Sequence record: PP712906.1
Length of the DNA stretch: 64,000 bases
Direction: 5' to 3' (one strand)
Shown here: positions 1 through 64,000 of the stretch, in pieces
Layout: each line of letters starts with the position of its first letter
How positions within the stretch are numbered: position 1 is the first letter of the stretch
The notes under the pieces: model-generated
Databases searched by the model: none
Seen by the model: the letters and a program-made list of their open reading frames with translations, nothing else
What the model was told of the DNA's origin: nothing
Program-made: the position numbers and the translations under genes

Positions 1-1
1 T

Positions 2-235
2 ACGCTTGTTCAGAACGAGAACGGCAATATTGCATGTCGTAACGTACAAGGTGACGTGTCAACGACTAATGGCGACATTGAATGTGACGATGTTAACGGT
101 TCAGTGTCATCAACGAACGGCGACATTGAATGTGACGATGTTAACGGTTCAGTGTCATCAACGAACGGCGACATTAAATGCTGTGATGTTGGCGGTAACG
201 TAAGCACAACCAACGGGGATATTATCCGAAAATGA
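2..235 (+). CDS. 3' end of beta-strand repeat protein (DUF4097/adhesin-like), 5' truncated
   Basis: Frame 2 is open from the window edge to TGA at 233-235. It encodes 16-aa repeats (NGDIECDDVNGSVSST). The ORF track misses it because the start lies outside the window. Confidence 0.65.
   Translation, partial: TLVQNENGNIACRNVQGDVSTTNGDIECDDVNGSVSSTNGDIECDDVNGSVSSTNGDIKCCDVGGNVSTTNGDIIRK
20..226 (+). repeat. 48-nt coding tandem repeat, about 4.3 periods
   Basis: The AAY-GGN-RAY-ATT unit starts at 20, 68, 116, 164 and 212. Confidence 0.9.
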
Positions 236-504
236 AAGATCAAACTCGAATCAAAGAAGTAATTGACGGCGCGATTGAGAAAATTGAATCACAATCGACA
301 CAAAGTTTCAGCGTGCAAGAATTTACGCCGTGTGATGTTGTCAATTACTTGCAGGAAATCGGCTACGAAGCCCATGATCTTGAGACAAACGGTTGGCAAG
401 TTGACTTCTGGCAAGATTTCAGCAAAGACGGCTGCAAGACACTTACCTTTTCAGGTAGCTGGTACTTTGGTCAAGCTACATTGAGTGAGGCATACAATGA
501 CTAA
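232..504 (+). CDS. hypothetical protein
   Basis: ORF with ATGA overlap to the upstream gene. Confidence 0.7.
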   Translation: MKDQTRIKEVIDGAIEKIESQSTQSFSVQEFTPCDVVNYLQEIGYEAHDLETNGWQVDFWQDFSKDGCKTLTFSGSWYFGQATLSEAYND

Positions 505-799
505 GCAAACAGATTTCTTTGATCGTGAAATCAAAGATGGTGACTTTGTTCTGCGTGCTAAGAACTCAGGTCGTACATACACCATGAGCGTGCTTCATGT
601 TGTTGACTTGCCGGACGGTAAGCGCAAGTATCTTGAACTGAGTCGTTGGGGTGGTAGCGGTATCAGTCGAAATGCCAAATTGCCTTGCGGTAGTTCATCT
701 ACTATCGTTGAAGCGTCACTTGTTGAAAGCAAATACCCTGAAGCGTATCGCGCTGCATTACAAGAAGCTGAACTTCTTCGCATGCCAATCCCGCAATAA
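497..799 (+). CDS. hypothetical protein
   Basis: ORF overlapping the upstream stop. ATG at 497 follows GAGG. Confidence 0.7.
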   Translation: MTKQTDFFDREIKDGDFVLRAKNSGRTYTMSVLHVVDLPDGKRKYLELSRWGGSGISRNAKLPCGSSSTIVEASLVESKYPEAYRAALQEAELLRMPIPQ

Positions 800-802
800 T
801 GC

Positions 803-830
803 TTGACACGTGTTGTCAGTCGTGTATAAT
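803..830 (+). promoter_or_regulatory. sigma70-like early promoter for the rII region
   Basis: TTGACA (803) - 16 bp - TATAAT (825). Confidence 0.7.
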
Positions 831-854
831 TCTCTGTAAACATAGGAGAGCAAT

Positions 855-992
855 ATGATTGACAACATGATAAAAGACATGATCGAGTCAGAAATTGATG
901 TTAATGACATCGTTGATTGTCTAGTTAACCAGTACAACGTATCTCACGATGAAGCACTTGAAGCGATTCACGAGGTACTTAACGAAATGTGA
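855..992 (+). CDS. small acidic hypothetical protein (45 aa)
   Basis: AGGAGAG RBS and ATG 855 to TGA 992, read by hand. Confidence 0.6.
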   Translation: MIDNMIKDMIESEIDVNDIVDCLVNQYNVSHDEALEAIHEVLNEM

Positions 993-999
993 GAAATAT

Positions 1000-3069
1000 A
1001 TGATTATCCATACCCCTGATAGCACAGTACAAACATCTGGCAAGATGCGCACTGCTGGATTTAATATGAAAGCAAGCGCAAAAGGCTTTCGTATTATCTC
1101 GACTACACTATACAAAGACCCAATTCTAGCTATTGTACGCGAATTGACGTGTAATGGTTGGGATGCGCATCAAATGAACAAAAATCTCGATACTCCGATT
1201 CAAGTACACTTACCGAATCAGTTCGAGCCGTGGTTTAGTGTGAAAGACTTCGGTTGTGGTATGAGCGACGACGAGATCTTTGGCGTGTACACGACTGTGT
1301 TTGATTCAACGAAAGATGACTCAAACGACGTGATTGGTGCAATGGGTCTAGGTTCAAAAACGCCATTTAGCTACAACAACGGTCAATCGTTCACTGTTAA
1401 GTCAACGAAGAATGGTCTGAAAGCGGTTTACTCGGCGTATCTAGACAAAGGTGAACCTGCAATCACATGTATGTCAGAGCCTGCGCCGACTGATGAACCA
1501 GACGGTGTTGAAGTCATCGTGCCAGTACGTAAAGAAGACTTCAATCGCTTTAAAGAAGCTGCAAATCAAGTAATGCCGTACTTTAAAGCACCTGCTGTTG
1601 AGACGAACATCACGCTTTCTGAGCGTAAATTCACTCACATGGACGGGTATTTCACTGAAAACAAGAAGAATTCATGGCGTTCTGGTGATGTATATGCAGT
1701 AATGGGCAACGTTTGTTATCCGTTGAGCGAAAGTCACATCAAAGACATTCAGCTTGTGCGTAATTACTTCAAGAACTCTGATCTATTCATTGAGTTTCCG
1801 ATTGGTGAGCTAGATGTAAGTGCGTCTCGTGAAGAGCTTCACTATGACGATTACACAATTGAAAACATCAACAAGCGTGTGAACTTAATCAACACGAAGT
1901 TCCTCGATGAAGCACAGAAATGGGTTGATGACCAGAAATTCTCGCACATCGGTGATGCGTACCGCGCTTGTGACAATCGCTTCAATGATGTTGTAATGAA
2001 GAAGCTGACATTTAATGGCGTGTCTGTAATGACTTACTCGCAAAATATGCTGAAAGATTTTGCGATTCTAGGTAAAGTTGTTCAACTTCGCCCTGAATAC
2101 AGCAACAAAGAAGGTGTTCAGCGTCGTACTAACTTTGCTCGTCCGTATGATCTTGTGAACCCTCGCAATGAATACGCGAAAAGTCCAATTCATATTATTG
2201 TCGATGATATGAAATCAGGTGGTGTTGCTATCGCGAAAGAATACGTTCGTGAAGAAGGTCAAGTGGTGTTTTATCATCACGATGATAAGCCGTCAACGAC
2301 TGCTGCACTTGCATTCTTTAAAGAACGACTACGTGATTGCGAATACAAAGTCCTGAAGACTTCTGAACTGAAAGCTAACTACACGCCACAGAAGAAGACT
2401 GTCAAGAAAAAACCAGTCTCACCGACTATTCGCTTGTATGAAATGCGAATCAACGAAGACGGTGTTCGTACAGTTCAAGCGTCTGACGTGAAGCGCGAAG
2501 TGCTGAAGAACGACGAACTGTATTACGTGAGTTTGTTCCGCGATTACATTGAGAAAACGCCAGAGTGTGGTCATGGTCTAGATTACCATCGTTCTCTTGG
2601 AATGATCGAAGAGATTATGCGTATCAAAGGTCTTGATGTTGTGTACATTGCACGACGTCCAGAGTACGTACACATCAAAGACAATAAAAACGCTGTGAAT
2701 ATCTTCGATATTAAGTTTAACAAGCGTGAGTTGCGTAGTAAAATTGACTGGAAATCATACACAGTTGATAACAATCTGTACGGCTATCGCAGTTCGCTAG
2801 AGAACACATGGGCTAACACTGCTGTTCGTGACCATTTCGGTTACTCGCAGTCTCGTAATACGTGCTGCCAGACGATTGATCGTCTATGTGATAACTTCCC
2901 TGCTGTTCGTGAAATTCGCAAAGCAGAGCAAGAAAAGCACTTGGAAAAGTTACAAACTATCCAAACTGCTCCGAAATACAAGTTGCTGTTTGATTTGGTA
3001 AGTTCAAACACCAACACTGAATCAACGCAAAAACTAATTAAACTCTTGAGAGGAAAACGCAATGGTTAA
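1000..3069 (+). CDS. rIIA: RIIA lysis-inhibition/membrane integrity protein (N-terminal GHKL ATPase fold)
   Basis: Motifs AIVRELTCNGWDAH, VKDFGCGMS and GAMGLGSKTPFSY; about 690 aa; directly followed by rIIB. Confidence 0.9.
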   Translation: MIIHTPDSTVQTSGKMRTAGFNMKASAKGFRIISTTLYKDPILAIVRELTCNGWDAHQMNKNLDTPIQVHLPNQFEPWFSVKDFGCGMSDDEIFGVYTTVFDSTKDDSNDVIGAMGLGSKTPFSYNNGQSFTVKSTKNGLKAVYSAYLDKGEPAITCMSEPAPTDEPDGVEVIVPVRKEDFNRFKEAANQVMPYFKAPAVETNITLSERKFTHMDGYFTENKKNSWRSGDVYAVMGNVCYPLSESHIKDIQLVRNYFKNSDLFIEFPIGELDVSASREELHYDDYTIENINKRVNLINTKFLDEAQKWVDDQKFSHIGDAYRACDNRFNDVVMKKLTFNGVSVMTYSQNMLKDFAILGKVVQLRPEYSNKEGVQRRTNFARPYDLVNPRNEYAKSPIHIIVDDMKSGGVAIAKEYVREEGQVVFYHHDDKPSTTAALAFFKERLRDCEYKVLKTSELKANYTPQKKTVKKKPVSPTIRLYEMRINEDGVRTVQASDVKREVLKNDELYYVSLFRDYIEKTPECGHGLDYHRSLGMIEEIMRIKGLDVVYIARRPEYVHIKDNKNAVNIFDIKFNKRELRSKIDWKSYTVDNNLYGYRSSLENTWANTAVRDHFGYSQSRNTCCQTIDRLCDNFPAVREIRKAEQEKHLEKLQTIQTAPKYKLLFDLVSSNTNTESTQKLIKLLRGKRNG

Positions 3070-4099
3070 TTTGCCACTCGAAACAAAACAGTCAATCGTT
3101 AAAGCATCTGCAAACGGCATGACACAGAAAGACAACGCGGCGAAGCATGGGACTTCGCCAACCACCCTGCGCCGTGTGCTTGCTGAACACCGTGAAGGCA
3201 AATTCAGCTTAAACACTGCCAAGCAAGTAGTTAAGCGCCCAGCTAAAGTGAAATCACTTTCGACCGACTTCAAAGCGAATCTAGACGAGTTGCTAGACGC
3301 TACTGGCACTAAAGAAGAGCCAAAGACGAAAGCGCCTGAGTCTGAAAAGACTCTTGACCAGAAGCTAGACGAAGCGATTGAAGACTTCGCTTACGTGATT
3401 ACGCCAGTTAACGTGTCATTCACGTTCAAAGGTCAGGCATTTTCTGCTGACATCACAGCTCCGAACTACAGCAAAATCGTTGCTGCATTGCTAGACAACG
3501 ACGGCGAGCTTGCAGTTTCATTGCTTGATGTTGCGAAAGGCATCGAAGAATTCATGCTTGGCAATGTAGTTGTTAAGGGTGGCGTGGTTAAGTACAAAGA
3601 TCTTGACATCGACGGTGGTATGACTGGTCGTATTCTTGAAGCAATGGAAGCTGGTGACAAGTCTCAAGTGACTAAGCTTGTTAAGTTCTTCGAAAATCTC
3701 ATTGAGAACCCATCACGTCGCGCTGTTGAAGAGCTTTACGGCTTCTTGGAAGCTGCTGACATCGAACTTACCGATGACGGTCACTTCCTAGCGTACAAAA
3801 AGATTCGCGACAACTACAAAGACATTCACAGTAACACTATGTGCAACAAGCCAGGCACTCGTGTGTGGATGCTACGTCACCAAGTGAACGACGACAAAGA
3901 TCAAACGTGTTCTGCTGGTCTTCATGTATGTTCGAAAGGCTACTTGCCACACTTTGGCAGTTCAGCGGGTACTCGCATCGTGCTTTGTAAAGTGAACCCA
4001 CGTGATGTTGTGTCTGTACCTACTGACTACAACAATACAAAATTAAGATGTAGCGAGTATCTAGTCTTGAAAGAACTAGACAAAAATACTTTGAAATAA
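3062..4099 (+). CDS. rIIB: RIIB protein
   Basis: N-terminal HTH, plus FFENLIENPS..VEELYGFL, DGHFLAYK, CSAGLHVCS and VNPRDVVSVPTDYNNTKLRC. Confidence 0.92.
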   Translation: MVNLPLETKQSIVKASANGMTQKDNAAKHGTSPTTLRRVLAEHREGKFSLNTAKQVVKRPAKVKSLSTDFKANLDELLDATGTKEEPKTKAPESEKTLDQKLDEAIEDFAYVITPVNVSFTFKGQAFSADITAPNYSKIVAALLDNDGELAVSLLDVAKGIEEFMLGNVVVKGGVVKYKDLDIDGGMTGRILEAMEAGDKSQVTKLVKFFENLIENPSRRAVEELYGFLEAADIELTDDGHFLAYKKIRDNYKDIHSNTMCNKPGTRVWMLRHQVNDDKDQTCSAGLHVCSKGYLPHFGSSAGTRIVLCKVNPRDVVSVPTDYNNTKLRCSEYLVLKELDKNTLK

Positions 4100-4106
4100 T
4101 GTAAAA

Positions 4107-4179
4107 AAAGGGTTGACTTCGGTCAGCCCTTTCTTGTATTATTCTCATATCGAAACGAAACACCGAAAGAGAGAATAAT
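4107..4179 (+). promoter_or_regulatory. terminator/early-promoter cassette copy 1
   Basis: GGGTTGAC-TTCG-GTCAGCCC-TTTCTT hairpin carrying TTGACT, then TATTAT at 4137, ATCGAAACGA leader and GAGAGA RBS. Confidence 0.85.
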
Positions 4180-4494
4180 ATGAAATCTGACCTACGCACT
4201 ATCCAAACTCTAGTAGAACAAAAAGATGTAGCAATCGTTGTTAAAGAACAGTATCGAAATGCACTTGCATTCGCATACGGCTGCATGACTGGCGTTCAGC
4301 GTCAAGTATACCGAGACTACCACATGAGCGTGCTGGTTGAGAGATTTGACCTTGAATTCTGTGAAGCAAACGAAGTTATCTTACCTTACGGTGAGTTGAA
4401 GTCTGCAATCAAATTCATCAAAGATAGCTTGAGCGCGTCTGACTATGACGAACTGAAAGCACTATTTCAATTCAACATTAAACTGCCAGAGTAA
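4180..4494 (+). CDS. hypothetical early protein
   Basis: ORF directly behind the promoter cassette. Confidence 0.75.
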   Translation: MKSDLRTIQTLVEQKDVAIVVKEQYRNALAFAYGCMTGVQRQVYRDYHMSVLVERFDLEFCEANEVILPYGELKSAIKFIKDSLSASDYDELKALFQFNIKLPE

Positions 4495-4499
4495 GAAGC

Positions 4500-5186
4500 A
4501 TGAAACGATTTAAGAAACACATTAAAAAGTATGACGAGCATGGCGTAGTTCAGTATAATATGCTGATGATATTCGCTTTGATAGTCACAATATCAATGTC
4601 AATCGCACTTGTTGCGTCAAATATTTTGTTTGCATTTGAGCTTTCAGCTAGTAACGCTAACATCAAAACACCTGGTGATGCATTCTGGACGGTTTGGATG
4701 GCTATGAGCACAATTGGATTTGGTGATCATTATCCCGTAACGACTGGTGGTAGATTTGTTATTGGTTCTATGTTTGTCGTTGGTGCGTCGCTGATTGGTC
4801 TTAACATCGGTATCGCGAATGCGTGGATTACATCTAAGTTCGACAAAAGCATACAGAATCGCGTGTTGAAGAGTCAAAACGATGCTCTATTGCAGAAATT
4901 AGATCGTCTTGAGACACATCTAGGCATCGATCAAGAGGTGTTGTTTTCGAAAGATGCTCATGGTATAGATACAATGATTGACCAGTATTTTGACAGCAAC
5001 GACAAAGCAGAGAGATTTGTTACACTCGGTCAAGATGATAGCGGTCGATATGTCGTGGCAATAAATCAGCAAATCATCGAAACACAAAAGACATCATTGA
5101 AATGGCACACGTTCATTAAAGAAGATGATGCGACGAAATTCTACAAAGACACAAGTGAACTATTCCACACGGAGCTATTCATATGA
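4500..5186 (+). CDS. 2-TM potassium channel (KcsA/Ion_trans_2-like)
   Basis: TM - pore helix FWTVWMAMS - filter TIGFGD - YPVTTGGR - TM, then a coiled-coil C-terminus. Confidence 0.88.
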   Translation: MKRFKKHIKKYDEHGVVQYNMLMIFALIVTISMSIALVASNILFAFELSASNANIKTPGDAFWTVWMAMSTIGFGDHYPVTTGGRFVIGSMFVVGASLIGLNIGIANAWITSKFDKSIQNRVLKSQNDALLQKLDRLETHLGIDQEVLFSKDAHGIDTMIDQYFDSNDKAERFVTLGQDDSGRYVVAINQQIIETQKTSLKWHTFIKEDDATKFYKDTSELFHTELFI

Positions 5187-5680
5187 TTCGTAATATCTTA
5201 TTTGCTGCTCTTGCAGCTATGACACTCGCAGCATGTGATAACAATTCTGCGACATTAGACACAAATGCTTACTATGCTGAACAAGAACAGCTATTAGTTG
5301 AAGCACCGACGACTGAAATGTTTGATACACAGCCACCAGTTGTTCAACCTGTACAACAACCTGTACAACAACCGGTGATTATTCAGCAAGACGACGGGTT
5401 TGATCTAGGTGACGCAGCGATTGGTTTTGTTGCTGCTGAATTGATAGATGAAGTTGGTGATGCTTTCGAATCGAAGCATAAGAAGACTTACGTCGCGCCA
5501 GTGAAACAGCCTGTAATTAAGAAAGTTACACCGTATCAAGCGCCTAAAAAGCCTGTAGTAGTTAAGCCAACTGTAGTCAAACCGAGCATAGTTGAGACGA
5601 AACCTGAGAAAAAAGAGGGTTTTTTCAAGAAAGCAGTCAAAAAGGTTAAAAAAGTTAAGCGTAGTAAACGCGGAAAATAA
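5183..5680 (+). CDS. lipoprotein, Pro/Val/Gln-rich and Lys-rich
   Basis: Lipobox TLAAC after a hydrophobic signal; PVVQPVQQPVQQPV repeats; KKVKKVK tail. Confidence 0.75.
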   Translation: MIRNILFAALAAMTLAACDNNSATLDTNAYYAEQEQLLVEAPTTEMFDTQPPVVQPVQQPVQQPVIIQQDDGFDLGDAAIGFVAAELIDEVGDAFESKHKKTYVAPVKQPVIKKVTPYQAPKKPVVVKPTVVKPSIVETKPEKKEGFFKKAVKKVKKVKRSKRGK

Positions 5681-5706
5681 AAAAGGGAGCGATTGCTCCC
5701 TTTTTT
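5681..5706. terminator. bidirectional intrinsic terminator
   Basis: AAAA-GGGAGC-GATT-GCTCCC-TTTTTT between convergent genes. Confidence 0.88.
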
Positions 5707-5707
5707 G

Positions 5708-6250
5708 CTATTTGTTTTTCGATAAAACATCGAGAATTCTAGCTAATTCAGATTCGATGTGCTCAAGCTCCATTAGATATTCATCTGATTGCTTGATGTC
5801 ACTACGTAGAAGACCTTTTGAAGTCGCAATATCAACGTCGCTATCTAGACTACTACGCAATTTACGTACCAAGAACAACGCACGATTCAAATCACGAGTG
5901 AATACGTTCACTGTCTTGTCGGTGATCTTGTCTTCTGGCATACTCTGATATTTGTTCAGTTTTCTCATGGTTTTCTTCAATTCTTTGAAGTCTTTACGCG
6001 CTTGACCGCCAGCGAATAACACGCCACCAATCAAACCATTAAGTCCCATTGAGATACCAGCCCATGCCGCTAATGGCAATGCGATAGAAAGCCCTGCTGT
6101 ACCCGGTGCTGCTGCAATTGAAGCACTTGCCATACCTACAAAGCCACCCACTGCTGCGCCGATTGCAGCACTATTCTTAGCCCATTGACCGATAGTTGCT
6201 TCTTTCAACTCATCTGAATTCTTGAATTCATCAAATGTCTTTAGTTCCAT
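5708..6250 (-). CDS. candidate capsid-internal protein with Gly/Ala-rich membrane segment
   Basis: AAGGTG RBS and ATG at 6250. N-terminus MELKTFDEF..LKE resembles the T4 capsid-targeting sequence. Carries a GxxxG-rich hydrophobic hairpin. Confidence 0.6.
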   Translation of the reverse strand: MELKTFDEFKNSDELKEATIGQWAKNSAAIGAAVGGFVGMASASIAAAPGTAGLSIALPLAAWAGISMGLNGLIGGVLFAGGQARKDFKELKKTMRKLNKYQSMPEDKITDKTVNVFTRDLNRALFLVRKLRSSLDSDVDIATSKGLLRSDIKQSDEYLMELEHIESELARILDVLSKNK

Positions 6251-6270
6251 TCTGTTCACCTTGATTCATG

Positions 6271-6357
6271 CTCATAAAAAACGAGGGAGCGACTATAAGT
6301 GGAACCAATACTCGCAGTGACCAATGCGATACATAGTCACTACCCTCGAAACTGAGA
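6271..6357 (-). ncRNA. candidate structured RNA or leader
   Basis: CGAGGG-U-AGUGACUAU pairs with AUAGUCGCU-CCCUCG. Inner UCGCA/UGCGA hairpin. Followed by U6. Confidence 0.4.
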
Positions 6358-6511
6358 AAAATGTTTATATGTTATATTTAGTGTTAGCTAGACACTCGTA
6401 TAGCAATTATCTCTAAGAAAAGTAGAAAAAAATGTTGACTAAAGTGTAAAATATCCTTATCATAGTGTATATTCTAATGAAACGTACAAAAATACAACAA
6501 AAGAGGTTAAC

Positions 6512-6979
6512 ATGACTCCAAAATCAATCATTCGTGCAGCAAATACTCGCGTGTCCGAGCTTCAAATCTTCAGTGGCGAGAACAGTACAGTCGTAGTTGG
6601 TGCACCAGGTAGTGGTAAAAACGCTATGCTGATGGGAATGCTCATGCAACGTGGTGTTGCTGACTGTACAATGATCGTTACAGAAATGCGTGCTGGTGAC
6701 ATGGCAGAGAAGCTAGGCACAGGTGCTCTTGTGGTCAATGGCGGTCTTGACCTCGAATCTCTTGTTGGTGCAGTTGCATTTGCGTGTACACAACCACGTT
6801 CTGACATCTTTATCGAACAAGTGTCACCGATTCTCGGTCACAATATTGTTGAGATTCTAGAGTCAATCGCTAAGCCATTCAACAAGCGTATCTACGTCGG
6901 TATGCAAGCTGTACGCAGTCATAGCGGTCTAGGTGATAACTATCAAACACAAATGATGAATACATTGAAACTGGGGTGA
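6512..6979 (+). CDS. small P-loop NTPase-like protein
   Basis: Walker A GAPGSGKN near the N-terminus. Confidence 0.6.
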   Translation: MTPKSIIRAANTRVSELQIFSGENSTVVVGAPGSGKNAMLMGMLMQRGVADCTMIVTEMRAGDMAEKLGTGALVVNGGLDLESLVGAVAFACTQPRSDIFIEQVSPILGHNIVEILESIAKPFNKRIYVGMQAVRSHSGLGDNYQTQMMNTLKLG

Positions 6980-6981
6980 TT

Positions 6982-8022
6982 ATGAACGTACTATTCACGA
7001 GTCTATTCGGCTCGAAACTATATGGCACAGACACGCCAGAGTCAGACACTGACTATAAAGCAGTCTATCTACCTGAGTTGCGAACTCTACTTCGTGGTGT
7101 TGCAATAAAAAACTCAGTGCATTCCACTGGCAAATCGTTCGAGAAGAACGGCGCAGACGATGAAGACTTCGAATACATCCCTGTTCAAGTGTTCATGCGT
7201 GACTTTCTCGGGGGTCAGTCATATGCAATCGAGTTAGCATTCAATGCACTACAGAACCCTGATGACTGTAAGCCAGAGTTCTACAACATGTGTAAAGAAA
7301 TGACTCGCAAGTACTTGACATCAAACGTCAAAGCAATGACTGGCTATGCGCTTAACCAAGCACAGAAGTACGGCATCAAAGGTACTCGACTGAACAGCCT
7401 TATGCAATTTGCACGTGCTGTAGAGACGCACAACGTCGATCCTAAAGCGAAGTTAGGTTCAAGCCCTGAGTTGTGTAAGCAACTATGGGAACTGTGTGCA
7501 GAAGACGCTCACGTGCGTTTTCAGTGGTATCATGGGCCCAAGACTAAAGACGCAAGCGACTTGAAAGACCCTGCGTTCAGTGTGCTTGAGAAAGTATTCG
7601 GTCTTGAGATCACGTTTGAAGAAGCTGCCGGTCGTCTTGAGAAGATGATGAGCAAATACGGCGCTCGTGCATACCAAGCGCGTGCTGCAAGCGGCTCAGA
7701 CTGGAAAGCAATCTCTCATGCTATGCGCGTGATCGATCAAGCAATCGACATACTGACAGTTGGTAAGCTTGAGTTTCCGTTGAAGCACGCTGCGTTCTAT
7801 CGTGACGTGAAACAAGGTAAATACAAGTGGGAATACGTGTCTGAAGTGCTGCAAGAGCGCCTTGAATTGCTCGAAAAAGCAAAAGATACAACGTCACTTC
7901 CACATCACACGCCTGATTTGGTTGCGAGATTTTACATCTGGTACGATGATTACCTTGATGAGTTTTATTTCCCTTGTGAAATGACTGATGAAGAAGTCAA
8001 ACAAATGCTAGGCGCGTACTAG
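6982..8022 (+). CDS. Pol-beta superfamily nucleotidyltransferase (T4 NrdC.11-like)
   Basis: FGSKLYGTDTPESDTDYKAVY (GS..DxD) and DWKAISHAMRV. Confidence 0.8.
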   Translation: MNVLFTSLFGSKLYGTDTPESDTDYKAVYLPELRTLLRGVAIKNSVHSTGKSFEKNGADDEDFEYIPVQVFMRDFLGGQSYAIELAFNALQNPDDCKPEFYNMCKEMTRKYLTSNVKAMTGYALNQAQKYGIKGTRLNSLMQFARAVETHNVDPKAKLGSSPELCKQLWELCAEDAHVRFQWYHGPKTKDASDLKDPAFSVLEKVFGLEITFEEAAGRLEKMMSKYGARAYQARAASGSDWKAISHAMRVIDQAIDILTVGKLEFPLKHAAFYRDVKQGKYKWEYVSEVLQERLELLEKAKDTTSLPHHTPDLVARFYIWYDDYLDEFYFPCEMTDEEVKQMLGAY

Positions 8023-8023
8023 T

Positions 8024-8031
8024 TATAAATA
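8024..8031 (+). promoter_or_regulatory. T4-type late promoter
   Basis: Exact TATAAATA, 25 nt upstream of the ATG at 8057. Confidence 0.8.
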
Positions 8032-8056
8032 CGTTAAACAAACAAAGAGGTTTAAC

Positions 8057-8308
8057 ATGCAAGGTTTTAACGATTATTTCAAGAAAGGTGAAGTCAAGCT
8101 GCAAGAAACTGAACAAGAGTTTCACGAGCGCGTTGTCAAGCATCGTAAAGTAGATGACAAACGTTATCCAGACTTATCTAAGGCTGGGCTAGAGGGTCCA
8201 TATACTGATCTTAATGGTAAAGTGTATTACTATGACCCACGTGAAGGCATGTACTACGATCCAGACACTGACATTTACATCACTGCAAAAGATTTACGTT
8301 TACCGTAA
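8057..8308 (+). CDS. small late protein
   Basis: Own late promoter, GAGG RBS and terminator; Tyr-rich YYYDPREGMYYDP. Confidence 0.8.
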   Translation: MQGFNDYFKKGEVKLQETEQEFHERVVKHRKVDDKRYPDLSKAGLEGPYTDLNGKVYYYDPREGMYYDPDTDIYITAKDLRLP

Positions 8309-8320
8309 CACAACGAACAC

Positions 8321-8344
8321 AAAGCGCCTACGGGCGCTTTTTTT
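8321..8344 (+). terminator. intrinsic terminator
   Basis: AAAGCGCC-TACG-GGCGCTTT-TTTT. Confidence 0.9.
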
Positions 8345-8365
8345 ATGCACGGAAGGTTATTAACA

Positions 8366-8740
8366 ATGATGTCACCGAGAGTACTCGTTTGCGGCGGTCG
8401 CAAATTTAATGATCGAAAACTTGTTTATGCTGCGCTCGACAAGCTATACAATAGCAATTATATCGGTCGAATGACTATTATCGAGGGCGGCGCATTAGGC
8501 GCGGATCGACTTGCGCAAGATTGGGCGAATCAAGCGCACATCGACGTTGACTTAATAACATGCGAAGCTGAATGGGAAAAGTATGGCGACTCTGCGGGCT
8601 ATCGACGCAACAAAGACATGGCTGATCTCAGACCAGACATTTGTTTGGCATTTAAAGGTGGTCGTGGCACTCAGAACATGATAGACATCTGTCGAGAACG
8701 TTCAATCAAAGTGCATACAATCAATTGGAAATATAGATGA
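8366..8740 (+). CDS. SLOG superfamily protein (YspA/DUF2493-like)
   Basis: RVLVCGGRKF, IIEGGALGADRLAQDWA, AGYRRNKDM and AFKGGRGTQNMI. Confidence 0.8.
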   Translation: MMSPRVLVCGGRKFNDRKLVYAALDKLYNSNYIGRMTIIEGGALGADRLAQDWANQAHIDVDLITCEAEWEKYGDSAGYRRNKDMADLRPDICLAFKGGRGTQNMIDICRERSIKVHTINWKYR

Positions 8741-8751
8741 GGAAAAGATAA

Positions 8752-10017
8752 GTGGGTTTAACTAATTGCCAACAAGGCGCTATGGATGCATTTCTTGAAT
8801 CAGACGGTCACATGACTATCTCTGGTCCCGCTGGCTCTGGTAAGACATTCTTGATGAAATCAATTCTCGAAGCTCTTGAGTCGAAAGGGAAGAATGTCAC
8901 AATGGTGACACCAACTCACCAAGCAAAGAACGTACTGCATAAAGCAACTGGTCAAGAAGTCTCGACTATTCACAGTTTGCTGAAGATTCACCCAGACACA
9001 TACGAAGATCAAAAGCACTTCACACAATCAGGCGAAGTTGAAGGTCTAGACGAAATCGACGTGCTTGTTGTCGAAGAAGCAAGTATGGTTGATGAAGAGC
9101 TATTTCAAATCACTGGTAGAACAATGCCACGCAAGTGTCGCATTCTAGCAGTTGGTGACAAATATCAGCTTCAGCCAGTTAAGCACGACCCTGGTGTTAT
9201 CTCACCATTCTTCACTAAGTTCACCACGTTTGAAATGAATGAAGTCGTGCGACAAGCGAAAGACAATCCGCTGATTCAAGTAGCAACTGAAGTACGAAAC
9301 GGTCAATGGCTACGCACTAACTGGTCGAAAGAACGTCGTCAAGGTGTGCTGCACGTGCCTAACGTGAACAAAATGCTAGACACATACTTGAGCAAAGTGA
9401 ACAGCCCTGAAGATCTGCTTGACTATCGCATTCTCGCGTACACAAACGATTGTGTTGATACGTTCAACGGCATCATTCGTGAACACGTGTACAACACGTC
9501 AGAGCCATTCATTCCCGGTGAATATCTCGTGACTCAAATGCCAGTAATGGTTTCAAACGGAAAATATCCTGTTTGTGTCATTGAAAATGGTGAAGTTGTT
9601 AAGATTCTAGACGTTCGCCAGAAGACTATCGACGGAATGCTACCAAAAGTAGACAATGAAGCGTTTGATGTTGCTGTGCTGACTGTTGAGAAAGAAGATG
9701 GCAACGTGTATGAGTTCACAGTACTGTGGGATGACCTACAGAAAGAGCGTTTTGCTCGTTACTTGTCTGTTGCTGCTGGTACTTACAAGTCAATGCGTGG
9801 TAATACAAAGCGTTACTGGCGTGCTTTCTGGGGTTTGAAAGAGCAAATGATTGAAACTAAGTCTCTTGGTGCGTCAACTGTTCACAAATCGCAAGGTACA
9901 ACTGTCAAAGGCGTGTGCTTGTACACTCAAGACATGGGATACGCTGAGCCAGAGATTCTACAGCAATTGGTCTACGTTGGGTTGACTCGACCTACTGATT
10001 GGGCATTATACAATTAA
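8752..10017 (+). CDS. dda: Dda-like SF1B DNA helicase
   Basis: GPAGSGKT, PTHQAK, STIHSLLK, VVEEASMVD, GDKYQLQPV, RQA and STVHKSQG..YVGLTR; GTG start. Confidence 0.93.
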   Translation: MGLTNCQQGAMDAFLESDGHMTISGPAGSGKTFLMKSILEALESKGKNVTMVTPTHQAKNVLHKATGQEVSTIHSLLKIHPDTYEDQKHFTQSGEVEGLDEIDVLVVEEASMVDEELFQITGRTMPRKCRILAVGDKYQLQPVKHDPGVISPFFTKFTTFEMNEVVRQAKDNPLIQVATEVRNGQWLRTNWSKERRQGVLHVPNVNKMLDTYLSKVNSPEDLLDYRILAYTNDCVDTFNGIIREHVYNTSEPFIPGEYLVTQMPVMVSNGKYPVCVIENGEVVKILDVRQKTIDGMLPKVDNEAFDVAVLTVEKEDGNVYEFTVLWDDLQKERFARYLSVAAGTYKSMRGNTKRYWRAFWGLKEQMIETKSLGASTVHKSQGTTVKGVCLYTQDMGYAEPEILQQLVYVGLTRPTDWALYN

Positions 10018-10030
10018 TTTCAAAAAGTAG

Positions 10031-10076
10031 TTGACAGAGCGTGTGAGTGGCTGTAATATGTCACTCAACGCCTAAC
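10031..10076 (+). promoter_or_regulatory. early promoter with the -10 box inside an inverted repeat (copy A)
   Basis: TTGACA - 17 - TAATAT; GAGTGGC...GTCACTC flanks the -10. Confidence 0.8.
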
Positions 10077-10095
10077 AAAACAAGAGAACAAAATC

Positions 10096-10425
10096 ATGAA
10101 ATTTAAACTACCAACGTTTACACGACCTAACTGGCTCGACAACACAATCATTCTTGCTGAAGAAGCAAAATCACATCCGCGCATCACTGCTGCTGTTCTT
10201 GTTGCTGTATTAGCAATGGGTTATGTGACTTACACCCGTGTGCCTGCAATTGCATCGTGTACGTGGACTGCTGTTGTTGATCAATCAGTGCCGTGGGACT
10301 TGTGGCGTCATAACATGTGGAACAACAACTGTCAGTACTACAATGGTACACGTTGGATTGCACTTGAAAAAGTCATGGACGTCGGTGCAGGTCACACTGA
10401 AGAGCTTGAGGATCTAGCACAATGA
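10096..10425 (+). CDS. hypothetical membrane-anchored protein
   Basis: ORF with one TM segment. Confidence 0.75.
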   Translation: MKFKLPTFTRPNWLDNTIILAEEAKSHPRITAAVLVAVLAMGYVTYTRVPAIASCTWTAVVDQSVPWDLWRHNMWNNNCQYYNGTRWIALEKVMDVGAGHTEELEDLAQ

Positions 10426-10601
10426 TCTTAGCAACGGCTGAAGAAGTGCAAGAATACTTAGACAAAGCGCGTGCATGGTTATGCACGCCGTCTGGTAGAA
10501 TGTTCAATGATTGTAAGTCTGTTGCTCGTACTGCATACGCTGAAGCACTAGCAAATGTAGACGGTAAAACTATCTACAATCTGAGACAAACAGAAAATTA
10601 A
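10422..10601 (+). CDS. small hypothetical protein (59 aa)
   Basis: ATGA overlap, read by hand (MILATAEEVQEYL...). Confidence 0.6.
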   Translation: MILATAEEVQEYLDKARAWLCTPSGRMFNDCKSVARTAYAEALANVDGKTIYNLRQTEN

Positions 10602-10668
10602 CAACATATTCATATTATATTAATGAATATTATATAACATTTCGATAAATACAAGTGAGTGAAATATA

Positions 10669-11430
10669 ATGAGTATTGCAACTACATCTGGTCATCGCTT
10701 TGGTATGCTTGTTGAATCAATTGCAACGGGCTTACGTGGTACTGTAATTGGTATCACACAATGTATCGCGGGGTGCGAACTGCTTGAAGTTCAGTCAAAA
10801 GACAACAAAGGCATCGCCCGAACACACGTTTTTAGCTCAAAACTGGTTGAAATTATCAATTCTGACCGTGTAGATGAGTACGAAGCTATCTTTGCCGAGA
10901 CTAATACGACTATGCCGATTCGTCTTGGTGATGAAGTAGAAGACACAGTTTCAGAAGCGAAAGGGATCGTAACTGAAATTCAATACTCAGTGAATGCAGC
11001 ACCGAATGTGCTTTTGATCAAGCCATACTCAGAGCATGAAACGAATATTTATGCATCTGCGCGGGTCATTAGCTGTAAGAAAACGGGTCACTCGATTCAC
11101 GATAAGATCATCAACAATCGTTTAAAACGTGAGCGTGATGAGCTTAAAGTGGAGCTGCTGCAAAAAGCTCGATGCATGGCAACTGGCGCGACTGGCTTAG
11201 TCACTGCCATTTTCAATCAAGCTAGTGGAACAGTCTCAGTTGGCATTCAGCCCGTGAGTAAAGAGGGACGACTACTCGATACTCATTATACTGACATTGA
11301 ATTAGTCGAAATCATCACTGAAGAAGCAAAGCAAATCGTTCAACCGAAAGAGACAAAGCTGAAGAAAAGTGGCTCACTGCGCTCTCATGAACTGTCTTCG
11401 CTGAAACGCAGTGGTATGCATACAGTGTAA
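10669..11430 (+). CDS. protein with three tandem SH3-like repeats
   Basis: Three copies of a (L/F)G..V.....G..G.V..I motif. Confidence 0.65.
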   Translation: MSIATTSGHRFGMLVESIATGLRGTVIGITQCIAGCELLEVQSKDNKGIARTHVFSSKLVEIINSDRVDEYEAIFAETNTTMPIRLGDEVEDTVSEAKGIVTEIQYSVNAAPNVLLIKPYSEHETNIYASARVISCKKTGHSIHDKIINNRLKRERDELKVELLQKARCMATGATGLVTAIFNQASGTVSVGIQPVSKEGRLLDTHYTDIELVEIITEEAKQIVQPKETKLKKSGSLRSHELSSLKRSGMHTV

Positions 11431-11493
11431 GAAAACAAACTCGCGTTACATATGTTGCACGTGTGCAGGTAATTTAGCACAAGGAAGCACATT

Positions 11494-11961
11494 ATGAAAA
11501 TCGCATTGTTATTATTGACTGTGGCTTTACTGCCACAAATAGCGAACGCTCACGTTCATGACGATTGGATGACAGTTCACCGCGTGGATGTTCGCACTCA
11601 TGAGCTAATACATACAGCAAGTACGACCTCAACCAATCATCTTGCTGTCCTCAGCATTGACTGTGATAAGTCAGTCACGTTATATGAAGCAAGAGACTAT
11701 TTGATTGCCTCGAATCCGGATGACGTTTGGTATTCTATCGACGGAAATCCATATGTGCGAATCAAAAACGATCAGCTTAAACATCAAGCGTCTGTTACTA
11801 CCTTTGTCGGTAGTATCAAAGCGATTGAGACACTTAAAACAGGCAATGAACTCGAATATGTTGTTAACAACAACGTTCGAGGAGTGAAATATTCGTATCA
11901 CTTCAGTCTGAAAGGAATGAATGATGCATACGAAGCATTAGGTGAATTATGTAAGTGGTAA
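11494..11961 (+). CDS. exported protein
   Basis: Signal peptide MKIALLLLTVALLPQIANA; AGGAAG RBS. Confidence 0.75.
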   Translation: MKIALLLLTVALLPQIANAHVHDDWMTVHRVDVRTHELIHTASTTSTNHLAVLSIDCDKSVTLYEARDYLIASNPDDVWYSIDGNPYVRIKNDQLKHQASVTTFVGSIKAIETLKTGNELEYVVNNNVRGVKYSYHFSLKGMNDAYEALGELCKW

Positions 11962-11965
11962 CACT

Positions 11966-12484
11966 ATGAAAATTATATTCTTGGATATTGACGGCGTTCT
12001 AAACAATGCTTTAGAAGCCGATGAGCACAAGGACGTGCTACTTAATGGTGAGTATCAGGGGATTTATTCTCCTCGATGCGTAGACCGCTTAAACGATCTC
12101 GTTGAAATGACTGACGCACGCATTGTCCTTACCAGTGTGTGGCGTTGTGGTCTGTCAATTGATGAGATCAACACAGTGCTTCGAGCCATGGGAGTCAACG
12201 CTGAATGCATTGGTAAAACCGATATGCTCGATCACAAATACTCATGGGCGTTTCGTGGCAATGAGATTCTTAAATGGATTCATGACAACGAAGAGCTTAT
12301 TGGTAAACGTAGATACGAGTATCGAAGCTATGTCATCTTAGATGATGACACTGATATGCTGTTATGGCAACGTCATAACTATGTAAACTGCGACCCTGAG
12401 ATTGGCATGACTGATCGCGTGGTCGCAAAAGCTGCTGCAATACTGAATAACGCACCTTGTACCGATACTGGTCAAGAGTTTTAA
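11966..12484 (+). CDS. HAD phosphatase, Swiss-army-knife RNA repair type (HAD_SAK_2-like)
   Basis: KIIFLDIDGVLN, IVLTSVWR, RGNEILKWI and YVILDDD. Confidence 0.82.
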   Translation: MKIIFLDIDGVLNNALEADEHKDVLLNGEYQGIYSPRCVDRLNDLVEMTDARIVLTSVWRCGLSIDEINTVLRAMGVNAECIGKTDMLDHKYSWAFRGNEILKWIHDNEELIGKRRYEYRSYVILDDDTDMLLWQRHNYVNCDPEIGMTDRVVAKAAAILNNAPCTDTGQEF

Positions 12485-12490
12485 AAGTAG

Positions 12491-12518
12491 TTGACACGCA
12501 CAATAAAAGATGTAATAA
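12491..12518 (+). promoter_or_regulatory. early promoter of natV
   Basis: AAAAGTAGTTGACA followed by a TAATAAT region, as in the other early promoters. Confidence 0.6.
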
Positions 12519-12557
12519 TCTAATCTCAATCAACAATGACAAAATGGGGAGCCCAAC

Positions 12558-13583
12558 ATGTCACACGCAATCTTTATCGGACGTTTTCGTCCATTCCACA
12601 ACGGTCATCTATCTGCAATCACTCAAGCATTCGACGCTCTTGACCTAGACAAGATGACTATCTTAATCGGTAGCTCTAACCGACATCGTTCAGTTAAAAA
12701 CCCATTCGTGTTCGAAGAAGTACGCGATATGATGGGTGTTGCATTGCCTGATCACATTCGAAGCAAAGTTCGCTTTGTTCCGCTTGGTGATTACGCGAAA
12801 GACGACGTTTGGCAGTCAAATGTTCGTTCTCGTGCAAGAGGCGCAACTCACATCGTTGGTTACGACAAAGACGAAAGCAGCTACTACCTCAAGCTATTCC
12901 CTGAGCTAAAGCTATTTCAACCTGAACCAGTGAAGATGTATAACAAAGTTATCTCTGCAACTGACTTCAGAGAACTGTACTTCAGCGAGATTCTACTGAA
13001 TCACCCTGTAATGTCTGGTCTTATCCCTAAAGAAACGATGATGTTTCTTGATAACTGGAGCAAAACAGAGTTTTTCACTGAAATGAAAGCTGAATACGAT
13101 AGCTCAGTGCGCGAAATCGAGAAGTTTAAAGACTATCCTTACCAAGGTCACTTGAATATCGCGTGTGCTGATAACGTTGTTACGTGTGCAGGTCATGTTC
13201 TTCTTGTTGAGCGTAAGTTCAACCCAGGCAAAGGCTGTTTAGCATTACCTGGCGGGCATAAGCATGAGAAAGAAACATTCTTAGATGCTGCGATTCGTGA
13301 ACTGCAAGAAGAAACTAATATCAAAGTACCTGAAAAAGTACTGCGTGGCTCGCTTGTGGGTGAAAAGATGTTCGATAATCCAAATCGCTCTTACCCTCAC
13401 ACTCGCATCACAATGGCATATCACTTGAAAGTGCAGCCAAACCCAGACAACACTTTCCCGAAAGTGAAACCTGCTGATGATGCTGTATCAGCGAAATGGT
13501 ATCCACTGAGTGAAGTGCGCGACATGCAAGAACGTTTGTATGACGATCACTACCAAATCATTCAGTATTTCACTGGCATCTAA
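12558..13583 (+). CDS. natV: bifunctional NMN adenylyltransferase / ADP-ribose Nudix hydrolase (NadM-Nudix)
   Basis: IGRFRPFHNGH and SATDFRE; Nudix box LPGGH..E....DAAIRELQEET; ADDA..AKW and DDHYQII. Confidence 0.93.
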   Translation: MSHAIFIGRFRPFHNGHLSAITQAFDALDLDKMTILIGSSNRHRSVKNPFVFEEVRDMMGVALPDHIRSKVRFVPLGDYAKDDVWQSNVRSRARGATHIVGYDKDESSYYLKLFPELKLFQPEPVKMYNKVISATDFRELYFSEILLNHPVMSGLIPKETMMFLDNWSKTEFFTEMKAEYDSSVREIEKFKDYPYQGHLNIACADNVVTCAGHVLLVERKFNPGKGCLALPGGHKHEKETFLDAAIRELQEETNIKVPEKVLRGSLVGEKMFDNPNRSYPHTRITMAYHLKVQPNPDNTFPKVKPADDAVSAKWYPLSEVRDMQERLYDDHYQIIQYFTGI

Positions 13584-13621
13584 TGACTAATGGGGCAGCA
13601 ATGCCCCTTTGAGGAAATATT

Positions 13622-13897
13622 ATGAACATCAATCTGCTTATTCGCAATGAAGTGAAGAACAACACGAGTCGTTACGCTACTGCATACGACATCATGGACG
13701 ATATGCTTGAGAAGTTCCCTCAAGCGCGTGCCTCTGCTGCGAAAAACGATGGAACAATGAAGAACAGCACACTGAGACGTGAAATCGCTCGTGCTCTTGA
13801 TAACTCAAGCAACTGGAAAGCAATCGGCAAGACCGAGACTGGTCGTAAACTATACGAACGCTTACCTAATGGCAATTCACTAGAGAACTTTGTATGA
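13622..13897 (+). CDS. hypothetical protein
   Basis: ORF with GAGG RBS. Confidence 0.7.
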   Translation: MNINLLIRNEVKNNTSRYATAYDIMDDMLEKFPQARASAAKNDGTMKNSTLRREIARALDNSSNWKAIGKTETGRKLYERLPNGNSLENFV

Positions 13898-14520
13898 ACG
13901 CATATGACTTAGTAAGAAAAATGCAAAAGGTTGTTAACTCTTGCGAGACAATTGAACAACTACGTAATGCAAGAAAGTATCTCATGCGCTGTCAAGACTA
14001 TGCACTAGATGGTGGCAATGACAATTACATCACTACTATCATGGTAGAAGTTGATGACTTAGATGAACGCATTACCAATAAGATCGTTGAGTTGTCTGAT
14101 ACTCGTGGCATGAACGCTATCGAAACTGGCATTATCAAAGTCGGCATTGATATTCATGGAGTCATTGACCAATCACCAGAGTTCTTCGCGCTGTTAAGCA
14201 AACTACCAGTTGAAGTGCATATCATCACTGGCATTAAAGAAGAACTCGACACTGATGTACCAGATGACTTAGAGTACGATCACTGGTTCTCGATCCATCA
14301 AGAGTGTGAAGATCGCGGCGTTGAAATCAAATACGACGAGAAAGGGCGCCCATGGGTTGATGATGAAATCTGGAACAACATGAAAGCTGAATACTGCCAA
14401 GAGAACAACATCAATATCATGATCGATGACTCACCAACGTATGCTAAAACATTCGAAGGTCTTGATACTTTCTATCTACAACTAACCAATACTGTTCGTG
14501 ATGAATGGAGACGCAAATGA
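13894..14520 (+). CDS. HAD-like protein with N-terminal extension
   Basis: VGIDIHGVID...IITG...IMIDDSP. Confidence 0.6.
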   Translation: MNAYDLVRKMQKVVNSCETIEQLRNARKYLMRCQDYALDGGNDNYITTIMVEVDDLDERITNKIVELSDTRGMNAIETGIIKVGIDIHGVIDQSPEFFALLSKLPVEVHIITGIKEELDTDVPDDLEYDHWFSIHQECEDRGVEIKYDEKGRPWVDDEIWNNMKAEYCQENNINIMIDDSPTYAKTFEGLDTFYLQLTNTVRDEWRRK

Positions 14521-14702
14521 AATCATTCGGAATTATAGACCGTGAAGGCAGACATCTACTTGAACTCGATGTTGACAATGAACTAAAAGTCATGGCAATC
14601 TTCTCTGAAATTGAAGATGCTCATCGTGTGCTGTACAAATTTGGCTTTGATAAGCAAGGCTTTCGCGTAATCGAACTAAAACCACTTGAGAAGAAAGTAT
14701 GA
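14517..14702 (+). CDS. hypothetical protein
   Basis: ATGA-coupled ORF. Confidence 0.65.
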   Translation: MKSFGIIDREGRHLLELDVDNELKVMAIFSEIEDAHRVLYKFGFDKQGFRVIELKPLEKKV

Positions 14703-14908
14703 ATGTAGCAAATGTAATGTCACAACACGCATCAATCCAATATGCGTTGATTAGCTATCTTGATGCTCAATACGACGGCGAAGGTCATATCGAATATGCT
14801 GAATACTTCGAAGACATTCAAGCGTGGGAAGTTCAATACTATGATGGTGAGTTCTTACATGAGCTAACCGTTACTGCACAAGCAATTGAGACATGGATGA
14901 ACAAATGA
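14699..14908 (+). CDS. small acidic protein, paralog 1
   Basis: ATGA-coupled; similar to the next two ORFs. Confidence 0.7.
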   Translation: MNVANVMSQHASIQYALISYLDAQYDGEGHIEYAEYFEDIQAWEVQYYDGEFLHELTVTAQAIETWMNK

Positions 14909-15111
14909 TTGACCAAACAATGTCAGACTACAGTCGCATCATGAATGCAATCGAAGAATATTTGGACTTACGTTCTTATCAATACACTGATGTCATTCAA
15001 TATGATAAAGAACGTAAAGGCTTTGATGTCGCGATTGTTGAAGAAACTGAAAACGGATCCGAATACCTAGATGTATTCGTGCCAAACGAAAGGCTAGAAA
15101 CATTCCTATGA
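14905..15111 (+). CDS. small acidic protein, paralog 2
   Basis: ATGA-coupled. Confidence 0.7.
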   Translation: MIDQTMSDYSRIMNAIEEYLDLRSYQYTDVIQYDKERKGFDVAIVEETENGSEYLDVFVPNERLETFL

Positions 15112-15341
15112 ATATAAACGATGTAATGATCTCGCACGAGCAAATCATGAAGTCATTGCATCGTGTCATAGAAAGTCGCACTGATAATCGCGTTGTCGAA
15201 ATCACTTACGATAAAGACAAAATGTATTTCATTGTGACTCTAAGCTCATCCGATGCCGTTGCTGATGAAATCTATCAATGGAACATGAAAGTCACCAACG
15301 AAACAATAGTCAATCAAATGCACATGGAGAAGTTCAGATGA
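15108..15341 (+). CDS. small protein, paralog 3
   Basis: ATGA-coupled. Confidence 0.7.
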   Translation: MNINDVMISHEQIMKSLHRVIESRTDNRVVEITYDKDKMYFIVTLSSSDAVADEIYQWNMKVTNETIVNQMHMEKFR

Positions 15342-15511
15342 AACTACCAGAATACTTGAGCCACGTTACTGTAAAAGAAAACGTAATCATAATCGACTCA
15401 GCAAGAGATAAAGCACTGGTCGTCGATTATCTAACATCAATCAAAGCACGCTTCCATATAGTTCAAAAGACTATTAGCCGCTGCGAAATCCACGTGAAGA
15501 GAACATCATGA
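15338..15511 (+). CDS. hypothetical protein
   Basis: ATGA-coupled on both sides. Confidence 0.6.
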   Translation: MKLPEYLSHVTVKENVIIIDSARDKALVVDYLTSIKARFHIVQKTISRCEIHVKRTS

Positions 15512-15837
15512 AAGAACTACTGAACACACTATCTAAAACTGAAATCGAAATCGCTAAACAGTTCGGTCTCGACCATCTATGGCACGGACTAGTAGACTGC
15601 ACTAATAGCGTATTCGCAGCCGATAACGATGATCTTCTAAAAGCACGTGACTTCCAATACGCTGATACAGAGAAAGCAATCACAGAAGGCGACTGCTATG
15701 GCATTGAAGTATACGGCACAAGCGTATGGCTATCAAAAGATGGTCAATACGTTTTGACTGTAGCTGATGACGGCTGTGGAAATCGAGACTTCTATATCTT
15801 CGATGCGTCTAAGCACTCAGATTGCGAAATGTACTAA
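15508..15837 (+). CDS. hypothetical protein
   Basis: ATGA-coupled ORF. Confidence 0.7.
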   Translation: MKELLNTLSKTEIEIAKQFGLDHLWHGLVDCTNSVFAADNDDLLKARDFQYADTEKAITEGDCYGIEVYGTSVWLSKDGQYVLTVADDGCGNRDFYIFDASKHSDCEMY

Positions 15838-15850
15838 AAACAAATAAAAA

Positions 15851-15915
15851 GGGTTGACAGATGTCAGCCCTTTCGCGTATCATACAACTACTGAAACGAA
15901 ACAAAGGAAAACATT
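15851..15915 (+). promoter_or_regulatory. terminator/early-promoter cassette
   Basis: GGGTTGAC-AGAT-GTCAGCCC-TTT; TATCAT at 15878. Confidence 0.8.
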
Positions 15916-16107
15916 ATGACCATCGTAACTATGCTAGGCGCAGTAATGTTCGTGATTATGCTACTCGTGCTAGTAAACGAAATGCATCCATTCATGTCAG
16001 AAGAAAACAAAACAATGGCACTGACGTTCGCCGTAGCTATCAGCTTAATCAATCTGTTCTTTATTACAAAGTACGCAAGCTTATTCCAATTACTACTGGA
16101 GAAATAA
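15916..16107 (+). CDS. small 2-TM membrane protein
   Basis: Hydrophobic ORF behind the cassette. Confidence 0.7.
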   Translation: MTIVTMLGAVMFVIMLLVLVNEMHPFMSEENKTMALTFAVAISLINLFFITKYASLFQLLLEK

Positions 16108-16110
16108 ATC

Positions 16111-16266
16111 ATGTCACTAACAGCTATGCTTCTGATATTACTATGCTGTGCAATACTAACTGGCATTAGTGTATTCAGCTTCATCAACAAACCAGGAATT
16201 TTTAGCTTACTGTTCTCATTCGTATTCGGCACAGTATCTTATATCATGCTAATGGCTATCGTATGA
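16111..16266 (+). CDS. small membrane protein (51 aa)
   Basis: Read by hand (MSLTAMLLILLCC...); GGAG RBS; ATGA overlap downstream. Confidence 0.55.
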   Translation: MSLTAMLLILLCCAILTGISVFSFINKPGIFSLLFSFVFGTVSYIMLMAIV

Positions 16267-16595
16267 GCGCAATGCTAATGATGCAAATCGGTGTATCTCT
16301 AATGATATTCGGCATCGCTCTACTCGTGCTCGGCAATATCACTATATGGTTTAAACGTAGAGAGAAAACTATGACACAAACAACTCAAACAATCCGCGCT
16401 GTCTGTATCGACAATCAATCAACTCGTATAGACAAACCAGAACCGCCTACTGGCTTGACAGAAGGCAAAGAGTATGTCGTTCACATGTATAACGTAAACG
16501 AACATATCAACAAACCACCTATGATTCGTATCACTAACGATCTAGGTCAACGAGCAAGCTATGTCGCTGCTCGATTCAATCTAATAGTAGGATAA
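16263..16595 (+). CDS. hypothetical membrane-anchored protein
   Basis: ORF with an N-terminal TM segment. Confidence 0.65.
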   Translation: MSAMLMMQIGVSLMIFGIALLVLGNITIWFKRREKTMTQTTQTIRAVCIDNQSTRIDKPEPPTGLTEGKEYVVHMYNVNEHINKPPMIRITNDLGQRASYVAARFNLIVG

Positions 16596-16598
16596 AAC

Positions 16599-16766
16599 AT
16601 GTTCGCACTATCACTCTTAATGCTTATTCTCGTTGTATATCTGTTTGTAACCGATAAAACAAAACGCACAATTCCTTTCATGATACTGCTAATAGCAACT
16701 GCGTTTAACTCTATCATACACTATTACCTCATGGATATTCTCTCATTGAGCGTTAGTCTATCGTAA
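16599..16766 (+). CDS. small membrane protein (55 aa)
   Basis: Read by hand (MFALSLLMLILVV...); AGGA RBS. Confidence 0.55.
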   Translation: MFALSLLMLILVVYLFVTDKTKRTIPFMILLIATAFNSIIHYYLMDILSLSVSLS

Positions 16767-16769
16767 TAG

Positions 16770-17160
16770 CTTCTATCAGATAGTACCTAAAAACCGCTTA
16801 GAATGCGATTCAGAACGTCTCAGAGCATGGTGCAATGCATATTGTTTTTAATATATCGCACCATGCCTCGTTAAAATCATCTTGGTAAGGAAAACCGTGT
16901 AAAAAGCCAGTTGGTCAGATACGGTAAGTTACTGAAAAAACTTCGGAAATACACGATTTTAATCAGTTGAAAGACTATGCTGCAACACGTGTGTAATATA
17001 GTGAAAAAATCGGTGAACCCTCATCGGCTCCTGTGTAGTAAAATGCAGTTGCGGATGGTACTCGCCTTATGAAAATCTAAATCGCTTCGCATCTTTCTGC
17101 TTGACAGCCAATGCCATTCTGTGAGAGAATGAGAAGAGATTTGAACCGCCGACGGAGGTA
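16770..17160. other. largest non-coding gap; candidate replication origin
   Basis: No credible ORF; hairpin GCATGGTGC/GCACCATGC; A-tracts; GC skew changes sign across the gap. Confidence 0.5.
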
Positions 17161-17163
17161 ATT

Positions 17164-17310
17164 GTGATTACATTGGCGTTATTTTATATGAGTCGCGACA
17201 TGCAATACAGTGAGCGACCAAGTGACTTGTATCTCGGTACATGTATTTTAGACTTTGCATTAATCATTACGTTGTTCTGTGGTGTAATGATGTTCACGGG
17301 GAATTGGTAA
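17164..17310 (+). CDS. small membrane protein (48 aa)
   Basis: GGAGGT RBS, GTG start, TAATG overlap with the next gene. Confidence 0.55.
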   Translation: MITLALFYMSRDMQYSERPSDLYLGTCILDFALIITLFCGVMMFTGNW

Positions 17311-17618
17311 TGAGACGATTTAAACTAGGTAATCTCTTACGCGGTGGCTTTGCTGGTGATTTTGAGACGATAGAAGAAGCATGGGAGAAGCTTGGTTCAC
17401 GCTTTCTACTGTCATTTCCGTGTGATGCATGGTCAAAAGAGCGTGGTGTTTACATCAATGAAGACGGCGGTCGGCATGTTTACATGTATGTAAAAGAAGA
17501 GAACAAGTATGGTCATCTTGATTGGGCTATGTGTAAAGGTGATGTGTTTTATATGAAAGACCGTGTGCCGGTTACTGCTGACGATTATGAATACTGTCGT
17601 GATGCTGAATTTTTCTAA
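17310..17618 (+). CDS. hypothetical protein
   Basis: Start reassigned to MRRFKLG. Confidence 0.7.
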   Translation: MRRFKLGNLLRGGFAGDFETIEEAWEKLGSRFLLSFPCDAWSKERGVYINEDGGRHVYMYVKEENKYGHLDWAMCKGDVFYMKDRVPVTADDYEYCRDAEFF

Positions 17619-17627
17619 GGGTTAAAG

Positions 17628-18233
17628 ATGAAAAGAGTTGAGTTACACAAGAAAGTGGTAGACAAGCAAGCTGTTCTTCCAGATCATTCTCATGTGCAAG
17701 TTGAGACGTATTACCACACGTACAAGGGTTACATGAATTATCTAACTGGTTTGCGTGGTGTAGATGGTGATCAGTATCTGCTTGTTACAGATGATGGTCG
17801 TTTTGTTCGAGTAGAAGAGAAGCATCTAAACGGTCAAGAGCAGAAACAGCGCAAGAACAGTGGTGGTTTAATTGATGTACGAGCGCGTTTGCAACTGCCA
17901 GCGAAAGATTGGGATTGGTATGACTGTATCTGGCGTAATGGTAAGATTGTTTACAAGTACCGCGAGACAGATTTCGTTACTGAAGAACACGAGTTAGTGG
18001 TTGGTGAGATAGTAGACATTTACGAGTCTAACGACTTTAATGGTGATTATCCGCATGATGCTACAGTGGTGTTATCTAGACCGAAGCAAATGGTACTTGA
18101 AGCATATGGTAAACTAGTAGTGTTTACAGTGCCGAAAGAGCCATGTGGTGATAGTTTAGTCTCTGATTGTGGTGATTATCGTATTGCTGGTAATTACGCC
18201 GCGAGTGAATACGACGAAGAACTGCATTCGTAA
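17628..18233 (+). CDS. hypothetical protein
   Basis: 201-aa ORF. Confidence 0.75.
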   Translation: MKRVELHKKVVDKQAVLPDHSHVQVETYYHTYKGYMNYLTGLRGVDGDQYLLVTDDGRFVRVEEKHLNGQEQKQRKNSGGLIDVRARLQLPAKDWDWYDCIWRNGKIVYKYRETDFVTEEHELVVGEIVDIYESNDFNGDYPHDATVVLSRPKQMVLEAYGKLVVFTVPKEPCGDSLVSDCGDYRIAGNYAASEYDEELHS

Positions 18234-18243
18234 TTGAAGAAAA

Positions 18244-18317
18244 GGGTTGACGCTTGTCAGCCCTTTCTTGTATTATCTCTATATCGAAACGACATCGACT
18301 AACAGAGAGAGAAAATT
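18244..18317 (+). promoter_or_regulatory. terminator/early-promoter cassette
   Basis: GGGTTGAC-GCTT-GTCAGCCC-TTTCTT; TATTAT at 18271; ATCGAAACGA. Confidence 0.85.
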
Positions 18318-18674
18318 ATGTTTAACGCTACTACTGTTCTGAATCAACTAACTGCTTCAAACCATGGTCATTCACGTCTTGTTGCCATGACTGGTGCTAA
18401 GAATATCATGCAATCTGTAGAAAATCGTTTTGTTTCTTTCAAGTTGCCGAAAGCAGTACGTGGTATTAACTACGTGAAAATCACTCTGACTGACGCTGAT
18501 TTGTATGATATTGAGTTTGGTAAGCAATCTAGCAAAGCTTGTCCAGACATGAAAGCAATTGGTATTAAAGTGATGATGCCGCATTACGCTCAGAAGAAAG
18601 TCGTAAATGGTGTATACAACGACATGCTAAAAGAGATTTTCGAGCAAGAAACTGGTCTTTATTTGTCACTTTAA
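18318..18674 (+). CDS. hypothetical early protein
   Basis: LVAMTGAKN...VKITLTDADLYDIEF, a motif I recall from other phage hypotheticals. Confidence 0.75.
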   Translation: MFNATTVLNQLTASNHGHSRLVAMTGAKNIMQSVENRFVSFKLPKAVRGINYVKITLTDADLYDIEFGKQSSKACPDMKAIGIKVMMPHYAQKKVVNGVYNDMLKEIFEQETGLYLSL

Positions 18675-18676
18675 GC

Positions 18677-18753
18677 AAAAAGTGGTTGCATGGTGTAGCC
18701 ACTTACTGTATTATCTCTATATCGAAACGAGAACGACTAACAGAGAGAACATT
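18677..18753 (+). promoter_or_regulatory. terminator/early-promoter cassette
   Basis: AAGTGGTTGCA-TGG-TGTAGCCACTT; TATTAT at 18709; ATCGAAACGAGA. Confidence 0.85.
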
Positions 18754-19035
18754 ATGTTTAACCAAGTAGAAAGCAAAATCCGTGAATTCAAGACACGCAT
18801 CGAAGCTAACGAAGAGCCGACTATCGTATGGCCCGAGTTAGCAGAGTACATCGAAACGCTATTGAAATTCGCTGGTGTTACTATTGGTTGGGGTGATTTC
18901 AATGAAATGATTATTGAACATATCTCTAGTTGGGAAGATGTATCGTGGGAATACACTGAAGCGCGTTACCAGCCAAACAACATTGAGCTTGTGAAGTCTA
19001 TTCTATTGCCATTTGCAGTGTTCAAAAACTACTAA
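18754..19035 (+). CDS. hypothetical early protein
   Basis: Start reassigned to the ATG after GAGAGAACATT. Confidence 0.75.
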   Translation: MFNQVESKIREFKTRIEANEEPTIVWPELAEYIETLLKFAGVTIGWGDFNEMIIEHISSWEDVSWEYTEARYQPNNIELVKSILLPFAVFKNY

Positions 19036-19058
19036 TTCGCCAAAAAAGAGAGAAAATT

Positions 19059-19448
19059 ATGCAAAATAACACCGAAATTCGCCGTGTAATCAGCGAAAAA
19101 GCACTTGAATTACGTCAAAACACCGAGATTTTGAGTGATGACGACTCTTACACGTGTCATATTCTTGAAGATCACGTTGCTGACACGCTTGGCGAGCATT
19201 GTCGCTTAGAAAGTATGCTTCTCATTCATGATCTTGGTATTGCTTTTTGTAAGCATGTACGCGCTGAACCAGAAGCTGTTTTCGGTCGTGAATTGAATTC
19301 AACCACGGTTGAATACATCGACGAGATACTTACACACAAGCTTACTGCATTTGTACATAGCATTTCGCGTTCATTTGACGATGACGAAGGTATTGAGTTT
19401 GCAGATGTGCGTAAAGCATGGTTAAAATTCTTGATTAATTCACTATAA
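19059..19448 (+). CDS. hypothetical protein, paralog of 19785-20198
   Basis: AFVHSISRS...RKAWLKFL. Confidence 0.75.
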   Translation: MQNNTEIRRVISEKALELRQNTEILSDDDSYTCHILEDHVADTLGEHCRLESMLLIHDLGIAFCKHVRAEPEAVFGRELNSTTVEYIDEILTHKLTAFVHSISRSFDDDEGIEFADVRKAWLKFLINSL

Positions 19449-19453
19449 AGTGC

Positions 19454-19524
19454 AAAAAGTGGTTGCGTGCTGTAGCCACTTTCTGTATTATCTCTATATC
19501 GAAACGAGATACAGAGAGAACATT
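19454..19524 (+). promoter_or_regulatory. terminator/early-promoter cassette
   Basis: 53 of 56 nt identical to the copy at 18677. Confidence 0.85.
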
Positions 19525-19773
19525 ATGAACTTAATCACACGCAGCAAAATCAATCACGATTCACTTTGGCTTAAAATCATTGCTTCTGACAAGAGCGAAG
19601 TAAAGCTATTCATCGGTCGTACTGGTGTAAAAATCAGTCACAAAACGACTGCTGCTTCAGCTACTGTTATTCGTGAAGTTGCGAACAACGTAAACAAAAT
19701 GTTCAATGAGCTATACAAGAGTGGTTTGCCTTACGGTCAAATCATTGAGAAAATCGAAGCCGCTTACAAATAA
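19525..19773 (+). CDS. hypothetical early protein
   Basis: Start reassigned to MNLITRS. Confidence 0.75.
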   Translation: MNLITRSKINHDSLWLKIIASDKSEVKLFIGRTGVKISHKTTAASATVIREVANNVNKMFNELYKSGLPYGQIIEKIEAAYK

Positions 19774-19784
19774 GAGATAAAAAT

Positions 19785-20198
19785 ATGTCTTACAATGTCG
19801 TGCCAGTTATTAAGAAAACAGCTTTAGCCATGTCTGAAGACGATTCACTCTTACGTGACACGTTCGCGTATAGCTGCTGTGTCGTCTGTGATAAGGCAGC
19901 ACTTGAAATCGACGATGAATTGCCAGAGAGTGATTATGCCGTAATCTGGACAACTTGCAATCGCTTTGTTGAAAAAGCAGGTGAAGCGTTCTTGCGTCGA
20001 GTAATTGCCGATACCAAGTCTGTCCTTGGCTTTGATATACCGCAATTGGTTAAAAACGAGATTCTAGAAGATCTTGAATACGATATGGTTGGTGCTTTTG
20101 TTCATACACTAGCGCGTTCATACGGGCCGTTGAATGAAGAGCATTTTGTACTTGCTCGTAAAGCATGGCTGCAATTTTTATCAAAATATGAGGGTTAG
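19785..20198 (+). CDS. hypothetical protein, paralog of 19059-19448
   Basis: AFVHTLARS...RKAWLQFL. Confidence 0.75.
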   Translation: MSYNVVPVIKKTALAMSEDDSLLRDTFAYSCCVVCDKAALEIDDELPESDYAVIWTTCNRFVEKAGEAFLRRVIADTKSVLGFDIPQLVKNEILEDLEYDMVGAFVHTLARSYGPLNEEHFVLARKAWLQFLSKYEG

Positions 20199-20200
20199 AA

Positions 20201-20551
20201 ATGACTTTAGCTGAATTAGCAGTAGACCATCCGTATTACTGTGCTGACTGTAATTACTACAGTCGCGAAGCTGGTGCAACTTACGACACAATGAAAGAGT
20301 TTTTAGACGAGTTCGAAGACGCTGACGTTGACTACAACCTTGTTTTTCGTTGGGATGTAAAGCCGATTTTAGACGATGAACACGACAAGCCAACTGGTGA
20401 GTTTTACGCTGAAGTCTTTATCATGCAGCAACGCAAAGGTATTTTCGCGCCGTTTTACATTCGTTCTATTACGGAAGATGACGTGCCGCGTTTTGTCGAG
20501 TACTTGAAGCCGCATAAAGAACGTCTTGAGCAAATCTGGATGCCGCTATGA
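20201..20551 (+). CDS. hypothetical protein
   Basis: ORF with GAGG RBS; DHPYYCADCNYYS. Confidence 0.75.
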   Translation: MTLAELAVDHPYYCADCNYYSREAGATYDTMKEFLDEFEDADVDYNLVFRWDVKPILDDEHDKPTGEFYAEVFIMQQRKGIFAPFYIRSITEDDVPRFVEYLKPHKERLEQIWMPL

Positions 20552-20796
20552 TTCTGAATATCTTAATGTGGTACTTCGGGATTGCACTTGTGTACTTTCT
20601 TTACTGTGAAGCACACGACTGGATTTTGTACTTCAAGAACGGTCGTCGTGCAGACAACAAGTTCCCGATTACACACTCTGGCACTCATACGCTTTATTTG
20701 TTTATGGGTTTATTATGGTTCCCTTTGATGTTACTCTTGTTAAAGTGTGAACTTGAACAGCGATTTAAAATGGTGAAACTATGGCTGAAGAAGTAA
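20548..20796 (+). CDS. membrane protein
   Basis: Two hydrophobic segments; ATGA overlap. Confidence 0.65.
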   Translation: MILNILMWYFGIALVYFLYCEAHDWILYFKNGRRADNKFPITHSGTHTLYLFMGLLWFPLMLLLLKCELEQRFKMVKLWLKK

Positions 20797-21092
20797 AAGA
20801 CTATGATCGCGCAGTTGTCGTGATCAACTACAAGAGTGGTAGAGCCGTTGCGTTTTGGGTTTATTCCTTTACGCATGAAGAAACGATGCGTGGCGCGTCT
20901 GTTGAGTGGCATTCAGCGACCAATCCGCTTGATGAAAAAGAGAGTAATGAACTTCGTGAGCGTTTAGCACGTCAGAACATTGCATTGTTAGAAGACCCAG
21001 TTCGACTCGCTACCGACGTTTCAGACATTGAAAGTATCTGGGTAGCAGAGCGTTATCTAGGTCAAGATGGGGAAATTCCAGAAGATGAGTGA
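20781..21092 (+). CDS. hypothetical protein
   Basis: ORF in operon. Confidence 0.65.
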   Translation: MAEEVKDYDRAVVVINYKSGRAVAFWVYSFTHEETMRGASVEWHSATNPLDEKESNELRERLARQNIALLEDPVRLATDVSDIESIWVAERYLGQDGEIPEDE

Positions 21093-21315
21093 TTTAATTG
21101 CAGGTATTGTCGGCGTGTTCGTCGTCCTTTTCATGGCAATTGTCGGTCTAGTGTGGTCGATTATTGAGTTTATCATTGGTGTGCTTGTGCTACTAGGGGC
21201 AGTAGTAGTGGGTATTATCGCGACTGTACTAGGCGCTGCAATTGCAACGATTGCATGGCCATTTGTAGAAGCGCGAAAAGCTTACAAAGAACACCGTCGC
21301 AAGAAGAATGATTAA
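21085..21315 (+). CDS. membrane protein
   Basis: Very hydrophobic ORF with a basic tail. Confidence 0.7.
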   Translation: MSDLIAGIVGVFVVLFMAIVGLVWSIIEFIIGVLVLLGAVVVGIIATVLGAAIATIAWPFVEARKAYKEHRRKKND

Positions 21316-22060
21316 TCTAAGATCATTGATTGCCAGAGTCAAACAAGAACGTGATGGCCCCGTAATGGATGAATGTCGCTGTACTGTATGTCATAAAGAC
21401 TTTGCAGTTGCAGATTGCATTCATGATTACGGGCATCATGACGGTTGGGAAATGCCGCCTTATACTGAAATTCAATGTCCCGAATGTGAATGTGGCGGTT
21501 GTATTGAAGATTTCTGGTCGAGCGATAAAGCCGTTCTTGAATATGGTGAATATCTTCAAGAGCACGAATCGAGTCGATTTGAAGAATACAAGTCGTATTT
21601 CCCAGATGTGTATGGAGAGACAAAAATGATTTACCGTTTCTGGAAAACACCCGATAATATCTGTCTCATTGAAATGACAGACGACCATGCCAACGAAGGC
21701 ACACGAGCTTACATGACCGATATGCATGATCTATACAATGAAAATCATGGTCGTTATATGCTTCTTGGTAACGTTCATTCTTGGGGTACGATTGACTTCA
21801 CCACTTACGATATCCGTGAGTTACGTTGTCTCGGTTCGATTGAAACTGAAGAACTGACGCTTTCGGCACAAGATAAATCAGTCTTGTCTCGGACGGTTGG
21901 TAAAGAAGGGTTCGATTACGCCATGTTGCATTACAGCGATTACCAGTCTGTAGAGTATAATGTCGTCGAGTCAAGAGAGTTTCACGCGCTGAGAAACAAC
22001 TTGATTAACGCACGAACTGAACTCGAAACGTGGTTACAGCTACAAGGGATAGTAGAATGA
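21308..22060 (+). CDS. hypothetical protein with N-terminal Zn-ribbon (possible fusion)
   Basis: CxCxxC...CPECECGGC; internal GGAG-ATG at 21626. Confidence 0.65.
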   Translation: MINLRSLIARVKQERDGPVMDECRCTVCHKDFAVADCIHDYGHHDGWEMPPYTEIQCPECECGGCIEDFWSSDKAVLEYGEYLQEHESSRFEEYKSYFPDVYGETKMIYRFWKTPDNICLIEMTDDHANEGTRAYMTDMHDLYNENHGRYMLLGNVHSWGTIDFTTYDIRELRCLGSIETEELTLSAQDKSVLSRTVGKEGFDYAMLHYSDYQSVEYNVVESREFHALRNNLINARTELETWLQLQGIVE

Positions 22061-22242
22061 ACGTAGGTGATGTTGTTAAAGTCACTGCTGCGCCAGCTAG
22101 TCGTTATCACAACATCGACGGTCAGCCAGTGACTATAATTGCAATTACTGAACATGACAACAAGCCGTTGTACGTGTTCTTTCATGGCGGTCAGAACGGC
22201 ACTGGTTATGGTGCAATGCAAGAACACGGGTTTAAACGATGA
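22057..22242 (+). CDS. small KOW/SH3-like protein
   Basis: MNVGDVVKV; ATGA-coupled. Confidence 0.6.
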   Translation: MNVGDVVKVTAAPASRYHNIDGQPVTIIAITEHDNKPLYVFFHGGQNGTGYGAMQEHGFKR

Positions 22243-22390
22243 ACAAAATGTACGCCGTCCGTTCTTCTCTATACGGGTTGTTATGGAAAGTCGTTATCTT
22301 CGCGGACAACTACGACCGCAGAACTGTTTCATATCATTTCACTTACAACGGGGCTTATGAGCTTTGTCGTAAGCTAAACGAGGAAAGGCA

Positions 22391-22858
22391 ATGATACAGG
22401 TACAACAAGTTTCACTAGACATTGACCAATGGCTTGAATATGCTTTGCAGAAATTCGAAGACGCGAAATCGCAATATCTCAAAGCCGTTGCTAAAGCGAA
22501 TGCATTCTCATGGGAGAAAGAAGAACCAGTTCTGGTGAAAACGTTCTTCATGGAATACGGCGGTGAAAGCGATCCTCGTTATCTGCTTGAGTTCTGGTCT
22601 GAAGTCAATGCATATATTGACGAGCACACGAGCGACAACTGGCAGTTTTGCTATATTGAAGAAAACGAGTATGACGCCAACGATGACCCGTATGAAGATT
22701 ATGAAATGCTATCGACTTCTATTGCAGTATATGCAACGGTCAAAGGCGACGATTACACGCAGTCTGAAGAGTATCGAGCATTGAAAGATGACGTTGATCT
22801 CTGTCTAGAGCATCTATTAGAATGCAAGGAAAATTTCAAACGGGAGTTTAACAAATGA
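22391..22858 (+). CDS. acidic hypothetical protein
   Basis: ORF with GAGG RBS. Confidence 0.75.
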   Translation: MIQVQQVSLDIDQWLEYALQKFEDAKSQYLKAVAKANAFSWEKEEPVLVKTFFMEYGGESDPRYLLEFWSEVNAYIDEHTSDNWQFCYIEENEYDANDDPYEDYEMLSTSIAVYATVKGDDYTQSEEYRALKDDVDLCLEHLLECKENFKREFNK

Positions 22859-23181
22859 GCCAAATGGAATACAATAAAGGCGTATTGCATCCAACTAGCA
22901 AGTCGATTGAAGAACTAGCTGAAGAGCTTGTGACAGATTTACCAAGCTATTACGATTCTAAAGTCGAATATCTCTTGGATAATCACGTCGATTATGGGCT
23001 AGTTTTGGTTTGTGACAAGCCTTACACTGTCACTTTTGAAGCCGAACGCGAAGACCTATATCATCTTGCACGTGCTGACGTTCAAGAAAACGGTGATATT
23101 CATTTCGAGACGTATCACTATAACGGTGGTGCTCATTGGACTGAAGTAGTAGAAGATGCATTACGTGAGGTTAAGCAATGA
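22855..23181 (+). CDS. hypothetical protein
   Basis: ATGA-coupled. Confidence 0.75.
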   Translation: MSQMEYNKGVLHPTSKSIEELAEELVTDLPSYYDSKVEYLLDNHVDYGLVLVCDKPYTVTFEAEREDLYHLARADVQENGDIHFETYHYNGGAHWTEVVEDALREVKQ

Positions 23182-23350
23182 TCATTCTTGAGTTCATTTT
23201 TACTCTATTAGCCGCATACGCAGGGAACTACATCGGTCGCTATATCTCGGTGAATAATGGCACATACACTAAGCCGAATCCGTTTGCGTTTGAAAATCTC
23301 AATCACGAAGTCAATTGGGTATTGGCGATTGTACTAATGGTGATTATCTA

Positions 23351-23935
23351 ATGGCAAAACTTTACTACAATTATTCCGCTATGAACGCGGGTAAATCTGC
23401 ACAGTTGTTACAAGCTGCTCATAACTACGAACAGACTGGTTCTACTGTGTGGTATTTTAACTACTATCAAGACGACCGTTTTGGTGGTGTTGGGAAGATC
23501 TCTAGCCGTATTGGCTTAGAGCATGACGCTGTGCTATACAGTGAAGAGTTCGATTTCATTGACTATGCTTTATTTGAGCGAGTTCCAGCCGCGATTTTCG
23601 TCGATGAATGTCAGTTCCTTACTGAGAAACAAGTACTTCAGCTTGCTACGCTGGTGGATCAGTACAACATACCAGTGCTTTGTTACGGTATACGTAACGA
23701 TTACATGGGTAATTTGTTTGCGGGTTCTGCTGCGTTGATGTGTCATGCCGATGAGATTCGAGAAATCAAAGCTATGTGCTCAGTCGAGGGTTGTCATAAG
23801 AAAGCAACTCATATCGGGTTGTACATCGGCGGTGAGCGTGTAACACAAGGTGAACAGACATATATTGGTGATACTGATTACCGTAGTATGTGTCGTAAGC
23901 ATTTTCTAAGGGATGCAAATGGACAGAGTACTTGA
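23351..23935 (+). CDS. tk: thymidine kinase
   Basis: YSAMNAGKS, FVDECQFL, VLCYGIRNDY, LFAGS, C..C Zn site and YRSMCRKH. Confidence 0.95.
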   Translation: MAKLYYNYSAMNAGKSAQLLQAAHNYEQTGSTVWYFNYYQDDRFGGVGKISSRIGLEHDAVLYSEEFDFIDYALFERVPAAIFVDECQFLTEKQVLQLATLVDQYNIPVLCYGIRNDYMGNLFAGSAALMCHADEIREIKAMCSVEGCHKKATHIGLYIGGERVTQGEQTYIGDTDYRSMCRKHFLRDANGQST

Positions 23936-24221
23936 ATTGGAGTCGCAGATTGCGGCTCTTCAACGGGAATTACAAGACGAGCGTAACCGATGTCGTCATA
24001 CTCGCGTTACATATGAGTTCAAGTCGAATACGGGTAATTATGATCCGCATTCAGATTGCTACTGGAATGAAGTGCAGTGTATTGACTGCGGTTCTCGTAT
24101 GCACTTCGACTCAGATGATGACAATGATAATTATCGCCTTGCTGGTGTAATCGGTTCTGAAGGTAAAGTTGAGAAACACGATTACGAAACATATTTGAAA
24201 GTGAAAAAGGAACTAGAATGA
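23919..24221 (+). CDS. hypothetical protein (Cys/His motif)
   Basis: CRH...CIDCG. Confidence 0.7.
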   Translation: MDRVLELESQIAALQRELQDERNRCRHTRVTYEFKSNTGNYDPHSDCYWNEVQCIDCGSRMHFDSDDDNDNYRLAGVIGSEGKVEKHDYETYLKVKKELE

Positions 24222-24568
24222 AGTACGTACGTTATACTGAATTCAATGACCACGAAGGTGAGACATGGCATCGTTTTATCCCGATGACAGATCCGTGTTT
24301 AGACAAGTTTCTAGATGTCATGAAGCTAGTTGAAGATGACCCCGAAGAAGCGTATTCGATTGAAGTCGATGCCAACGGAAAGCTTGTCCAATACGATGAG
24401 TCATACGTAAAAGTGCTAGTGGACGAAGCAGCCATGTATATGAGCGGTTACATGAACATGTATGCCGTATGTAATATTAACGAAAAGCTATTCGAATGGG
24501 TTGCCGATGTCGATAATGACGTTGAAGCCGTTTGCGAAATGCTATACAAAATGGGGTGGGCGAAATGA
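24218..24568 (+). CDS. hypothetical protein
   Basis: ATGA-coupled. Confidence 0.75.
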   Translation: MKYVRYTEFNDHEGETWHRFIPMTDPCLDKFLDVMKLVEDDPEEAYSIEVDANGKLVQYDESYVKVLVDEAAMYMSGYMNMYAVCNINEKLFEWVADVDNDVEAVCEMLYKMGWAK

Positions 24569-24888
24569 GCCAAGCACTATATGACGCAGTAAAAGCGTAC
24601 AACGACGAACATGGTTATTCAAACGAGCCAGATTCGATGTACGAGACGTTTGTAGAATGCCTAAGCAAACGCATTGTACAAGAAGAAACCGAATCTGAGC
24701 ATCGTTGGTATGATGTTCGTTCTGTGGTACATGCTGTTGACATCGACGGCGTAGAGCGTTACTTCCAGACCTTTGATTATCACATTACTGGTGATAACTG
24801 TACCAGAGACATGGATTTAGACATGCCGACGCTTGATGATGTAACAGAAGTTCATCCGCATCAAGTAACCATGACTGTTTACAAGTAA
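24565..24888 (+). CDS. hypothetical protein
   Basis: ATGA-coupled. Confidence 0.75.
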   Translation: MSQALYDAVKAYNDEHGYSNEPDSMYETFVECLSKRIVQEETESEHRWYDVRSVVHAVDIDGVERYFQTFDYHITGDNCTRDMDLDMPTLDDVTEVHPHQVTMTVYK

Positions 24889-24890
24889 CG

Positions 24891-24913
24891 AAAGCCCCTT
24901 AATTGGGGCTTTT
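24891..24913. terminator. intrinsic terminator (repeated sequence)
   Basis: AAAGCCCC-TTAATT-GGGGCTTTT; same sequence at 44069 and 60665. Confidence 0.85.
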
Positions 24914-24933
24914 TGACATTTAAGGAAAATGAA

Positions 24934-25482
24934 ATGAAGAAAGTGTGTGGCGTCGGTATAAACGACATCAAGAACTCTAATAAACAAAAATTCAAACGAG
25001 TATGGGCATCTATGCTTGAACGAGCATATTCCACAATATGGGCTAGTAAACACCCAACATACAACAACGTTACTGTTTGTGACGATTGGCATGTGTTATC
25101 GTCGTTCAAGACGTGGTTTGATATGCACTACGTGGATGGTTGGCAACTTGACAAAGATCTAATAGACCCCGATTCTAAAATCTATTCGCCAGAAACGTGC
25201 GCGTTTGTACCGCAGTATTTGAACAAGTTAGAAACTGACAGTGCAGGTATAAGAGGAGAATACCCAAAGGGAGTTCACTTCCACAAAAAAGCACAGAAGT
25301 ATAAAGCTCAAATTACAGTAGACAACAAGCCAGTTCATCTAGGTCTATTTGATACTGTTGATGATGCTCATGATGCATACCAAATAGCCAAGTCGGAACA
25401 CGTGTTAAACGTCGTAATACCACGAGCGATTGCCGACGGTGTTGATTCTAGAGTCATAGAATCTTTGCGTTCTCGATATTAA
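24934..25482 (+). CDS. free-standing HNH-type endonuclease with C-terminal AP2 domain
   Basis: GVGIND, VTVCDDW..FKTWF, WQLDKDL, YSPETCAFVP; AP2-like PKGVHF..KYKAQI..HLGLF..AH.AY. Confidence 0.8.
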   Translation: MKKVCGVGINDIKNSNKQKFKRVWASMLERAYSTIWASKHPTYNNVTVCDDWHVLSSFKTWFDMHYVDGWQLDKDLIDPDSKIYSPETCAFVPQYLNKLETDSAGIRGEYPKGVHFHKKAQKYKAQITVDNKPVHLGLFDTVDDAHDAYQIAKSEHVLNVVIPRAIADGVDSRVIESLRSRY

Positions 25483-25506
25483 TTTTAAGTTTTTTGCAAA
25501 AAATGG

Positions 25507-25585
25507 TTGCATGGCGAATGGCAATTTCCTATTATAGCTACATCGAAACGCACAACGCGCTAGACCAAAATAGAGAGATAACAAA
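25507..25585 (+). promoter_or_regulatory. early promoter with ATCGAAACG leader (weak hairpin)
   Basis: TTGCAT - 17 - TATTAT. Confidence 0.7.
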
Positions 25586-26200
25586 ATGCCAAGCAATCTA
25601 AACAACATCAAAATCAAAGACATTCGCGAATTCGGTATCAGCACTATTTCATACAAAGATTTCACTATCTTTGCTACTGAAGAAGCTGACGAGATTGTTC
25701 TACGCGCTGCTGTAGAATACGATGAGAACTCAGACGCTCACGTATCAGTTACTGAAGTGTGTGGTGACACTCTGAAAGAAGCGAAAGCTTACCTACAAGC
25801 TGAATTGAACGACGTTGAGCACACTGCTGGTCAGATTGCTGAAATGGCGATTGCACTTGACTTCACTGGTCAATACGACGTTCTAGTTGAGAAATTCAAC
25901 GCGCCAAAAGCGAAGCCAGTAGCAGTAGTCGCTCCTGTAGCTAAAGTATCTGCTCTAGTAGAAGAGACTAAGCCTGAGCCAAAAGCTGAAGCGCCTAAGA
26001 AGACTAACGCACGCGGTGCTGCTGCACGTGAGCTAGTCGCTGAGAAAGCAACTGAAGTTCTCGGTCTGACTGACATCACTTTCGAGCAGCGTGGCAAATA
26101 CAAAGACTGGTACATCATGGGTACTGACGCTGAAGGCGAAGCATTTGAGCAACGTCTAGACGTATTCAAGAAGAAACTAGTAGTAATGGGAGCATTGTAA
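25586..26200 (+). CDS. hypothetical early protein
   Basis: 204-aa ORF with an Ala/Pro/Lys linker. Confidence 0.8.
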   Translation: MPSNLNNIKIKDIREFGISTISYKDFTIFATEEADEIVLRAAVEYDENSDAHVSVTEVCGDTLKEAKAYLQAELNDVEHTAGQIAEMAIALDFTGQYDVLVEKFNAPKAKPVAVVAPVAKVSALVEETKPEPKAEAPKKTNARGAAARELVAEKATEVLGLTDITFEQRGKYKDWYIMGTDAEGEAFEQRLDVFKKKLVVMGAL

Positions 26201-26379
26201 TGGTTAATCAAGTACGACGTATCAATGGTGATGATTACATTGTCAAGTCTCACCGTGACAACAAGTGTGAAGTACAAAAGCTTTCACATATTGAATTAGT
26301 TCTTGACACGTACGACGTTCACGAGCTAGAATCTTTCGAACTTATTACAACACTATCTGATACTTTTTAAGGACATATT

Positions 26380-26940
26380 ATGAACATCAAAGCAGGTCAA
26401 ATCGTAGTTTCAACGGCAACATCACACAAGTCAGTTGGCAAGAATGGCGAGTACGGATTGGTCATGCACGCCAACAACACTCTAGCAATCGTATATTGGC
26501 CAAACGCAGGTCGTTGTGTCAAACAGTTTTTCAAAAATGCGACTATTGCATATGCGCCGTCTAGAACTACGTTTAATACCAATATCAATCGCGATAAAGC
26601 CGAAGCTGCATACGCACAATACAAAAACGATACTAAACCAGCAAAACGCAAACAAGAAAGTGAAGATAATAGTCAACCGTCATTGAATACGCCGATGGGA
26701 TATGCAGTTGCGTTGATGCGCAATGACTTATCAGCACGAGAACTAATTTCGATGCATGATGGTCTTATTTCGTCTGAGCAAATGTATTTGAGACACGTTG
26801 AGCGAGTTACTGGCGAATCAGCCTCGATTCACAGTGCGAAGATACAGTTACAGAAAACACTGCGTGCTCAAGAGCTATCAGAAATCGACGCAGAGATTAA
26901 GCGCCTTGAGCAACTAAAAGCACAACTTGCAAACAAATAA
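26380..26940 (+). CDS. hypothetical protein
   Basis: AAGGA RBS; C-terminal coiled coil. Confidence 0.75.
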   Translation: MNIKAGQIVVSTATSHKSVGKNGEYGLVMHANNTLAIVYWPNAGRCVKQFFKNATIAYAPSRTTFNTNINRDKAEAAYAQYKNDTKPAKRKQESEDNSQPSLNTPMGYAVALMRNDLSARELISMHDGLISSEQMYLRHVERVTGESASIHSAKIQLQKTLRAQELSEIDAEIKRLEQLKAQLANK

Positions 26941-26972
26941 AACTTTATACCCAAACTTGAGAGAAAAACATT

Positions 26973-27530
26973 ATGAACAAATCAGTACAACTAGTAATCG
27001 CATTCGCTGGAACTTACATGCCAACTGCATACGAACTTGGTCAGAACTTCTATGATGAAAGCAAAAGCAAGACATATATTGACTCGGTGCGTCGTCAATG
27101 TGCTAAAGAGCTTGAAGAAGGCGTGAAAGCGGGATTGCTAACTCGTGTTAAAGGTAAGAAGTATGCAGGTTCAACTAAGTTCGCGCATCGTTACACATGT
27201 CGTAAGTACGCTGATAAGATTGGTCTAAAGAACGTACCTTACCGTGACGGTCGTAATGCTCCACCACGCACTGGCATTATTGCACTGATTGAAAAATGCG
27301 TTGCTGAAATGATCATTGACAAAACGTACCGTCACAAGAAGTTCACTTCAAACGAAGTTGGTATCGCTACTGTTATTCAATACATTCGCGAAGGAAAAAC
27401 ACCGGCTGCACGCAAGATCTTGAGCAGTCACGCGAACACATATGAAAAGAACGTGAAGTACGTTGTTCGCAATCACCGTGGTGTCCTTGATGACAAAGGG
27501 CTTAACTTACGCGACTTAGTGAAAGCATAA
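26973..27530 (+). CDS. basic hypothetical protein
   Basis: GAGAG RBS; Lys/Arg-rich. Confidence 0.75.
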   Translation: MNKSVQLVIAFAGTYMPTAYELGQNFYDESKSKTYIDSVRRQCAKELEEGVKAGLLTRVKGKKYAGSTKFAHRYTCRKYADKIGLKNVPYRDGRNAPPRTGIIALIEKCVAEMIIDKTYRHKKFTSNEVGIATVIQYIREGKTPAARKILSSHANTYEKNVKYVVRNHRGVLDDKGLNLRDLVKA

Positions 27531-27603
27531 TGCAACCAAAGTGCATTACTATCTGACACTTTGGAAAGATGATTTCCCATTAATTCAAAAATAACCAAAA
27601 AAA

Positions 27604-27671
27604 GGGTTGCTTCGGCAGCCCTTTTCTCGTATTATAGCTTTATCGAAACGAGATACGAAAGAGAGAACATT
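27604..27671 (+). promoter_or_regulatory. terminator/early-promoter cassette
   Basis: GGGTTGC-TTCG-GCAGCCC-TTTT; TATTAT at 27630; ATCGAAACGAGATACG. Confidence 0.85.
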
Positions 27672-27914
27672 ATGACTTCAGTAATCAACGAAAAATTCCT
27701 AGCAGTGATTCACGCAGCACAAGACGCAGTTGTTGCTGAAAATGCTTCTTTCGATTACGTAGCATCTAACGCTGAGATCGCAACTGACATTTGGCACAAT
27801 CACATGACTCCATTCGAGCGTCTAGAGTTTGTTCAGTTGTTCACTAACGAGTCTCTAGTGATTGAACGCCGTTACGACCTTGCGCTTTGGTTAATTGAAA
27901 ATTCTTTGAAATAA
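27672..27914 (+). CDS. hypothetical early protein
   Basis: ORF behind the cassette. Confidence 0.75.
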   Translation: MTSVINEKFLAVIHAAQDAVVAENASFDYVASNAEIATDIWHNHMTPFERLEFVQLFTNESLVIERRYDLALWLIENSLK

Positions 27915-27917
27915 TGC

Positions 27918-27946
27918 TTGACGAGTTTCACCAAAAAGCCGATAAT
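27918..27946 (+). promoter_or_regulatory. early promoter
   Basis: TTGACG - 17 - GATAAT. Confidence 0.65.
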
Positions 27947-27972
27947 AGCTACATCAAAACGAGGAGAACATT

Positions 27973-28263
27973 ATGAACTACACAACTGAAACAATCAAAG
28001 CATGTCTTGAACTAGTTGCAACTTTGAAATCAGACAAGATCACAAAAGGCAACGTAGAGAAGCTACGCGCTGCATATCGTGCGCAAGCTGACCAAGAAGT
28101 GTCTATTGCTATGTCTTCTATCTGTTCTATTGCAGAGCGTCATTTAGACCGCAAAGCAGCGAATCGTCCTGCAATGAGCAAGTGTGCTGAGTCTTACTTG
28201 AACTTTGATTGGCGTACAATCCCGGGTTGTGTTGGTTTTTCACGTGAAGTACTAGAGGTGTAA
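27973..28263 (+). CDS. hypothetical early protein
   Basis: GAGGAG RBS. Confidence 0.75.
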   Translation: MNYTTETIKACLELVATLKSDKITKGNVEKLRAAYRAQADQEVSIAMSSICSIAERHLDRKAANRPAMSKCAESYLNFDWRTIPGCVGFSREVLEV

Positions 28264-28264
28264 C

Positions 28265-28546
28265 ATGGTTAGTCTTTTAAAAGCAGTTAATAGCGAGTTC
28301 ACGAGCTATACAGGTCGTGTGCTGCCTGATGCGATTGCAAGTAAAGTCGCTCGTACATGTGAGCGAGAATATTGGGCTACGTTTTACATGCACGATTGCA
28401 CGTCACTAGACACCGCTGATCGTGATGTAGCTTTCGATCTCATTGCAAACGAGCTTGGTCTAGAAGATGGTTGGCCAATGTACGGATCGTCTGACGAGTA
28501 CAAAACAAAGTTTCAACAAGAACTTGAGAAATTGGAGTTAGCATGA
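28265..28546 (+). CDS. hypothetical protein
   Basis: GAGGTG RBS. Confidence 0.75.
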   Translation: MVSLLKAVNSEFTSYTGRVLPDAIASKVARTCEREYWATFYMHDCTSLDTADRDVAFDLIANELGLEDGWPMYGSSDEYKTKFQQELEKLELA

Positions 28547-28827
28547 GTCTAATAGGTAAAATCAAAGAATTTCTGTTCCCGACGATCACGCCGCCAGCAA
28601 TTGGTGATAAATTTCGTCAAATCGAGAAGAATTGGGTTGACGTTGATCGCGATTCAACTATAATCGTAATCACTAACGTATCGAAAGATGGTCGATACAT
28701 CAAATACGAGTTTACACAGATTGAAGGTAAGCCTGTAGCAGTCACACACGTTGGTAGAACATCATCAAGTGTTTCATATGAGTTCCCGACGCATCAACTT
28801 TATAGACTATTCGAGAAAGTAGAATGA
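28543..28827 (+). CDS. SH3-like protein, paralog family 1 of 3
   Basis: IGDKF...IVITNVSKDGRYIKY. Confidence 0.7.
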   Translation: MSLIGKIKEFLFPTITPPAIGDKFRQIEKNWVDVDRDSTIIVITNVSKDGRYIKYEFTQIEGKPVAVTHVGRTSSSVSYEFPTHQLYRLFEKVE

Positions 28828-29240
28828 CACGAATCAATTGTATGCCGGTTGAAACGCTCTCAGACAAGCATTTGCTTGCAGAGTACAAAGAGATAACCAG
28901 ACCGTTTAACAAGGTTGAGAAGCGCATACAAGCGCATACAATGGGTGATGTGAGCATTCCTGAGCACTACGTACTTGGTACAGGTCACGAAACGTTCTTT
29001 TTTGATAAGTTGCATTATCTTTACGTTCGTTATCGTGACTTGTGTGAAGAACTATTGCACCGCGGTGTGAATATCAACGTTGAACAGTTCGATGAAATCT
29101 GCGAATGGATTGAGAACACGTTTGTTGACACGCCGTATTGGAACTATTGGACACCGCGCCCAGAAGACATGTATTTGAACATGGCGCGACTTGTGAAGCG
29201 CAGCAACTTTGATGCTGCAAAAGCTGAAGCACTAAACTGA
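28824..29240 (+). CDS. denV: endonuclease V, pyrimidine-dimer DNA glycosylase
   Basis: MTRIN...L.DKHLLAEYKE..R...YVLGTGHETFFFDKL matches the T4 DenV pattern. Confidence 0.92.
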   Translation: MTRINCMPVETLSDKHLLAEYKEITRPFNKVEKRIQAHTMGDVSIPEHYVLGTGHETFFFDKLHYLYVRYRDLCEELLHRGVNINVEQFDEICEWIENTFVDTPYWNYWTPRPEDMYLNMARLVKRSNFDAAKAEALN

Positions 29241-29250
29241 GGAAATTATT

Positions 29251-29682
29251 ATGACACTAGCACATTTTCCACAAGACGAATTGCCTGAGCGTTTTGATTT
29301 TAAAATGCCTGACGAGCCTGAAACTCGAAAGACGCATTGCAAAGTAACTGAAGAGAAAGACAAGAACATCTTCAAGATCATCATGTTCTGGTTCTTCATG
29401 TCGATATTTGCAATCGGTGTAGCAGCGTTCTTTGGGTTTTTCAGCAAGATAGAAATCGGTGATCGTTATTACCTTCTGCAAGACGTGGGATGGGAACGCT
29501 CTCAGAGTGTATTATTCGGTATTGAAATCACAGACGTGAATTACGCAGCCGAGCGAGTACGGTACAAGTACATCAACTTAGATGCTGTAGATGAGAAAGA
29601 AATGGCGTTTAGTGCTTTGAAACGTTCTTACGTACCGGCTGACAGTGTTGAAATCAATCACTCTATGGAGAAAACAAAATGA
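29251..29682 (+). CDS. membrane-anchored SH3-like protein, paralog 2 of 3
   Basis: TM then IGDRY...IEITDV....VRYKY. Confidence 0.7.
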   Translation: MTLAHFPQDELPERFDFKMPDEPETRKTHCKVTEEKDKNIFKIIMFWFFMSIFAIGVAAFFGFFSKIEIGDRYYLLQDVGWERSQSVLFGIEITDVNYAAERVRYKYINLDAVDEKEMAFSALKRSYVPADSVEINHSMEKTK

Positions 29683-30032
29683 CAGCGACCAAATTCGTAG
29701 GCTCAATCGTAGCTGTATGGCTTGGTATTATATTTCTCGTAGCCATGAACATCACTGGGTATTCGTTATTCAAACCAGACATTAAAGTTGGTGACGTATA
29801 TCAGTCTGTCAAAGAAGCAGAATTTGCCAGTGACCCCGATGAAGTAACGATCATCGAAATCACTGAAATCAGCAAAGACGGCGATGACGTTCGTTACATT
29901 TACAAAATGATAGACAACAAGGCGTATGAAAACGACGATCCATATCATTGGAAAATGAAAAAGCGTTATATCTACCGTTACTATGAGAAACTTGATTATG
30001 AAAGCAACGCAAAAACAGATCGAACTATGTAA
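29679..30032 (+). CDS. membrane-anchored SH3-like protein, paralog 3 of 3
   Basis: TM then VGDVY...IEITEISKDGDDVRYIY. Confidence 0.7.
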   Translation: MTATKFVGSIVAVWLGIIFLVAMNITGYSLFKPDIKVGDVYQSVKEAEFASDPDEVTIIEITEISKDGDDVRYIYKMIDNKAYENDDPYHWKMKKRYIYRYYEKLDYESNAKTDRTM

Positions 30033-30222
30033 CTTACTCATTGACAACGGTGCTCCGTTTGAACTAAAACACCCACACGAAGATTCCATCGAAGCTGCTG
30101 ATCAGTTCATCAAAGCGAATCGTCATTATCTACAGCGTGGTATCGTCAAGCACGAGAACTATTATCACAAAGCAGTTGAGAACGGTTTGATGCCTGAAGA
30201 CATCGGTGTGTGGAATATGTAA
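29998..30222 (+). CDS. hypothetical protein
   Basis: Probable start MKATQKQ. Confidence 0.6.
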   Translation: MKATQKQIELCNLLIDNGAPFELKHPHEDSIEAADQFIKANRHYLQRGIVKHENYYHKAVENGLMPEDIGVWNM

Positions 30223-30285
30223 AAAGTGGTTGCAATGCCGAATCAGATGCGTATAATGAACTCATCAACTAAAGAGAGACACGTT

Positions 30286-30474
30286 ATGATTTTGAAATAC
30301 ATCATAATGCAATATGACGAAAAAGACGTGACGTATCATGATGAGTCTGTTTTCGACTATCAACCAATATTCGTATCGTATGATTCTGCTGAGGCAATTG
30401 CCAAACTTGAATTGATGCGAAGATCTGAAACTAAAACACGTTGGTTTGCTTGCCACGTTGAGGAAGAGAAATGA
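30286..30474 (+). CDS. hypothetical protein
   Basis: Behind the TTGCAA...TATAAT promoter (30230-30257) and a GAGAG RBS. Confidence 0.65.
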   Translation: MILKYIIMQYDEKDVTYHDESVFDYQPIFVSYDSAEAIAKLELMRRSETKTRWFACHVEEEK

Positions 30475-30681
30475 GCTTTAAAACACGAGTACAAATTTGG
30501 CGCGTCGCACGAGTCATTGTGATGTTCACTTACAATCTCTCGGTCGCTATCTCGCGTAGCTTCTAACACACGAGGGATGGTATGCAGTTCACGCTATCCC
30601 TAAACGACTTATCACCAATGGGATTCGACGAGTTCAACAAAGCCGTCGATAAAGTCAGGGAAGAATCAGAGGAAGAAAATT

Positions 30682-30906
30682 ATGAAAGTAGTATACGAAA
30701 ATGCGACAAAGCACGAGAAAGGTCTGCTTGTTTACTTGCATTTCAATGACGAGACTGAATATCGTGTTGGTAAGAATGGCACTGTTCAGCGTGGTAAGTC
30801 GTTTCACGGCAAAGTAAAGCGCGGTGAAAAGGTCTACGCAAACGAACATGTTGTCGGTCACAAAAGCAACACGCTTGAAGAAGCGAACAAGCGAGTATTC
30901 AAATGA
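30682..30906 (+). CDS. hypothetical protein
   Basis: GAGGA RBS. Confidence 0.7.
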   Translation: MKVVYENATKHEKGLLVYLHFNDETEYRVGKNGTVQRGKSFHGKVKRGEKVYANEHVVGHKSNTLEEANKRVFK

Positions 30907-31286
30907 ACGATAACGAACTAAAAGGCTTACCAACTGACATCGACTTGCTAGAAACAGCAATTCAGTTGCTCAAAGCAAAACCTTATGATCAGCGCCGTTT
31001 AGAGCATTTAGCAAATGTCATGACTCGCGTTCAGCCTCAAGTGCTCAAGCGAAAAGCTGAACTTGATTGCTGGGCAGTGAAGCCATTCACCAGAATGGAC
31101 ATGAAAAAGCTACAAATCGTACCAACGAACGGTGTGTTTTACCAAGATCAATTGATTCACACGTACGATAAAGACGCTCAAGCGTTTCACATGCTTGATT
31201 ATTTCAAAGAGAACGACATCAAATCATACGGTGAGTTTCTTGACCATCTTAGCGAATTGGAGAATAAAGTATGCACGCAGGTGTAA
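30903..31286 (+). CDS. hypothetical protein
   Basis: ATGA-coupled. Confidence 0.7.
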   Translation: MNDNELKGLPTDIDLLETAIQLLKAKPYDQRRLEHLANVMTRVQPQVLKRKAELDCWAVKPFTRMDMKKLQIVPTNGVFYQDQLIHTYDKDAQAFHMLDYFKENDIKSYGEFLDHLSELENKVCTQV

Positions 31287-32251
31287 TTGGCAAGTTCAAC
31301 AACTATCATCAAGGTCATTTCAAACTGATCAAGTTCGCGCTATCGCTTGCAGACAAAGTAACTGTTTTGCTTTGCACTGAAGACAGCGATCCAATTCCAG
31401 TTGAAACACGCATGAAATGGATGCACCAAGATTTCGGTAATCGTATTCGCATTAGTGTAATCTGCCCGAGTGATGAAAATCTCTCGAACAAATCAGAGTC
31501 TGATCGCGAAGTATCAAAGCAGTGGGCTGCTTTTATCGACGAGCGTTACCCTGAAATTGATGCATTCGTTGGTTCTGAGCAATACATCAATTACTGTGCT
31601 GAGTACGGTAACTTTGACGGAATCATTTACGATGAAGCGCGAGAAATCACACCTTGCTCAAGCACTTCGGTTCGCGAGAACGATTCTCACGAGTTCTACA
31701 GCCCGAGCGCACAACAAGACCGAGTACGTCGAATTGCATTCATCGGTCCCGAGTCTTGTGGTAAGTCATGGAACGCAGCATCAATCGCAGCCGCTAACGG
31801 TTATGAACTTGTACTCGAAGCAGCACGCGACATCATGAGCGACAATCACTACACTGAACACGATGTTCTTGAGTTCGCGATTGCACAAACTGCACGAATC
31901 GAAGCAACCGGTAAAGAAAGTGACACTGTAATCGTTGATTCTTCAGCTATTACGTCGGCAGTTTACAGTCAGTTTCAATTCAATCAATCATCGGTTCTTC
32001 TGAATGCATTAGCTGCTTTTGAAAACATTGATGCTTATGTACTCTTCCGACCAAACTGTGAGTTTGTTCAAGACGGGACTCGTACACAGACGCAAGAAGA
32101 CCGCGAACGCTGGTTTGAACTTGCAAAGTCTATGCTTCTTCGATTGAACAAGCCATTCTTGATTGTTCAGAAAGGCAATGATTGGGAAGAACGTTTACAC
32201 GAAACGGCAAGTCATGTTTCACTACTGAGAGATAAAGTAAAATGGGTATAA
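31271..32251 (+). CDS. nadR: NadR-like NMN adenylyltransferase / ribosylnicotinamide kinase (no HTH)
   Basis: GKFNNYHQGH (HxGH) domain plus P-loop GPESCGKS; FVQDGTR. Confidence 0.88.
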   Translation: MHAGVIGKFNNYHQGHFKLIKFALSLADKVTVLLCTEDSDPIPVETRMKWMHQDFGNRIRISVICPSDENLSNKSESDREVSKQWAAFIDERYPEIDAFVGSEQYINYCAEYGNFDGIIYDEAREITPCSSTSVRENDSHEFYSPSAQQDRVRRIAFIGPESCGKSWNAASIAAANGYELVLEAARDIMSDNHYTEHDVLEFAIAQTARIEATGKESDTVIVDSSAITSAVYSQFQFNQSSVLLNALAAFENIDAYVLFRPNCEFVQDGTRTQTQEDRERWFELAKSMLLRLNKPFLIVQKGNDWEERLHETASHVSLLRDKVKWV

Positions 32252-32333
32252 TCTGGATTTCAAATATTGCGATTGTCGTCGCGACGTTACTTGTGACATT
32301 CATCATCAAGTGTGTGTTCATGGTCGACATTGG

Positions 32334-32579
32334 ATGGAACGTTACTTAGACAAACTACAACGCTTTAAGTACCGTCATTTGTTCACTCGTGAAGTTCATG
32401 AATATTTCGAAGACCACAAACACGACGATATGCCATTCTGGTGTTTTTCGTTCATCATTCTTGATATAGTATGTTTGGGAGTATTGTGGTTAATCGCACA
32501 CTTTGCGCCAGTTGTTGCAGTGGTTGTATTACTGCTTGCTCTAATTCGAATCATTGTGATTAAGGTGAAAAAATGTTAG
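32334..32579 (+). CDS. membrane protein
   Basis: Two C-terminal TM segments. Confidence 0.65.
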   Translation: MERYLDKLQRFKYRHLFTREVHEYFEDHKHDDMPFWCFSFIILDIVCLGVLWLIAHFAPVVAVVVLLLALIRIIVIKVKKC

Positions 32580-32917
32580 TCAAGACGATTTCTTCAATCC
32601 TTCTACTGGCGTGGTTAATCAACTTAGCTATACCAGTAGTTCTATCACTCGGCGGGTCATTGATCAACTTCATGTTCCGCAGTGAAATCCCGTTTGTTAA
32701 ATGGGCTGAATCATACCAAGAGTTCAAATATGGATGGCTATTTGGGCCATACATGGAAGGTGACGATCACGCAATTGCGTTTTTCATGCTTGATTTGATT
32801 GTAGGATTCATAGTAACATTAATCAGCTTGTGGCTGATTGAGCAAAGCATCGTCGTGTGGCTGATTATCGCCATGCCATTCATTGTCCGATTCATTACAG
32901 GGTTGATTAAAAAATGA
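32573..32917 (+). CDS. membrane protein
   Basis: Hydrophobic ORF; AAGGTG RBS. Confidence 0.7.
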   Translation: MLVKTISSILLLAWLINLAIPVVLSLGGSLINFMFRSEIPFVKWAESYQEFKYGWLFGPYMEGDDHAIAFFMLDLIVGFIVTLISLWLIEQSIVVWLIIAMPFIVRFITGLIKK

Positions 32918-33180
32918 GTTTAGCAAATTACACCGAGAACGCTCTTCGCGAAGAACTACAACGTCGCGAAGCTGAACGCGAACTACTTGGTAGCATTCAA
33001 GTAGTACTTGACAAGACACCGGTTCAAGAAGTTGAAACACGACTAGTCAATTTGGCTAAATCATACCTCGAAGATGAATTGCAAGATCGAGAAATCGACA
33101 CGCAATATGCATATGAAGAGATTATGATGCTCGTATACGGTAAAGACGTGTTTGATAAACTGAATCGTCTTCGTCGCTAA
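32914..33180 (+). CDS. hypothetical protein
   Basis: ATGA-coupled. Confidence 0.75.
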   Translation: MSLANYTENALREELQRREAERELLGSIQVVLDKTPVQEVETRLVNLAKSYLEDELQDREIDTQYAYEEIMMLVYGKDVFDKLNRLRR

Positions 33181-33204
33181 CAATTACTTTGAGAGAAATA
33201 TATC

Positions 33205-33870
33205 ATGTTTGATTTACTGTTTAACATTAACCACACTGTGTTTTCAATTGGTGATTATGCAGTGTCTGGTCTAGAACTCTGGGCAACTCTTACTGGTTTG
33301 ATTTGTGTCATCATGGCACGAATGAATATGAAGCACAACTTCACAGTCGGCATTGTGAACTGTATCGGGTTCGCAATTCTGTTCTTCCAGATTCAGTTGT
33401 ATAGTGACGTGCTCTTGCAGGGGTTCTTCATTGCAATGTCGATCTTCGGCTTCTATCAATGGAACAAGCAAGGTACAGATGAAGTCAAAATCCGTTACTT
33501 GAAGATGCGTAAATTCGCAGGTTCGATTATAGCGACGTTGATTGGTACTGCGGCACTCGCGTACTTCATCGACCCGATTATGAACTTCAGTGGTTCACTG
33601 CTTGTTACCGATTACGTACACGCCCCTGCTGAACTCGCTGTGCAAGATGCATTCACGACTGTAGCAAGTATCATGGCATTTATGCTCATGATTCAGCGTA
33701 AAGTCGAAGCATGGTGGTACTGGGTTGCAGTAAACGTAGTGTGCATTGTGAACTACAGCACGCAGGGCGTAATTGTAGTTGCTGCTGAATACTGCATTTT
33801 CCTAGCAAACGCGCTTTATGCAATCGTAATCTGGCATAAAGAAGGCATGAAAAACGAGGCACAAGCATGA
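33205..33870 (+). CDS. pnuC: nicotinamide riboside transporter
   Basis: Multi-TM; ELWA..TGLICV, LYSDVLLQ.FF, GFYQW, DAFTTVAS and RKVEAWWYW. Confidence 0.92.
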   Translation: MFDLLFNINHTVFSIGDYAVSGLELWATLTGLICVIMARMNMKHNFTVGIVNCIGFAILFFQIQLYSDVLLQGFFIAMSIFGFYQWNKQGTDEVKIRYLKMRKFAGSIIATLIGTAALAYFIDPIMNFSGSLLVTDYVHAPAELAVQDAFTTVASIMAFMLMIQRKVEAWWYWVAVNVVCIVNYSTQGVIVVAAEYCIFLANALYAIVIWHKEGMKNEAQA

Positions 33871-34115
33871 GTACATGGGACGAAGTGAAAGACGCTGTAA
33901 ACGGCGTCTTCAAAACAACTGGTGAATTCACAAAACGATTCCCAGATACTGACGTTGTAGCAGTTGTCTTTGATAACGCACTACCGCAAGCACTAGACAA
34001 AGCGTTGCAGCTTGCATTCATTCACAATCTCGACCGTAACAGCGTTGATTGTCAAGTCATGTTAAACGGTTACGAGCAACTAAAAACAAAAGGTTGGATT
34101 GGCGATGGTTGTTAA
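33867..34115 (+). CDS. hypothetical protein
   Basis: ATGA-coupled. Confidence 0.7.
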   Translation: MSTWDEVKDAVNGVFKTTGEFTKRFPDTDVVAVVFDNALPQALDKALQLAFIHNLDRNSVDCQVMLNGYEQLKTKGWIGDGC

Positions 34116-34392
34116 AGGGTTACCTGTTTATCTAGTCGGCGCACCGTGCATCATGATTGATGCGCAAACCAAAGCACCGCTCAACGGCACTGAAGGTGAT
34201 GTCGAAAAGCAAGTATTGGAAATGCGAAGCTTCTTGAGCAAGCCGAACTGGTGGCTTGAGAAAGTACTTGAAGAACTCGCTGACGGTGCGATTCAAGAAG
34301 GCGCAACTGCCCTGTACTTGTATGACGTTGATCATCACGCAGAAATCCCGGGTACTGGTATCATTTACAGAATTCGCGGGGCGTGGGCATGA
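34105..34392 (+). CDS. hypothetical protein
   Basis: Overlapping ORF in operon. Confidence 0.65.
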   Translation: MVVKGLPVYLVGAPCIMIDAQTKAPLNGTEGDVEKQVLEMRSFLSKPNWWLEKVLEELADGAIQEGATALYLYDVDHHAEIPGTGIIYRIRGAWA

Positions 34393-34886
34393 CATATCGA
34401 AAGTTCAACTTACGTGAGAACTTCGAACACTGTACTGAAGAGCAAATGACCGATTTACATTTCGTCTTTGATAAAGTCGAACCTTATTGGCGAGATTGCA
34501 AAATGCTAACCGAAGAGCAACGTTTTCGTTTAGCTCAGTGTCATGCAATGGCGGTTGTTCGAACGTTGAAGAACGCGATTATCGACGGCAAGCGTAATCG
34601 TATTATGAATCGACTACGACAAGAAGAAGCGGATCGACTATACAATGGCGATCAATCAAAGCTATACTTGTACTACCCGCACCACTTAGTTGATGAAGAG
34701 TATCCGTTTCGCGCTGAATGGTGGGTAAGCTATTGCGAACAAGATATTGAAAACATCGAAATCGCGCTTCAGAAAAGTCGCTATAGTGAAGGTCGCTTTA
34801 TGAGCCGTGACCGTTATCACCTTGAAACGATGATGGAAGTTTTTGATGTAGTACGTGAAAAACTTGAAAGAAGATTCTTGATGTAG
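34389..34886 (+). CDS. hypothetical protein
   Basis: ATGA-coupled. Confidence 0.75.
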   Translation: MTYRKFNLRENFEHCTEEQMTDLHFVFDKVEPYWRDCKMLTEEQRFRLAQCHAMAVVRTLKNAIIDGKRNRIMNRLRQEEADRLYNGDQSKLYLYYPHHLVDEEYPFRAEWWVSYCEQDIENIEIALQKSRYSEGRFMSRDRYHLETMMEVFDVVREKLERRFLM

Positions 34887-34926
34887 CGATTTGATTCGTG
34901 TATACTCTTAAAAAAAGGAGTATCAC

Positions 34927-35121
34927 ATGAACCAAGTACCAGATTTAATCTTCCATCTAATGAACGACAATGAAATCATCACAATGTGTTTCATTGTCGT
35001 TCTAACACTCGTGATAATGCACGCGATTACGTTTAAGAATTGCGCTGTGTTATTCATTTCATCATTCATTCACGGCATCATGACGTTTGTTGCCTTATTC
35101 TATACGCCTATGGGAGGCTAA
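34927..35121 (+). CDS. small membrane protein
   Basis: AAGGAG RBS; 2 TM segments. Confidence 0.7.
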   Translation: MNQVPDLIFHLMNDNEIITMCFIVVLTLVIMHAITFKNCAVLFISSFIHGIMTFVALFYTPMGG

Positions 35122-35122
35122 T

Positions 35123-35392
35123 ATGAGCGCACCTAGTACTGCACATTTCTTCGCTGTTCATGAGAATGGCGAGCGAGAACATTTAGGTCATATTTTCTGC
35201 AACTGTGGTTGGTTCTTTCATGAAGAACACTTCTTGGCTGATATTGCAGACGACATCGAACGCAGTCAGATTCTAAACGGCACTATGAAGAAAGGGGTTG
35301 AATGGGATTATGTCGTTGCATACGGGATGGCATGGTCAAAAGAGACTGTTATGAGCCACTTACCAGAACTCGCACTCGTGAGAGGTGAGTAA
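35123..35392 (+). CDS. hypothetical protein
   Basis: GGAGG RBS. Confidence 0.7.
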   Translation: MSAPSTAHFFAVHENGEREHLGHIFCNCGWFFHEEHFLADIADDIERSQILNGTMKKGVEWDYVVAYGMAWSKETVMSHLPELALVRGE

Positions 35393-35610
35393 TGTTAGAT
35401 GCATTGCATTTCACTATCATTAAATCGCCATTGTTATTCACCATCATTGCGATTATTCTAGCCGCGCTCATCATGGGAATTTGTGAATCGCTAGATGAGA
35501 TTGTTTACAACGAAGATGCTGGTATTGTCATCCCTATCTTATTGGCGTTCATTGTCGCATTCGGTTCTATCGTGTATTGCGGCATTTTCTATGAACCATC
35601 ATACTTCTAA
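35392..35610 (+). CDS. small membrane protein
   Basis: TAATG overlap; 2 TM segments. Confidence 0.7.
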   Translation: MLDALHFTIIKSPLLFTIIAIILAALIMGICESLDEIVYNEDAGIVIPILLAFIVAFGSIVYCGIFYEPSYF

Positions 35611-35631
35611 GACGCTTCGGCGTCTTTTTTT
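35609..35631 (+). terminator. intrinsic terminator
   Basis: AAGACGC-TTCG-GCGTCTT-TTTT. Confidence 0.9.
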
Positions 35632-35660
35632 GTATCTGAGAAAAATATTTGAAAAAGTGG

Positions 35661-35723
35661 TTGCATTGCATGTCGTTTATGCCTAATATAGCTTCATCGA
35701 AACGAGATACGAAAGAGAACATT
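35661..35723 (+). promoter_or_regulatory. early promoter with ATCGAAACGAGATACG leader
   Basis: TTGCAT - 17 - TAATAT. Confidence 0.8.
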
Positions 35724-36110
35724 ATGAAAACTCATCTACGCGACAATGCAGTAACAAGCACGACTCACATTGAACTTGAAATCACGACACCTGTTCTTGG
35801 TTGGTTCAACAATGAATTCAATCAAGCTGACGGTTGGGTGATTGTTGCACTTGACGAGTTCGAAAAAGCGTTTCTTGAGAATGCATCAATCGATCACTCT
35901 CGCGTGTATCGTGTAATGAACGATGACCGCACCAGCTTGTGTCGCATCGACGTTGAAAAAGAGACATATGCTTTTCTTGACAACGCTGAACTAATGGAAA
36001 CTGGCATGTACAAGTTCGAGCGTCCTGCGAAATACCGCTCACTGTACATTGACAGCAAGAATGAACTATTCAACCAAGGGAAAAAACATGTTAAAGTTAA
36101 CTGTATTTGA
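35724..36110 (+). CDS. hypothetical early protein
   Basis: Start reassigned to MKTHL. Confidence 0.75.
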   Translation: MKTHLRDNAVTSTTHIELEITTPVLGWFNNEFNQADGWVIVALDEFEKAFLENASIDHSRVYRVMNDDRTSLCRIDVEKETYAFLDNAELMETGMYKFERPAKYRSLYIDSKNELFNQGKKHVKVNCI

Positions 36111-36318
36111 TATTGAAACAATTGTACAGGTCGGTATGCCGATTCGAGTGCAGAATGTGCGCACCGAAGAAGTATTTACGACGCATGTCGGCTTGATTCG
36201 CGGTCACTTCGTTGCAGTGTATGACGATGACAGCATTTACATTTTCACTGACGGCACTCGCTTAGATGAAACTGAGCTATTTCGTCTAGCTGACAACGCA
36301 ACCCTAACACACATTTAA
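36088..36318 (+). CDS. hypothetical protein
   Basis: Probable start MLKLTV. Confidence 0.65.
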   Translation: MLKLTVFDIETIVQVGMPIRVQNVRTEEVFTTHVGLIRGHFVAVYDDDSIYIFTDGTRLDETELFRLADNATLTHI

Positions 36319-36328
36319 GGAAAACATC

Positions 36329-36568
36329 ATGTTTGGTTTTGTAGAAGATATTTTTGACAGCGCAGTTAACACAGTAGACGACTTTATCAACGATCCGATT
36401 GGTCAGACTGTGCATCATGCAACTTCACCTATTCGCGACGCTGCCGAGATCATCGACGGTCTAACTGAAGGCGAAATCAGAGGCATGGCTATTGCACGAC
36501 TAGGGGCAGATGTCGCGGCTGGCATGGCAATTTCTGAAATCATCGAAGTACTTGAGTTGGGAGAATAA
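36329..36568 (+). CDS. small acidic hypothetical protein
   Basis: AAGGA RBS. Confidence 0.7.
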   Translation: MFGFVEDIFDSAVNTVDDFINDPIGQTVHHATSPIRDAAEIIDGLTEGEIRGMAIARLGADVAAGMAISEIIEVLELGE

Positions 36569-36569
36569 T

Positions 36570-36839
36570 ATGAAACAAAGTATCTGGCTACCACATGTAA
36601 CGTTAACTTACTTTCATGCATTCTTATTATTAGTCAACTTGTGGACTGCTTCGGGAATCTACGAACATTCTGTACCAATGCTAATCGGTCTAATACCTGG
36701 CATGGCTATCGGTCTGAGCGTCATGCTTGTAGTGAATCTGTATGAAAAGAACTCAGAAACGTTTATCGCAGACGTTAAAAAGCCAATTCAACTACTTCTT
36801 ACCAAGATTCGCGGTAAGATAGGTAAGAAAGATGTCTAA
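36570..36839 (+). CDS. membrane protein
   Basis: GGAG RBS; 2 TM segments. Confidence 0.65.
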   Translation: MKQSIWLPHVTLTYFHAFLLLVNLWTASGIYEHSVPMLIGLIPGMAIGLSVMLVVNLYEKNSETFIADVKKPIQLLLTKIRGKIGKKDV

Positions 36840-36988
36840 AGCAATCTTCACGCTATTTCGAATAGTATCAATCTACGGGGTTGGTGTGGTGACACCGACT
36901 CTATATGCAAGCAACCCGTTGACAGTTATCGCGCCAGCTATGGTCGTTATCGGATTTGGAATTTCACTAATCTCGGATGTAGTATCAA

Positions 36989-37726
36989 ATGAAAAAAACT
37001 AAAATCACAGCACAAGTCGGTATGATGTCTCTTTGTGGTGTATCAGGTTCATTCCCATTCTCACACGGTAATTACTGTAGCAACACACAAGGCTATTACT
37101 TTGTCAATCTATGGGCCGAGAATCTTAAACATCTAGTAGCTAACGATTACTTGCCCGACGGGCAAATCGAAGTGTTACTGTTTAGAGATAATAAGCGCCA
37201 GAACTACGTTTATGCCTACGTTATTGACGAGCGTGTGCCGAAAGAAGCACTCCATGCGCCATACTTCTGTGGTATTGCGACCTCAGTTGAGATCATGCGC
37301 TACCATCATCAAACGCCAGACGATAAATGTCTATGCTATTCTGAAGACCACAGATTGCTTAGTATGCGTTCGCAAGACATGAAAGGTCGTTCAGTACGGC
37401 ATTGCCCTGAGTGTGACACTCGCTACACGATTCAGCTACCAAGGCGCAACGATGTCTTTCGTGTTCAGACGTTCTCCGAGGATGGTTGGCACAATTGGAA
37501 TCTGTTCTATCACAAAGACGGTGTTTTCTACACAATTCCCGAAAACGAGCCGGTAGCTGCCGAAGACATCATCAAGGTCGACGCGAAACCTGTCAGTAAC
37601 TTCGGTACTGGCGAAGAACAGCAAGCGGCAATCTCGCTTGAAGAGTTCAACTTCAGCGGCGTTGTTGAGAAAGCTGTCCCGAAAATCGAGAATGGTCAGA
37701 CTCGATATGAAGTTGTACAAAAATAG
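36989..37726 (+). CDS. hypothetical protein
   Basis: 245-aa ORF with CLC...CPEC. Confidence 0.75.
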   Translation: MKKTKITAQVGMMSLCGVSGSFPFSHGNYCSNTQGYYFVNLWAENLKHLVANDYLPDGQIEVLLFRDNKRQNYVYAYVIDERVPKEALHAPYFCGIATSVEIMRYHHQTPDDKCLCYSEDHRLLSMRSQDMKGRSVRHCPECDTRYTIQLPRRNDVFRVQTFSEDGWHNWNLFYHKDGVFYTIPENEPVAAEDIIKVDAKPVSNFGTGEEQQAAISLEEFNFSGVVEKAVPKIENGQTRYEVVQK

Positions 37727-37799
37727 TACAAAAATCGGCGTTCCTGCGGAGCTGAGTGTCTGGCGACACTGTATCAGCTCCTTGGGTATTGAGGTACTT

Positions 37800-38117
37800 A
37801 TGGTATTCACTGAAGAGCAGCTTGTTCAAATCGAGCACAACTACTCGCATATTGATACTGTCAATCTTGCAGATAGAAAGGGCGTGCCACAAGCGAAGTA
37901 TGTCATAGAGATACGACAAGGCACGTATACTAAATTCAAAACATCTTGGTTAAGTCAAGATTCATGCGAAGAACGAGATATTGACCCAGAGCTAGTCGGC
38001 TACTGGATTCTATCTCACGAAATCGACCCTTATTGGTACTCAGTTCAAGAATGTTTGAAAGAGTATGAGTGGGAACGAGCACACGAAGTAACAGTCACAA
38101 CATGGGAAGCAATTTAA
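37800..38117 (+). CDS. hypothetical protein
   Basis: GAGGT RBS before the ATG at 37800. Confidence 0.7.
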   Translation: MVFTEEQLVQIEHNYSHIDTVNLADRKGVPQAKYVIEIRQGTYTKFKTSWLSQDSCEERDIDPELVGYWILSHEIDPYWYSVQECLKEYEWERAHEVTVTTWEAI

Positions 38118-38491
38118 TGAGCACAAATTCAAGCATTAGTATTACACAAGAAAACGGTCACGTTCGTTCAATCTACTGTCACTGGGATGGTGGTATGTGG
38201 ACGGGTGGCGTAGCTGAAACCCTGATCGAGAACTATCGCACCGAAGCTGAAGTCAATGCACTGATCGATCAAGGTGGATGTAGCTCACTTGGCGGTACAA
38301 TCGAAGATAGCGTTTTCTACGCACGTGACCGCGGTGAAGAACTCGAAATCTACATCGACAACATCCCAGAGCAAGAATACAACTACATGTTCCGCGACGG
38401 AAAGTGGTTTGTATGTTGCCCTGAAACGAATTGGGAAGATGTCGTTCTAACAAATGAACTTCGTGTTGAACTTGAAAACTGTGAAGAGTAG
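38117..38491 (+). CDS. conserved phage hypothetical protein
   Basis: MST.S.I...SIYCHWDG...EYNYMF motif. Confidence 0.75.
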   Translation: MSTNSSISITQENGHVRSIYCHWDGGMWTGGVAETLIENYRTEAEVNALIDQGGCSSLGGTIEDSVFYARDRGEELEIYIDNIPEQEYNYMFRDGKWFVCCPETNWEDVVLTNELRVELENCEE

Positions 38492-38493
38492 TC

Positions 38494-38856
38494 ATGCCAG
38501 AATATAAACCCGCAGAAACAATCAAAGACCCTTCAGGTCGAGAATATCAGATCGGCGCGTATTATAAAGTGCGCTGCACTGACAATGGGCCGTTCGGTTA
38601 TGGTGAAACTAAAATCGTCCCAATGACTGAAAATTTTGATTTTGCATATCACACAGTCGAAGAAGTTCACGGTGTTTTTGGTACAATTCGCAAGCCACCA
38701 CCGAAACTAATCGAAGGTAGAGCATATATGTTCTACATGTGCGATTCTAACGAGCGTAGCGTGGGTATATGGGGCGGAATAGACAAAGGCTTTATATGCG
38801 GTCCCGTTAATCTTAAAATGTCTCAAATCGACGCACAGACGCTCTCAGAGGTATAG
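38494..38856 (+). CDS. hypothetical protein
   Basis: ORF in operon. Confidence 0.7.
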   Translation: MPEYKPAETIKDPSGREYQIGAYYKVRCTDNGPFGYGETKIVPMTENFDFAYHTVEEVHGVFGTIRKPPPKLIEGRAYMFYMCDSNERSVGIWGGIDKGFICGPVNLKMSQIDAQTLSEV

Positions 38857-39026
38857 ATGAAATGTGAAATCTGTGGACACCCCGACGGGTACAGTGACGG
38901 TGTTGGTATGATTCTGTGCAATGACTGCTACAGTGCAGCAAGAAAGCCATTAATCGGTTACACTGAAGACAATCAGCCAGTTATTGTGCCACCGTCACTT
39001 GTAGACAAAATCAAAAAACTTTTCGA

Positions 39027-39097
39027 AAAGGGTTGACTACGGTCAGCCCTTTCTTGTATTATTCTCATATCGAAACGAAACACGAAAAGAGAACATT
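39027..39097 (+). promoter_or_regulatory. terminator/early-promoter cassette
   Basis: 57 of 58 nt identical to the copy at 4107 (loop TACG versus TTCG). Confidence 0.88.
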
Positions 39098-39388
39098 ATG
39101 ATTACACTATCTACTAACAAAGAACAACTAGCTATCTTCTGCGTACTTGATTCAGCACTTAGTGCTCCAATCATGAACTTCGTTGAAACGAAGACAGTTC
39201 TAGACATGACTGTGTATCATCTTGTATTATCTCGCGAAGATGTTCTTGCACTAGCAAAAGCAGTTGAAGCAAGTGACTTTGATCACGAAGATGAGTTCGG
39301 TCTTATCTTTAACGAAACAATGTCAGAACTGCTTTTTGAAATCTACGAAGAAAACGACACAGAATCTGTTCACGGTATCGCACTATAA
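39098..39388 (+). CDS. hypothetical early protein
   Basis: ORF behind the cassette. Confidence 0.75.
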   Translation: MITLSTNKEQLAIFCVLDSALSAPIMNFVETKTVLDMTVYHLVLSREDVLALAKAVEASDFDHEDEFGLIFNETMSELLFEIYEENDTESVHGIAL

Positions 39389-39398
39389 GGAGCGCATT

Positions 39399-39851
39399 AT
39401 GATTTACCCATTATCACCTGTACTTTGGTCTTTTCAAGATGTTGAACGCGAAACAGGTCTTCGCATTTGGGAAGAAATGATCTCTAACGTCGAAGGTACT
39501 GGCATTCGTCTGTTTGCTGCGAAGTACAATCAATTTGTATTCGACGCTGTTCACCCTAAAGTACCGCTGTGCGATCACTTTAACGTACTGCCGCCTCTTG
39601 ATGCAACAATCAACTTTCATAGCAATAGCTATACGATTGTTATCATCACTGAAGATTCATTCGATGTGCTCTTCTCAGAGCGTGCAAGCGAACGCACAAT
39701 CGCAGACGTTGAACGTATCATTAATGATGCCGCAGAGAGTTGGAACGAACATCGTCTTTGTACTCACGAGCAGCGTTATACAATCGAGTGGTGCAGTGCT
39801 ATTCAAGACTACATCATTAATACAGTCACGTTTGATCGCAAGTGGAGCTAA
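39399..39851 (+). CDS. hypothetical protein
   Basis: AAGGAG RBS before the ATG at 39399. Confidence 0.75.
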   Translation: MIYPLSPVLWSFQDVERETGLRIWEEMISNVEGTGIRLFAAKYNQFVFDAVHPKVPLCDHFNVLPPLDATINFHSNSYTIVIITEDSFDVLFSERASERTIADVERIINDAAESWNEHRLCTHEQRYTIEWCSAIQDYIINTVTFDRKWS

Positions 39852-39853
39852 TC

Positions 39854-40120
39854 ATGGAATACATGTCTTTCATTGCGTTTATTGGTTTTGTTGCATATGC
39901 AATATACATTCTAGTAAGAAAAGAACCTTGCAAGCACGACTGGATTACTATCAAAGACGAGACGACAAAATCTCGCGGTGAAATATACGGCGAAATGACT
40001 GGCAAAGTTCCGTCACCTCGTAACTCGTATCACATGGAAGAGCTTACAAAGCGCAAACGTATCATCATTTTAAGCTGCTGCAAGTGCGGTAAGCTAGACA
40101 AAACAGTGGAGCATATCTAA
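39854..40120 (+). CDS. membrane-anchored protein with CxH/CCxCG motif
   Basis: N-terminal TM; PCKHDW...CCKCGK. Confidence 0.7.
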   Translation: MEYMSFIAFIGFVAYAIYILVRKEPCKHDWITIKDETTKSRGEIYGEMTGKVPSPRNSYHMEELTKRKRIIILSCCKCGKLDKTVEHI

Positions 40121-40398
40121 TGCAGTACACACTTGATTTACTCAATGAAAAGCTTGAATCTCTCAAGTCAGAACAATTTGGTTGGGTTGTTGCATTACCT
40201 AAAAAACAAGGTGATGACATTGCAACTGTTCAGAAAATCATTACTGACATTGCAGTTCAGATTACATCAATCGAGCACGATATTAAACTAATCGAAGCAG
40301 CACGCGGTCTAAATGCAAGAGTAGTTAAGCAAATCGTTGATGAGCATTACCGCGAACATTACAAACTTGACGAAAACGACAACTTCATCGGAGATTAA
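40120..40398 (+). CDS. hypothetical protein
   Basis: TAATG-coupled. Confidence 0.7.
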   Translation: MQYTLDLLNEKLESLKSEQFGWVVALPKKQGDDIATVQKIITDIAVQITSIEHDIKLIEAARGLNARVVKQIVDEHYREHYKLDENDNFIGD

Positions 40399-40399
40399 C

Positions 40400-41224
40400 A
40401 TGGAAATTGAAATCGAGCGCAAATGGCTAGTTACTGCTGAACAGTATCGTGAATTCGTAAACTGGATGCATTATCGCGATAACGGCGCCACTTCAATGAA
40501 CATCTTTCAGCGTTATTTCAAGAAAGATGAGATCTCATTCGTCGATGGCTCGTTTTACATCAACAGTCGAGTGAAAGAAGGTCGCGGTTATTTGATTAAA
40601 GCACCGAAAGACTGTCCTGATCTAACTGGCGTGAATCTACGCAAGCTAGGTGCGCGTATGCGACTAACCACGTCTGAGATCTTCTTTGACAAGCTTGAAT
40701 TCACAATCAAGATCCCACACGGCGACGGCATTGCCAAGCGTGAAATCAACATCCCGCTTGAGTCTGGTTATGCAGACTTGATCACAGATTCGATTGCGAA
40801 AGATGACAAGCTAAATCGCAATACAACCGAAGTCGTCCCGACGGGATTGATTAAAAAGGTTCGTTGGTCAGGTGAAGTTGACGACGTACATTACGATGCT
40901 GACCGTTTCACGAATCGACCTTTTTACATCATCGAAGCTGAATTCAAAGATGAAGCTGAAGCTGAAGCATTCGTTACACCGTTTGAGTTCATTCGCGAGG
41001 TGACGGAAGACAAGCGATTCAGCAACAAGCGAATGGCATGGAATCACGATGCCGCAGACGGGTTGGCTAGTAATATTCGTCTTTATGTCGAGAAGCTTGA
41101 GAAAGAAGCGAATGCATTGCGAAGTGATACGCTAGTATCAATGCGCGAAAGCGTAACGAACGAAATCATGGCAGAACGTTACGAGAAAATTGCTCGTGAT
41201 CTAAAACACATTGTAGGTGCGTAA
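40400..41224 (+). CDS. CYTH (triphosphate tunnel metalloenzyme) domain protein
   Basis: N-terminal EIERKWLV, ARMR, FTIK, K.R, IIEAEF, EVTEDKRFSN. Confidence 0.82.
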   Translation: MEIEIERKWLVTAEQYREFVNWMHYRDNGATSMNIFQRYFKKDEISFVDGSFYINSRVKEGRGYLIKAPKDCPDLTGVNLRKLGARMRLTTSEIFFDKLEFTIKIPHGDGIAKREINIPLESGYADLITDSIAKDDKLNRNTTEVVPTGLIKKVRWSGEVDDVHYDADRFTNRPFYIIEAEFKDEAEAEAFVTPFEFIREVTEDKRFSNKRMAWNHDAADGLASNIRLYVEKLEKEANALRSDTLVSMRESVTNEIMAERYEKIARDLKHIVGA

Positions 41225-41706
41225 TGAAAGTATATGCAATTCACATTAACAACTTAACAACTGGTATGATGTGCGGGTCACCACTCGCACAAGGTTGTTT
41301 CAATCTAATCGTTGACCGTCTACCGAGAGAAGCAGTGTATGAACGTCACGGTCGCTTTCTGATTAGCAACACAGACGGCGTTTGGCGTCACTTTACAATC
41401 GGCGAACAAGGCGGATTTGCAGGTCGTACGTTCAAACTACGCATGAAGGGTGGTACTGTATTCAAGAACAAAGGTTATCATTATGAAGAATTCAAAGGTA
41501 ATCTGTGGGATACTGCTGCTGGATTGCAAAAGTGTATGGAACTTGCTGGCGGTCCCTTGATGAGCGTTTCATTGCGTAGTTGTCGAGACAATGGCTGTTT
41601 CATTGGTGGATATTACTTCAGTCAAGAAGAAGTTCTTTTGAAGTTCAGTCACTTGATTCGTTTTGCACCTTCGACTCAAAACAGCGCGATTACATTCGGT
41701 GAGTAA
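41224..41706 (+). CDS. hypothetical protein
   Basis: TAATG-coupled. Confidence 0.75.
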   Translation: MKVYAIHINNLTTGMMCGSPLAQGCFNLIVDRLPREAVYERHGRFLISNTDGVWRHFTIGEQGGFAGRTFKLRMKGGTVFKNKGYHYEEFKGNLWDTAAGLQKCMELAGGPLMSVSLRSCRDNGCFIGGYYFSQEEVLLKFSHLIRFAPSTQNSAITFGE

Positions 41707-41708
41707 AA

Positions 41709-42341
41709 ATGAAGATCAATAAATTTCAAGTAGACGGCAAGCCATTCTTGATGATTGATGACTTTCTACCTAGTGAAGTTGTTGATGAAATCGAGGACAC
41801 GTTAAAATCAATCAACGATTGGGATCACGCCGACAACATCTTTGACTTCAATACGATTGTCAAAGACAAAACCGCGATACTGCAAGGTGACCAATATCGC
41901 TTGCGAACTGGTGTGTTAGCTGAACTTGCCGAATCGACGCTCGACCGAATTCTTGAAATACTCGAAACTGAATTCGGATGCAAGTACGATAAAGACGTTC
42001 TTCGTAAAATCAACGAATGGGAATATGCGTTTCGTTTCAATACATCGTATTATGAAAAAGTAAACGATGAAATGCTGTTTCATTATGACAGCAAAGGCGT
42101 AACATTCATGTATATGCCATGCGACCAGCATGACGACGGTACGTATTTCTTCGCTGACGGTGATCGTGACAAGCACGTATACACTCTGAAGCATAAGCGC
42201 GGGTCAGTTGCGATATTCAATGCAAGTGATATTATGCATTGCAGCGCGAAGCCGTCACCGCTTGATGACTACCGATACACTATGGTATGGCAGTTTGTAT
42301 TCCCGTCTCATCTTAAACCAATTAGAGAAGTAATCGCATGA
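41709..42341 (+). CDS. 2OG-Fe(II) oxygenase
   Basis: HYD (HxD), DGTYF, distal H in IMHCS, R in YRYTMVWQF. Confidence 0.85.
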   Translation: MKINKFQVDGKPFLMIDDFLPSEVVDEIEDTLKSINDWDHADNIFDFNTIVKDKTAILQGDQYRLRTGVLAELAESTLDRILEILETEFGCKYDKDVLRKINEWEYAFRFNTSYYEKVNDEMLFHYDSKGVTFMYMPCDQHDDGTYFFADGDRDKHVYTLKHKRGSVAIFNASDIMHCSAKPSPLDDYRYTMVWQFVFPSHLKPIREVIA

Positions 42342-42952
42342 AATACGAAAAACTTCAAATCGACGGGTGCGCGTTTGTATTGATTGAAGATCTATTGCCA
42401 GAAGATTTGGTTGAAAAACTTGATAAAGCAATGAAGAAAGAACTTGCATGGCAACACGACGACAACATTTTTAAGTTTTGCCATTACGTTAAAGATCGTT
42501 CAGCAACTCTTCAAGGTGATATGTTTGAACTTGCCGATGATCCAGAGTTGACTGAACTTTCAGAACAGCTACTACAACACGTTTTGGATTTCATCAAAGC
42601 TGAGTTCAATCACGAGTTCACGATTGAAGAACTAAAGCCGATATTTTCTCGCGAACGAATTCACCGATACAAACCGCATTACTACGACAATGCAAAAGGT
42701 AACTTGCTGTATCATAAAGATGCGTGGATGACTATTTTCTACATGCCAGATGCGTATGCAGATGAAGGCACTCATTTTTATGCAAATGAAGACCCAGAAC
42801 AGCTTGTTTACACGCTGAAGCACAAACGTGGTATGATTGCGTTATTCAACGGTGACATTCTACACGCACCAGCTAAGATGTCAGAAACAGACACAAATAG
42901 AATTGTGTTGACTATGCAATATCATACTCATATTCAAGACATAATCTCATAG
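42338..42952 (+). CDS. 2OG-Fe(II) oxygenase (paralog)
   Basis: HKD, EGTHF, ILHAP, NRIVLTMQY. Confidence 0.85.
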   Translation: MKYEKLQIDGCAFVLIEDLLPEDLVEKLDKAMKKELAWQHDDNIFKFCHYVKDRSATLQGDMFELADDPELTELSEQLLQHVLDFIKAEFNHEFTIEELKPIFSRERIHRYKPHYYDNAKGNLLYHKDAWMTIFYMPDAYADEGTHFYANEDPEQLVYTLKHKRGMIALFNGDILHAPAKMSETDTNRIVLTMQYHTHIQDIIS

Positions 42953-42959
42953 GTGAAAC

Positions 42960-43487
42960 ATGGACAGTCACAGAGCAGAAATCATCCGTTTGAAACGACG
43001 TGTGTCTAAGCTAGAAGAATTGGTGAAAACTCTCATGAATCGTGACGTTACACCCCGTAACGTTTTCGATGAAGAAGACGAGCACATTTCATTACATCCC
43101 GTTGATGACACATTCGATATGTTTCGAATCAAGCGTGAGCTATTGCAAGCAATGTCTCAACAATCTGTGCGTTATCTCGACATTACGTTCGAGAATTATC
43201 CTGACGTAGCACGACACAAAGTGTATCAGAATCATCTAATGCAAGATGTCGGTATGTCAGATGCCGACCGCAAGAAACTTGCAAAGACTCGTTACATGAT
43301 TGCCGATGAAATGTCAGTGGGTGATGAGTTCGAATGTCCTGGATGTGGTGAGAAAGTCATTAAGAAATCTTACCAGCATCGTTTCTGTGGTGTGAAGAAA
43401 CAAGGTCAGAGCAATTGCAAAGATTTTATAAACAATTGGTTTAACCCAAAGCGTTTAGAACGCACACTTGAATGGCTTGAAAAATGA
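42960..43487 (+). CDS. hypothetical protein with C-terminal Zn finger
   Basis: CPGCG..KKSYQHRFC......C. Confidence 0.75.
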   Translation: MDSHRAEIIRLKRRVSKLEELVKTLMNRDVTPRNVFDEEDEHISLHPVDDTFDMFRIKRELLQAMSQQSVRYLDITFENYPDVARHKVYQNHLMQDVGMSDADRKKLAKTRYMIADEMSVGDEFECPGCGEKVIKKSYQHRFCGVKKQGQSNCKDFINNWFNPKRLERTLEWLEK

Positions 43488-43732
43488 AGACAAGAATAGT
43501 AAGATTCGAAGACGGTACGGGAAAATCACTGTATCGCATACAGTTCAAGAATTGGTATTGGCCATTCTGGACATTTTACAAACGAATGAATGATGCAGGA
43601 AGTGAAGGCATTGTTGAGTGCGAGACTATTGAAGATGCAATTAAATGTCTTCAATGCGACGCTCAACGAGAACTTCACCGTCATCGTGAGTTCAAAGAAG
43701 TTGTGGGAAGTTATGATGATCAAATCTGTTAA
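43484..43732 (+). CDS. hypothetical protein
   Basis: ATGA-coupled. Confidence 0.7.
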   Translation: MKTRIVRFEDGTGKSLYRIQFKNWYWPFWTFYKRMNDAGSEGIVECETIEDAIKCLQCDAQRELHRHREFKEVVGSYDDQIC

Positions 43733-44066
43733 AGCTTTATTCAGCAAACGCAAATGGAATGTTGTAGGTCGTTCTGAAAATCTCGATTTATGGACAGTGA
43801 CTACTCGCAGACCACAAGTGAAATGTCGATTACTATTGAAAGAAGATCAGCACGGGAATCGTGATTATGAACTTGACATGCTCGACGACTCTCCTGTTAA
43901 TTACAATAGTTCAATTCGCTATTGCATGATTGACCAAATCATCCCGCGTGAATACATTCACAAGTTCTTGAAAGGTTGGTCAGTAGACAAAATCAACCGC
44001 ATTTACGGGAAGACTGTCTTTACCATTGAGAAAACGCCATACGAGTCTTTCAAAGACTGGCGTTAA
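43713..44066 (+). CDS. hypothetical protein
   Basis: Probable start MMIKSV. Confidence 0.65.
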   Translation: MMIKSVKALFSKRKWNVVGRSENLDLWTVTTRRPQVKCRLLLKEDQHGNRDYELDMLDDSPVNYNSSIRYCMIDQIIPREYIHKFLKGWSVDKINRIYGKTVFTIEKTPYESFKDWR

Positions 44067-44068
44067 TA

Positions 44069-44093
44069 AAAGCCCCTTAATTGGGGCTTTTTT
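44069..44093 (+). terminator. intrinsic terminator (repeated sequence)
   Basis: AAAGCCCCTTAATTGGGGCTTTTTT. Confidence 0.88.
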
Positions 44094-44122
44094 AGGTTTG
44101 ATGAAAATAATTGAAAAAGTTA

Positions 44123-44186
44123 TTGACGAGTGTTTAGAATTTGCCTAATATGTGTCTATCGAAACGAAACAACGAAAGAGAAAATT
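44123..44186 (+). promoter_or_regulatory. early promoter with ATCGAAACGA leader
   Basis: TTGACG - 17 - TAATAT. Confidence 0.8.
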
Positions 44187-44516
44187 ATGACTACAATCAC
44201 ATTTACGAGCGACACTCACTTCGGTCACGCTTCTGTATCATCAAATGATTTAGTGACTAAGCTGTTCAAAGAGATTCTTCGCAAGAACAACATTAGTTAT
44301 CGCAAATTGTACCGCGAGAAACGCACGTCAGCGCATCGTAGCAACATTGACGGTAAGAGCGTACGATTCGTCGGAGTTCGTCATACAATCGCTGAGAAGA
44401 CGATAGAGAAGGTTCTACGCGAGTTTAACGCTATCATGCCAGATACTTACGTGGCTGAGTACAACAAGCCATGGTCTCGTTATGCATGTGCATCATTTCA
44501 AATTTTTAAGAAGTAG
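44187..44516 (+). CDS. hypothetical early protein
   Basis: Start reassigned to MTTITF. Confidence 0.7.
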   Translation: MTTITFTSDTHFGHASVSSNDLVTKLFKEILRKNNISYRKLYREKRTSAHRSNIDGKSVRFVGVRHTIAEKTIEKVLREFNAIMPDTYVAEYNKPWSRYACASFQIFKK

Positions 44517-44519
44517 ATT

Positions 44520-44867
44520 ATGATTAAAAAAGACGTTAGTCGCCTCACGGTAGGCGACATCAATTACGACACCGATTGGACGAGTACTATCATCTTAGAT
44601 GAAGGCGTCTACAAACTTTCAGGTGTTCAAAAAGACGGTGAGAAACTGCCTGACTTTGAGCACGAAGAACTTGAGCACGTGATCGCGGTTGTTAATCAAT
44701 CAATCGCTGATAGAACAAGCGGATCATTCATGCGACAGTTCAATCGCCACATTGTCATTGAATCGACAAACAGCTTGCTGCATGTTCGCTTAGGTTACGG
44801 TTCGTATGATAGTAAATCACCAATGCATTACTTGCACGAGATTAAAATCGAGGTTAAAAATGACTAA
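44520..44867 (+). CDS. hypothetical protein
   Basis: ORF in operon. Confidence 0.7.
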   Translation: MIKKDVSRLTVGDINYDTDWTSTIILDEGVYKLSGVQKDGEKLPDFEHEELEHVIAVVNQSIADRTSGSFMRQFNRHIVIESTNSLLHVRLGYGSYDSKSPMHYLHEIKIEVKND

Positions 44868-45294
44868 AGGTTGGTCAGATTACGAGCTTGAAGGTCGCTC
44901 AAAACAAGAACCTGTTCGACACAAGATGCAAGATTCAGTCGATGAAATGTGTCGTATTATGCGAGACGAGCATGATCGTTTCAGCGTCTCAACTCACACG
45001 GTTGATTTCGACAATGGGATTGAGTTATGGCGCACCGATATGACTTGCATTTGGACTGGTAGAACTACTCAAAAGGTATTCACATGGGAACAAGCAAAAC
45101 AGCTACGTGATGCATATGACGACGGTATGCAGACTAAGAAGACTAAAGCACAAGAAGAAATCGAACGCAAATTCTTGCGCAAAAAACAACGTCCTCAAGA
45201 GCCAGTAGCTGAGAAAAACAGTGATCGTGGCATTGGCGTTGAAATGGTTGGTATTAAGAAGTCAGATAAACGCTGGTGGGAGTTTTGGAAATGA
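44860..45294 (+). CDS. hypothetical protein
   Basis: GAGG RBS; ends in KRWWEFWK. Confidence 0.7.
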   Translation: MTKGWSDYELEGRSKQEPVRHKMQDSVDEMCRIMRDEHDRFSVSTHTVDFDNGIELWRTDMTCIWTGRTTQKVFTWEQAKQLRDAYDDGMQTKKTKAQEEIERKFLRKKQRPQEPVAEKNSDRGIGVEMVGIKKSDKRWWEFWK

Positions 45295-45755
45295 AATCAC
45301 AAGAAGAATTTGCACGTCATGCAATGCGCGTAAGAGCAGTAGTTGGCTTGTTTGATACAGACATTAGCTTCCAAGAAGCATTAAACGATGATTTGTCTCA
45401 TCGTGGTCAGCGTGTCATGTCAGCGTTACCAGACAACATTCAGTTCATGTGGCAGAAACGCGACGAAATGAACGAAAAGATTTTAGCTGAAATCAGTTGC
45501 ATCGAAAAGCGCATTGACAAAACGCTATGCGAAATCAACGATCCGTTACATGCAATCGGAAAATACGTAGCGAAGAAATCAGGCAAGCCTTTTAAAGGCG
45601 GCGAAGATATTGTCAAAGTAACGGGTATTACAAGACACCCTCACGTCGATGGGTATGCGTTTACTTACAACTACTCAGAAGAAGACGGTAAATTGGCACA
45701 ATCATACATTCACACGGCTATGGTAATTATCAACTATTCTAGTTTGAAATTATGA
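45291..45755 (+). CDS. hypothetical protein
   Basis: ATGA-coupled. Confidence 0.7.
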   Translation: MKSQEEFARHAMRVRAVVGLFDTDISFQEALNDDLSHRGQRVMSALPDNIQFMWQKRDEMNEKILAEISCIEKRIDKTLCEINDPLHAIGKYVAKKSGKPFKGGEDIVKVTGITRHPHVDGYAFTYNYSEEDGKLAQSYIHTAMVIINYSSLKL

Positions 45756-46222
45756 TCATTTATGAAAACGGGATCCCCGTCAAGACTCACGAACATCAAC
45801 CAGAGAGTAAAACAATGTTAGAAAAAGTAAACGAATTTGTAAAAGCAAAGCCACTTGTATCACTTGCACTTGCCGTTGCAATCGGTGTAATTGGTACTAA
45901 AGTGATTCAATCTGACCCACTTGCTGAAAAACCGCTATTGAAATACCGTGTCGTGTACGAATACAACAAAGATTACGGTCGTGATTGTGGTGATTTAGGC
46001 GACGGTTACTACTGGTACACGCAAGAACTCAACGAAGGCACCATCTTCGATAACTGGAAGCCAAGTGGTTGGTGTGCAGAAACTGAATCGGGTGCGCGTG
46101 AGTTGGCAGAAAGCGCGATTAAAAAGCGCATCGAGACTGAAAACTCGAAAGCGCGTGTATATCAAGCATGGGCAACTAAGGAAGACTCGGTACGTTTCGA
46201 GCCTCTAAAGGTGACTGAATGA
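45752..46222 (+). CDS. membrane-anchored hypothetical protein
   Basis: One TM segment; ATGA-coupled. Confidence 0.7.
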   Translation: MIIYENGIPVKTHEHQPESKTMLEKVNEFVKAKPLVSLALAVAIGVIGTKVIQSDPLAEKPLLKYRVVYEYNKDYGRDCGDLGDGYYWYTQELNEGTIFDNWKPSGWCAETESGARELAESAIKKRIETENSKARVYQAWATKEDSVRFEPLKVTE

Positions 46223-46548
46223 TCTCACTAGGTACATTGATTGCACTGTTCGCAGTGCATTTCATTGCAGATTTCTTCGTACAAACTGAACATCAAGCAA
46301 TGAACAAGAGCAAAGACATCTGGCCATTAGCTAGACACTGCCTAACATACGCACTGTGCTTCTTGCCATTTGGTATCCTGTTCGCAATCGTAACTGGTAT
46401 ACTGCACATGGTTGTCGATTACATGACTTCAAGGATGACAAGCTCACTTTGGGCGAAAGGTGAAACTCGTAAGTTCTTCCAAGCCATCGGGTTCGATCAG
46501 TTCTTACATGCAGTTAGTTTAGTAACGATGTACGTAATTTTGAATTAA
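46219..46548 (+). CDS. DUF3307-like membrane protein
   Basis: HFIADFFVQT, HCLTY, HMVVDY, FDQFLH. Confidence 0.8.
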   Translation: MISLGTLIALFAVHFIADFFVQTEHQAMNKSKDIWPLARHCLTYALCFLPFGILFAIVTGILHMVVDYMTSRMTSSLWAKGETRKFFQAIGFDQFLHAVSLVTMYVILN

Positions 46549-46556
46549 TTAAAGAA

Positions 46557-46630
46557 AAGTGGTTGCTCTATGCAGCCACTTTCTGTATTATAGCTACATC
46601 AAGTGACGAGTTAAACAAAAAGAGAACATT
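46557..46630 (+). promoter_or_regulatory. terminator/early-promoter cassette
   Basis: AAAGTGGTTGC-TCTAT-GCAGCCACTTT; TATTAT at 46586. Confidence 0.8.
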
Positions 46631-46879
46631 ATGAAAATCAATCTTCGCAAACTTCTAATGTGGTGGGACGAAAACGAACAAGTTGCTGGCGAGTTCACGA
46701 ACTTCGTGCTTGAGTATGCAATGAAAGCTGGTAGTGACAACTTCATTTCAGATTATGCAACTTATCTTCGTGATTCTGGCAAGTACACTGTGCCAAATCT
46801 AGCTGACTTAGAATCTCTTCTTCGTCATGCGGGATTGAAATCCGAGTTTGATGGCCGTCACACTCGAATCGTTCTATAA
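46631..46879 (+). CDS. hypothetical early protein
   Basis: ORF behind the cassette. Confidence 0.75.
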   Translation: MKINLRKLLMWWDENEQVAGEFTNFVLEYAMKAGSDNFISDYATYLRDSGKYTVPNLADLESLLRHAGLKSEFDGRHTRIVL

Positions 46880-46888
46880 GAGGTCAAT

Positions 46889-47308
46889 ATGTTAAAGAAA
46901 ATATGGCAAGCATTATTTCCAGACCCTGAATGGAAAGTAGCCGCATACACAGCTCAGAAGTCGTTCGATGTATCTAGCTCTTGGTGTAATAAAGGGGTTA
47001 TTAAGTGTCGTGCAGTTATTCTAGTAGACAAGCATGACCGCCGACAAGTTAGAGTAGTATTCGATGAGTACGATTATGGTCGAGAAATATCAGCGTACAA
47101 TGAGAACTTAATTCGAAAAATCTTATCGAGTAATAGTCTGGCATTGATTCGAGGCTCGATGAGTACTAGAAAGTTGAATAGCTATGATGGATTTGATCTG
47201 TGCGAACACCACGAAGCATTCTACGATTGGGAAACATTCAAGAATAACTTCATTTATGGTGAAGTTGATTTATGCGGGAACTTAATTGAGAAAAGCGAAG
47301 CGGAATAG
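46889..47308 (+). CDS. hypothetical protein
   Basis: GAGGT RBS. Confidence 0.75.
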   Translation: MLKKIWQALFPDPEWKVAAYTAQKSFDVSSSWCNKGVIKCRAVILVDKHDRRQVRVVFDEYDYGREISAYNENLIRKILSSNSLALIRGSMSTRKLNSYDGFDLCEHHEAFYDWETFKNNFIYGEVDLCGNLIEKSEAE

Positions 47309-47338
47309 CCAACTGAGGCGGAAAAATTCCGCATCATC

Positions 47339-47388
47339 TTAGTAGAATTAGTAGTTTTAGTGAAGTTAGTAATATTAGGAGTATTAGA
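47339..47388 (+). repeat. six TTAG at exact 9-nt spacing in a gene leader
   Basis: TTAG at 47339, 47348, 47357, 47366, 47375 and 47384. Confidence 0.85.
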
Positions 47389-48084
47389 ATGAAAAAGCTC
47401 GTACTTGTAGCTGCCGCTGCTGTAGCTCTTGTTGGATGTGGTGATTTGCCACGCCTGGAAACTAAGACAGACAAGAAATTCACCACGGTTAATGCAGTTG
47501 TGAACAAAAAAGAGCGTGAAATGATTAACTACTGGATGGCAGATGCTGACGGTAGTAACTATCTTTACAACAAGCTTTGGACTGCTCTTGCTACTCGTAA
47601 CAAATACGGTTCTAATGCTGTGCGTCGTTCAGATGATGAAGTTCCGTTCTGTGATGTCATTGTAGCTCTTGCTAAATCTGAAGAAGATATTCGAAGCACG
47701 TACGAGCGTACATTTAATAATCAGTGGCGAACTCAATACGGCATTAGTCTTAATCAGCAATGTGGCTATACTCCACCAGAAACACTCGAAGAGCAAGCAG
47801 AGCGCGTTGAGAAACTTGAAATGCAAGCTGATTTGAAAAAGCGTGAGCAACAAGCACAGAGTATTGAAACGCTTGATGACGTTGCCGACGCGACGACTGA
47901 GCTACTTGATCCGCATGAGTACGACTATCTGATCGAATCGGCACGCGAGTGTAATCGAGCCAAAACCAAATTGCTTGAACTAACGCAAGCAGGCAAACCT
48001 TTGACACAAGCTGACGGCTCAGATGCACGTAAGCTAATTATCGAATGCAAAATGCATAAACTTGAAGTTGAATTGAATAAGTGA
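47389..48084 (+). CDS. lipoprotein, paralog of 59929-60648
   Basis: Lipobox LVGC; shared VPFCDVI, QW..QYGI.L..QC, CNRAK and KLEVELNK. Confidence 0.8.
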   Translation: MKKLVLVAAAAVALVGCGDLPRLETKTDKKFTTVNAVVNKKEREMINYWMADADGSNYLYNKLWTALATRNKYGSNAVRRSDDEVPFCDVIVALAKSEEDIRSTYERTFNNQWRTQYGISLNQQCGYTPPETLEEQAERVEKLEMQADLKKREQQAQSIETLDDVADATTELLDPHEYDYLIESARECNRAKTKLLELTQAGKPLTQADGSDARKLIIECKMHKLEVELNK

Positions 48085-48091
48085 GAAAAAC

Positions 48092-48874
48092 ATGTTGAGA
48101 ACAAATATTGCGATTGAAGAACTGAAAATCCGAATGCATCCGTTCGATCAAGTTGCGAACGCAAACAACGACGATAGCTCAGTTCGCGACTGGCGCCAAA
48201 TCCCTGACGTTGCTAATGACAATATCTTGAAGAACTCGGTTCTACCGTCGTGGGTAATTCGAGAGTTTCACTGGCGTGATATTTCATTCAATCAACCATC
48301 AATGGGTGATCTGCCCGTTGAGTACAAAACAGAAGCAGGTGAAATCGGTAAATGTCAATCGCATTATCTCGGTGAACTTGATGATTGCAAGTTCTGGCGC
48401 CCTGATATTGTATCTTTGAATGCTCAATTCATTGATTCAAAAGACGTTGATAAAGCACTTGCAGAATTGCAAGCCGTTGATGTGTTTGACGCTTCACAAG
48501 GATTCGCTGACGGTCGACCTGACCCGGTTAGTCACAATGAACACGGTATAACCGATGATGAGCTTGAAGCTGCAATCGTCGAAGCTGAAATGGCAGCGGC
48601 TGTGGATGCTTTAAAAGTTGAGTCGCAATCGTTGTTCGATCCAGATCATGTTTATTACATGAATGAAAAGTATTATATTATCGGTGACGATCCGTTTGAC
48701 GAAAATTACTGCTATGCGTTGAATGCTGCAAAATACCCACAGCGTATTGCAAAATCCCAACTCGTAACCGATGAGCAATACAAAGAAGCTGAAGTTTTGA
48801 AGAATCAGTTCCCGCAGATGTGGACTGCTCAAGATTACGCAAAGCTTGCTAAGTTCATTCGCAGCAAAAAGTAG
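48092..48874 (+). CDS. acidic hypothetical protein
   Basis: 260-aa ORF. Confidence 0.75.
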   Translation: MLRTNIAIEELKIRMHPFDQVANANNDDSSVRDWRQIPDVANDNILKNSVLPSWVIREFHWRDISFNQPSMGDLPVEYKTEAGEIGKCQSHYLGELDDCKFWRPDIVSLNAQFIDSKDVDKALAELQAVDVFDASQGFADGRPDPVSHNEHGITDDELEAAIVEAEMAAAVDALKVESQSLFDPDHVYYMNEKYYIIGDDPFDENYCYALNAAKYPQRIAKSQLVTDEQYKEAEVLKNQFPQMWTAQDYAKLAKFIRSKK

Positions 48875-48880
48875 TTTCCG

Positions 48881-48911
48881 ATGCGGGTTGTTACGACATC
48901 CCGCATAAATA
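48881..48911 (+). promoter_or_regulatory. hairpin abutting a late-promoter-like CATAAATA
   Basis: ATGCGGG-T-TGT-TACG-ACA-T-CCCGCAT; CATAAATA at 48904-48911 is one mismatch from TATAAATA. Confidence 0.55.
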
Positions 48912-48943
48912 GTTCTATATGGACTAACAAGGAAATTACGACA

Positions 48944-49474
48944 ATGCCAACTCCTACAACAGGTGCGATTTCAATCGGTACCGTTCGTGATTATTTCAGT
49001 AGAACCGGCGCTGCTTCATTGTCTCAGTACTACAGAGGCGGCGGTATTGTTCCTGATATTACTGAAAATGCTCACGTACCAACTTCAGGCGCGATTAGCT
49101 TGAATGACTTGCGCGGTGTATATCGCTTGTCAACGTATACGACATCATTTACGACAACATACAACACCACTGTATCAACATCGAATACGACTTCGCGTAG
49201 TACATCAAGAAGTACAACTAGAAGTACTGCATACAGTACAACTCGCTCGACTGCGTATACTACTAGTTGGACAACTAGCCGAACTACGTCGGTGACTAAA
49301 GGTTCGTATTCGACATCATACACGACTTCTCGTGCTACATCACGTTCAACATCATATAGCACGACACGTTCAACAGCTTATACGTCTACGTGGACAACAT
49401 CATGGACAACCACGTACAACACAACAGTATCAACATCAAACACAACTTCGCGAAGCACGCAAGTTGCAGTTTAA
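48944..49474 (+). CDS. Thr/Ser-rich fibre/adhesin-like protein with tetrapeptide repeats
   Basis: AAGGA RBS and ATG at 48944. N-domain with two GAIS motifs, then 13 + 13 [YWFRVN]-[STN]-T-[STA] repeats around VTKGS. Confidence 0.85.
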   Translation: MPTPTTGAISIGTVRDYFSRTGAASLSQYYRGGGIVPDITENAHVPTSGAISLNDLRGVYRLSTYTTSFTTTYNTTVSTSNTTSRSTSRSTTRSTAYSTTRSTAYTTSWTTSRTTSVTKGSYSTSYTTSRATSRSTSYSTTRSTAYTSTWTTSWTTTYNTTVSTSNTTSRSTQVAV

Positions 49475-49486
49475 CAGGGTTAAATT

Positions 49487-49705
49487 ATGAGCTACAATGA
49501 AGAACACGAGAACCGAATCAACGAGCTTGAGAACAAGGTTTCAAAGCTTGAGTCGATAATTGAAAATCTGGTCGAGTCAATGACTTCGAACAGCGAAGCT
49601 ATTATCGAACATATTGCATCACTTGAGACCGAGAGGGATTCGATTCTTGCATCATATGATGACAAACTTAATGAGATCGTGACCAAATATGAACCCAAGC
49701 AATAG
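49487..49705 (+). CDS. small coiled-coil protein
   Basis: Heptad pattern INELENKVSKLESIIENL. Confidence 0.75.
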   Translation: MSYNEEHENRINELENKVSKLESIIENLVESMTSNSEAIIEHIASLETERDSILASYDDKLNEIVTKYEPKQ

Positions 49706-50543
49706 AGAAATGACTGGGTTCAATAACATTTCTCGCACCGGTAAGTTGAAATTACAATCCGATGCAGACAACGTCCGTGCCATGTGTATGGACGTTGTTC
49801 GTTTATTGAACTCTAAAAATATACCATCTAACTTCGACATCAATCACAATGACGGTGGTAACATCGGCGTGCATGAATGGGTGTCACAAATCCGCTTCAT
49901 TCACTTGAAATACATGAACGTTAATTTCCAAACGAAGATTTTCAAGCATGCCTATCATAACACTGAAAACGTCGTTGACTATTTTGACACGTTCAAACAT
50001 TCTGACAAATATCATCTATCAGCGAAGCCTAGATTTTTAGAATATGAAAACGTCGTATTTCTATGTGGATCGAATGTACTTGAATTGGCAATTGACTTTG
50101 ACAAGATTGATACGCTGGTCGAACATTATCCCGATTTAGTGATCAAACCACACCCGATTACGACGCTGTATTACATCAATATGCTTAAAACTCGATATGG
50201 ATCGAAGCGCGTGCTTTCTCAGAAGATCAGCGGTGTTGATGTTCTTAAATCTGCTAAACGTGTTTGGCTACCTTCAACGTCTGAGTTCTGGTTTAGTGCC
50301 TTGAACTACGACAAAGAAATCGGGTTTATCTCTAAAGATGGTTTCTGTGGAACGTACACGTCAATCATCAACGCAGTATGGGAATTGCATGAAGAAACCG
50401 GTGATCCATTGAAAGATATTGTGAATAAAATTATCTCGTCACCTTACTCAGGTCTGTATGGTAGTATGGCAGACTTTGAAGAGCATCACGAGAAATACTG
50501 TAATGTGATTCTAGAACTAGGGGGTAATTTCGATAATGTATGA
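49689..50543 (+). CDS. KpsC/KpsS-like (GT-B) polysaccharide transferase
   Basis: LVIKPHP motif, then LKSAKRVWLPSTSEFWFSALNYDK, the typical layout of beta-Kdo/capsule-modification transferases. Confidence 0.6.
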   Translation: MNPSNREMTGFNNISRTGKLKLQSDADNVRAMCMDVVRLLNSKNIPSNFDINHNDGGNIGVHEWVSQIRFIHLKYMNVNFQTKIFKHAYHNTENVVDYFDTFKHSDKYHLSAKPRFLEYENVVFLCGSNVLELAIDFDKIDTLVEHYPDLVIKPHPITTLYYINMLKTRYGSKRVLSQKISGVDVLKSAKRVWLPSTSEFWFSALNYDKEIGFISKDGFCGTYTSIINAVWELHEETGDPLKDIVNKIISSPYSGLYGSMADFEEHHEKYCNVILELGGNFDNV

Positions 50544-51168
50544 TTATGTAATTCACACTTCGATTAGTGACAAAAGTCAGCTAAACCAACTAGTGATGTT
50601 TGTCGGGTCTTTCATCGAGACGCACAAAAAAGGTCGCGTGGTCTGCGTGACTGATCTTGAACTTGATTTCACGATGCCTCGACTGTCATTTGAGAAAAAA
50701 CTACCCGAAGAGTACGTTTTCATTTCAGTTGACAATCTATTTTTACAAAAAACATACGGCGTTGTTAGCTACATTGACAGTGGTACTTGGCGATGTACTT
50801 GGCAAAAGAATGATCATGATGATTTCGTCATTAAAAAGCATGGCGAAAGAAGCGGGTTGATTCACCCTGATATTGCAATTGCAAATTACAATGTTTCGAG
50901 ACATGGCGATCTCGACATGTATTACAACGCGCTTCGTTACATTGAGAGCGCAATCACGATCAACTGCAAAGACTTTGCCCCTGCTGCTGAGAATAAAATC
51001 AACAGCTTTTACACGCTTGTATTTCCATGGGAGATTTATTTTCACGTTATGATCACTTACCAAGAGTATATTGATTCTGAATACGTTGAGCGAGTTCGCG
51101 CTAACTGTCATAAGTTCGCACACTCGGTTTATTACAGAAAATCAGGGTTGTTACGTGATGGGTTATGA
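50536..51168 (+). CDS. divergent GT-A-like (nucleotide-sugar transferase) protein
   Basis: QLVMFVGSF..., VCVTD, FISVDNLFL resemble the GT8-type layout; weak. Confidence 0.35.
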   Translation: MYDYVIHTSISDKSQLNQLVMFVGSFIETHKKGRVVCVTDLELDFTMPRLSFEKKLPEEYVFISVDNLFLQKTYGVVSYIDSGTWRCTWQKNDHDDFVIKKHGERSGLIHPDIAIANYNVSRHGDLDMYYNALRYIESAITINCKDFAPAAENKINSFYTLVFPWEIYFHVMITYQEYIDSEYVERVRANCHKFAHSVYYRKSGLLRDGL

Positions 51169-51841
51169 TGAGATAATTTTAGTATCTGGTCTTGATAGTT
51201 TAGTTCTATATGAATTTCTTGAACGAAAGCCACACCCTGTTTACTTTAAATGGGGTTTTGCTATCGACGACATTGAAATGGCTGCTTTGCCTGAAGAAAC
51301 AACTATCATAGAAATGCCAGAGATTTTGCATTTGAAACATGATCCGTATGAGTTCAAGACACCAAGAAATCCCGATTTAATTGGTCGGAATACGTTGATG
51401 TTTAACTCAGTTTTCCATGCATTCAGACCAAACGTAATTTATCGCGGGATGTTGAAAGGTGATGATTTCTATTACGACGCATCGCCTACGCATTCAGATG
51501 AAATCGCAGCTATGTGGTCGAAAATGCTGAATAAAGAGTGTCGAATTGAACAACCGTTTAAAGACAAAACGAAACGTGACATAATGCAAATGGCGGTCGA
51601 ATACGGTATTGATGCGAATTCATTACAGCATTGTTACAATCGAGAACACAACTGCGGTCGATGTAGCAAGTGTGTGGATGCACATGTTAATTCTATGTAC
51701 ACCGACAACCCAGACATCATGTGGCTGAAACGAATAGTTAATGACTCGGGTATGGCATCATTGGCTAATCACATGTTTGGTGTTGATACAGTTGACAGAA
51801 TAAAGGAATTTCTAGATGAATTTGATCGAACAGACTGCTGA
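51158..51841 (+). CDS. QueC-like PP-loop ATP pyrophosphatase with Zn site
   Basis: ILVSGLDS, GRNTLM, YYDAS, PFKDKTK.DI and HCY...CGRCSKC. Confidence 0.8.
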   Translation: MGYDEIILVSGLDSLVLYEFLERKPHPVYFKWGFAIDDIEMAALPEETTIIEMPEILHLKHDPYEFKTPRNPDLIGRNTLMFNSVFHAFRPNVIYRGMLKGDDFYYDASPTHSDEIAAMWSKMLNKECRIEQPFKDKTKRDIMQMAVEYGIDANSLQHCYNREHNCGRCSKCVDAHVNSMYTDNPDIMWLKRIVNDSGMASLANHMFGVDTVDRIKEFLDEFDRTDC

Positions 51842-52709
51842 TAAATTCGAGCATAGTTACCGAGAAGACGTTCAAGGCGTACAGTGGTATTTCGGTAGTC
51901 GAACGCATGATTTTTATCTGTATGGAATAGACTCTCTTATTGATAAAGTCAAAGACTGTGATTTTATTGAAATCAAGCATGTTCAAGAGGGTACGCTGGT
52001 TAAACGAGGCGAAGCTGCGGTCACGGTTACGATTACAGATCATAGTCGTATCGCATATGGGAACATGATTGAAACATTGTTGTACAATGAGTTGTGGTAT
52101 TCGAGCACGGTCGGTACGATTTTACACCGTTGTCTTGATGTGTTGCATGAAAACGGCTATGACGCTCGTTCAGCATACCCTCAAATCGGACGGGCGAGTT
52201 CAACGCCAGAACAGTCAGCTAAAGCAAGGGATGTGTTCGCACGTATATTTTATCAATCGTCGAATGAGAAAATACCCGTTGCGATGCACAGTGATATTTT
52301 AATCAACGGTGAGGAATATTGCATGGAACATTATAACGGCATCATGATTGATACTTTCGATAAGCAAGCTTGCATTGACTTGATCAACAAGAAAGACTTT
52401 CGAGGGACTGTGATGGTTGACTCTCAGCCAATAATTGAAACAATTGAGAGAGTTCTAGCTGAAACAAAATGCTTTGTTGCACAAGCTGAAAGTGTTACAC
52501 TCGATGAGTGGATAGAGATAGTGCGACATTTTAAAGGCAATAAGCGAATTTTCTACGGGATTGGTAGCTTTGCATTTAGCAATATATCACGAGACACATT
52601 TGGTTTGATTTACAAAGTGTGTGCAGTTAAGAAAAACGACAACTGGATCGGAGTTTCAAAGATGACGACAGGTAAACAAACATCGGCTGGTTATAAGGTT
52701 ATAGGTTAG
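51816..52709 (+). CDS. divergent, shortened Nampt/NAPRT-family phosphoribosyltransferase
   Basis: Aligns by eye to nadV in this window: HVQEGT vs AVKEGT, IETLL..LWYSSTVGT vs LETFI..LWYPTTVAT, MHS vs EHS, IDTFD vs MDSYD, RDT..K vs RDT..K. Confidence 0.8.
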   Translation: MNLIEQTADKFEHSYREDVQGVQWYFGSRTHDFYLYGIDSLIDKVKDCDFIEIKHVQEGTLVKRGEAAVTVTITDHSRIAYGNMIETLLYNELWYSSTVGTILHRCLDVLHENGYDARSAYPQIGRASSTPEQSAKARDVFARIFYQSSNEKIPVAMHSDILINGEEYCMEHYNGIMIDTFDKQACIDLINKKDFRGTVMVDSQPIIETIERVLAETKCFVAQAESVTLDEWIEIVRHFKGNKRIFYGIGSFAFSNISRDTFGLIYKVCAVKKNDNWIGVSKMTTGKQTSAGYKVIG

Positions 52710-52711
52710 TT

Positions 52712-53701
52712 ATGAATTATTGTATAGCGCCGTTTACATCGCCGTCTATTACACCAGACGGTTTTAAAATTTGCAGCATGCCAGGTCAGAAAGTATACCC
52801 TGATATTTCATTCTGGAATAGTGATGAAGTGATCAAGATTCGCGAACAGATTATCGCTGGTGAAATTCCTGAATCGTGCAAGGCATGTCGTAGTATGCGT
52901 GACGGGTTGATTGTGTCAAAAGAAAAACCAACTGATACTCATGTTGACTTGAATTTCAAAGCTCTTTACATTGCGCGGTCGAACAAGTGTGAATATGCTT
53001 GTGAAATGTGCAGTTCATCAATCTCACATAGCTATGACAAGAAATACAATGACGGTAAGTTGGGGATTATTGAGAATGACTTTGATGTTATTCCGTATCT
53101 GCACGAAACACAAGCCGTTGCTATTTCGGGCGGGAACCCTGTCATTGACAAAAAGGTTGCAGAGATTCTTGAGAATCTAGACCCTGACGTGGTAGAACGT
53201 TTCATTATTACTTCAAATGGGACAGTCTTTCCAGACAGATTCTTGAATGCAATTAAGAGATTGAAATGTGACGCGACTTTGATATTCTCTATGGACGGAC
53301 CGAAAGAGTTTAATGAAGTGGTTCGATCTGGTGCGAAGCAAGAGAGAATCTATCGCACCATTAATCGAGTTCTTGACGAGATTGAAGATTACCCAAACTT
53401 GCATGTGGCAATTGAGTATACTTTCACGAATAAGTCAATTCATCACTACGTTGATTTGTATGATGAAATGCTCTTCGAGATCAACCCGAAGCATTTGAAA
53501 AACAACTCAGTTAAAGTGATTGCGAATATGTGTACATACCCGCATCACCTTAGCGTTACAACTGTTCCCAAAACCGTCATTGATGACATATTGTTCAATC
53601 AGTTGCCGTATTTGAGACAGCAACCCAGCCCATTGTCAAATCAATTCAAACTTGGCTATGATAAGTTTTTGACTCAGTATCACAACAGCGTGATTATGTG
53701 A
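52712..53701 (+). CDS. radical SAM enzyme with N-terminal SPASM/twitch-like domain
   Basis: C..PF...C...WNS..IRE..G..P.SCKAC; SNKCEYACEMC; SGGNP; TSNGT; SMDG. Confidence 0.9.
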   Translation: MNYCIAPFTSPSITPDGFKICSMPGQKVYPDISFWNSDEVIKIREQIIAGEIPESCKACRSMRDGLIVSKEKPTDTHVDLNFKALYIARSNKCEYACEMCSSSISHSYDKKYNDGKLGIIENDFDVIPYLHETQAVAISGGNPVIDKKVAEILENLDPDVVERFIITSNGTVFPDRFLNAIKRLKCDATLIFSMDGPKEFNEVVRSGAKQERIYRTINRVLDEIEDYPNLHVAIEYTFTNKSIHHYVDLYDEMLFEINPKHLKNNSVKVIANMCTYPHHLSVTTVPKTVIDDILFNQLPYLRQQPSPLSNQFKLGYDKFLTQYHNSVIM

Positions 53702-54818
53702 TCAGATCATACGCTTTGATATGTGAGTAAAACTCTGGACACGCAGACGATAAATTAGTTTTCGTCTTCGTGTCTATTCTTTTGTTAAGAACAAAGAATT
53801 CAGGGTTGAATTTACAAACACTGTGTTCCAGAGTAAGACATTCAGCAACGTGTTTAAATGGTCTAGCCAAATCCTCACGCCCATCTTTTAAATACGCTTC
53901 TTCTTTCACTTTGAATCTTGATAATAGCTGGTCTCGAAATGCAACTGGAATGTTGTAAATTGAGTATGGATTATCAGGCTCACCGACGACATGCACAGAC
54001 AAACGTACACGTTTACCATCATAAAGCGAATCAAAATCTGAAACCAATGTTTCAAGATGTTCAAGAGTCACGTTTGACACGGTCGCAGTGATAACTACAT
54101 CAAAGTGTTGCTTGATGACTTCAATGTTTGATTTGACTTTTTTGATGTCTGCAAACAATCGAATATAATCTTGGTATTCTCGTAGACCGTCGATTGATAC
54201 GAACACCGTTGATGCATTAGCTTCTTTAAGCGATTTGATGAGATCTGAGCCATCGGCTAACACTAGTGATGAGCCATTCGTGAAAATATTCACTGCGGCT
54301 TTAATGTCGCCTACGTTGCGAAGAACTTCAGGAGCATTTGACGAGCGGGTAATTTCACCGCCTAGAATTGTCAATGACGAAAGTCCTTTGCTGATTGTGT
54401 TGATTGTCGTACTCAAATCATTGAATCGAGTACTTGAATCTTCTTCATTGAACAATCTAGCCTTCAAGTCTGATAATTTGCTGTAGCAGTAACGACAAGC
54501 TTGATTACATTCATTACTAGGGAATACTTGTAGCCAGCGAACTGAATCAGCGGGCATAATAGGTGAAACTTCAGAATCGTGTTCTGTTAGACGCTGTGGG
54601 TCATTATCAGTAATGCACATTTGACATGCCTTTGACAGCTTGCTCATGTCGTGGTTTAGCATTGCTTCACGATAAGCGACAAGCTTTTCATCATTCCAAG
54701 CGTCTGCTAGTGTTTTTTCATCAGTAAACCATTCATAATCAGCCGAACAGCAAAACGTAATTTGATTGTTTGCTCGTGTGATGAACTGCTTGAACGGCAT
54801 ATAACATAGTGGTTTCAT
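53694..54818 (-). CDS. radical SAM enzyme with N-terminal SPASM/twitch-like domain
   Basis: C.MPF...FCC...AWND..REAM..CQMC; SNECNQACRYC; LGGEI; FTNGS; SIDG. Confidence 0.9.
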   Translation of the reverse strand: MKPLCYMPFKQFITRANNQITFCCSADYEWFTDEKTLADAWNDEKLVAYREAMLNHDMSKLSKACQMCITDNDPQRLTEHDSEVSPIMPADSVRWLQVFPSNECNQACRYCYSKLSDLKARLFNEEDSSTRFNDLSTTINTISKGLSSLTILGGEITRSSNAPEVLRNVGDIKAAVNIFTNGSSLVLADGSDLIKSLKEANASTVFVSIDGLREYQDYIRLFADIKKVKSNIEVIKQHFDVVITATVSNVTLEHLETLVSDFDSLYDGKRVRLSVHVVGEPDNPYSIYNIPVAFRDQLLSRFKVKEEAYLKDGREDLARPFKHVAECLTLEHSVCKFNPEFFVLNKRIDTKTKTNLSSACPEFYSHIKAYDLIT

Positions 54819-54828
54819 GTTTCTGTCC

Positions 54829-55401
54829 TTAGTTAAAAATGCTACTTGTATATATAGCAGTCTTCAGGGCATTGAAATGATCGTCAACTCTATTCACGTG
54901 TATGCATTCAATGTCAAATCTTTCTTGGATTTCTCGGATGTTGTCTAGTGAGTCGTCGATGAAGTATTTCACCTCATGCAGTTCACACAGCTTCTCGACA
55001 TACTTTGCCTTCGAGTCGAAGTACTCAATCGAAATCACCTCACTTATCATCCCTGGGAATAACGCATTTAGATTATACACGCGATTTGACCATGAAGTTC
55101 TACTCATGCTGAACTTGGTTAGTGCAATGATGTTATATCGGTCTGAGAGTTCGCGTAACGCATCGTAAGCGTCTTCATATGCGGGTATGTACTTTGCACA
55201 CTCATGTTCATTGTATGCGCCTATAAGCTTTCCTAGTTGCATGTCACTCACGTTAATAAATAAAGAGCGTGCATCGGTATCAGTATTTGAACCGTTGATA
55301 TTCAAATTATCAAGCATGCCTAATTGCATCATGAAGAATGGCAAGTTGGCTTTCCAGTTAAGCAAAACCCCGTCTACATCTATGATGATCGTCTTTTTCA
55401 T
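54829..55401 (-). CDS. HAD hydrolase, T4 gp30.2-like
   Basis: IIIDVDGVLLNW...LPFF; NR.YNLNALFPG; FIDD. Confidence 0.8.
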   Translation of the reverse strand: MKKTIIIDVDGVLLNWKANLPFFMMQLGMLDNLNINGSNTDTDARSLFINVSDMQLGKLIGAYNEHECAKYIPAYEDAYDALRELSDRYNIIALTKFSMSRTSWSNRVYNLNALFPGMISEVISIEYFDSKAKYVEKLCELHEVKYFIDDSLDNIREIQERFDIECIHVNRVDDHFNALKTAIYTSSIFN

Positions 55402-55442
55402 TACTACCTCGAAAAAAATTAAAATTTTTCGAAAAAAAGTAT

Positions 55443-55470
55443 TGACACTTAGTTTCGTTCATGTAATACT
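55443..55470 (+). promoter_or_regulatory. early promoter
   Basis: TTGACA followed by TAATACT, preceded by A-tracts (UP-like). Confidence 0.65.
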
Positions 55471-55534
55471 TATCTCAACTTAACGAAACAAGTTAAACAA
55501 ACAAGACAACATTTAATCAAAAAAGGAAATACAC

Positions 55535-55771
55535 ATGAAAAACTTCAAATCAATCGCAACTGCACTTCTTCTAACTATGACTTTCTCTGCTGGTGCTTTC
55601 GCACACGGCTCAGGCGGTACGCTAGGTGGTAACCTTGGCATCGAAATGTGCAAAATCGGAGCAATCAACTGCGGCTTCCCTAAACAAGAAGTTAAAGTTG
55701 AAAAAGAAGCACCAAAAGCTGAAAAGGCTGAGGTGAAAGAAGTTAAGCTGGCAACTGATCTGACAGCTTAA
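55535..55771 (+). CDS. small exported protein
   Basis: Signal peptide ending AFA; mature HGSGG...CKIGAINC; own promoter and terminator. Confidence 0.8.
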   Translation: MKNFKSIATALLLTMTFSAGAFAHGSGGTLGGNLGIEMCKIGAINCGFPKQEVKVEKEAPKAEKAEVKEVKLATDLTA

Positions 55772-55775
55772 TTGA

Positions 55776-55801
55776 AATGTGCAGATTCGTCTGCACATTT
55801 T
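55776..55801 (+). terminator. intrinsic terminator
   Basis: AAATGTGCAGA-TTCG-TCTGCACATTT-T. Confidence 0.9.
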
Positions 55802-55870
55802 GTTTAATAACGACTCACCAAGACATATACTAAAGTCTCACACAATCAAGCATAAAATGGGAGCCATACA

Positions 55871-57364
55871 ATGCTAAATCTTAATCAAAATATCGCAATC
55901 GCAACTGACAGCTACAAAGTTTCACACTGGTCTCAATTCCCTCGTGGTCTAGAGTACAGCCAATATTACGTCGAAAGCCGGGGTGGTAAGTTCGACAAAA
56001 TTATGGTCGATGGTATGGCATACATGTGTCGTATTCTCGAAAAAGGTGTTTCGATGAACGATGTCAAGCGTGCGAAACGTCTGTTCAAAAAGCACTTCGG
56101 TTCTGAAGTCTTCAATGACAAGGGTTGGGACATCATCGTTAACGAACTGAAAGGCAAACTGCCTATTAAGATTCGTGCGGTCAAAGAAGGTACTGTAGTA
56201 CCAGTTAAACACCCTATCTTGACGATTGAGAACACTGATCCACGTTTTGGTTGGCTGCCTGGCTATCTTGAAACGTTCATCTTGCGTGCTCTTTGGTACC
56301 CGACGACTGTAGCAACGATCTCGTTCGAAGTGAAGAAAATCATTCGCCAATTCATGAAGAAAACGGTTGATGATGAACGCATTGCAGAACAAGAGCCATT
56401 CAAACTTCACGACTTTGGTTCTCGTGGTGTATCAAGTGGCGAATCTGCGGCTATCGGCGGCTCTGCTCACTTGAAAAACTTCTTGGGTACTGACACTGTA
56501 GAAGCACTTGTTGCAGTTGAAGAACTTTACGCTGAAGATGTTGAAGACTTCATTGCAGGATTCTCAATCCCTGCACGTGAACACTCAACAACTACAATCT
56601 ACAAAGAAGCTGGTGAAGACCAAGCATTCTTGAACTCTATTGAGCAATGGGGTGCTGCATTATACGCTTGTGTAATGGACAGCTACGACTACGAAGCAGC
56701 AATGAATCGTGTCTCGACTGGTCGCTTCAAAGAGCTAATCATCAGCAAAGGCGGTACGTTTGTTGCTCGTCCTGACTCTGGTGTGCCTGTAGATGTAGTA
56801 ATGAAAGGTCTTGAGATTCTTGGTAAAAACGTTGGTTATACAATCAACAGCAAGGGTTACAAAGTATTGCACCCTAGCTACCGTATCATTCAAGGTGACG
56901 GCGTGAACATCGAAGAAATTCGTCGAATCTTGTCTTACATGGAAAGTAAAGGCTGGTCGGCAGAAAATATTGCATTCGGTATGGGTGGCGGGTTGCTTCA
57001 ACAACTTGACCGTGATACTCAACGCTTTGCAATGAAAATGTCAGCGGCAATCATCAACGGCGAATACGTTAGCGTGTTCAAAATGCCGAAGACTGATCCG
57101 ACAAAAGCATCAAAAGCAGGTTTCTTGGATTTGATTGCAGTTGATGCAGACAATCCGAACCCAGCGGCTCGTGGTTACGTGACGTTCTCTTCTGAAGATT
57201 ACGACAATCGCGTACACCCGAAAAGCGTGATGCAGACAATCTTCGAAGACGGTGTAACAGTTGCCGACTTCTCACTAGAAGAAGCGCGTAAACTGTCTGA
57301 CGTACAAGCTGACTTCCTGAACGAAGGTGAATGGAAAATCGCGAAAAAGATTCAAACTGCGTAA
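55871..57364 (+). CDS. nadV: nicotinamide phosphoribosyltransferase
   Basis: TDSYKVSH, LHDFGSRG, FLGTDT, PAREHS, DSYD, RPDSG, IIQGDG, FGMGGGLLQ and RDT..FAMK. Confidence 0.96.
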   Translation: MLNLNQNIAIATDSYKVSHWSQFPRGLEYSQYYVESRGGKFDKIMVDGMAYMCRILEKGVSMNDVKRAKRLFKKHFGSEVFNDKGWDIIVNELKGKLPIKIRAVKEGTVVPVKHPILTIENTDPRFGWLPGYLETFILRALWYPTTVATISFEVKKIIRQFMKKTVDDERIAEQEPFKLHDFGSRGVSSGESAAIGGSAHLKNFLGTDTVEALVAVEELYAEDVEDFIAGFSIPAREHSTTTIYKEAGEDQAFLNSIEQWGAALYACVMDSYDYEAAMNRVSTGRFKELIISKGGTFVARPDSGVPVDVVMKGLEILGKNVGYTINSKGYKVLHPSYRIIQGDGVNIEEIRRILSYMESKGWSAENIAFGMGGGLLQQLDRDTQRFAMKMSAAIINGEYVSVFKMPKTDPTKASKAGFLDLIAVDADNPNPAARGYVTFSSEDYDNRVHPKSVMQTIFEDGVTVADFSLEEARKLSDVQADFLNEGEWKIAKKIQTA

Positions 57365-57398
57365 AATGTGACATTGATCACTAAAAATCGTAAATTTA

Positions 57399-57471
57399 GG
57401 GTTGCTTCGGCAGCCCTTTTTTCGTATTATAGCTACATCGAAACGAGATACGAAAACAAAGAGAGAACATT
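57399..57471 (+). promoter_or_regulatory. terminator/early-promoter cassette
   Basis: GGGTTGC-TTCG-GCAGCCC-TTTTTT; TATTAT at 57425; ATCGAAACGAGATACG. Confidence 0.88.
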
Positions 57472-57798
57472 ATGCAACTAACTACTAACATGACTAAAGC
57501 GCAAAAAACTAAAGTTGTTGAAGGTTTCAACTTCGAGCGTGAAACAGGTCAAGGTCAATATAAGTTCCGTAACGGTTCTTATGCTATGGAAGGATCAGAT
57601 GTTGCACGTCGATTCAATCTAATCTCTACTATCGTGACTGGTAAGCCAGCGATTATTCCTGAAGCGACAGTTGCTGATTTTGACCGCATTGTTCTTATGC
57701 AAGCAATGACTGATCAGTTCTTAACAATGAGTTCTGGTAAAGCTTCTCTTGAAGAATCTAACGAATTTGGTAAAAAAGTGCTTGCACACTTCGCTTAA
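57472..57798 (+). CDS. hypothetical early protein
   Basis: ORF behind the cassette. Confidence 0.75.
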   Translation: MQLTTNMTKAQKTKVVEGFNFERETGQGQYKFRNGSYAMEGSDVARRFNLISTIVTGKPAIIPEATVADFDRIVLMQAMTDQFLTMSSGKASLEESNEFGKKVLAHFA

Positions 57799-57839
57799 TT
57801 CAATTAGAATACTTACATCAACTGAGAAGAGAGAACATT

Positions 57840-58082
57840 ATGAAAGCAACTATCCCACAACTTAAAAAGAAAATCAATTCACTTGCTGACAAATACGGTT
57901 ACGCTTTTGACAAAAACGCACCGTACTACGTAAATGACGGTCGCATCAAAGCAATCGAAGCTGCAATCATTACTGTCAAAGAAGACGGTGAAGCGAATCC
58001 TACTCGTCGTTATGAGATCAGCGAAAAGCAGCTTGTGTCACTGAACAACTGGGTTCGTGATTTGAAACACAAATATCTGTGA
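57840..58082 (+). CDS. hypothetical protein
   Basis: GAGAGAACATTATG start. Confidence 0.75.
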   Translation: MKATIPQLKKKINSLADKYGYAFDKNAPYYVNDGRIKAIEAAIITVKEDGEANPTRRYEISEKQLVSLNNWVRDLKHKYL

Positions 58083-58088
58083 GGTAGT

Positions 58089-58328
58089 ATGTACGCAATA
58101 CAAGCAACTAGTCATTTCGTTCAATTCGTTCTAAAGAGCGTGAGCGTAAATGGCTTCCCGAAATACGTGCCAATGTATACGTTTAATTTGGGAATCATAA
58201 CAACATTCGCAACTCTTGAAGAATGTCAAAAGTTCATCGACGAGTACGATCCCAACCCCGACGCATGTCTGCCATGGCGTGCATATAAACTACACGATCT
58301 TGAAATCGCTCAACTGGAGACAAAATAA
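58089..58328 (+). CDS. hypothetical protein
   Basis: GAGGT RBS. Confidence 0.7.
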   Translation: MYAIQATSHFVQFVLKSVSVNGFPKYVPMYTFNLGIITTFATLEECQKFIDEYDPNPDACLPWRAYKLHDLEIAQLETK

Positions 58329-59596
58329 TGGGTTCATTTAACACTACTTGCGCAATCACTCGTACACCAATTCAAGAAGGCGGTCTTGCGCGTGTCTTTT
58401 TCTTAGAAATGGACGCATTTGCAACAAACTATTACGGTCGTCAAGGTCTGTTTAAGAACATCATGATGGGATGTGGTTGCTACCCATGGGATAATTTCAA
58501 GATCATCGGTTACCCGCTGCTCGGCAAATATGCAGATTACAACAATTACGAGTTTGAAGATGCAGATATGGCTAATATGACGCTGGCTGCAATCAACAAA
58601 CGATACGTACCAAATCGAGTAGCTGAAGGTAAGACGCTTGAAGATTACAATGAATATCATGATTACATGGAAATCGACGAGATTTCAGACATGAGTCAGC
58701 TTCAAGATATGGAACACAGTGGTTCGCTTCGAGTTAAAGGTGCGCATGGTAATGTAACTGCGGTTGTTAAAATGGCAATGCATGAAGAAGTGTACCAAAT
58801 GATGCTTGAAGGTAACGTGACTGAGGGTTGGGGTGATGATGCGAAGACGTATTCATTTGCCGACGACTTGAAACGTCTCACAGACAAGTACAGTGGTTCA
58901 GTATCTGGTTTTGATGCATTAACCGAGAAACAACAGAAGCGAATGATTGACATGCGTGATGAGCTTTACGCTAAGGCTGACGCAGGCGAAATCAATGAAC
59001 GCACTGGCGAACCATATACTCGTGAAGAGGCTGATAAGAGCTTCAACCAAATGGTTGAGTGGCTTGCTGAAGATCGTTTTGAGCTTGGTGACGAACGCGC
59101 TGAATGGTTTGCACATTCATCCCATTACCGAGATATGGCAGATCTTAAAGACAATCAAGAACTAGTTCACAAACTAGCTGAAGCAGTCGTGGGTGCAAAA
59201 TGGTGTGCTCGTTGGATGATGTGTAATAACTATGAATTCGCGCCAGTGATGACATGCGGTCAAGATTACGATACTGCTTCTCATGCGTCGCGACTTCGTA
59301 AGCTTGCTGACATCATCGAGTCGAAGAAAAACAAATATCACTACGAAGAGCACGTTGAACTTGATGTAGTTCGTTCTGAGCGCGTTGAACTATCTCTAAG
59401 TAATCTAAAAGAGCGTTTTGCTGATTGGTACGATGAAGATGAACAAGAATATCAAGATCTACTGTCAGCGATTGAAAGTGTAAAAGAACAATCAAGCTTT
59501 GTTTACGGTGATGGTTCTATTTTCGATAAATTCGTTGAAGAATACGACGTTCTACGTGATGTTGAAGAAAATACACAAATTCATTTCAAAAAGTAG
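58328..59596 (+). CDS. acidic hypothetical protein (422 aa)
   Basis: MGSFNTTCAITRTPI N-terminus; TAATG-coupled. Confidence 0.8.
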   Translation: MGSFNTTCAITRTPIQEGGLARVFFLEMDAFATNYYGRQGLFKNIMMGCGCYPWDNFKIIGYPLLGKYADYNNYEFEDADMANMTLAAINKRYVPNRVAEGKTLEDYNEYHDYMEIDEISDMSQLQDMEHSGSLRVKGAHGNVTAVVKMAMHEEVYQMMLEGNVTEGWGDDAKTYSFADDLKRLTDKYSGSVSGFDALTEKQQKRMIDMRDELYAKADAGEINERTGEPYTREEADKSFNQMVEWLAEDRFELGDERAEWFAHSSHYRDMADLKDNQELVHKLAEAVVGAKWCARWMMCNNYEFAPVMTCGQDYDTASHASRLRKLADIIESKKNKYHYEEHVELDVVRSERVELSLSNLKERFADWYDEDEQEYQDLLSAIESVKEQSSFVYGDGSIFDKFVEEYDVLRDVEENTQIHFKK

Positions 59597-59642
59597 TTGA
59601 CAAGGTGCGTGAGTGGCTGTAATATGTCACTCAACGCCTAAC
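59597..59642 (+). promoter_or_regulatory. early promoter with the -10 box inside an inverted repeat (copy B)
   Basis: TTGACA - 17 - TAATAT; 34 nt identical to 10043-10076. Confidence 0.8.
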
Positions 59643-59656
59643 GAGAGAACAATATT

Positions 59657-59917
59657 ATGAAAGATGAAATTACGCTACACATTAAGAATCATTGGTTGCA
59701 CCGTCGCGCATATTTCGTACTTTACAATAAGCCGATGAAATTCAGAAAGAAAGCATTGGCTGAGTGGGAAGAAAAACGTAGTGAATTTTGGTACGTAGTT
59801 CAACGACTCAATCCTGAGTTTTTCGAGCAATGTCCTGACGGTATGCAACCGTATTTGACTTGCGCACCAGTGGCTCGCAATTGCACACAACACTTCTACA
59901 TCAAATTTGACAAATAA
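59657..59917 (+). CDS. hypothetical protein
   Basis: ORF behind the promoter. Confidence 0.7.
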   Translation: MKDEITLHIKNHWLHRRAYFVLYNKPMKFRKKALAEWEEKRSEFWYVVQRLNPEFFEQCPDGMQPYLTCAPVARNCTQHFYIKFDK

Positions 59918-59928
59918 GAGAGAACATC

Positions 59929-60648
59929 ATGAAAAAATTAATCGCAATCGTAGCACTAGCAGCATCAGTAGCAATGACTGGTTGTACTGACACCATCGAC
60001 AATTCAGCAACTGATCAGCTAAAAGCAGCTATGCCAGTTCTTTCTCAAACTGAAAAAGATATGCTGAATGTATTCGCTGCTCCGAACTTCTTGAGCCGTT
60101 ACGACAACATGTATGCAGAAGTGGTCAAAAATCGCGTACACTTCGGTCAGAAGCCGATTCCACGAGCAGATACAGAAGTGCCTTTCTGTGATGTAATCGA
60201 CGCTGTAATCGCAGCAGAGCGAGAAAACAATCTAACAGAACGTGATTACTCACTGAGCAATCAATGGAAGCTGAAATACGGCATCACACTTCTTGAGCAA
60301 TGTAATCAATCAGACCGTGCTCGTATTGAAATGCAGGTCGCGAAAGCAAAAGCCGATGCCGAAGCAGCTAAAGATCGCGTAGTCATCGAAGAGCAAGAAT
60401 TCAGCAAGAAAGAAATCAAAGCTGAGAAAATCATCGAAGACACAGTTGTAATCAAAGATGATGTTCTACTATCACCTGAACTTGTTCGCGAACTACGTGG
60501 TTCAGTTAAAGACTGTAATCGAGCTAAAGTCAAGCTAATGAGTGTAGTCGATGCTGGTGAGCAACTAACTACAAAGCACTATGACGAGGTGAAAGGTCTA
60601 GTTCTACAGTGTGAAATGTTGAAACTAGAAGTTGAACTCAACAAATAA
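59929..60648 (+). CDS. lipoprotein, paralog of 47389-48084
   Basis: Lipobox MTGC; shared Cys pattern. Confidence 0.8.
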   Translation: MKKLIAIVALAASVAMTGCTDTIDNSATDQLKAAMPVLSQTEKDMLNVFAAPNFLSRYDNMYAEVVKNRVHFGQKPIPRADTEVPFCDVIDAVIAAERENNLTERDYSLSNQWKLKYGITLLEQCNQSDRARIEMQVAKAKADAEAAKDRVVIEEQEFSKKEIKAEKIIEDTVVIKDDVLLSPELVRELRGSVKDCNRAKVKLMSVVDAGEQLTTKHYDEVKGLVLQCEMLKLEVELNK

Positions 60649-60662
60649 CAGGTCTTGAAAAG

Positions 60663-60688
60663 AAAAAGCCCCTTAATTGGGGCTTTTT
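60663..60688. terminator. bidirectional intrinsic terminator (repeated sequence)
   Basis: AAAAAGCCCCTTAATTGGGGCTTTTT between convergent operons. Confidence 0.9.
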
Positions 60689-60692
60689 CTTT

Positions 60693-61745
60693 TCAATTTA
60701 CCATTTTGATTTGAATTTGATTGTCCATGTAAGCCATTTTCTTTTCAAATTCAACATCATATTCTGGTCGATGTTCGTATTCGACTGAAAGCATTTGCTT
60801 CAGACAACGGTACAATTCCGACTTGTAATACCCTTCTTTCATTCCCTTCATCTGTTCATATTGCTTTTTCATAGCAGCTTTGATTATCTTCGGGTCCATG
60901 AATTTGATTGACATTTCTCGCGGTGCTTTTACTGTGCCAAAGTCAACAAACACCTGAGCCTTTTCAGCTACTTGAATGAAGTCATAAATCGTGTCATAAC
61001 TCATTCGACTTAGCGTGTGGTGCATACAAACATGTTTGCTATGTTCTTTTAGCAACGGTACATTTGCAAGCATCAAGTCGTGGTCGATGTTCTGACGAAT
61101 GTATTCGTTGCGCTCTTTTCCGCCGTCACATGAAATTGTAAACACTAGACGATGTTTGTACTTTTTACATATGGCTAGAATCTTCTTCGCAAGTGGCGTA
61201 TGCAACACAGTACCATTTGTCAGAATGTAAACTTCCGCATTTGTTTCTTCCATGACTTCAGTCAGAACTTCGACTGTTCTCTTGTCCATGAACGGTTCGC
61301 CGCCGTATAGCACAACAGTTTCAACACCCTTCGGGATACTGAAATCGAGTTGTGTGTAATCGTAGTGGTCGTCAATGTCATACAAGTCCATGTATGTTTT
61401 GCTATTCTTGCCATAGCACATTCGACACGCTAGGTTACATTTGTTTGACATCAATATTTGAATTGTTCTAGGATGCTCTTCGAGTGCTTCATATTCGAAG
61501 TACTTCTGATCAGACAATTCGCCATAACTCATGCATTCTTTGCAGTATTCTGGTAAAGTGTCATACTCAAACATTTTGGCACGATGTTCATTGATTATGT
61601 CACTGTGCCACCAGTCTTCAACGTTCGGGAATGGTTCACTTAGCTGAGAACAGCAAATGTGATACCCATCCGGTTTTGCGTCACGTGTATTAAAGGGAGA
61701 GCCACAAAGTGGTCTCTTCCCGTCTTTAAATCCGAATTTATCCAT
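60693..61745 (-). CDS. radical SAM enzyme with N-terminal SPASM/twitch-like domain
   Basis: C.SPF...ICC...WWHS..RAKM...PEYCKEC; SNKCNLACRMC; YGGEPF; LTNGT; SCDG. Confidence 0.92.
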   Translation of the reverse strand: MDKFGFKDGKRPLCGSPFNTRDAKPDGYHICCSQLSEPFPNVEDWWHSDIINEHRAKMFEYDTLPEYCKECMSYGELSDQKYFEYEALEEHPRTIQILMSNKCNLACRMCYGKNSKTYMDLYDIDDHYDYTQLDFSIPKGVETVVLYGGEPFMDKRTVEVLTEVMEETNAEVYILTNGTVLHTPLAKKILAICKKYKHRLVFTISCDGGKERNEYIRQNIDHDLMLANVPLLKEHSKHVCMHHTLSRMSYDTIYDFIQVAEKAQVFVDFGTVKAPREMSIKFMDPKIIKAAMKKQYEQMKGMKEGYYKSELYRCLKQMLSVEYEHRPEYDVEFEKKMAYMDNQIQIKMVN

Positions 61746-62017
61746 TAATCTAGCTCATCAAGAAGTGATTGAAATTCTTCGTCGCGTTCAGCGTCGATTG
61801 TACCAGTCATCAACTCTGTTAGAGTCTTCAACGACTTGATCTCTGGTGGTTGAGGGCGTAGATCTTCGAGAATGTGAATGATTGACTCGACCGGGAGATC
61901 GTGATTTACAATCTCGTCTGGCAGGTGGTGTTTGTAAACGCAGTCGTCGCCCCAATCAATAACTACTGCATGTTCCCATTTGTCGATTTCTAGTATTTTA
62001 AAATTTGGTTTCATCAT
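61745..62017 (-). CDS. small acidic hypothetical protein
   Basis: ATGA/TAATG-coupled between the GT and the radical SAM gene. Confidence 0.75.
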   Translation of the reverse strand: MMKPNFKILEIDKWEHAVVIDWGDDCVYKHHLPDEIVNHDLPVESIIHILEDLRPQPPEIKSLKTLTELMTGTIDAERDEEFQSLLDELD

Positions 62018-63015
62018 AAGCCCCAGAGTTCTTTCCAATGTGTTTTAGCATCTTGTCGATACTTCTCAATGTCAAATTTTTGATATTTCTGTTCGATTGC
62101 ATCATCAATGACGCGGATCAACGTATCATTGTTTATATCAGCACGAATCACTGGGAAAATAAAATCCCTTGTGTAAGGTGCGTCATGCTGAACAATACAA
62201 GGTATGTACTGACATGCTTCTAATAACGCATATGGCATAATCTCGATTCTAGACATATGAAGCAAAACTTTACTTTTCATCATATGTGCTATGACTCGCT
62301 CACGCCGCTGACAAGTTTCGACTATACAATCAACACCATTCGGGATTCTTATTGGTTCGGTTGTGAATAGACGAATTTTAAGACCGCTGTATGCAAGCGC
62401 GTTTAGCATTTCGGGTATCTGCTTACGTTTGTATGCACCTGACACGATAATCACGTCAGACGCTTCAGCAGCGTCAATATCAGCTTGTGATATAGACGGA
62501 AGCTCAAATGGTTCAAATGCAGTCACATGTTTGCCACCAATTACTTCTCGACCCCATTGTGCAATCCCGTTCGATTGAGCAATGTTAGTGACTAATGACG
62601 TTGACATCATGTGTCGCCATTGAGGTAAGTTGTAAATTTGATGAATGTCCATGTATTCGCGATATGAATCTGGTACTATCAAGTCACCGAAATGATGTTG
62701 GTTGTAACAACGGCGCTTCGCTTCGATACATGCGCGGAGTGCTTCATATGAATGCGTGTAGATAATCGCTTCGCTATCAATCGCGTTGATAACCATTGCG
62801 TTTGCCTTGTAGTCTTTATAAGACCGTTTCGTTAAAATGAAGTCACACCCGAAATCCCATTTGCTCACGTGTGGACACGATTCGTCTCCGAGTACAATAA
62901 CTTTGACATCACAGTTTAGTGATTGCATTAAACGAACGTGATCTTGAATGAATGTGTAAATACCGCCGCCAATTCCCAACATAAAGTCAGTTACTACGTA
63001 GCGAACTTTTTTCAT
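62014..63015 (-). CDS. GT-B glycosyltransferase (GT4-like)
   Basis: N-terminal GGGIYTF; C-terminal S..EIMPYALLEA (Ex7E) motif. Confidence 0.8.
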   Translation of the reverse strand: MKKVRYVVTDFMLGIGGGIYTFIQDHVRLMQSLNCDVKVIVLGDESCPHVSKWDFGCDFILTKRSYKDYKANAMVINAIDSEAIIYTHSYEALRACIEAKRRCYNQHHFGDLIVPDSYREYMDIHQIYNLPQWRHMMSTSLVTNIAQSNGIAQWGREVIGGKHVTAFEPFELPSISQADIDAAEASDVIIVSGAYKRKQIPEMLNALAYSGLKIRLFTTEPIRIPNGVDCIVETCQRRERVIAHMMKSKVLLHMSRIEIMPYALLEACQYIPCIVQHDAPYTRDFIFPVIRADINNDTLIRVIDDAIEQKYQKFDIEKYRQDAKTHWKELWGL

Positions 63016-63084
63016 AAAAAGTGTTGACTCCTACTGTGTTTGTCTGTAGACTAATTGTATCTCAAGCAGACTGGGAATTAAACA

Positions 63085-63291
63085 ATGCGACTATTATCTC
63101 AAGACCTAGTTCGCTTACGTGTAGAAGAGCTACCGTTCGTGAATTTAAGTGTTGAAACGCAGATCAAAATATGCGATTATCTCAACACGCTCGACGATGA
63201 GACTATTTACTCGCTTGAGAAGCATACTGAGACACCGCAAGGTGCAAGAAAACTATTAAACTTTTTATTAAAGAAGATTGGAGACACATAA
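63085..63291 (+). CDS. hypothetical protein
   Basis: Behind TTGACT (63024); divergent from the GT gene. Confidence 0.65.
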   Translation: MRLLSQDLVRLRVEELPFVNLSVETQIKICDYLNTLDDETIYSLEKHTETPQGARKLLNFLLKKIGDT

Positions 63292-63292
63292 T

Positions 63293-63769
63293 ATGGCATA
63301 TGAATCAGTTTTTAACGGTACAAACCGTTACAAAGTTCTACGTGAAGGTCGTGAATACATCAACAAAGTTGCACATCGTCATGGCGCAGTTGACAAAGGT
63401 ATTTACGTCACTATGGACTATCACGTGATTGATCGCATCATGGATCATTCGTTCCCTGCACGTGTATTTGAAATCATCGTTGGTCGATTGATCAAAAATC
63501 ACCAAGACGAGATTTTGAAAATCGCGAATATGCCAGCAGAAGAACGACCGAAGCACATCAATGTGTACGGCAACAAGCCAGATTCACCGTACATGGTTGG
63601 CATTACAATCAACAAAGCGCAAACAGGTAAAGTTTATGTGAACTTGAGAACGTGCTATAAAGAACGCAACAGCAAATACCGTCAACGCATCATCGAAGCA
63701 TACAAGATTCGTGTAAAATCTTCTTCAGAACTTGAAGGCGCAGAAAGTGAGGTTGATTCAGATCAATAA
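63293..63769 (+). CDS. hypothetical protein
   Basis: GGAG RBS; start MAYES. Confidence 0.7.
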   Translation: MAYESVFNGTNRYKVLREGREYINKVAHRHGAVDKGIYVTMDYHVIDRIMDHSFPARVFEIIVGRLIKNHQDEILKIANMPAEERPKHINVYGNKPDSPYMVGITINKAQTGKVYVNLRTCYKERNSKYRQRIIEAYKIRVKSSSELEGAESEVDSDQ

Positions 63770-63801
63770 ATAGAAAACAATTAACAAACGAGGGAATTTT
63801 G

Positions 63802-64000
63802 ATGCTTGTAGTGAAGTCTTCTGGCATTACAGAAGAATTTGAAGAAAGTAAATTGATGCGCGTACTTAGTGACGCATGTAAGAATACGACAATTGATCCA
63901 CATCAATTACTTGCCCGCGTGAAAGCTCAACTTAGCGACGGGATGACGAGCAAAGACATTCAAAAGGCAGCGATCAAAATCGCTGCCGATAGCATTTCAG
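63802..64000 (+). CDS. nrdA: aerobic ribonucleotide reductase alpha subunit, 5' part (ATP cone)
   Basis: MLVVKSSG..EEF...KLMRVLS.AC..T.IDP...DGMTSKDIQ..AIK.AADSIS matches the T4 NrdA N-terminus; runs off the window. Confidence 0.85.
   Translation, partial: MLVVKSSGITEEFEESKLMRVLSDACKNTTIDPHQLLARVKAQLSDGMTSKDIQKAAIKIAADSIS

Follow-up and report, generated by a model that had tools for sequence, protein, structure and literature searches.

The locus examined here raises the question of why a phage should encode a QueC-like enzyme, a Nampt-like phosphoribosyltransferase (PRTase) and radical SAM proteins directly behind a Thr/Ser-rich, fibre-like protein. A sequence-only reading had proposed that the operon is a fibre substrate with its tailoring set, with a DNA or cofactor modification as the alternative.

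Gene organization

The window (the whole 64-kb stretch of DNA that was analysed) has 100% identity with Vibrio phage TCU-VP03-AIR1 and is close to identical with KVP40, in which the block corresponds to KVP40.0254-0262 (g0254 to g0262 in Table 1). Seven abutting or overlapping plus-strand ORFs had been read from the letters, and this is borne out by the ORF coordinates and by the junctions from g0254 to g0260 (+12, -17, -8, -14, -26 and +2 nt), of which five of six are overlaps or a 2-nt gap; the convergent radical SAM gene likewise overlaps g0260 by 8 nt, as had been described. The longest ORF for g0254 begins at 48881, and the start at 48944 is backed by the QD01 and 6E35.1a annotations. In KVP40 the block sits in the early-gene region beside nadV, and tail-fibre genes are not adjacent; this true NadV gene lies downstream, 0.5 kb from the block and 3 kb from g0259.

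Table 1. Coordinates of the block, its leader and neighbouring features in the window
Feature	Position	Strand	Description
Leader RNA structure	48871-48938	+	Predicted; 5' arm 48871-48879 pairs with Shine-Dalgarno region 48930-48938
Late-promoter-like motif CATAAATA	48904-48911	+	40 nt upstream of g0254 ATG
g0254 (KVP40.0254)	48944-49474	+	Small fibre-class protein: N-terminal anchor domain and T/S/R-rich hairpin region
g0254 arm repeats	49129-49203, 49384-49458		Mirrored
g0255	49487-49705	+	72 aa, predicted coiled-coil; Vibrio-phage accessory
g0256	49689-50543	+	284 aa, weak sialyltransferase-like (GT52/polyST) signals; Vibrio-phage accessory
g0257	50536-51168	+	210 aa, no family match; Vibrio-phage accessory
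g0258	51155-51841	+	Cap9-like QueC-family PP-loop enzyme
g0259	51816-52709	+	Minimal 297-aa Nampt/Namat-like type II PRTase
g0260	52712-53701	+	Radical SAM, N-terminal Cys-rich (twitch-type) domain
g0261	53694-54818	-	Convergent radical SAM, paralog of g0260
g0262	54829-55401	-	T4 30.2-like HAD-fold protein, N-terminal DVDG motif; inherited together with block
Third radical SAM	60693-61745		Outside block
'GT4' of the earlier reading	62014-63015		Outside block

Distribution among Vibrio phages

The order of genes g0254 to g0260 is the same, with proteins 35-55% identical, in five Schizotequatrovirus lineages (KVP40, QD01/VS1, 6E35/D48x, F86 and D479), and the flanks of the D479 block differ from those of the other lineages. 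The g0254 N-terminal domain, the QueC-like gene and the PRTase gene each matched 35 Vibrio phage records, which for the latter two are the identical 35; in 14 further related records the flanking gene g0253 is present and all three are absent. The block occurs in 35 of 49 related records, as a whole or not at all. Colinearity in five diverged lineages and block-wise presence or absence support the earlier view that these genes form one unit. In K566/K567 the block is replaced whole, according to a pangenome study that calls it an 'anti-defense island', a label from HMM annotation only (PMC12028318).

The slot taken by the block encodes the lipid A acyltransferase PagP in VH7D and in K566, where GT-like genes, a lipoprotein gene and four paralogous radical SAM genes accompany it. 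QD01 carries a heptosyltransferase-like gene nearby, phage nt-1 has PagP just past nadV, and an additional MobA-like nucleotidyltransferase gene is found in the D48x group.

Recurrence of the core in uncultured phages

The supposed tie between the enzymes and a fibre-like protein is independently supported by three unrelated uncultured phages, in which the QueC-like/PRTase pair follows a small fibre-class protein, in or beside tail or tail-fibre genes. The order is two Peptidase_S74 fibre genes, a 291-aa anchor-domain protein, QueC-like, PRTase and a Collar-domain protein in L016; a Peptidase_S74 fibre gene, a 178-aa anchor-domain protein, QueC-like, radical SAM, PRTase and a second QueC-like gene in L019/L021; and a 676-aa tail-repeat-motif protein, a 272-aa Gly-rich protein, QueC-like, PRTase and a Phage_Tail_Tip protein in L018, where the Gly-rich protein matches PHROG 2056 ('tail fiber; host specificity', 3e-20). 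A small fibre-class protein is the upstream neighbour in 4/4 phage lineages, only four independent lineages with the trio being known. No NAD genes were detected near the pair in L016, L018 and L019, within at most 10 kb to either side and a shorter stretch in the L019 contig of 15 kb, and the GT-like genes and the Vibrio radical SAM family are absent from the L016, L018 and L019/L021 contexts. Three genes make up the conserved core, namely those for the QueC-like ligase, the PRTase and the small fibre-class protein upstream; the GT-like genes and the radical SAM family are accessories of the Vibrio phages.

The small fibre-class protein and its leader

The description of g0254 as a Thr/Ser hairpin protein is apt: the hairpin region is T/S/R-rich, carries one Lys only, which sits at the tip, comprises 66% S+T across 114 residues, and has mirrored arm repeats. 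The N-terminal anchor domain spans about 60 aa, and the motif SG-x-IS..D..RG is present twice. In RTH11 and DLP_6, homologues of this domain are neighbours of tail-fibre genes, and in L016 and L019/L021 they precede the QueC-like gene; the two subtypes of the domain are homologous (hhalign 96.8%, E 2.5e-10). The anchor domain as such does not need the enzymes, since domain proteins exist without them in nt-1, VH7D, RTH11, DLP_6 and YL1, and the N-termini of enzyme-paired and unpaired proteins show no visible difference. Neither a signal peptide nor a lipobox is visible in the g0254 sequence. The gene set of the study with virion proteomics of the relative 6E351A lacks the T/S-rich ORF.

A late-like promoter motif does lie ahead of the operon, as had been noted: NNTAAATA occurs only 8 times on the plus strand of the window, CATAAATA included, and these NNTAAATA variants also precede KVP40 structural genes, at -22 to -50. 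The TAAATA core is retained in QD01, D484/6E35 and F86. The motif is placed between the two arms of the leader structure (MFE -28.6 kcal/mol, z = -5.1), equivalents of which were found in QD01 (z -6.6), D484 (z -4.4) and F86 (z -2.2), and none in D479. The T4 late genes e, soc and I-TevI are translated only from late transcripts; their late-type promoter lies within a hairpin, the 5' arm of which masks the ribosome-binding site (RBS) on longer, earlier transcripts. The g0254 arrangement is alike, but is predicted from sequence and missing in D479. With this promoter motif and RBS-masking leader, g0254 looks late-expressed.

The QueC-like enzyme

The QueC-like label for g0258 is upheld by Pfam (36.6 bits; cut-off 22), whereas the match to the QueC equivalog model is far under its cut-off (28.7 vs 150 bits). 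The CBASS Cap9 model is matched by 9/9 QueC-like members (g0258 and eight relatives), and the best solved structure for the family profile is Cap9 (9nto_B, 7.7e-12; QueC 2pg3, 1e-10). The features comprise a four-Cys zinc motif, Y-x-D/E, an invariant GR and a variant PP-loop, x(S/G)GxDS, in which the first Ser of SGGxDS/SxGxDS is missing. Defence by Cap9 was lost when this Ser and the last one were mutated together (bioRxiv 10.1101/2025.04.06.647259). The base that Cap9 conjugates is held by R86, Y115 and D117 (bioRxiv 10.1101/2025.04.06.647259), the counterparts of which the family retains. In Pfam and NCBIfam scans, g0258 matched no family of NAD or NMN synthetases.

Both known QueC-type ligases, Cap9 of type IV CBASS and QatC of QatABCD, carry out protein deazaguanylation and act on the partner protein of their own system (CdnD for Cap9, QatB for QatC). 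The g0258 enzyme has in common with them its minimal size, zinc site and conjugated-base residues, and a gene paired with a specific partner, the small fibre-class gene directly upstream in the phages. It differs in being encoded by phages and not in defence islands, in the absence of the CD-NTase, TGT-like Cap10 and QatA/B/D of CBASS/QatABCD, in its PP-loop and a C-terminal extension of about 40 residues, and in having a Nampt-like PRTase as partner enzyme and, presumably, a tail-fibre-class protein as target.

The phosphoribosyltransferase

For g0259, the proposed Nampt-like PRTase is supported by Pfam (28.5 bits; cut-off 20.8) and by a model (pLDDT 92.9) with TM of about 0.8 to both NAMPT and Namat. 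Its closest solved sequence relative is Namat (9w5x/9w5w), a phage NAD+-reconstitution enzyme. Nampt/NadV and Namat (NARP2, NARP1) share the fold with g0259, which retains all residues invariant across 26 Nampt-family sequences, the catalytic-His position included. With 297 residues against about 490, g0259 is without the first ~80 residues and without several loops, at alignment level also the loop with the amide-reading Asp; an Adps (Prs-like) partner is absent. To our knowledge, all characterised Nampt-family enzymes use free pyridine bases, never purine-like or protein-bound ones. The clade is very rare, since phmmer against 1.84 billion representative proteins gave five clusters, four of them besides that of g0259, and it is always paired with the QueC-like enzyme, except for the orphan P0007, which stands alone in a bacterial contig.

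Accessory genes

Gene g0255 is kept in all five Schizotequatrovirus lineages, and has no homologue in the L016, L018 and L019/L021 contexts. The GT labels of g0256 and g0257 are weak as judged by profile searches. The 'KpsC/S-like transferase' g0256 gave only sub-threshold matches, to the sialyltransferase family GT52 (19.5 bits; cut-off 26.1) and to polysialyltransferase, and no match in a profile search of the PDB; it has invariant KPHP and SSE(M/F)W motifs, and its AlphaFold (AF2) model was unusable (pLDDT 35). The 'GT-A-like' g0257 found no match in Pfam, NCBIfam, PADLOC or the PDB, and in PHROGs only its own family, for which no function is annotated. Both g0260 and g0261 are radical SAM paralogs with CxxxCxxC; the SPASM assignment was not supported, the best family being the twitch-domain subfamily NF033640, below cut-off (118-128 vs 170 bits). 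In D479, g0262 directly follows the PRTase gene. The third radical SAM gene, once counted with the operon, is real and 89% conserved in phage nt-1; the supposed 'GT4' gave no match in a Pfam scan, though the KVP40 record cites PF00534. Neither belongs to the unit, because they are present in nt-1, which lacks the block.

Proposed function and alternatives

We tentatively favour, at somewhat less than even chances, a covalent modification by the block of the small, late-made tail-fibre-class protein g0254, with the ligase joining a heteroaromatic acid to it, the PRTase ribosyl-phosphorylating the product and Vibrio-specific enzymes elaborating it. Using ATP, g0258 would adenylate a heteroaromatic carboxylic acid, most likely 7-carboxy-7-deazaguanine, which phage FolE/QueD/QueE could supply, or alternatively nicotinate, and would form an amide between the acid and a protein amine, the N-terminus or the single hairpin-tip Lys being candidates. 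KVP40 encodes FolE, QueD, QueE, QueC and DpdA elsewhere in its genome (PMC8056088). The g0259 enzyme would then move ribose 5-phosphate from PRPP onto the ring nitrogen of the protein-bound base, so that a nucleotide linked to the protein results. In the Vibrio phages, g0256 (sialyltransferase-like), g0257, the two radical SAM proteins and the HAD-fold g0262 would elaborate the product, which could mean dephosphorylation, glycosylation or a reaction on the Ser/Thr-rich arms. Mycobacteriophage virions are glycosylated by phage glycosyltransferases, and the block is similar in placing phage tailoring enzymes beside a protein of structural type that exposes a Ser/Thr-rich region; its conserved enzymes, in contrast, are a ligase and a PRTase, and a GT assignment of g0256/g0257 is putative.

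Less probable is that the core enzymes make a free small molecule and no protein adduct. A second route of NAD+ salvage or reconstitution is the form that this would most plausibly take: the PRTase would convert nicotinate or a related base to the mononucleotide and the PP-loop enzyme would amidate it, complementing the NadV/NatV (NARP2) genes as counter-defence. The proximity of nadV, Namat as nearest solved relative of g0259, the 'anti-defense' label and the co-inherited HAD-fold gene are in favour, as is the use of pyridinium carboxylate mononucleotides by PP-loop relatives such as LarE (PMC13329287). However, in L016, L018 and L019 the pair lies among tail/tail-fibre genes with no NAD gene nearby, a fibre-class protein is upstream in all four lineages, g0258 resembles Cap9/QueC in profile, base-binding residues and zinc site and not NAD/NMN synthetases, the Nampt loop that reads a free carboxamide appears deleted in g0259 (at alignment level only), and the label is annotation. 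A free 7-deazapurine nucleoside is another possibility. Toyocamycin/sangivamycin-type pathways combine the same four enzyme types as the block: a QueC-type enzyme, a radical SAM, a PRPP-dependent transferase ribosylating the deazapurine, and a HAD phosphatase; in contrast to the block, their PRTase is of type I and their radical SAM enzyme QueE-type, and they yield free nucleosides and include no fibre-class protein.

Remodelling of the host envelope by the block (of LPS, capsule or some other surface glycan) is unlikely; it would serve e.g. to keep progeny or competitors from adsorbing to infected cells, and the T/S-rich protein would be an unrelated neighbour or a surface-exposed product. 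The PagP genes of VH7D, K566 and nt-1, the other K566 slot genes, the QD01 heptosyltransferase-like and D48x MobA-like genes, and the weak sialyltransferase-type signals of g0256 would fit, but the trio recurs without GT-like genes inside tail/tail-fibre clusters, g0254 shows no export signal of either kind, and no glycan-synthesis role is known for a QueC-type ligase or a Nampt-type PRTase.

DNA or cofactor modification is also less likely. Extension of the FolE/QueD/QueE/QueC/DpdA pathway to another 7-deazaguanine derivative, for phage DNA (or tRNA), is improbable. In its favour, g0258 is of the QueC family, known deazaguanine chemistry involves radical SAM enzymes, and Schizotequatroviruses modify dG with preQ0 or preQ1 (PMC12028318), but a canonical QueC (KVP40.0124) is already encoded elsewhere, nt-1 has dPreQ0 and no block, the block has no DpdA/TGT-like gene, the equivalog score of g0258 is low, the PRTase product would be a nucleotide whereas transglycosylases insert free bases, and the location in other phages is a tail/tail-fibre cluster. 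That the genes are unrelated accessories, neighbours only through an insertion-collecting slot and with no common function, is very unlikely. The slot is a swap site and several genes have no assignable family, but the junctions are tight, gene order is kept at such divergence and in the different flank of D479, and the trio occurs in three unrelated phages despite the rarity of the PRTase clade.

The sequence-only reading knew of no described pathway combining these in a T4-type phage, and a literature search found no published description of a QueC-like/PRTase/fibre-class module. The trio lies in tail-fibre clusters of three unrelated uncultured phages and therefore suggests an undescribed, nucleobase-type modification of a phage fibre protein.

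Gene calls and labels

The region 48800-55500 of the window matches Vibrio phage TCU-VP03-AIR1 with 100% identity and unchanged coordinates. It is nearly identical to positions 131143-137843 of Vibrio phage KVP40, and the genes of the block (g0254-g0262) are named here after their KVP40 homologues; in public records, KVP40.0254-0262 and the adjacent nadV are annotated as 'hypothetical' or only generically. The seven plus-strand ORFs of the sequence-only reading are all present, with junctions of +12, -17, -8, -14, -26 and +2 nt; the last of them shares 8 nt with the convergent radical SAM gene. The start of g0254 is most likely at 48944, as in the sequence-only reading: a longer ORF from 48881 would cross a hairpin, and the equivalent of 48944 is annotated as start in phages QD01 and 6E35.1a.

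Features of the block, its surroundings and the loci compared with it
Feature	Sequence	Position (nt)	Strand	Content or context
Exact TATAAATA	window	8024-8031		see leader region
g0252	window	47389-48084		paralogous to g0270
Cassette exchange site	window	48875-55870		between g0253 and nadV
g0254	window	48944-49474	+	small fibre-class protein
Hairpin tip of g0254	window	49290-49300		Lys at turn of T/S-rich hairpin
g0258	window	51155-51841	+	QueC-like ligase
g0259	window	51816-52709	+	short Nampt-like PRTase
g0260	window	52712-53701	+	radical SAM
g0261	window	53694-54818	-	convergent radical SAM
g0262	window	54829-55401	-	T4 30.2-like
nadV	window			NARP2 NAD+ salvage gene, 0.5 kb beyond g0262; neighbour of block
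g0270	window	59929-60648		paralogous to g0252
g0272	window	60693-61745		third radical SAM gene
g0272-g0274	window	60693-63015		downstream genes
Extra 224-aa gene or relatives	L003; L004; L005	9671-10342; 9668-10345; 11127-11753		vibriophage block carriers
g0261 homologue of D484	L003	about 12241-13310		frameshifted
Trio, first uncultured phage	L016 (Logan ERR13834960)			two giant Peptidase_S74 fibre genes, 291-aa protein, QueC-like, PRTase, tail-collar-domain gene
Trio, second uncultured phage	L018 (ENA ERZ25068043)			capsid/adaptor genes, 676-aa protein, 272-aa protein, QueC-like, PRTase, Phage_Tail_Tip gene
Trio, third uncultured phage	L019-L021			1211-aa Peptidase_S74 fibre gene, 178-aa anchor-domain protein, QueC-like, radical SAM, PRTase, second QueC-like
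288-aa radical SAM gene	L019	8183-9049		between QueC-like and PRTase genes
P0007	L017	10001-10912		short PRTase alone; 60% G+C bacterial contig

The labels QueC-like, Nampt-like and radical SAM hold, with scores above the Pfam thresholds: g0258 reached 36.6 bits against PF06508 (cut-off 22), which denotes superfamily membership only, g0259 reached 28.5 bits against PF04095 (cut-off 20.8), and g0260 and g0261 contain CxxxCxxC and exceed the cut-off of Pfam Radical_SAM. The SPASM label of the radical SAM enzymes found no confirmation; their best fit is the twitch-domain model NF033640 (NCBI label N_Twi_rSAM), at 118.6 and 127.9 bits and thus below its cut-off of 170, and not a C-terminal SPASM domain. 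A viperin-like reading was rejected, as matches were confined to the shared core and far below cut-off.

The product of g0257, previously called GT-A-like, gave no significant match in Pfam, NCBIfam, PADLOC or PDB, and its sole match in PHROGs was its own family of unknown function. For g0256 ('KpsC/S-like'), two sialyltransferase families were matched below threshold: GT52 scored 19.5 bits in one member (cut-off 26.1) and PolyST gave an E-value of 0.26 in another. The motifs invariant among the g0256 proteins, KPHP and SSE(M/F)W, presumably look like the HP and SS motifs with which bacterial sialyltransferases bind CMP. The AlphaFold model built for g0256 on three sequences (pLDDT 35) could not be used, and PDB profile searches with g0256, g0257 and the anchor domain (the N-domain of g0254) returned chance-level matches only. 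The RAST label 'cell wall mannoprotein' was dismissed, the likeness being compositional only.

A third radical SAM gene (g0272) and a gene at 62-63 kb had been counted as parts of the same system; both were removed from it, as they occur in phage nt-1, which lacks the block, and g0272 is regarded as independent of the block because it is 89% conserved there. In the same stretch, g0273 is 86% conserved in nt-1, and g0274 resembles K566_0307 (22%), with no GT family found in a Pfam scan of g0274. On the other side of the block, g0252 shares about 33% identity with g0270, and low counts of the g0252 homologue are on record for the virions of 6E351A (PMC12028318, Table S4).

Inheritance of the block

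In tblastn searches, the QueC-like gene and the short PRTase gene were found in the identical 35 phage records, all Vibrio Schizotequatrovirus-like, and the g0254 N-domain also matched 35 Vibrio records. The carriers form five lineages (KVP40; QD01/VS1/VS2; 6E35/D48x/K5xx; F86; D479), across which g0254-g0260 are colinear at 35-55% protein identity; in D479 the flanks differ and one radical SAM gene is shifted by 2 kb, with the block still together. The upstream gene g0253 is kept and the block is missing in 14 other records. These five colinear lineages, and the 35 records with and 14 without the block, support the earlier claim of a co-inherited unit.

The site between g0253 and nadV serves for cassette exchange in Schizotequatrovirus and Mylasvirus genomes (L012, L013, L014). 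VH7D-type phages carry there a 177-aa anchor-domain protein and PagP, nt-1 an FG-GAP repeat protein with anchor domain, and K566/K567 a lipoprotein, four twitch radical SAM paralogs, GT-like genes and PagP. The same block replacement was observed in a 2025 pangenome paper (PMC12028318), where annotation was the only basis for naming VP6E351A_0314-0326 an 'ancestral anti-defense island'.

The convergent radical SAM gene is intact in 6E35.1a (near-identical to D484) and F86, broken by one frameshift in D484, and absent from D479; from the latter two cases, this paralog seems dispensable. The 6E35/D48x and F86 lineages contain an extra 224-aa gene, family unknown, between the QueC-like and PRTase genes, a distant relative of which follows the 30.2-like gene in D479; D48x and F86 have two more genes, one of 307 aa and one of 435 aa for a MobA-like nucleotidyltransferase.

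Recurrence of a three-gene core

A phmmer search with the 297-aa PRTase g0259 against 1.84 billion representative proteins gave 33 matches, among which P0006, P0007, P0009 and P0010 were the only clade members besides the query's own cluster; the remainder were ordinary Nampt/NadV proteins and one repeat artefact (P0008, a 1877-aa tandem-repeat protein whose score of 3.7e-35 came from a unit of about 57-60 residues that is repeated 33 times). Of the five lineages of this very rare clade, four are phage-borne, each with a QueC-like gene near the PRTase gene. The fifth is represented by P0007, for which no QueC-like gene was found within 10 kb on its contig; its neighbours are transposase, group II intron reverse transcriptase and DUF4238/DUF4365 genes.

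All four phage lineages have a small fibre-class gene ahead of the QueC-like gene, and in the three uncultured phages the trio of fibre-class, QueC-like and PRTase genes is located within a tail or tail-fibre module. The 291-aa protein of L016 consists of the anchor N-domain and a Gly-rich tail, and the accompanying enzymes show 37% (QueC-like, to g0258) and 39% (PRTase) identity; the 676-aa protein of L018 has tail-repeat motifs. The third module was recovered from four Logan runs (L019-L022, L022 being a 2-kb fragment). Its radical SAM protein belongs to a different family, weakly RlmN/Cfr-like (purine C-methylases), and a second QueC-like paralog lies 3' of the PRTase gene in this phage (Logan SRR236844xx).

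Genes for g0255, g0256, g0257, the twitch radical SAM family and g0262 were found in none of the three uncultured phage contexts. What is conserved as a system is therefore the trio alone, to which the vibriophages have added the other genes. The expectation that the families of the block co-occur in other phages was thus borne out for the fibre-class protein, the QueC-like enzyme and the PRTase, and failed for the GT-like genes and the twitch radical SAM enzymes. The trio and its link to fibres are very probably real.

The known independent phage lineages with the trio are four only. Word-index protein searches with g0258, g0256 and a nine-member QueC-like profile returned only two, two and five clusters, respectively, and scanning IMG/VR, the JGI metagenomes and the GTDB genomes for patterns (queries: g0258, PRTase alignments A2 and A7, P0006, P0007, P0009 and P0010) yielded nothing besides KVP40 itself. 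No cultured carrier outside the Vibrio group was found by tblastn with P0009 and P0010 against 50,697 phage records.

The QueC-like enzyme g0258

Against the QueC equivalog model TIGR00364, g0258 scored 28.7 bits, far below the cut-off of 150.3. Canonical QueC enzymes carry the motifs SGGxDS, YxQxHxxE, VPxRN and YPDC (PMC13329287); the loop of g0258 reads x(S/G)GxDS, not SGGxDS, YxQxHxxE is missing, and only GR and Y-x-D/E remain. The zinc motif C(x)8CxxCxxC is present, with C160, C167, C170 and C173 invariant in nine sequences and a first spacing of 6 residues, not 8, in KVP40. Also invariant in the family are the PP-loop G-x-D-S, Gly-Arg, a Pro, a Lys and one further Lys, and Tyr/Phe-x-Asp/Glu is likewise conserved. 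As judged from its sequence, g0258 is not a preQ0 synthase; a regular QueC, together with FolE, QueD, QueE, QueF and DpdA2, is encoded elsewhere in KVP40 (PMC8056088).

The PADLOC model of CBASS Cap9 (PDLC00911) gave a full-length match (2.2e-13), as found for nine of nine family members. In PDB searches the family profile matched Cap9 (9nto_B, 7.7e-12) slightly better than canonical QueC (2pg3, 1e-10), and the single KVP40 sequence matched Cap9 only. The Arg, Tyr and Asp/Glu of g0258 are the counterparts of Cap9 R86, Y115 and D117, which hold the conjugated deazaguanine (bioRxiv 10.1101/2025.04.06.647259). Profile and base-binding residues are thus shared with Cap9 of type IV CBASS. Of its operon partners there, CD-NTase, TGT-like Cap10 and Cap11, none was seen when the block and its neighbours were scanned with Pfam, NCBIfam and PADLOC, and none turned up in L016, L018 or L019. 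Cap9 acts on CdnD and QatC on QatB, each ligase on a partner protein from its own system, and the phages have a partner-like gene directly before that of the ligase. A 2026 survey of the QueC superfamily distinguishes QatC, Cap9, LarE, PfkB-linked, WbpG-like and GMP-synthase clades, and the phage clade is unlisted (PMC13329287).

The minimal PRTase g0259

The predicted structure of g0259 (pLDDT 92.9) superimposes on NAMPT with TM 0.79-0.82 and on Namat with about 0.8. Every residue invariant across 26 Nampt-family sequences is retained (R29, H158, D179, D202, R259, D260, K267, K282 and K287), including the phospho-His (catalytic-His) position. At 297 aa the protein lacks the architecture of the full-length enzymes (about 470-500 aa); it aligns to residues 84-419 of the phage's own NadV with large deletions, and its score against NF006629 (63.5 bits, cut-off 405) is below equivalog level. 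By alignment, g0259 appears to lack the loop with the Asp that reads the free carboxamide in Nampt, a loss that would make room for a substituted amide. Namat of NARP1 sits beside an Adps partner; neither the block nor the three other contexts showed such a (PRPP-synthetase-like/Prs-like) gene.

The fibre-class protein g0254

The T/S-rich 'hairpin' of g0254 was confirmed: Ser and Thr make up 66% of 114 residues, and a Lys-Gly turn accompanies two arms of mirrored order. The first approximately 60 residues contain two copies of (P)(S/T)G-x-IS-x-x-D-x-(R/Y)G, and small proteins from other phages (of Xanthomonas, Stenotrophomonas, Ralstonia, Burkholderia and further hosts) share this N-domain; in RTH11 and DLP_6, genes for it directly follow giant tail-fibre genes. 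Its two subtypes are homologous (hhalign 96.8%, E 2.5e-10; L016_291 and L021_178 included). The C-terminal parts of the homologues vary (Ig-like, Gly-rich, others), and the slot proteins of VH7D and nt-1 combine a g0254-type N-domain with other C-terminal domains. Fibre and adhesin proteins usually have a conserved N-terminal part and an exchangeable distal part. The 272-aa Gly-rich protein of L018 matched PHROG 2056 'tail fiber protein; host specificity' (3e-20), and L016_291 matched the 'tail fiber' families PHROG 2056/11439 weakly. By homology and adjacency to annotated tail-fibre proteins, g0254 is classed as a fibre-class protein.

In the vibriophages the T/S-rich version always accompanies the enzymes (35 with, 14 without), a pairing compatible with a substrate and its tailoring enzymes and also with replacement of the whole cassette by recombination. 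The hairpin tip holds the single lysine among the 176 residues of g0254, whereas an Arg comes up about once in five residues. Lys-Gly or Lys-Ser-Gly is kept at the tip in five of five lineages (homologues in L004, L005, L006 and L008 compared), with two flanking Cys in three, and this Lys is a candidate modification site; the residue after Met is small in all lineages. In the 6E351A virion proteome, none of VP6E351A_0310-0327 was detected (PMC12028318); the T/S-rich ORF is missing from the gene set used, so that this proteome could not show the protein.

Late-type leader

The late-like promoter motif seen before g0254 was confirmed as CATAAATA, 40 nt upstream of the ATG. Four of the 14 upstream regions of KVP40 structural genes that were read contain TATAAATA, and six more contain NNTAAATA variants, e.g. 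TCTAAATA and AATAAATA, at -22 to -50. As there are only eight NNTAAATA on the plus strand of the 64-kb window, the placement before g0254 is unlikely to be due to chance. In the predicted fold of the g0254 leader, the Shine-Dalgarno sequence is base-paired to a stretch that precedes the late-type motif (z-scores: window, -5.1; QD01, -6.6; D484, -4.4; F86, -2.2); a fold of this type is absent in D479. A transcript starting past the motif would be without the masking arm. The T4 genes e, soc and I-TevI have the same arrangement and are translated from late transcripts only, and by analogy the same may apply to g0254.

Scans for sigma-70 promoters and terminators were uninformative, with counts equal to shuffled sequence. 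The sole exact TATAAATA in the 64 kb is followed, about 26 nt on, by an ATG that has a good ribosome-binding site, which suggests that another late-type gene is probably present there, within an otherwise early region.

Proposed modification and alternatives

The N-termini of CdnD and QatB are modified by their QueC-type ligases Cap9 and QatC, and the authors of the Cap9 study pointed out that the conjugated base keeps a free N9 and could later receive a ribose (bioRxiv 10.1101/2025.04.06.647259). In the phages, a PRPP-type transferase is the constant partner of the QueC-like gene. On the precedent of a partner protein, the partner-like gene upstream of the ligase gene, the free N9 and this constant partner, we propose ligation followed by ribosylation. 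The ligase g0258 would adenylate a heteroaromatic acid and link it to the small fibre-class protein through an amide bond, and g0259 would ribosyl-phosphorylate the base once attached. Candidates for the acid are 7-carboxy-7-deazaguanine, which would suit the ligase residues and the phage's own pathway, and nicotinate, which would be in keeping with the family of the transferase and with the logic of the amide. As acceptor amine, the N-terminus or the hairpin-tip lysine of g0254 may serve. The HAD-fold g0262 could strip the 5'-phosphate, and g0256, g0257 and the radical SAM enzymes could extend or alter the adduct, or have the Ser/Thr arms as their target.

That the fibre-class protein is the substrate falls slightly short of an even chance, and the specific chemistry is less secure than that. 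Modification of g0254 by the ligase and the PRTase, taken as a whole, is put forward tentatively; it is doubtful, if conceivable, that the phage particles carry a fibre-associated protein with a covalent nucleobase or nucleotide of the deazaguanine or nicotinamide type, the product of a Cap9-like ligase together with a minimal Nampt-like PRTase.

The enzymes might instead serve a free-metabolite or NAD+ branch, to which the neighbourhood of nadV and the Namat likeness of g0259 point; this is unlikely, in view of the tail and tail-fibre contexts without NAD genes (at most 10 kb on each side) and of the QueC/Cap9-type active site. Remodelling of the host envelope would fit the nature of the genes that replace the block in other phages, and is improbable for a conserved core without GT-like genes. 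Deazaguanine hypermodification of DNA or tRNA is more improbable still, since the DNA of nt-1 is modified although the block is absent, and chance neighbourhood can hardly be credited for genes that stay together in five lineages.

Significance

No paper linking QueC-like genes, phosphoribosyltransferases and tail fibres, or discussing these KVP40 genes, was found in a literature search, in agreement with the earlier statement that no described pathway is known to combine these families in a T4-type phage; the component families are known, and the combination, the viral origin and the fibre context are new. To our knowledge, the first description of QueC-type conjugation of nucleobases to proteins dates from 2025, and bacterial anti-phage systems are the only setting in which it is known. 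KVP40 and related phages have been cultured and sequenced, natural relatives without the block exist (VH7D, nt-1), and the question is therefore answerable by descriptive mass spectrometry and structures.

If the proposed modification of the fibre-class protein is true, no virus before would have been seen to conjugate a nucleobase to a protein of its own virion; the reaction would mirror the defence chemistry of bacterial type IV CBASS and QatABCD, and viruses, in four unrelated phage lineages, would be users of QueC-type conjugation as well. It would also mean that a ribose can be added to the conjugated base, as the Cap9 authors could only suggest, that Nampt-family enzymes can be trimmed for a non-NAD role, and that there is a new type of virion or fibre decoration besides glycosylation.

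Follow-up and report, generated by a model that had tools for sequence, protein, structure and literature searches.

The plus-strand reading frame at 48944-49474 of Vibrio phage KVP40, KVP40.0254, raises the question of what a protein built largely from Thr/Ser tetrapeptides might do for a phage. Its translation in the window, the whole stretch of 64,000 nucleotides of record PP712906.1 that was analysed, gives 176 aa plus a stop codon: a 62-aa N-terminal domain, 13 tetrads of the form X-S/T-T-S/T, the sequence V-T-K-G-S and 13 further tetrads. The chain of 13 repeats, a turn and 13 repeats given in a preliminary description of the locus reads identically. That description had placed two GAIS motifs in an N-terminal domain of 60 aa; both motifs are present (residues 7-10 and 49-52), but the domain comprises 62 aa. 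The C-terminal 114 residues contain 46 Thr, 29 Ser and a single Gly (66% Ser+Thr). The period of four is strict: the non-Ser/Thr "X" residues occupy the 14 positions 65+4i in the first arm, from Y65 to V117, and the 14 positions 122+4j in the second, from Y122 to V174, while Thr stands at position 3 in 25 of the 26 tetrads. No prior description of the repeat was found in a literature search.

KVP40.0254 has homologs in 35 Vibrio phage records. Five close relatives whose sequence departs from that of the window show 86 substitutions in total, 58 of them at third codon positions, and no internal stop. The amino-acid changes in these relatives are chiefly S/T/A/N swaps, the others being V162I/R, R20K in the N-terminal domain and T118A, which adjoins the turn. 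On sequence comparison, KVP40.0254 is an intact gene under purifying selection. A wrong frame or spurious ORF is ruled out by the substitution pattern and by conservation, both of which favour the plus frame; a 96-aa reverse ORF and the ORFs in other frames are by-products of codon composition. The start codon is assigned to ATG 48944 and not to the longer ORF from ATG 48881, because AGGA (48930-48933) sits 10 nt 5′ of the former, homologs begin M-P-x-x-x-S-G, and ATG 48881 falls within a stable stem-loop. Recent DNA slippage as the origin of the peptide repeat is ruled out by TRF, which detected only two 12-nt arrays of about 2 copies in the repeat DNA, and by the spread of Thr and Ser over 9 different codons. 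A DNA palindrome behind the mirror symmetry of the arms is likewise ruled out, no inverted repeats being found; the start of arm 1 and the end of arm 2 are linked by the sole DNA repeat, which is direct (79% over 75 nt).

Existing annotation gave little help. KVP40.0254 has no Pfam match at E <= 1. The label "cell wall mannoprotein" carried by the phi-pp2, PVA8 and QD01 records, of the yeast Tir type, was rejected, with neither a Pfam match nor Tir/Srp1 homology found; we take it to reflect Ser/Thr composition. The phi-pp2 paper mentions it solely in one entry of an annotation table that looks automated and uses fig|...peg identifiers (PMC3468402). The label is misleading and should be removed from the several GenBank records that bear it. 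A match to the serine-rich protein family NF033849 (19.4 bits against a curated cut-off of 650 bits) was also set aside as compositional.

Table 1. Features of KVP40.0254 and its surroundings, in window coordinates.
Feature	Position	Strand	Basis and remarks
Hairpin-protein CDS	48944..49474	+	Translation, homologs, substitution pattern; PHROG 30374 (unknown function)
N-terminal adaptor domain (putative)	48944..49129	+	Residues 1-62; two G-A-I-S motifs; Y-Y-R-G-G-G-x-V-P core
Hairpin arm 1 (predicted)	49130..49297	+	Residues 63-118; X positions 65 to 117
Turn K119-G120	49298..49303	+	Centre of best register a+b=239; conserved in orthologs; AF2 strand break
Hairpin arm 2 (predicted)	49304..49471	+	Residues 121-176; X positions 122 to 174; V176 pairs with S63
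Stem-loop GCGGG-N12-CCCGC, 0253/0254 intergenic region	48883..48904	+	Read in sequence; RNA folding
72-aa coiled-coil-like ORF	49487..49705	+	PHROG 5851 (unknown function); co-inherited with the hairpin gene in Vibrio phages
284-aa partner gene	49689..50543	+	Enzyme-like, phage-restricted; candidate CMP-sugar-type glycosyltransferase

The preliminary description had proposed a hairpin in which Arg faces Tyr or Trp across the strands. Mirrored complementarity, equal arms and the turn support the hairpin, but the register was one tetrad off. In the earlier register (a+b=235) the pairs named there (13/1', 11/3' and others) do occur, but the total is 5 cation-aromatic pairs with 4 like-like clashes. 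With a two-residue turn at K119-G120 (a+b=239), all 14 X positions of one arm are opposed to those of the other, giving 9 Arg-aromatic pairs and no like-like pair. Parallel arrangements were compared as well: the best parallel offset yields 9 pairs and 3 clashes for KVP40 and 10 and 2 for its ortholog QD01, against 9 and 0 for the antiparallel register in each. Taken alone, the sequences of KVP40 and QD01 thus favour the antiparallel arrangement only modestly over the parallel one, and the strong cases are the orthologs K575 and D479 and the metagenome proteins L031 and L037.

The best registers of the four orthologs give 9 pairs in KVP40, 9 in QD01, 12 in K575 and 13 in D479, with no clash in any of them, and every one centres on the conserved G-K turn, which is kept in QD01, K575 and D479. 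In a shuffle control with free choice of register, the observed count was matched by 35 of 5000 shuffles for KVP40, 66/5000 for QD01, 3/5000 for K575 and 0/5000 for D479. Arm lengths are equal in all four orthologs (176, 168, 177 and 170 aa in the same order), and the last residue always lies opposite residue 61-63. Variation of repeat number among relatives, a point raised in the preliminary description, is indeed seen: QD01 lacks one tetrad in each arm. Moreover, two Cys flank the turn in K575 and D479, an arrangement that would suit a disulfide bond in a protein exposed outside the cell. The same mirror rule is found in two unrelated viral-metagenome proteins. L031 (368 aa), with D-G-K-S-S-G at its centre, has 24 pairs and no clash, and both its arms show the same irregular 4/6 spacing in mirror image; L037 (623 aa) has 38 pairs and 2 clashes. 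Their arms span roughly 140 and 300 residues, and for each protein 0 of 400 shuffles reached the observed value. We define here a class, "Thr/Ser hairpin with cation-aromatic zipper", by equal Thr/Ser-rich arms, a turn or insert between them, and Arg/Lys opposite Tyr/Trp/Phe in one antiparallel register; the four orthologs, L031, L037 and a further protein, L021, have these features. In some relatives a globular or Hint domain is inserted at the turn between the same arms.

AlphaFold modelling of the monomer, which had been suggested as a check, recovered the same turn, but the arms are of very low confidence (AF2 pLDDT 30-46); pLDDT in the N-terminal domain is 78-90. In the AF2 model, strand 100-118 faces 121-139 and strand 62-73 faces 164-175, with a break at 119-120. 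A Foldseek search with the predicted hairpin found no matching solved fold. The top PDB rows were stems of pore-forming beta-hairpins (E >= 0.65, TM 0.1-0.2), a likeness in geometry that any long hairpin would have, and the face of the KVP40.0254 hairpin is not membrane-like because it carries an Arg every few residues. The hairpin proposed for residues 63-176 is supported in its corrected register.

Where such a hairpin would be displayed is suggested by the N-terminal domain. An exhaustive phmmer search found relatives in 947 representative clusters at E <= 1e-3; the domain is nearly always N-terminal, and in most of the 150 matches listed the alignment starts at residues 1-9. No relative was found in Pfam or the PDB. 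The domain carries at its N-terminus the pattern S-G-x-I-S ... Y-Y-R-G-G-G-x-V-P ... N ... V-P-T-S-G-x-I-S, in which Y30, R31, G32, G33, P37, P46 and G49 are invariant or nearly so. Eight contexts from non-Vibrio phages were inspected (a T7-like contig; Xanthomonas phages RTH11, Rb1 and X1; Stenotrophomonas phages DLP6 and ANB28; Ochrobactrum phage OC; Ralstonia phage YL1), and in 8/8 the gene encoding the domain lies 0-1 genes after a tail-fibre gene. In T-even phages it is the gp38 gene that directly follows the tail-fibre gene. Some of the proteins join the domain to adhesion modules of the gp38, PKD or SprB type. One such protein, P0012, continues after the domain with a full PF05268 gp38 module over its residues 69-273, the G-A-I-S domain itself lying outside the PF05268 model. 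At the same genomic site, phage VH7D encodes a protein with a G-x-I-S motif and another C-terminal domain, and has no partner gene; by analogy, this exchange of the C-terminal module may be likened to that of receptor-binding cassettes. Because the domain occurs at the N-terminus hundreds of times and its genes directly follow tail-fibre genes, it probably docks proteins onto fibres. The earlier proposal that the GAIS domain attaches the protein to the virion thus gains from the tail-fibre neighbours in eight lineages and from the gp38-type fusions, but in KVP40 the gene sits among non-structural genes.

These surroundings in KVP40 are hypothetical genes and genes with non-structural or metabolic roles (QueC-like, NAD salvage, radical SAM); the gene is not in the tail module and no tail-fibre gene lies directly upstream. 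RNA folding of 48875-48950 gave -21.8 kcal/mol (z = -3.5), and QD01 retains the upstream stem with a different loop. Just 3′ of the stem-loop, CATAAATA (48904-48911) matches the T4 late-promoter core at 7/8 positions; no exact T4-type core precedes KVP40.0254, and the whole 64-kb window holds a single one. For KVP40-like phages, neither a virion proteome, a transcriptome nor cryo-EM data turned up in a literature search. KVP40.0254 might act inside the infected cell and not in the virion, as a polycationic, Arg/Tyr-rich binder of nucleic acid or of host surface-polymer precursors, or as a condensate scaffold, expressed with its metabolic neighbours. The gene neighbourhood and the lack of an exact late promoter before the gene speak for such a role, as do the net charge of +10, the regularly spaced Arg and aromatic residues of the arms, and weak geometric Foldseek matches, among them long hairpins of single-strand-binding proteins (E > 1 in every case). 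We nevertheless regard it as unlikely, given the 8/8 tail-fibre contexts and the gp38-type, PKD and SprB fusions of the N-terminal domain, the turn-flanking Cys pairs of K575 and D479, the exchanged C-terminal module of VH7D, and the location of the hairpin gene and its partner within tail modules elsewhere.

This partner encodes a 284-aa protein whose tblastn matches are confined to 35 Vibrio and 9 Caulobacter phage records; a scan of bacterial genomes found no member of the family. The gene lies 0-2 genes downstream of the Thr/Ser protein in KVP40, QD01, K575 and D479, and it follows Thr/Ser-rich proteins with aromatic and Arg residues, at the same distance, in the Caulobacter phages Lullwater and Cr30 and in 15/16 new IMG/VR loci. 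Across 15 sequences, D50, Y108, G127, N129, K153, H155, P156, T158, E199 and G255 are invariant, and the family has an invariant K-P-H-P motif. Profile matches were all weak: GT52 matched one of 15 members (E 6e-4, 19.5 bits, below the cut-off of 26.1), Capsule_synth one (E 0.006) and polyST three (E 0.047); KpsC in the PDB gave E 1.3-2.4, NCBIfam no match, and no partner match reached the curated cut-off for GT52, the GT38 polysialyltransferases or KpsC/KpsS. CMP-sugar GT-B families have a His-Pro motif and a downstream Ser/Thr-Glu element in the nucleotide-binding half, beside which K153, H155, P156, T158 and E199 can be set through weak alignments only. The AF2 model of the partner, built from a 3-sequence alignment (mean pLDDT 35), was unusable. 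The idea that the repeat is a scaffold for dense glycosylation is thus weakly supported: the co-inherited partner, its sub-threshold glycosyltransferase matches and its K-P-H-P motif are in keeping with it, but none of the matches is above cut-off. All four Asn of the repeat region do lie in N-T-T, as first noted; these sequons follow automatically from the repeat composition and carry no weight as evidence of N-glycosylation. Of the other neighbours, the 72-aa ORF was not found in the non-Vibrio modules and has no similarity to the 170-aa middle gene of the metagenome modules, and the 210-aa downstream gene was rejected as part of the module, no relative of it adjoining a partner gene elsewhere.

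What the sequences show directly is how the protein is built, how its arms complement each other in mirror image, where its relatives are encoded and that the partner is linked to it; the fold, the place in the virion, the oligomeric state, the ligand and any modification are inferred. We lean towards KVP40.0254 being an accessory fibre or adhesin of the tail-fibre apparatus, made of an adaptor and a fold-back hairpin and matured by its partner. Residues 1-62 would dock the protein onto a fibre. Residues 63-176 would double back at K119-G120 as an antiparallel beta-ribbon of two strands and 57 residue pairs, which would measure about 19 nm when extended. On one face, cross-strand pairs of Arg (Arg/Lys in relatives) with Tyr, Trp or Phe would alternate with Thr-Thr pairs, and since the turn has two residues, the Arg-aromatic pairs should fall on non-hydrogen-bonded sites; the other face would be all Ser/Thr/Ala. 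With a net charge of +10 and no acidic residue, the ribbon would suit an anionic, sugar-rich cell surface. Since in relatives the turn accommodates a globular or Hint domain, the arms may be a stalk and the turn its distal tip. The partner, an enzyme-like protein, would mature the arms, most likely by glycosylating their hydroxyl face. More tentatively, and with appreciably less confidence, Thr/Ser arms zipped by Arg/Lys-aromatic pairs might constitute a previously undescribed tailed-phage fibre fold: a fold-back beta-ribbon stalk of tunable length, ranging from the 19 nm or so of KVP40 to the long arms of L031 and L037, with both ends proximal, a turn, head or Hint domain at the tip, and a phage-only enzyme, probably a sugar transferase, decorating the hydroxyl face.

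The arms could also pair between chains, three or more copies forming a six-stranded needle or cross-beta fibril as an oligomeric shaft. A lone 19 nm two-stranded ribbon would be unusual, the arms of L031 and L037 are far longer, the all-hydroxyl face could make a core, and at the T4 gp37 tip three chains associate, each extending outward and returning. However, we find this arrangement improbable: the complementarity is centred exactly on the protein's own turn, the C-terminus returns to residue 61-63, and adhesins of the gp38 type, whose genes hold the same position, are reported to be monomeric (PMC12032242). About as improbable is a disordered, mucin-like Ser/Thr tract carrying dense O-glycans on an N-terminal anchor, which would accord with the 66% Ser+Thr, the low pLDDT of the arms, the glycosyltransferase-like matches of the partner and the precedent of mycobacteriophages, in which phage-encoded glycosyltransferases modify Ser/Thr-rich virion proteins, but would need neither the strict period of four, the near-invariant Thr at position 3, the equal arms, the conserved turn and the paired tetrad loss of QD01, nor the mirrored placement of cations and aromatics (13/13 in D479, 24/24 in L031).

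If the accessory-fibre reading is true, it would give names and testable roles to an adaptor domain of about a thousand clusters, a hairpin class and an obligate 284-aa partner. All three families seem to be part of the end of the phage tail that recognises receptors, a region in which the majority of genes still carry the label "hypothetical". The ribbon would be a rare natural example of a very long two-stranded sheet with a cation-pi ladder, of relevance to folding and design, and if the partner is a glycosyltransferase, virion glycosylation would be programmed in phages of Gram-negative marine bacteria.

Among known systems, the gp38 adhesin of T-even and S16-type phages (PF05268) is, as we propose for KVP40.0254, a small two-module protein with N-terminal fibre docking and a C-terminal low-complexity repeat, and relatives of the N-terminal domain hold the gp38 gene position, some with the full PF05268 module. 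KVP40.0254, in contrast, has no PF05268 match, has one Gly in its C-terminal part where gp38 has glycine-rich motifs, and is not encoded beside a tail-fibre gene, as its N-domain relatives are in eight contexts. In the needle at the tip of T4 gp37, a trimer held by metal-binding His motifs, each chain extends outward and then doubles back, leaving its two ends proximal and a binding head at the far end, much as proposed for the relatives whose turn holds a globular or Hint domain. However, KVP40.0254 has no His and its arms are tetrad Thr/Ser repeats with Arg-aromatic pairs; neither sequence nor fold searches linked the two. The O-glycosylated proteins of mycobacteriophages share with it a Ser/Thr-rich segment, a predicted association with the virion and a glycosyltransferase-like phage gene alongside, but the partner matches transferases below threshold only, and in place of a simple tail KVP40.0254 has a Ser/Thr tract of strict period whose halves complement each other. 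Finally, designed tryptophan-zipper and cation-pi hairpin peptides also combine cross-strand aromatic or cation-aromatic pairs on non-hydrogen-bonded sites with a tight two-residue turn, which stabilises their two-stranded sheet; whereas those peptides have 12-16 residues and 2-4 pairs, the hairpin predicted here is natural and 114 residues long, with 9-13 pairs and up to 38 in relatives.

Retranslation of the hairpin gene, KVP40.0254, confirmed the protein sequence read in the preliminary description. The N-terminal domain (N-domain, residues 1-62) is followed by two Thr/Ser-rich arms of strict period, in which the non-Ser/Thr residues (X) occupy positions 65+4i and 122+4j, 14 positions per arm, with a phase shift of one residue at V-T-K-G-S between the arms. 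The third tetrad position is Thr in 25 of the 26 tetrads, and the hairpin part carries ten Arg or Lys and no Asp or Glu. Repetitive DNA as the source of the peptide repeat was rejected.

All antiparallel registers (a+b constant) were scored for Arg or Lys opposite Tyr, Trp or Phe. The best register of KVP40 (a+b=239) gave 9 cation-aromatic pairs among 14 X-X pairs, without like-like clashes (F69-R170, R85-W154, R89-W150, R93-Y146, Y97-R142, R101-Y138, Y105-R134, W109-R130 and R113-Y126), with K119-G120 as a two-residue turn. The mirrored fold-back pairing of the preliminary description was retained, but its register was one tetrad off (5 pairs and 4 clashes versus 9 and 0). Divergent orthologs from the Vibrio phages QD01 (a+b=231), K575 (a+b=240) and D479 (a+b=231) gave 9, 12 and 13 of 13 pairs respectively, again with no clashes. 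A conserved G-K turn is the centre of the best register in every ortholog, and two Cys flank it in K575 and D479. The C-terminal residue always lies opposite residue 61-63, at the end of the N-domain, despite protein lengths of 176, 168, 177 and 170 aa. QD01 is one tetrad shorter in each arm. Several rungs have opposite orientations in different orthologs (Y-R versus R-W). When Arg, Lys and aromatic residues were permuted among their own positions with the register left free (5000 trials per protein), the observed value was reached in 35 trials for KVP40, 66 for QD01, 3 for K575 and none for D479. A parallel arrangement scores nearly as well for KVP40 (9 pairs, 3 clashes at the best offset) and QD01 (10 and 2) taken alone; the weight of the sequence-based argument for a hairpin is carried by K575, D479 and unrelated Thr/Ser proteins encoded beside homologs of the downstream partner gene.

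Three such proteins come from viral-metagenome loci. The L031 protein (368 aa) forms 24 pairs without clashes around D-G-K-S-S-G (0 of 400 shuffles), its runner-up register giving 10 pairs and 3 clashes (net 7 versus 24), and its irregular 4/6 spacing is mirrored between the arms. The L037 protein (623 aa) forms 38 pairs with 2 clashes around a central insert (0 of 400), and the L021 protein (656 aa) 17 pairs with 5 clashes (4 of 400). Smaller or more irregular members were individually not significant.

The AlphaFold2 model agreed with the hairpin in pairing strands 100-118/121-139 and 62-73/164-175, but at very low confidence in the arms (pLDDT 30-46); the N-domain reached 78-90. Foldseek found no solved fold matching the hairpin model, the best rows being long hairpin stems with E of at least 0.65. 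In register 239, Arg-aromatic rungs alternate with Thr-Thr rungs on one face, and the opposite face holds Ser, Thr and Ala only. If extended, the 57 residue pairs would make a ribbon of about 19 nm.

Coordinates of the features discussed (window positions unless prefixed; L0xx, metagenome or phage loci)
Feature	Coordinates	Strand	Product
Exact TATAAATA	8024-8031		
KVP40.0252	47389-48084		231 aa
GC-rich stem-loop GCGGG-N12-CCCGC with following CATAAATA, between genes 0253 and 0254	48883-48911		
Hairpin gene KVP40.0254	48944-49474	+	176 aa
Coiled-coil-like ORF between hairpin gene and partner	49487-49705		72 aa
Partner gene	49689-50543	+	284 aa
K575 region around the hairpin gene	L008:2969-3746		
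D479 region around the hairpin gene	L009:3097-3737		
VH7D gp152	L042:2474-3007		177 aa
P0014	L006:4691-5671		
Arm proteins with Cys-rich centre	L023:791-2068; L026:794-2068		~425 aa
Small Cys-rich proteins	L021:3609-3827; L023:3621-3830; L029:3569-3763		64-72 aa

The gene starts at ATG 48944, with AGGA 10 nt upstream, and every homolog begins M-P-x-x-x-S-G. A start at ATG 48881 was rejected, since that codon sits within the stable stem-loop (RNA fold -21.8 kcal/mol, z -3.5). The stem is kept in QD01 with an altered loop; K575 has a different hairpin, which would sequester its GGAGG. The gene is 531 nt long throughout the close relatives compared. Five of these differ from the window, with 58 of 86 differences at third codon positions and mostly S/T/A/N swaps among the residue changes, besides V162I/R, R20K in the N-domain and T118A beside the turn. 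These substitutions show purifying selection acting on the + frame. In K575 and D479 the gene is missing from the deposited annotations, which list in its stead short ORFs from both strands and the 72-aa gene with an extended 5' end; the gene caller seems to have been misled by low-complexity coding.

Exhaustive phmmer searching (query residues 1-65, E <= 1e-3) found the N-domain in 947 representative clusters, nearly always at the extreme N-terminus. The C-terminal modules joined to it are very diverse: glycine-rich gp38-type modules (PF05268 over residues 69-273 of protein P0012), PKD and SprB beta-sandwich domains, Thr/Ser repeats, and Thr/Ser repeats split by a globular or Hint domain. The domain is single-copy in KVP40, and that of the hairpin gene matches 35 Vibrio records. 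No Pfam family covers it and no solved structure is related to it; BFVD returned one ortholog and a few N-domain proteins, one named 'phage tail protein'. In all eight non-Vibrio contexts examined (a podovirus contig, after a T7-type fibre gene; Xanthomonas RTH11, Rb1 and X1; Stenotrophomonas DLP6 and ANB28; Ochrobactrum OC; Ralstonia YL1), the N-domain gene follows, directly or at a distance of one gene, a tail-fibre gene or some other large gene upstream. The tail-fibre assignment is annotation-based in six of the eight, because the upstream gene is annotated merely as hypothetical in ANB28 (993 aa) and YL1 (338 aa).

In the metagenome proteins P0014 and P0016, a Hint (intein-like) domain is inserted between Thr/Ser-Trp/Tyr arms; the N-terminus of P0014 is a recognisable but divergent N-domain without the G-A-I-S motif, and that of P0016 is different, with no recognisable N-domain. 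Vibrio phage VH7D gp152, syntenic to the hairpin gene, has three S/T-G-x-I-S-x-x-D-x-R motifs and an unrelated C-terminal domain. A PagP-like gene follows, and the block that reaches from the hairpin gene to gene 30.2 in KVP40 is missing from VH7D. Receptor-binding cassettes behave in this way, keeping the N-terminal motif and exchanging the C-terminal module.

Relatives of the partner were found by tblastn in only 35 Vibrio phage and 9 Caulobacter phage records, and a scan of bacterial genomes found no bacterial relative. The gene order in the Caulobacter phage Lullwater is tail fibre, a 215-aa Thr/Ser/Tyr/Trp/Arg-rich protein, partner homolog and holin; in Cr30 it is a fibre-like protein, a 116-aa Thr/Tyr-rich protein, partner homolog and neck proteins. 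Scanning IMG/VR with the partner-family alignment yielded 19 loci, including 16 new ones. All of the new loci except L025 encode, directly upstream or one gene away, a protein whose Ser+Thr content is 30% or more (62% at the highest) and whose aromatic/Arg residues are periodic. A gene with PHROG tail-fibre matches lies upstream of the Thr/Ser-rich gene in three loci (L034, L035 and L036), and downstream of the module in L021 there is a baseplate gene. The arm proteins of L023 and L026 have a Cys-rich centre with many C-x-x-C-like spacings; this centre possibly forms a head at the tip, rich in metal or disulfide bonds. Small zinc-ribbon-like Cys-rich proteins follow the partner gene in L021, L023 and L029.

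Two observations argue against a virion role in KVP40. First, the neighbours of KVP40.0254 are non-structural (QueC-like, phosphoribosyltransferase-like and radical SAM genes, and nadV). Second, CATAAATA, directly after the stem-loop, matches the T4 late-promoter core at only 7 of 8 positions, and the window has a single exact core, where shuffled sequence has 2.1 on average, so that it seems to be a largely non-late region of the genome. The window belongs to a KVP40-type Vibrio phage (Schizotequatrovirus); at 47000-52000 its sequence matches that of Vibrio phage TCU-VP03-AIR1 (equal coordinates) and that of KVP40 (129344-134343) with 100% identity. KVP40.0254 is annotated as 'hypothetical protein', has no Pfam match and belongs to PHROG 30374 (unknown function). 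Several related records name it 'cell wall mannoprotein'; in the phi-pp2 paper this is one annotation-table row with fig|...peg identifiers, likened to yeast Tir proteins (PMC3468402). We attribute the label to automated annotation that responded to Ser/Thr composition. Upstream, KVP40.0252 has an N-terminal lipoprotein signal, with a hydrophobic stretch ending L-V-G-C, and weak matches to lipoprotein families and a Cor-type superinfection-exclusion PHROG. The 72-aa ORF, kept in QD01, K575 and D479, belongs to PHROG 5851 (unknown function). Its size and position recall small fibre chaperones, a role that no family match backs.

Ten residues are invariant in 15 aligned partner members (D50, Y108, G127, N129, K153, H155, P156, T158, E199 and G255), in which respect the partner looks like an enzyme. 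The sub-threshold Pfam matches with the lowest E, or common to more than one member, form one set, CMP-sugar-dependent transferases: GT52 (E 6e-4; 19.5 bits, cut-off 26.1), Capsule_synth (E 0.006) and polysialyltransferase (E 0.047, three members). Against the PDB, the S-x-M-G ... L-G-K-E segment matched KpsC at E 1.3-2.4. None of these matches is significant; the same scans gave unrelated families at E 0.03-0.7, the highest-ranking PDB match of one scan was to a tRNA methyltransferase subunit (E 0.045), and NCBIfam added nothing. On these matches, the chances that the partner is a glycosyltransferase appear evenly balanced; that it is a dedicated maturation enzyme of the arms we rate higher.

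We propose that the N-domain would dock the protein on a fibre, as its contexts suggest, and that the arms would zip into a fold-back ribbon serving as a stalk. The turn would be the distal tip, bare in KVP40 and carrying a head or Hint domain in relatives. Anionic glycans on the Vibrio surface would be suitable ligands for the cationic aromatic face, and the partner may modify or mature the hydroxyl face. The literature yielded no KVP40-like proteome, transcriptome or earlier description of the hairpin protein, and no named family covers the N-domain, hairpin or partner. We class KVP40.0254 as a putative tail-fibre accessory or receptor-binding protein; of its repeat architecture we found no description. 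The defining features of the gp38 adhesin are absent from KVP40.0254, but gp38 is its closest functional analogue.

Follow-up and report, generated by a model that had tools for sequence, protein, structure and literature searches.

QueC-family enzymes that attach a nucleobase to a protein have been described only recently, and only in bacterial defence systems (Cap9 and QatC). In type IV CBASS, Cap9 and its TGT-like partner Cap10 belong to the N-terminal deazaguanylation of the CD-NTase. QatC is described as conjugating CDG in an ATP-dependent manner to the N-terminus of QatB, the product of the directly adjoining gene; it is a protein of ~400 aa that has distinctive motifs and a C-x19-C variant of the zinc site. 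The Nampt family is known just for pyridine nucleotides and, as Namat, for NAD+. Canonical QueC is recognized by the motifs YxQxHxxE, VPxRN, and YPDC (PMC13082051).

Here we describe a vibriophage locus at which a QueC-like gene overlaps a Nampt-like gene. The DNA analyzed (64,000 nucleotides, referred to as the window, whose numbering is used for all features unless an accession is given) comes from PP712906.1, the KVP40-like Vibrio phage TCU-VP03-AIR1.

Results

The cassette and its genes

The two genes, KVP40.0258 and KVP40.0259, supply the enzymatic core of an accessory cassette of ~6.5 kb (48944-55401) that is absent from phage VH7D. NadV of the cassette-free VH7D is 97% identical to the NadV of the window. 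When compared with phage QD01, the cassette proteins are 69-83% identical and the flanking NadV 96%. The genes are listed below.

KVP40.0254: 48944..49474, plus strand; protein with the SGxIS motif and a repeat tail rich in S/T/R/W/Y; opens the cassette
KVP40.0255: 49487..49705, plus strand; 72 aa, helical, conserved within the cassette
KVP40.0256: 49689..50543, plus strand; 284 aa, weakly like glycosyltransferase family 52
KVP40.0257: 50536..51168, plus strand; 210 aa, overlapped by both neighboring genes
KVP40.0258: 51158..51841, plus strand; QueC-family PP-loop ATP pyrophosphatase; PP-loop shifted, C-x6-C-x2-C-x2-C zinc site predicted
KVP40.0259: 51816..52709, plus strand; minimized Nampt-family phosphoribosyltransferase homologue, 297 aa
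KVP40.0260: 52712..53701, plus strand; radical SAM enzyme of the N-terminal twitch type, motif CEYACEMC
KVP40.0261: 53694..54818, minus strand; second twitch-type radical SAM enzyme, paralogue of KVP40.0260
KVP40.0262: 54829..55401, minus strand; HAD-like, related to T4 gene 30.2; the cassette's last conserved gene
NadV: 55871..57364, plus strand; canonical Nampt that flanks the cassette without being a member, used as comparator

KVP40.0255 has orthologues at the same position in L008 and L010, and no family match was obtained for it. KVP40.0256, which is confined to the T4-like version of the cassette, matched Pfam GT52 at 6.4e-4 (below the family cut-off) and PHROG 30602; its HxDGG and KPHP stretches are invariant, and a search of PDB sequences returned no usable match. 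For KVP40.0257, orthologues of which occur in every T4-like version of the cassette, the sole family match was PHROG 30897, with none in Pfam, NCBIfam, or PDB sequences. KVP40.0262 matched PHROG 420 at 9.7e-39 and, weakly, Pfam HAD; in L008, L010, and D479, too, the cassette ends with an orthologue of this gene. KVP40.0260 (Pfam Radical_SAM, 2.9e-9; NF033640, 3.4e-34) found its best PDB match in the radical SAM domain of ChlB, and the nearest PDB matches of KVP40.0261 were GDGT-MAS and SkfB. In sequence, both most resemble the peptide-modifying SPASM/twitch maturases. An orthologue of KVP40.0260 is fused to a QueC-like domain in the 558-aa protein P0011 (a Rosetta-stone fusion).

The QueC-like/Nampt-like family is tiny, with five matches below 1e-30 among 1.84 billion representative proteins. 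KVP40 was the sole match in scans of viral_contigs, and profile A4 gave no match in metagenome_contigs or genome_contigs. Word-index homologue searches, carried out with single proteins and with family profiles, recovered the family itself and weak matches only. Among cultured phages, no match was obtained by tblastn with the distant QueC-like P0035, and the matches to P0012 were confined to 35 vibriophages. Literature searches found nothing on the cassette locus tags, on QueC-like proteins together with a phosphoribosyltransferase and radical SAM, or on tail fiber together with QueC and Nampt. No T4-type late promoter (TATAAATA) occurs near the cassette, the whole window having one against 2.1 expected by chance; scans for sigma-70 promoters and terminators were at background level. 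Since the late promoter is missing from the region, KVP40.0254 may not be a virion protein.

KVP40.0258 departs from canonical QueC

The open reading frame of KVP40.0258 runs from ATG 51158 to TGA 51841 and encodes 227 aa; RefSeq KVP40 starts it at a GTG 3 nt earlier. It matched Pfam QueC (3.4e-9) and PHROG 1550 (1.6e-51). Foldseek searches with the AF2 model (pLDDT 92) gave Cap9/QueC as top matches, and Cap9 9nto_B was the best PDB match both in sequence (2.6e-5) and in fold (2.9e-8). The best match in PADLOC was CBASS-type QueC, and there was no match to QatC. Against the QueC equivalog TIGR00364, the protein scored 28.7 bits, the cut-off being 150.3.

The initial annotation had ascribed SGLDS, RN, and a four-Cys zinc site to this protein. 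The residues of all three are present (S10-G11-L12-D13-S14, R77-N78, and C159/C166/C169/C172), but the SGLDS is a shifted variant, and the Asn of RN gives way to Asp or Thr in the relatives. In KVP40.0258 and its 14 nearest clade members the PP-loop reads xSGxDS (e.g., VSGLDS) and not SGGxDS, with V, I, M, or T at the position of the first Ser and Ser at that of the first Gly. Of YxQxHxxE, the Glu (E40) alone is kept, YxQxH having become WGFxI; of YPDC, Y105 and the acidic residue at 107 are kept, and Pro and Cys are lost. The PFxxxxK motif and the Arg of VPxRN are retained. The four cysteines are invariant, their spacing being C-x6-C compared with the canonical C-x8-C-x2-C-x2-C. Among homologues of 38-78% identity, S10, G11, D13, S14, R77, Y105, K139, and the four Cys do not vary.

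The deazaguanine contacts of Cap9, namely L83, R86, Y115, and D117, align with L74, R77, Y105, and D107 of KVP40.0258. The family shows no variation at the first three of these positions, and most members have Asp or Glu at position 107. These base-contact residues are general features of the QueC family, by which CDG and a similar heterocycle are not distinguished. The AF2 model also has an extra helical tail of ~50 residues at the C-terminus. Comparison with QD01 indicated purifying selection (pN/pS 0.134/0.809).

A phylogeny, as proposed in the initial annotation, placed KVP40.0258 in a clade of 24 sequences with phage-type QueC (SH-aLRT 97); the Cap9-like sequences, i.e., those scoring high on the PADLOC CBASS-type QueC model, fell elsewhere. 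The wider clade includes the phage QueC P0014, which is set in a FolE/QueD/QueE cluster. As had been stated beforehand of folE, queD, and dpdA, the 64-kb window holds no homologue of these genes, nor of queF; yet a canonical queC, a queF, and a dpdA2-like gene are found in the same genome (PP712906.1 235893-238979). Because of this separate queC, the case that had been named as fatal to the original proposal (KVP40.0258 the sole canonical preQ0 synthase, the PRTase inactive or a plain Nampt) does not apply. The identity between KVP40.0258 and the phage's own QueC (KVP40.0124) is ~21% over 136 residues. By its sequence, KVP40.0258 is not a canonical QueC.

KVP40.0259 has lost the nicotinamide pocket

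KVP40.0259 starts at ATG 51816, overlaps KVP40.0258 by 26 nt, and has AAGGA 8 nt upstream of its ATG. It matched Pfam NAPRTase (1.6e-6) and PHROG 448 (4.3e-37), and Pfam found no NAMPT_N domain in it; NadV matched both NAPRTase (1.3e-47) and NAMPT_N. The AF2 model (pLDDT 90) has the type II PRTase fold, with Foldseek matches to human NAMPT (E 1e-16, TMq 0.79-0.83) and to Namat (TMq 0.70). For both proteins of the pair, the family assignment is well clear of chance. The full length of the protein aligns to NAMPT residues 12-430, internal deletions having shortened it to 297 aa compared with 497 in the phage's NadV. On the Nampt-type model NF006629, it scored 63.5 bits against a cut-off of 405.

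The motifs noted initially were all located, namely the phospho-His (His158, in AMHS), D179-T-F-D182, D202-S203, and R259-D-T..K267; K282 and K287 follow. H158, R126, D202, R259, and three Lys are invariant across homologues. In terms of NAMPT, the equivalents of H247, R196, D313, R392, K400, K415, and K423 are kept, and counterparts of F193, D219, and R311 are missing. Most members of the family have Gln or Lys in place of F193, the D219 position has no conserved Asp, and the counterpart of Tyr18' is Phe, Tyr, or Met, or is absent. Alignment confirmed the reported change of DSYK to DKFE and the missing Arg of RPDSG, which here reads VDSQP; the PRPP site differs further in GDG (AES, with the acidic residue kept) and GGG (GSF). 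The FLGTD segment had been thought absent: its Asp is indeed gone, but the segment as a whole is not missing, as MAFFT pairs it with FYQSS and puts a 21-residue deletion just after it. This gene is also under purifying selection when compared with QD01 (pN/pS 0.140/0.708). KVP40.0259 is, as far as sequence tells, neither a plain nor a full Nampt; the nicotinamide pocket is gone, and the phospho-His and most of the phosphoribosyl contacts are retained.

The pair recurs in other phages

The QueC-like and Nampt-like genes co-occur in four other phage lineages, carried by SU10-like podophages, a Chromobacterium (pro)phage, and another phage contig. On two unrelated SU10-like podophage contigs the pair is arranged head-to-tail with 4-nt overlaps, and in two further phage lineages both partners lie within the same tail-gene block. 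In L013, the QueC-like protein is 35% and the Nampt-like protein 35% identical (E 1.5e-59), and the genes overlap by 4 nt; also encoded there, directly after a gp38-like gene, is a QueC-like protein truncated to 151 aa, which has an SGLSS loop and no zinc site. The same overlap occurs in L027, where the QueC-like gene is followed by that of a 397-aa Nampt-like protein (HMM 1e-58). The order in L015/L019 is QueC-like, radical SAM, Nampt-like. The L015 radical SAM protein was considered as a QueE and rejected; it has a weak resemblance to RlmN/Cfr. L024 has two QueC-like genes, one radical SAM gene, and three Nampt-like genes, of which two are clear and one is very distant, and in L025 no Nampt-like gene was found nearby. 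A radical SAM enzyme accompanies the pair in most lineages.

NadV is located ~3 kb downstream of the pair in the KVP40 group. Outside this group, neither an NMN adenylyltransferase nor any NAD-gene linkage of the pair was seen, and the stretches fetched from other phages with the pair contain no canonical full-length Nampt and no NMNAT gene.

The two genes had been taken for a two-step unit. That they form a unit is borne out by their recurrence as a pair; that the unit consists of two genes only is not, as in most lineages it takes in a radical SAM enzyme too and is tied to the motif protein described below. The recurrence of the pair and its tail-fiber-adhesin-like neighbors point to a so far undescribed base-modifying or protein-modifying module, not to NAD salvage or queuosine-precursor synthesis. 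It may be noted that gene adjacency at the ends of tail modules can equally reflect a common site for accessory genes.

A motif protein adjoins the QueC-like gene

In most lineages a low-complexity protein with SGxIS at its N-terminus is encoded beside the QueC-like gene, and in two of them this protein is gp38-adhesin-like. The motif proteins are 170-370 aa long and are tail-fiber-associated in other phages. Their gene overlaps the QueC-like gene by 4 nt in L013, L015/L019, L024, and L025; in L027, no motif protein was seen adjoining the pair. Gly is not uniform at their N-termini, unlike in the substrates of Cap9 and QatC.

The corresponding protein of the cassette is KVP40.0254, a candidate protein substrate or partner. 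Its open reading frame was listed as starting at 48881; the homologues begin at the MP.. codon, at 48944. When a motif HMM trained solely on proteins of other phage lineages was applied, KVP40.0254 ranked best of the 668 ORFs of the window (E 0.0046). In a second run with 2264 ORFs its E-value was 0.0073, and the sole non-training matches below E 0.15 were KVP40.0254 and six positional orthologues. The homology of its N-terminus to Gly-rich proteins rests on a short motif, with individual motif E-values from 7e-4 to 0.14. As the probability in an hhalign comparison of the two N-terminal motif alignments was low (38%), the motif link rests on the HMM ranking test. At the same locus, the motif protein of VH7D differs in its C-terminal part, and no enzymes are present.

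Discussion

We tentatively propose, by analogy with deazaguanylation by Cap9 and QatC, that the cassette encodes a nucleobase-activating and phosphoribosylating phage module whose target is the adjacent adhesin-like protein; we regard this as a reasonable possibility, short of probable. The pattern of conserved catalytic-site residues, the proximity to Cap9, the linkage to the motif protein, and the P0011 fusion are taken to argue for it. Of the options offered in the initial annotation, a nucleobase-protein conjugate fits the gene neighborhoods best, though its chemistry is something that we infer.

In such a module, KVP40.0258 would spend ATP on adenylating a planar heterocyclic acid at its carboxylate. 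The likeliest acid would be a 7-deazaguanine-type base, e.g., CDG, which is made by phage and host alike. The activated acid would then be handed to an amine in the fashion of Cap9 and QatC, the favored acceptor being the neighboring motif protein. KVP40.0259, with its base pocket rebuilt, might join the same base, free or conjugated, to the phosphoribosyl group of PRPP through an N-glycosidic bond, a role that would mirror that of Cap10 beside Cap9. Further tailoring of the base or the protein could fall to the radical SAM enzymes, joined in T4-like cassettes by the GT-like, 2OG-oxygenase-like, and HAD-like proteins. The proposed acid, acceptor, and PRTase substrate are each inferred from comparative genomics.

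In its most specific form, the adhesin-like protein would be covalently decorated with a nucleobase that the Nampt-like enzyme then turns into a protein-linked nucleotide or nucleoside, a viral counterpart of deazaguanylation; this we hold to be a long shot. A protein decorated in this way could serve as a Trojan-horse ligand for nucleoside channels. OmpK, the receptor of KVP40, is presumably a member of the Tsx nucleoside-channel family. If the module acts on the adhesin-like protein as proposed, tail-fiber-type proteins would carry a new kind of modification, and type II phosphoribosyltransferases would gain a new class of substrate. The cassette would then also provide the first nucleobase-attaching QueC-family enzyme on the phage side, and the first such enzyme to be paired with a remodeled Nampt. 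The system is tractable, KVP40 being a cultured model phage and VH7D a natural cassette-free comparator.

The enzymes could instead make a free small molecule. A heterocyclic acid might be phosphoribosylated, and its carboxylate amidated or made a nitrile, giving a new soluble nucleotide or nucleoside; we consider this unlikely, and we judge in the same way a free product meant for DNA/RNA modification, signaling, or use as a cofactor, for which the adhesin adjacency would be positional only. The radical SAM, QueC-like, and Nampt-like families all normally act on small molecules, and PRPP-dependent ribosylation of CDG or preQ0 takes place in tubercidin and toyocamycin biosynthesis. The FolE/QueD/QueE surroundings of P0014 and the HAD-like phosphatase at the cassette end also agree with a pathway of this kind. 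The 4-nt overlap of motif-protein and QueC-like genes in four lineages speaks against it, as does the observation that the enzymes at the KVP40/VH7D locus co-vary with the kind of tail on the motif protein; moreover, no inserting enzyme of the dpdA/tgt type is linked to the cassette, and a complete set for deazaguanine modification of DNA is already present in the phage. If the product were a free metabolite, the pathway would still be an undescribed one.

It is improbable that both proteins are pseudo-enzymes, serving as non-catalytic chaperones or structural partners of adhesin-like proteins, since their predicted catalytic residues are invariant across homologues and strong purifying selection acts on both genes. 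What could be said for it is that the PP-loop of KVP40.0258 departs from SGGxDS, that KVP40.0259 has lost R311 and the GDG motif, and that the truncated QueC-like protein of L013 has no zinc site.

Salvage of deamidated NAD, in which KVP40.0259 would convert nicotinate and PRPP to NaMN and KVP40.0258 would amidate NaMN to NMN, feeding NatV and complementing NadV, was another of the three options suggested initially and turned out to fit worst; we consider it very unlikely. Chemical precedent exists in NadE and LarE, PP-loop enzymes that act on nicotinate-nucleotide carboxylates, and LarE falls in the PF06508 superfamily. The nearness of NadV in the KVP40 group would suit this route, but in other phages the pair sits in tail-gene blocks, with no canonical full-length Nampt or NMNAT gene in the stretches fetched, and phages of the VH7D type have NadV without the cassette. 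Moreover, the pyridine-ring-binding residues are not conserved in KVP40.0259, KVP40.0258 retains base contacts of the QueC/Cap9 type, and the published phage NAD pathways, NARP1 to NARP3, employ other proteins.

A counter-defence decoy, which would interfere with type IV CBASS or QatABCD by, for example, consuming CDG or producing a mis-modified defence protein, is to our mind highly improbable. Such a role would leave the adhesin-like protein, the radical SAM enzymes, and the Nampt-like partner unexplained, and the tree separates KVP40.0258 from Cap9-like sequences, even though its best PDB and PADLOC matches are of CBASS-type QueC and the cassette is accessory and diverges faster than the neighboring core genes. 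Finally, that KVP40.0258 is a second preQ0 synthase and KVP40.0259 a plain shortened Nampt, as the names in database annotations would have it, is scarcely credible given equivalog scores far below the cut-offs (28.7 against 150 for QueC, 63.5 against 405 for the Nampt type), the loss of family-defining motifs, and the presence of canonical QueC and NadV in the same genome, all in agreement with the initial view that neither protein is a plain member of its family.

Comparison with known systems

For the proposed module acting on the adhesin-like protein, RiPP-like SPASM/twitch clusters offer a likeness in organization, as there too the substrate, conserved in its N-terminal motif and variable in its low-complexity body, is encoded alongside radical SAM enzymes of peptide-maturase kin. 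They differ in that the candidate substrate here is a protein of 170-370 aa, tail-fiber-associated in other phages. We know of no RiPP pathway with a QueC-like or Nampt-like enzyme.

KVP40.0259 has in common with Nampt/NadV and with Namat of NARP1 the fold, the phospho-His, and most phosphate/ribose-binding residues. It differs from Nampt (~490 aa) in that neither the pyridine pocket (Y18, F193, and D219 in NAMPT) nor R311 is conserved. The partner of Namat, the Prs-like ADPR pyrophosphokinase Adps, is found neither in the cassette nor in the related loci, and the unit has no NMNAT partner. NARP3 was rejected as a match, being an unrelated PnuC/NadR system.

With canonical QueC, KVP40.0258 has in common the PF06508 family, the Arg of VPxRN, the Tyr and acidic residue of YPDC, PFxxxxK, and the four Cys; WGF in place of YxQxH, xSGxDS, C-x6-C, the lack of queD/queE linkage, and the score below the cut-off set it apart. 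QatC resembles it in that each is encoded next to the gene of a protein substrate, a candidate one in the case of KVP40.0258. The latter, at 227 aa, gives no PADLOC match to QatC, and QatA, QatB, and QatD are absent nearby.

Cap9 is the nearest solved structure in sequence and fold. The KVP40.0258 system differs from it in being phage-encoded outside any defence operon, in having a Nampt-like partner, a shifted PP-loop, and the ~50-residue tail, and in the grouping of KVP40.0258 with phage QueC proteins in the tree; the CD-NTase, TGT-like Cap10, and OGG-like genes of Cap9 systems have no counterpart in the window or in the related loci. Cap9 and KVP40.0258 nevertheless share the QueC fold, a zinc site (predicted in KVP40.0258), and conserved base-contact positions, and both adjoin a candidate protein substrate and are paired with a homologue of an enzyme that forms a base-ribose bond.

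Sequence, arrangement and selection of the overlapping genes

Window bases 49600-57400 showed 100% identity to the corresponding coordinates of Vibrio phage TCU-VP03-AIR1 (PP712906.1) and 99.9% identity to KVP40 131943-139743. The two overlapping reading frames of the initial annotation, one QueC-like and one Nampt-like, were found to be real, and their family assignment was solid by Pfam, PHROG, AF2 models and fold matches:

51158-51841, + strand, QueC-like gene, 227 aa (KVP40.0258; K258)
51816-52709, + strand, Nampt-like gene, 297 aa (KVP40.0259; K259)

The overlap is 26 nt, with AAGGA 8 nt 5′ of the KVP40.0259 start codon. The pair belongs to a five-gene forward run (49689-53701) with overlaps of 8, 11, and 26 nt and one 2-nt gap. 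When the pair was compared between KVP40 and QD01, a phage with a diverged cassette, synonymous sites were saturated (pS 0.7-0.8) and pN was 0.13-0.14; hence, both genes are under purifying selection. Between the KVP40 type and QD01, the canonical Nampt gene product NadV (55871-57364) was 96% identical (pS 0.31), whereas the cassette proteins (48944-53701) were just 69-83% identical, with synonymous sites saturated. Such greater divergence of the cassette than of the adjoining NadV suggests faster evolution or exchange. The QD01 cassette also carries an added heptosyltransferase-like gene. No late promoter was observed near the cassette. The T4-type late promoter consensus TATAAATA occurs once in the 64-kb window, at 8024; the entire window therefore seems to consist of early or middle genes.

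K258 and K259 are non-canonical

K258 matched Pfam QueC (3.4e-9) and PHROG 1550 (1.6e-51), and the top structural matches of its AF2 model (pLDDT 92) were Cap9/QueC. Its score on the QueC equivalog was 28.7 bits vs a cut-off of 150, and its identity to the phage's own QueC was ~21%. It carries WGF in place of YxQxH, and its PP-loop is xSGxDS rather than SGGxDS, a variant that marks a 15-sequence clade. K259 matched Pfam NAPRTase (1.6e-6) and PHROG 448 (4.3e-37); human NAMPT was the best structural match of its AF2 model (pLDDT 90; TMq ~0.8), the whole protein aligning to NAMPT residues 12-430. Equivalents of His247, R196, D313, R392, K400, K415, and K423 (human NAMPT numbering) are retained. 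Those of F193, D219, and R311 are gone, and the N-terminal stacking aromatic is not conserved. The motifs first listed for the two proteins were correct, apart from small corrections. Both K258 and K259 are thus non-canonical.

The absence of folE, queD, and dpdA noted initially was borne out by homologue search, and neither these genes nor queF had a homologue anywhere in the 64-kb window. A separate canonical queC, for which a check had been proposed, was present elsewhere in the genome:

235893-238979 (outside the window), queC, queF, and a dpdA2-like gene

KVP40 contains the full deazaguanine set. Among phage records, canonical queC occurred in 45 and the pair in only 35.

Cap9, the QueC-like enzyme of type IV CBASS that attaches deazaguanine to protein, was the nearest solved relative of K258 both by sequence (2.6e-5; QueC 0.058) and by fold. 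The published contacts of Cap9 to the conjugated deazaguanine (L83, R86, Y115, D117) correspond in the alignment to K258 L74, R77, Y105, and D107. Across the K258 family, L74, R77, and Y105 do not vary, and most members have Asp or Glu at position 107; such residues are also typical of the QueC family at large. They point to a heterocyclic acid of the QueC type, without fixing which acid. In the phylogeny proposed earlier, K258 branched with phage-type QueC proteins, apart from Cap9-like sequences. Hence, the likeness to Cap9 amounts to functional analogy at best, and K258 is not a member of the Cap9 family.

Recurrence of the pair beside tail genes

When 1.84 billion representative proteins were searched by profile, five matched below 1e-30. 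One of them, P0011, is a 558-aa fusion of a QueC-like domain with an orthologue of the neighbouring radical SAM enzyme K260, found in three independent assemblies:

L010 10001-11677, also L011 and L012, fusion as a single 558-aa ORF

The fusion contigs have their Nampt-like gene two genes 3′ of the fusion. NADAR and acyl-carrier (PP-binding) genes were seen downstream of it in L010.

All non-Vibrio examples were metagenomic or draft contigs. The SU10-like podophage L013 has QueC-like and Nampt-like genes, each 35% identical (E 1.5e-59 for the Nampt-like one), that overlap by 4 nt directly 3′ of the gene for a 670-aa tail-fibre-repeat protein. A second SU10-like contig, L027, has the same arrangement, with a Nampt-like protein of 397 aa (HMM 1e-58). 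In a Chromobacterium-associated phage (L015, L019), the block consists of two S74 tail fibres, a Gly-rich protein, the QueC-like protein, a 251-aa radical SAM protein, and a 404-aa Nampt-like protein, ending just 5′ of the lysis genes. In L024, S74 fibres and a GP38-like Gly-rich protein are followed by two QueC-like genes and a very distant Nampt-like gene; next come a further fibre, a radical SAM gene, and a second and third Nampt-like gene. L025 has a QueC-like gene and lacks a Nampt-like gene.

L013 also encodes, 4 kb downstream of its full pair, a truncated 151-aa QueC-like paralogue (12130-12585) with an SGLSS loop and without the zinc site, which overlaps the terminal 4 nt of the GP38-like Gly-rich gene. 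Cassette variants carry a 2OG-Fe(II)-oxygenase-like protein gene between the QueC-like and Nampt-like genes, and further genes for a 312-318-aa protein and a 441-458-aa nucleotidyltransferase/kinase-like protein:

L008 10686-11363 and 14400-16660, extra genes
L010 11800-12432 and 13313-15642, extra genes
L002 9208-10383, extra gene

A linked motif protein and the limits of the cassette

In L013, L015/L019, L024, and L025, an upstream gene overlaps a QueC-like gene by 4 nt; the product of this upstream gene carries a double motif at its N-terminus (P-x-SG-x-IS...F/L-x-G). With the Pfam GP38 adhesin model, the L013 protein scored above the cut-off and the L024 protein below. An HMM trained only on these lineages was run against all ORFs. 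Among 668 window ORFs, KVP40.0254 (K254) ranked first (E 0.0046; runner-up 0.79). Among 2264 ORFs of 16 loci, all non-training matches below E 0.15 were K254 positional orthologues, from seven T4-like loci, and control loci gave no match. The assignment of K254 to the motif family rests on this ranking pattern and is thus putative, single E-values being marginal and the hhalign probability just 38%.

Some phages that lack the enzymes also have the motif domain, in products of genes directly 3′ of tail-fibre genes. VH7D does not have the pair; between its K0253 orthologue and NadV are two genes (L030 10846-11962), one for a motif protein of 177 aa whose tail is non-repetitive (HMM 5e-6, three SGxIS copies) and one for a PagP-like outer-membrane protein with a signal peptide. 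K254-K262 therefore form a cassette of ~6.5 kb, whose enzymes accompany the motif protein in its S/T-rich form. The S/T/R-rich tail of K254 (49100-49474) has Trp/Tyr at roughly regular spacing (units TSW, AYS, AYT); its cross-linking by radical SAM chemistry is conceivable.

Other enzymes of the region

Both K260 and K261 are similar to SPASM/twitch maturases that modify peptides. In PDB, K260 matched the ChlB radical SAM domain best; in NCBIfam, it had a weak match to a cyclophane-forming maturase (YhhB). KVP40.0256 (49689-50543) has HxDGG and KPHP invariant among orthologues 35-71% identical, stretches similar to two motifs of bacterial sialyltransferases, D/E-D/E-G and HP; its Pfam GT52 match (6.4e-4) was under the cut-off, and no sequence match was found in PDB. 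A third N-terminal-twitch radical SAM paralogue lies elsewhere in the window:

60693-61745, 61745-62038, and 62014-63015, - strand, radical SAM paralogue (NF033640 6.5e-39) and adjoining genes

An adjoining gene has a glycosyltransferase group 1 Pfam match in the KVP40 annotation. By annotation, the equivalent position in VH7D is occupied by just two short genes, so 60693-63015 may be a second accessory cassette.

Possible function of the pair

No paper describing this QueC-like/Nampt-like module was found in the searched library. A free nucleotide is a plausible product of the pair. The deamidated NAD route suggested initially, from nicotinate to NMN, is improbable: K259 no longer has the pyridine pocket, the pair is found in tail-gene blocks, canonical NAD-salvage genes were seen in none of the stretches examined, and phages of the VH7D type have NadV but no cassette. 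Membership tests excluded redundant QueC and Nampt functions. We favour protein conjugation, because of the nearness of K258 to Cap9, the shared base contacts, and the maturase-like K260 and K261. In the mechanism that we infer, the QueC-like enzyme would ligate the carboxylate of a base to the motif protein, and the Nampt-like enzyme would form a base-ribose bond, paralleling Cap10, the TGT-like partner of Cap9.
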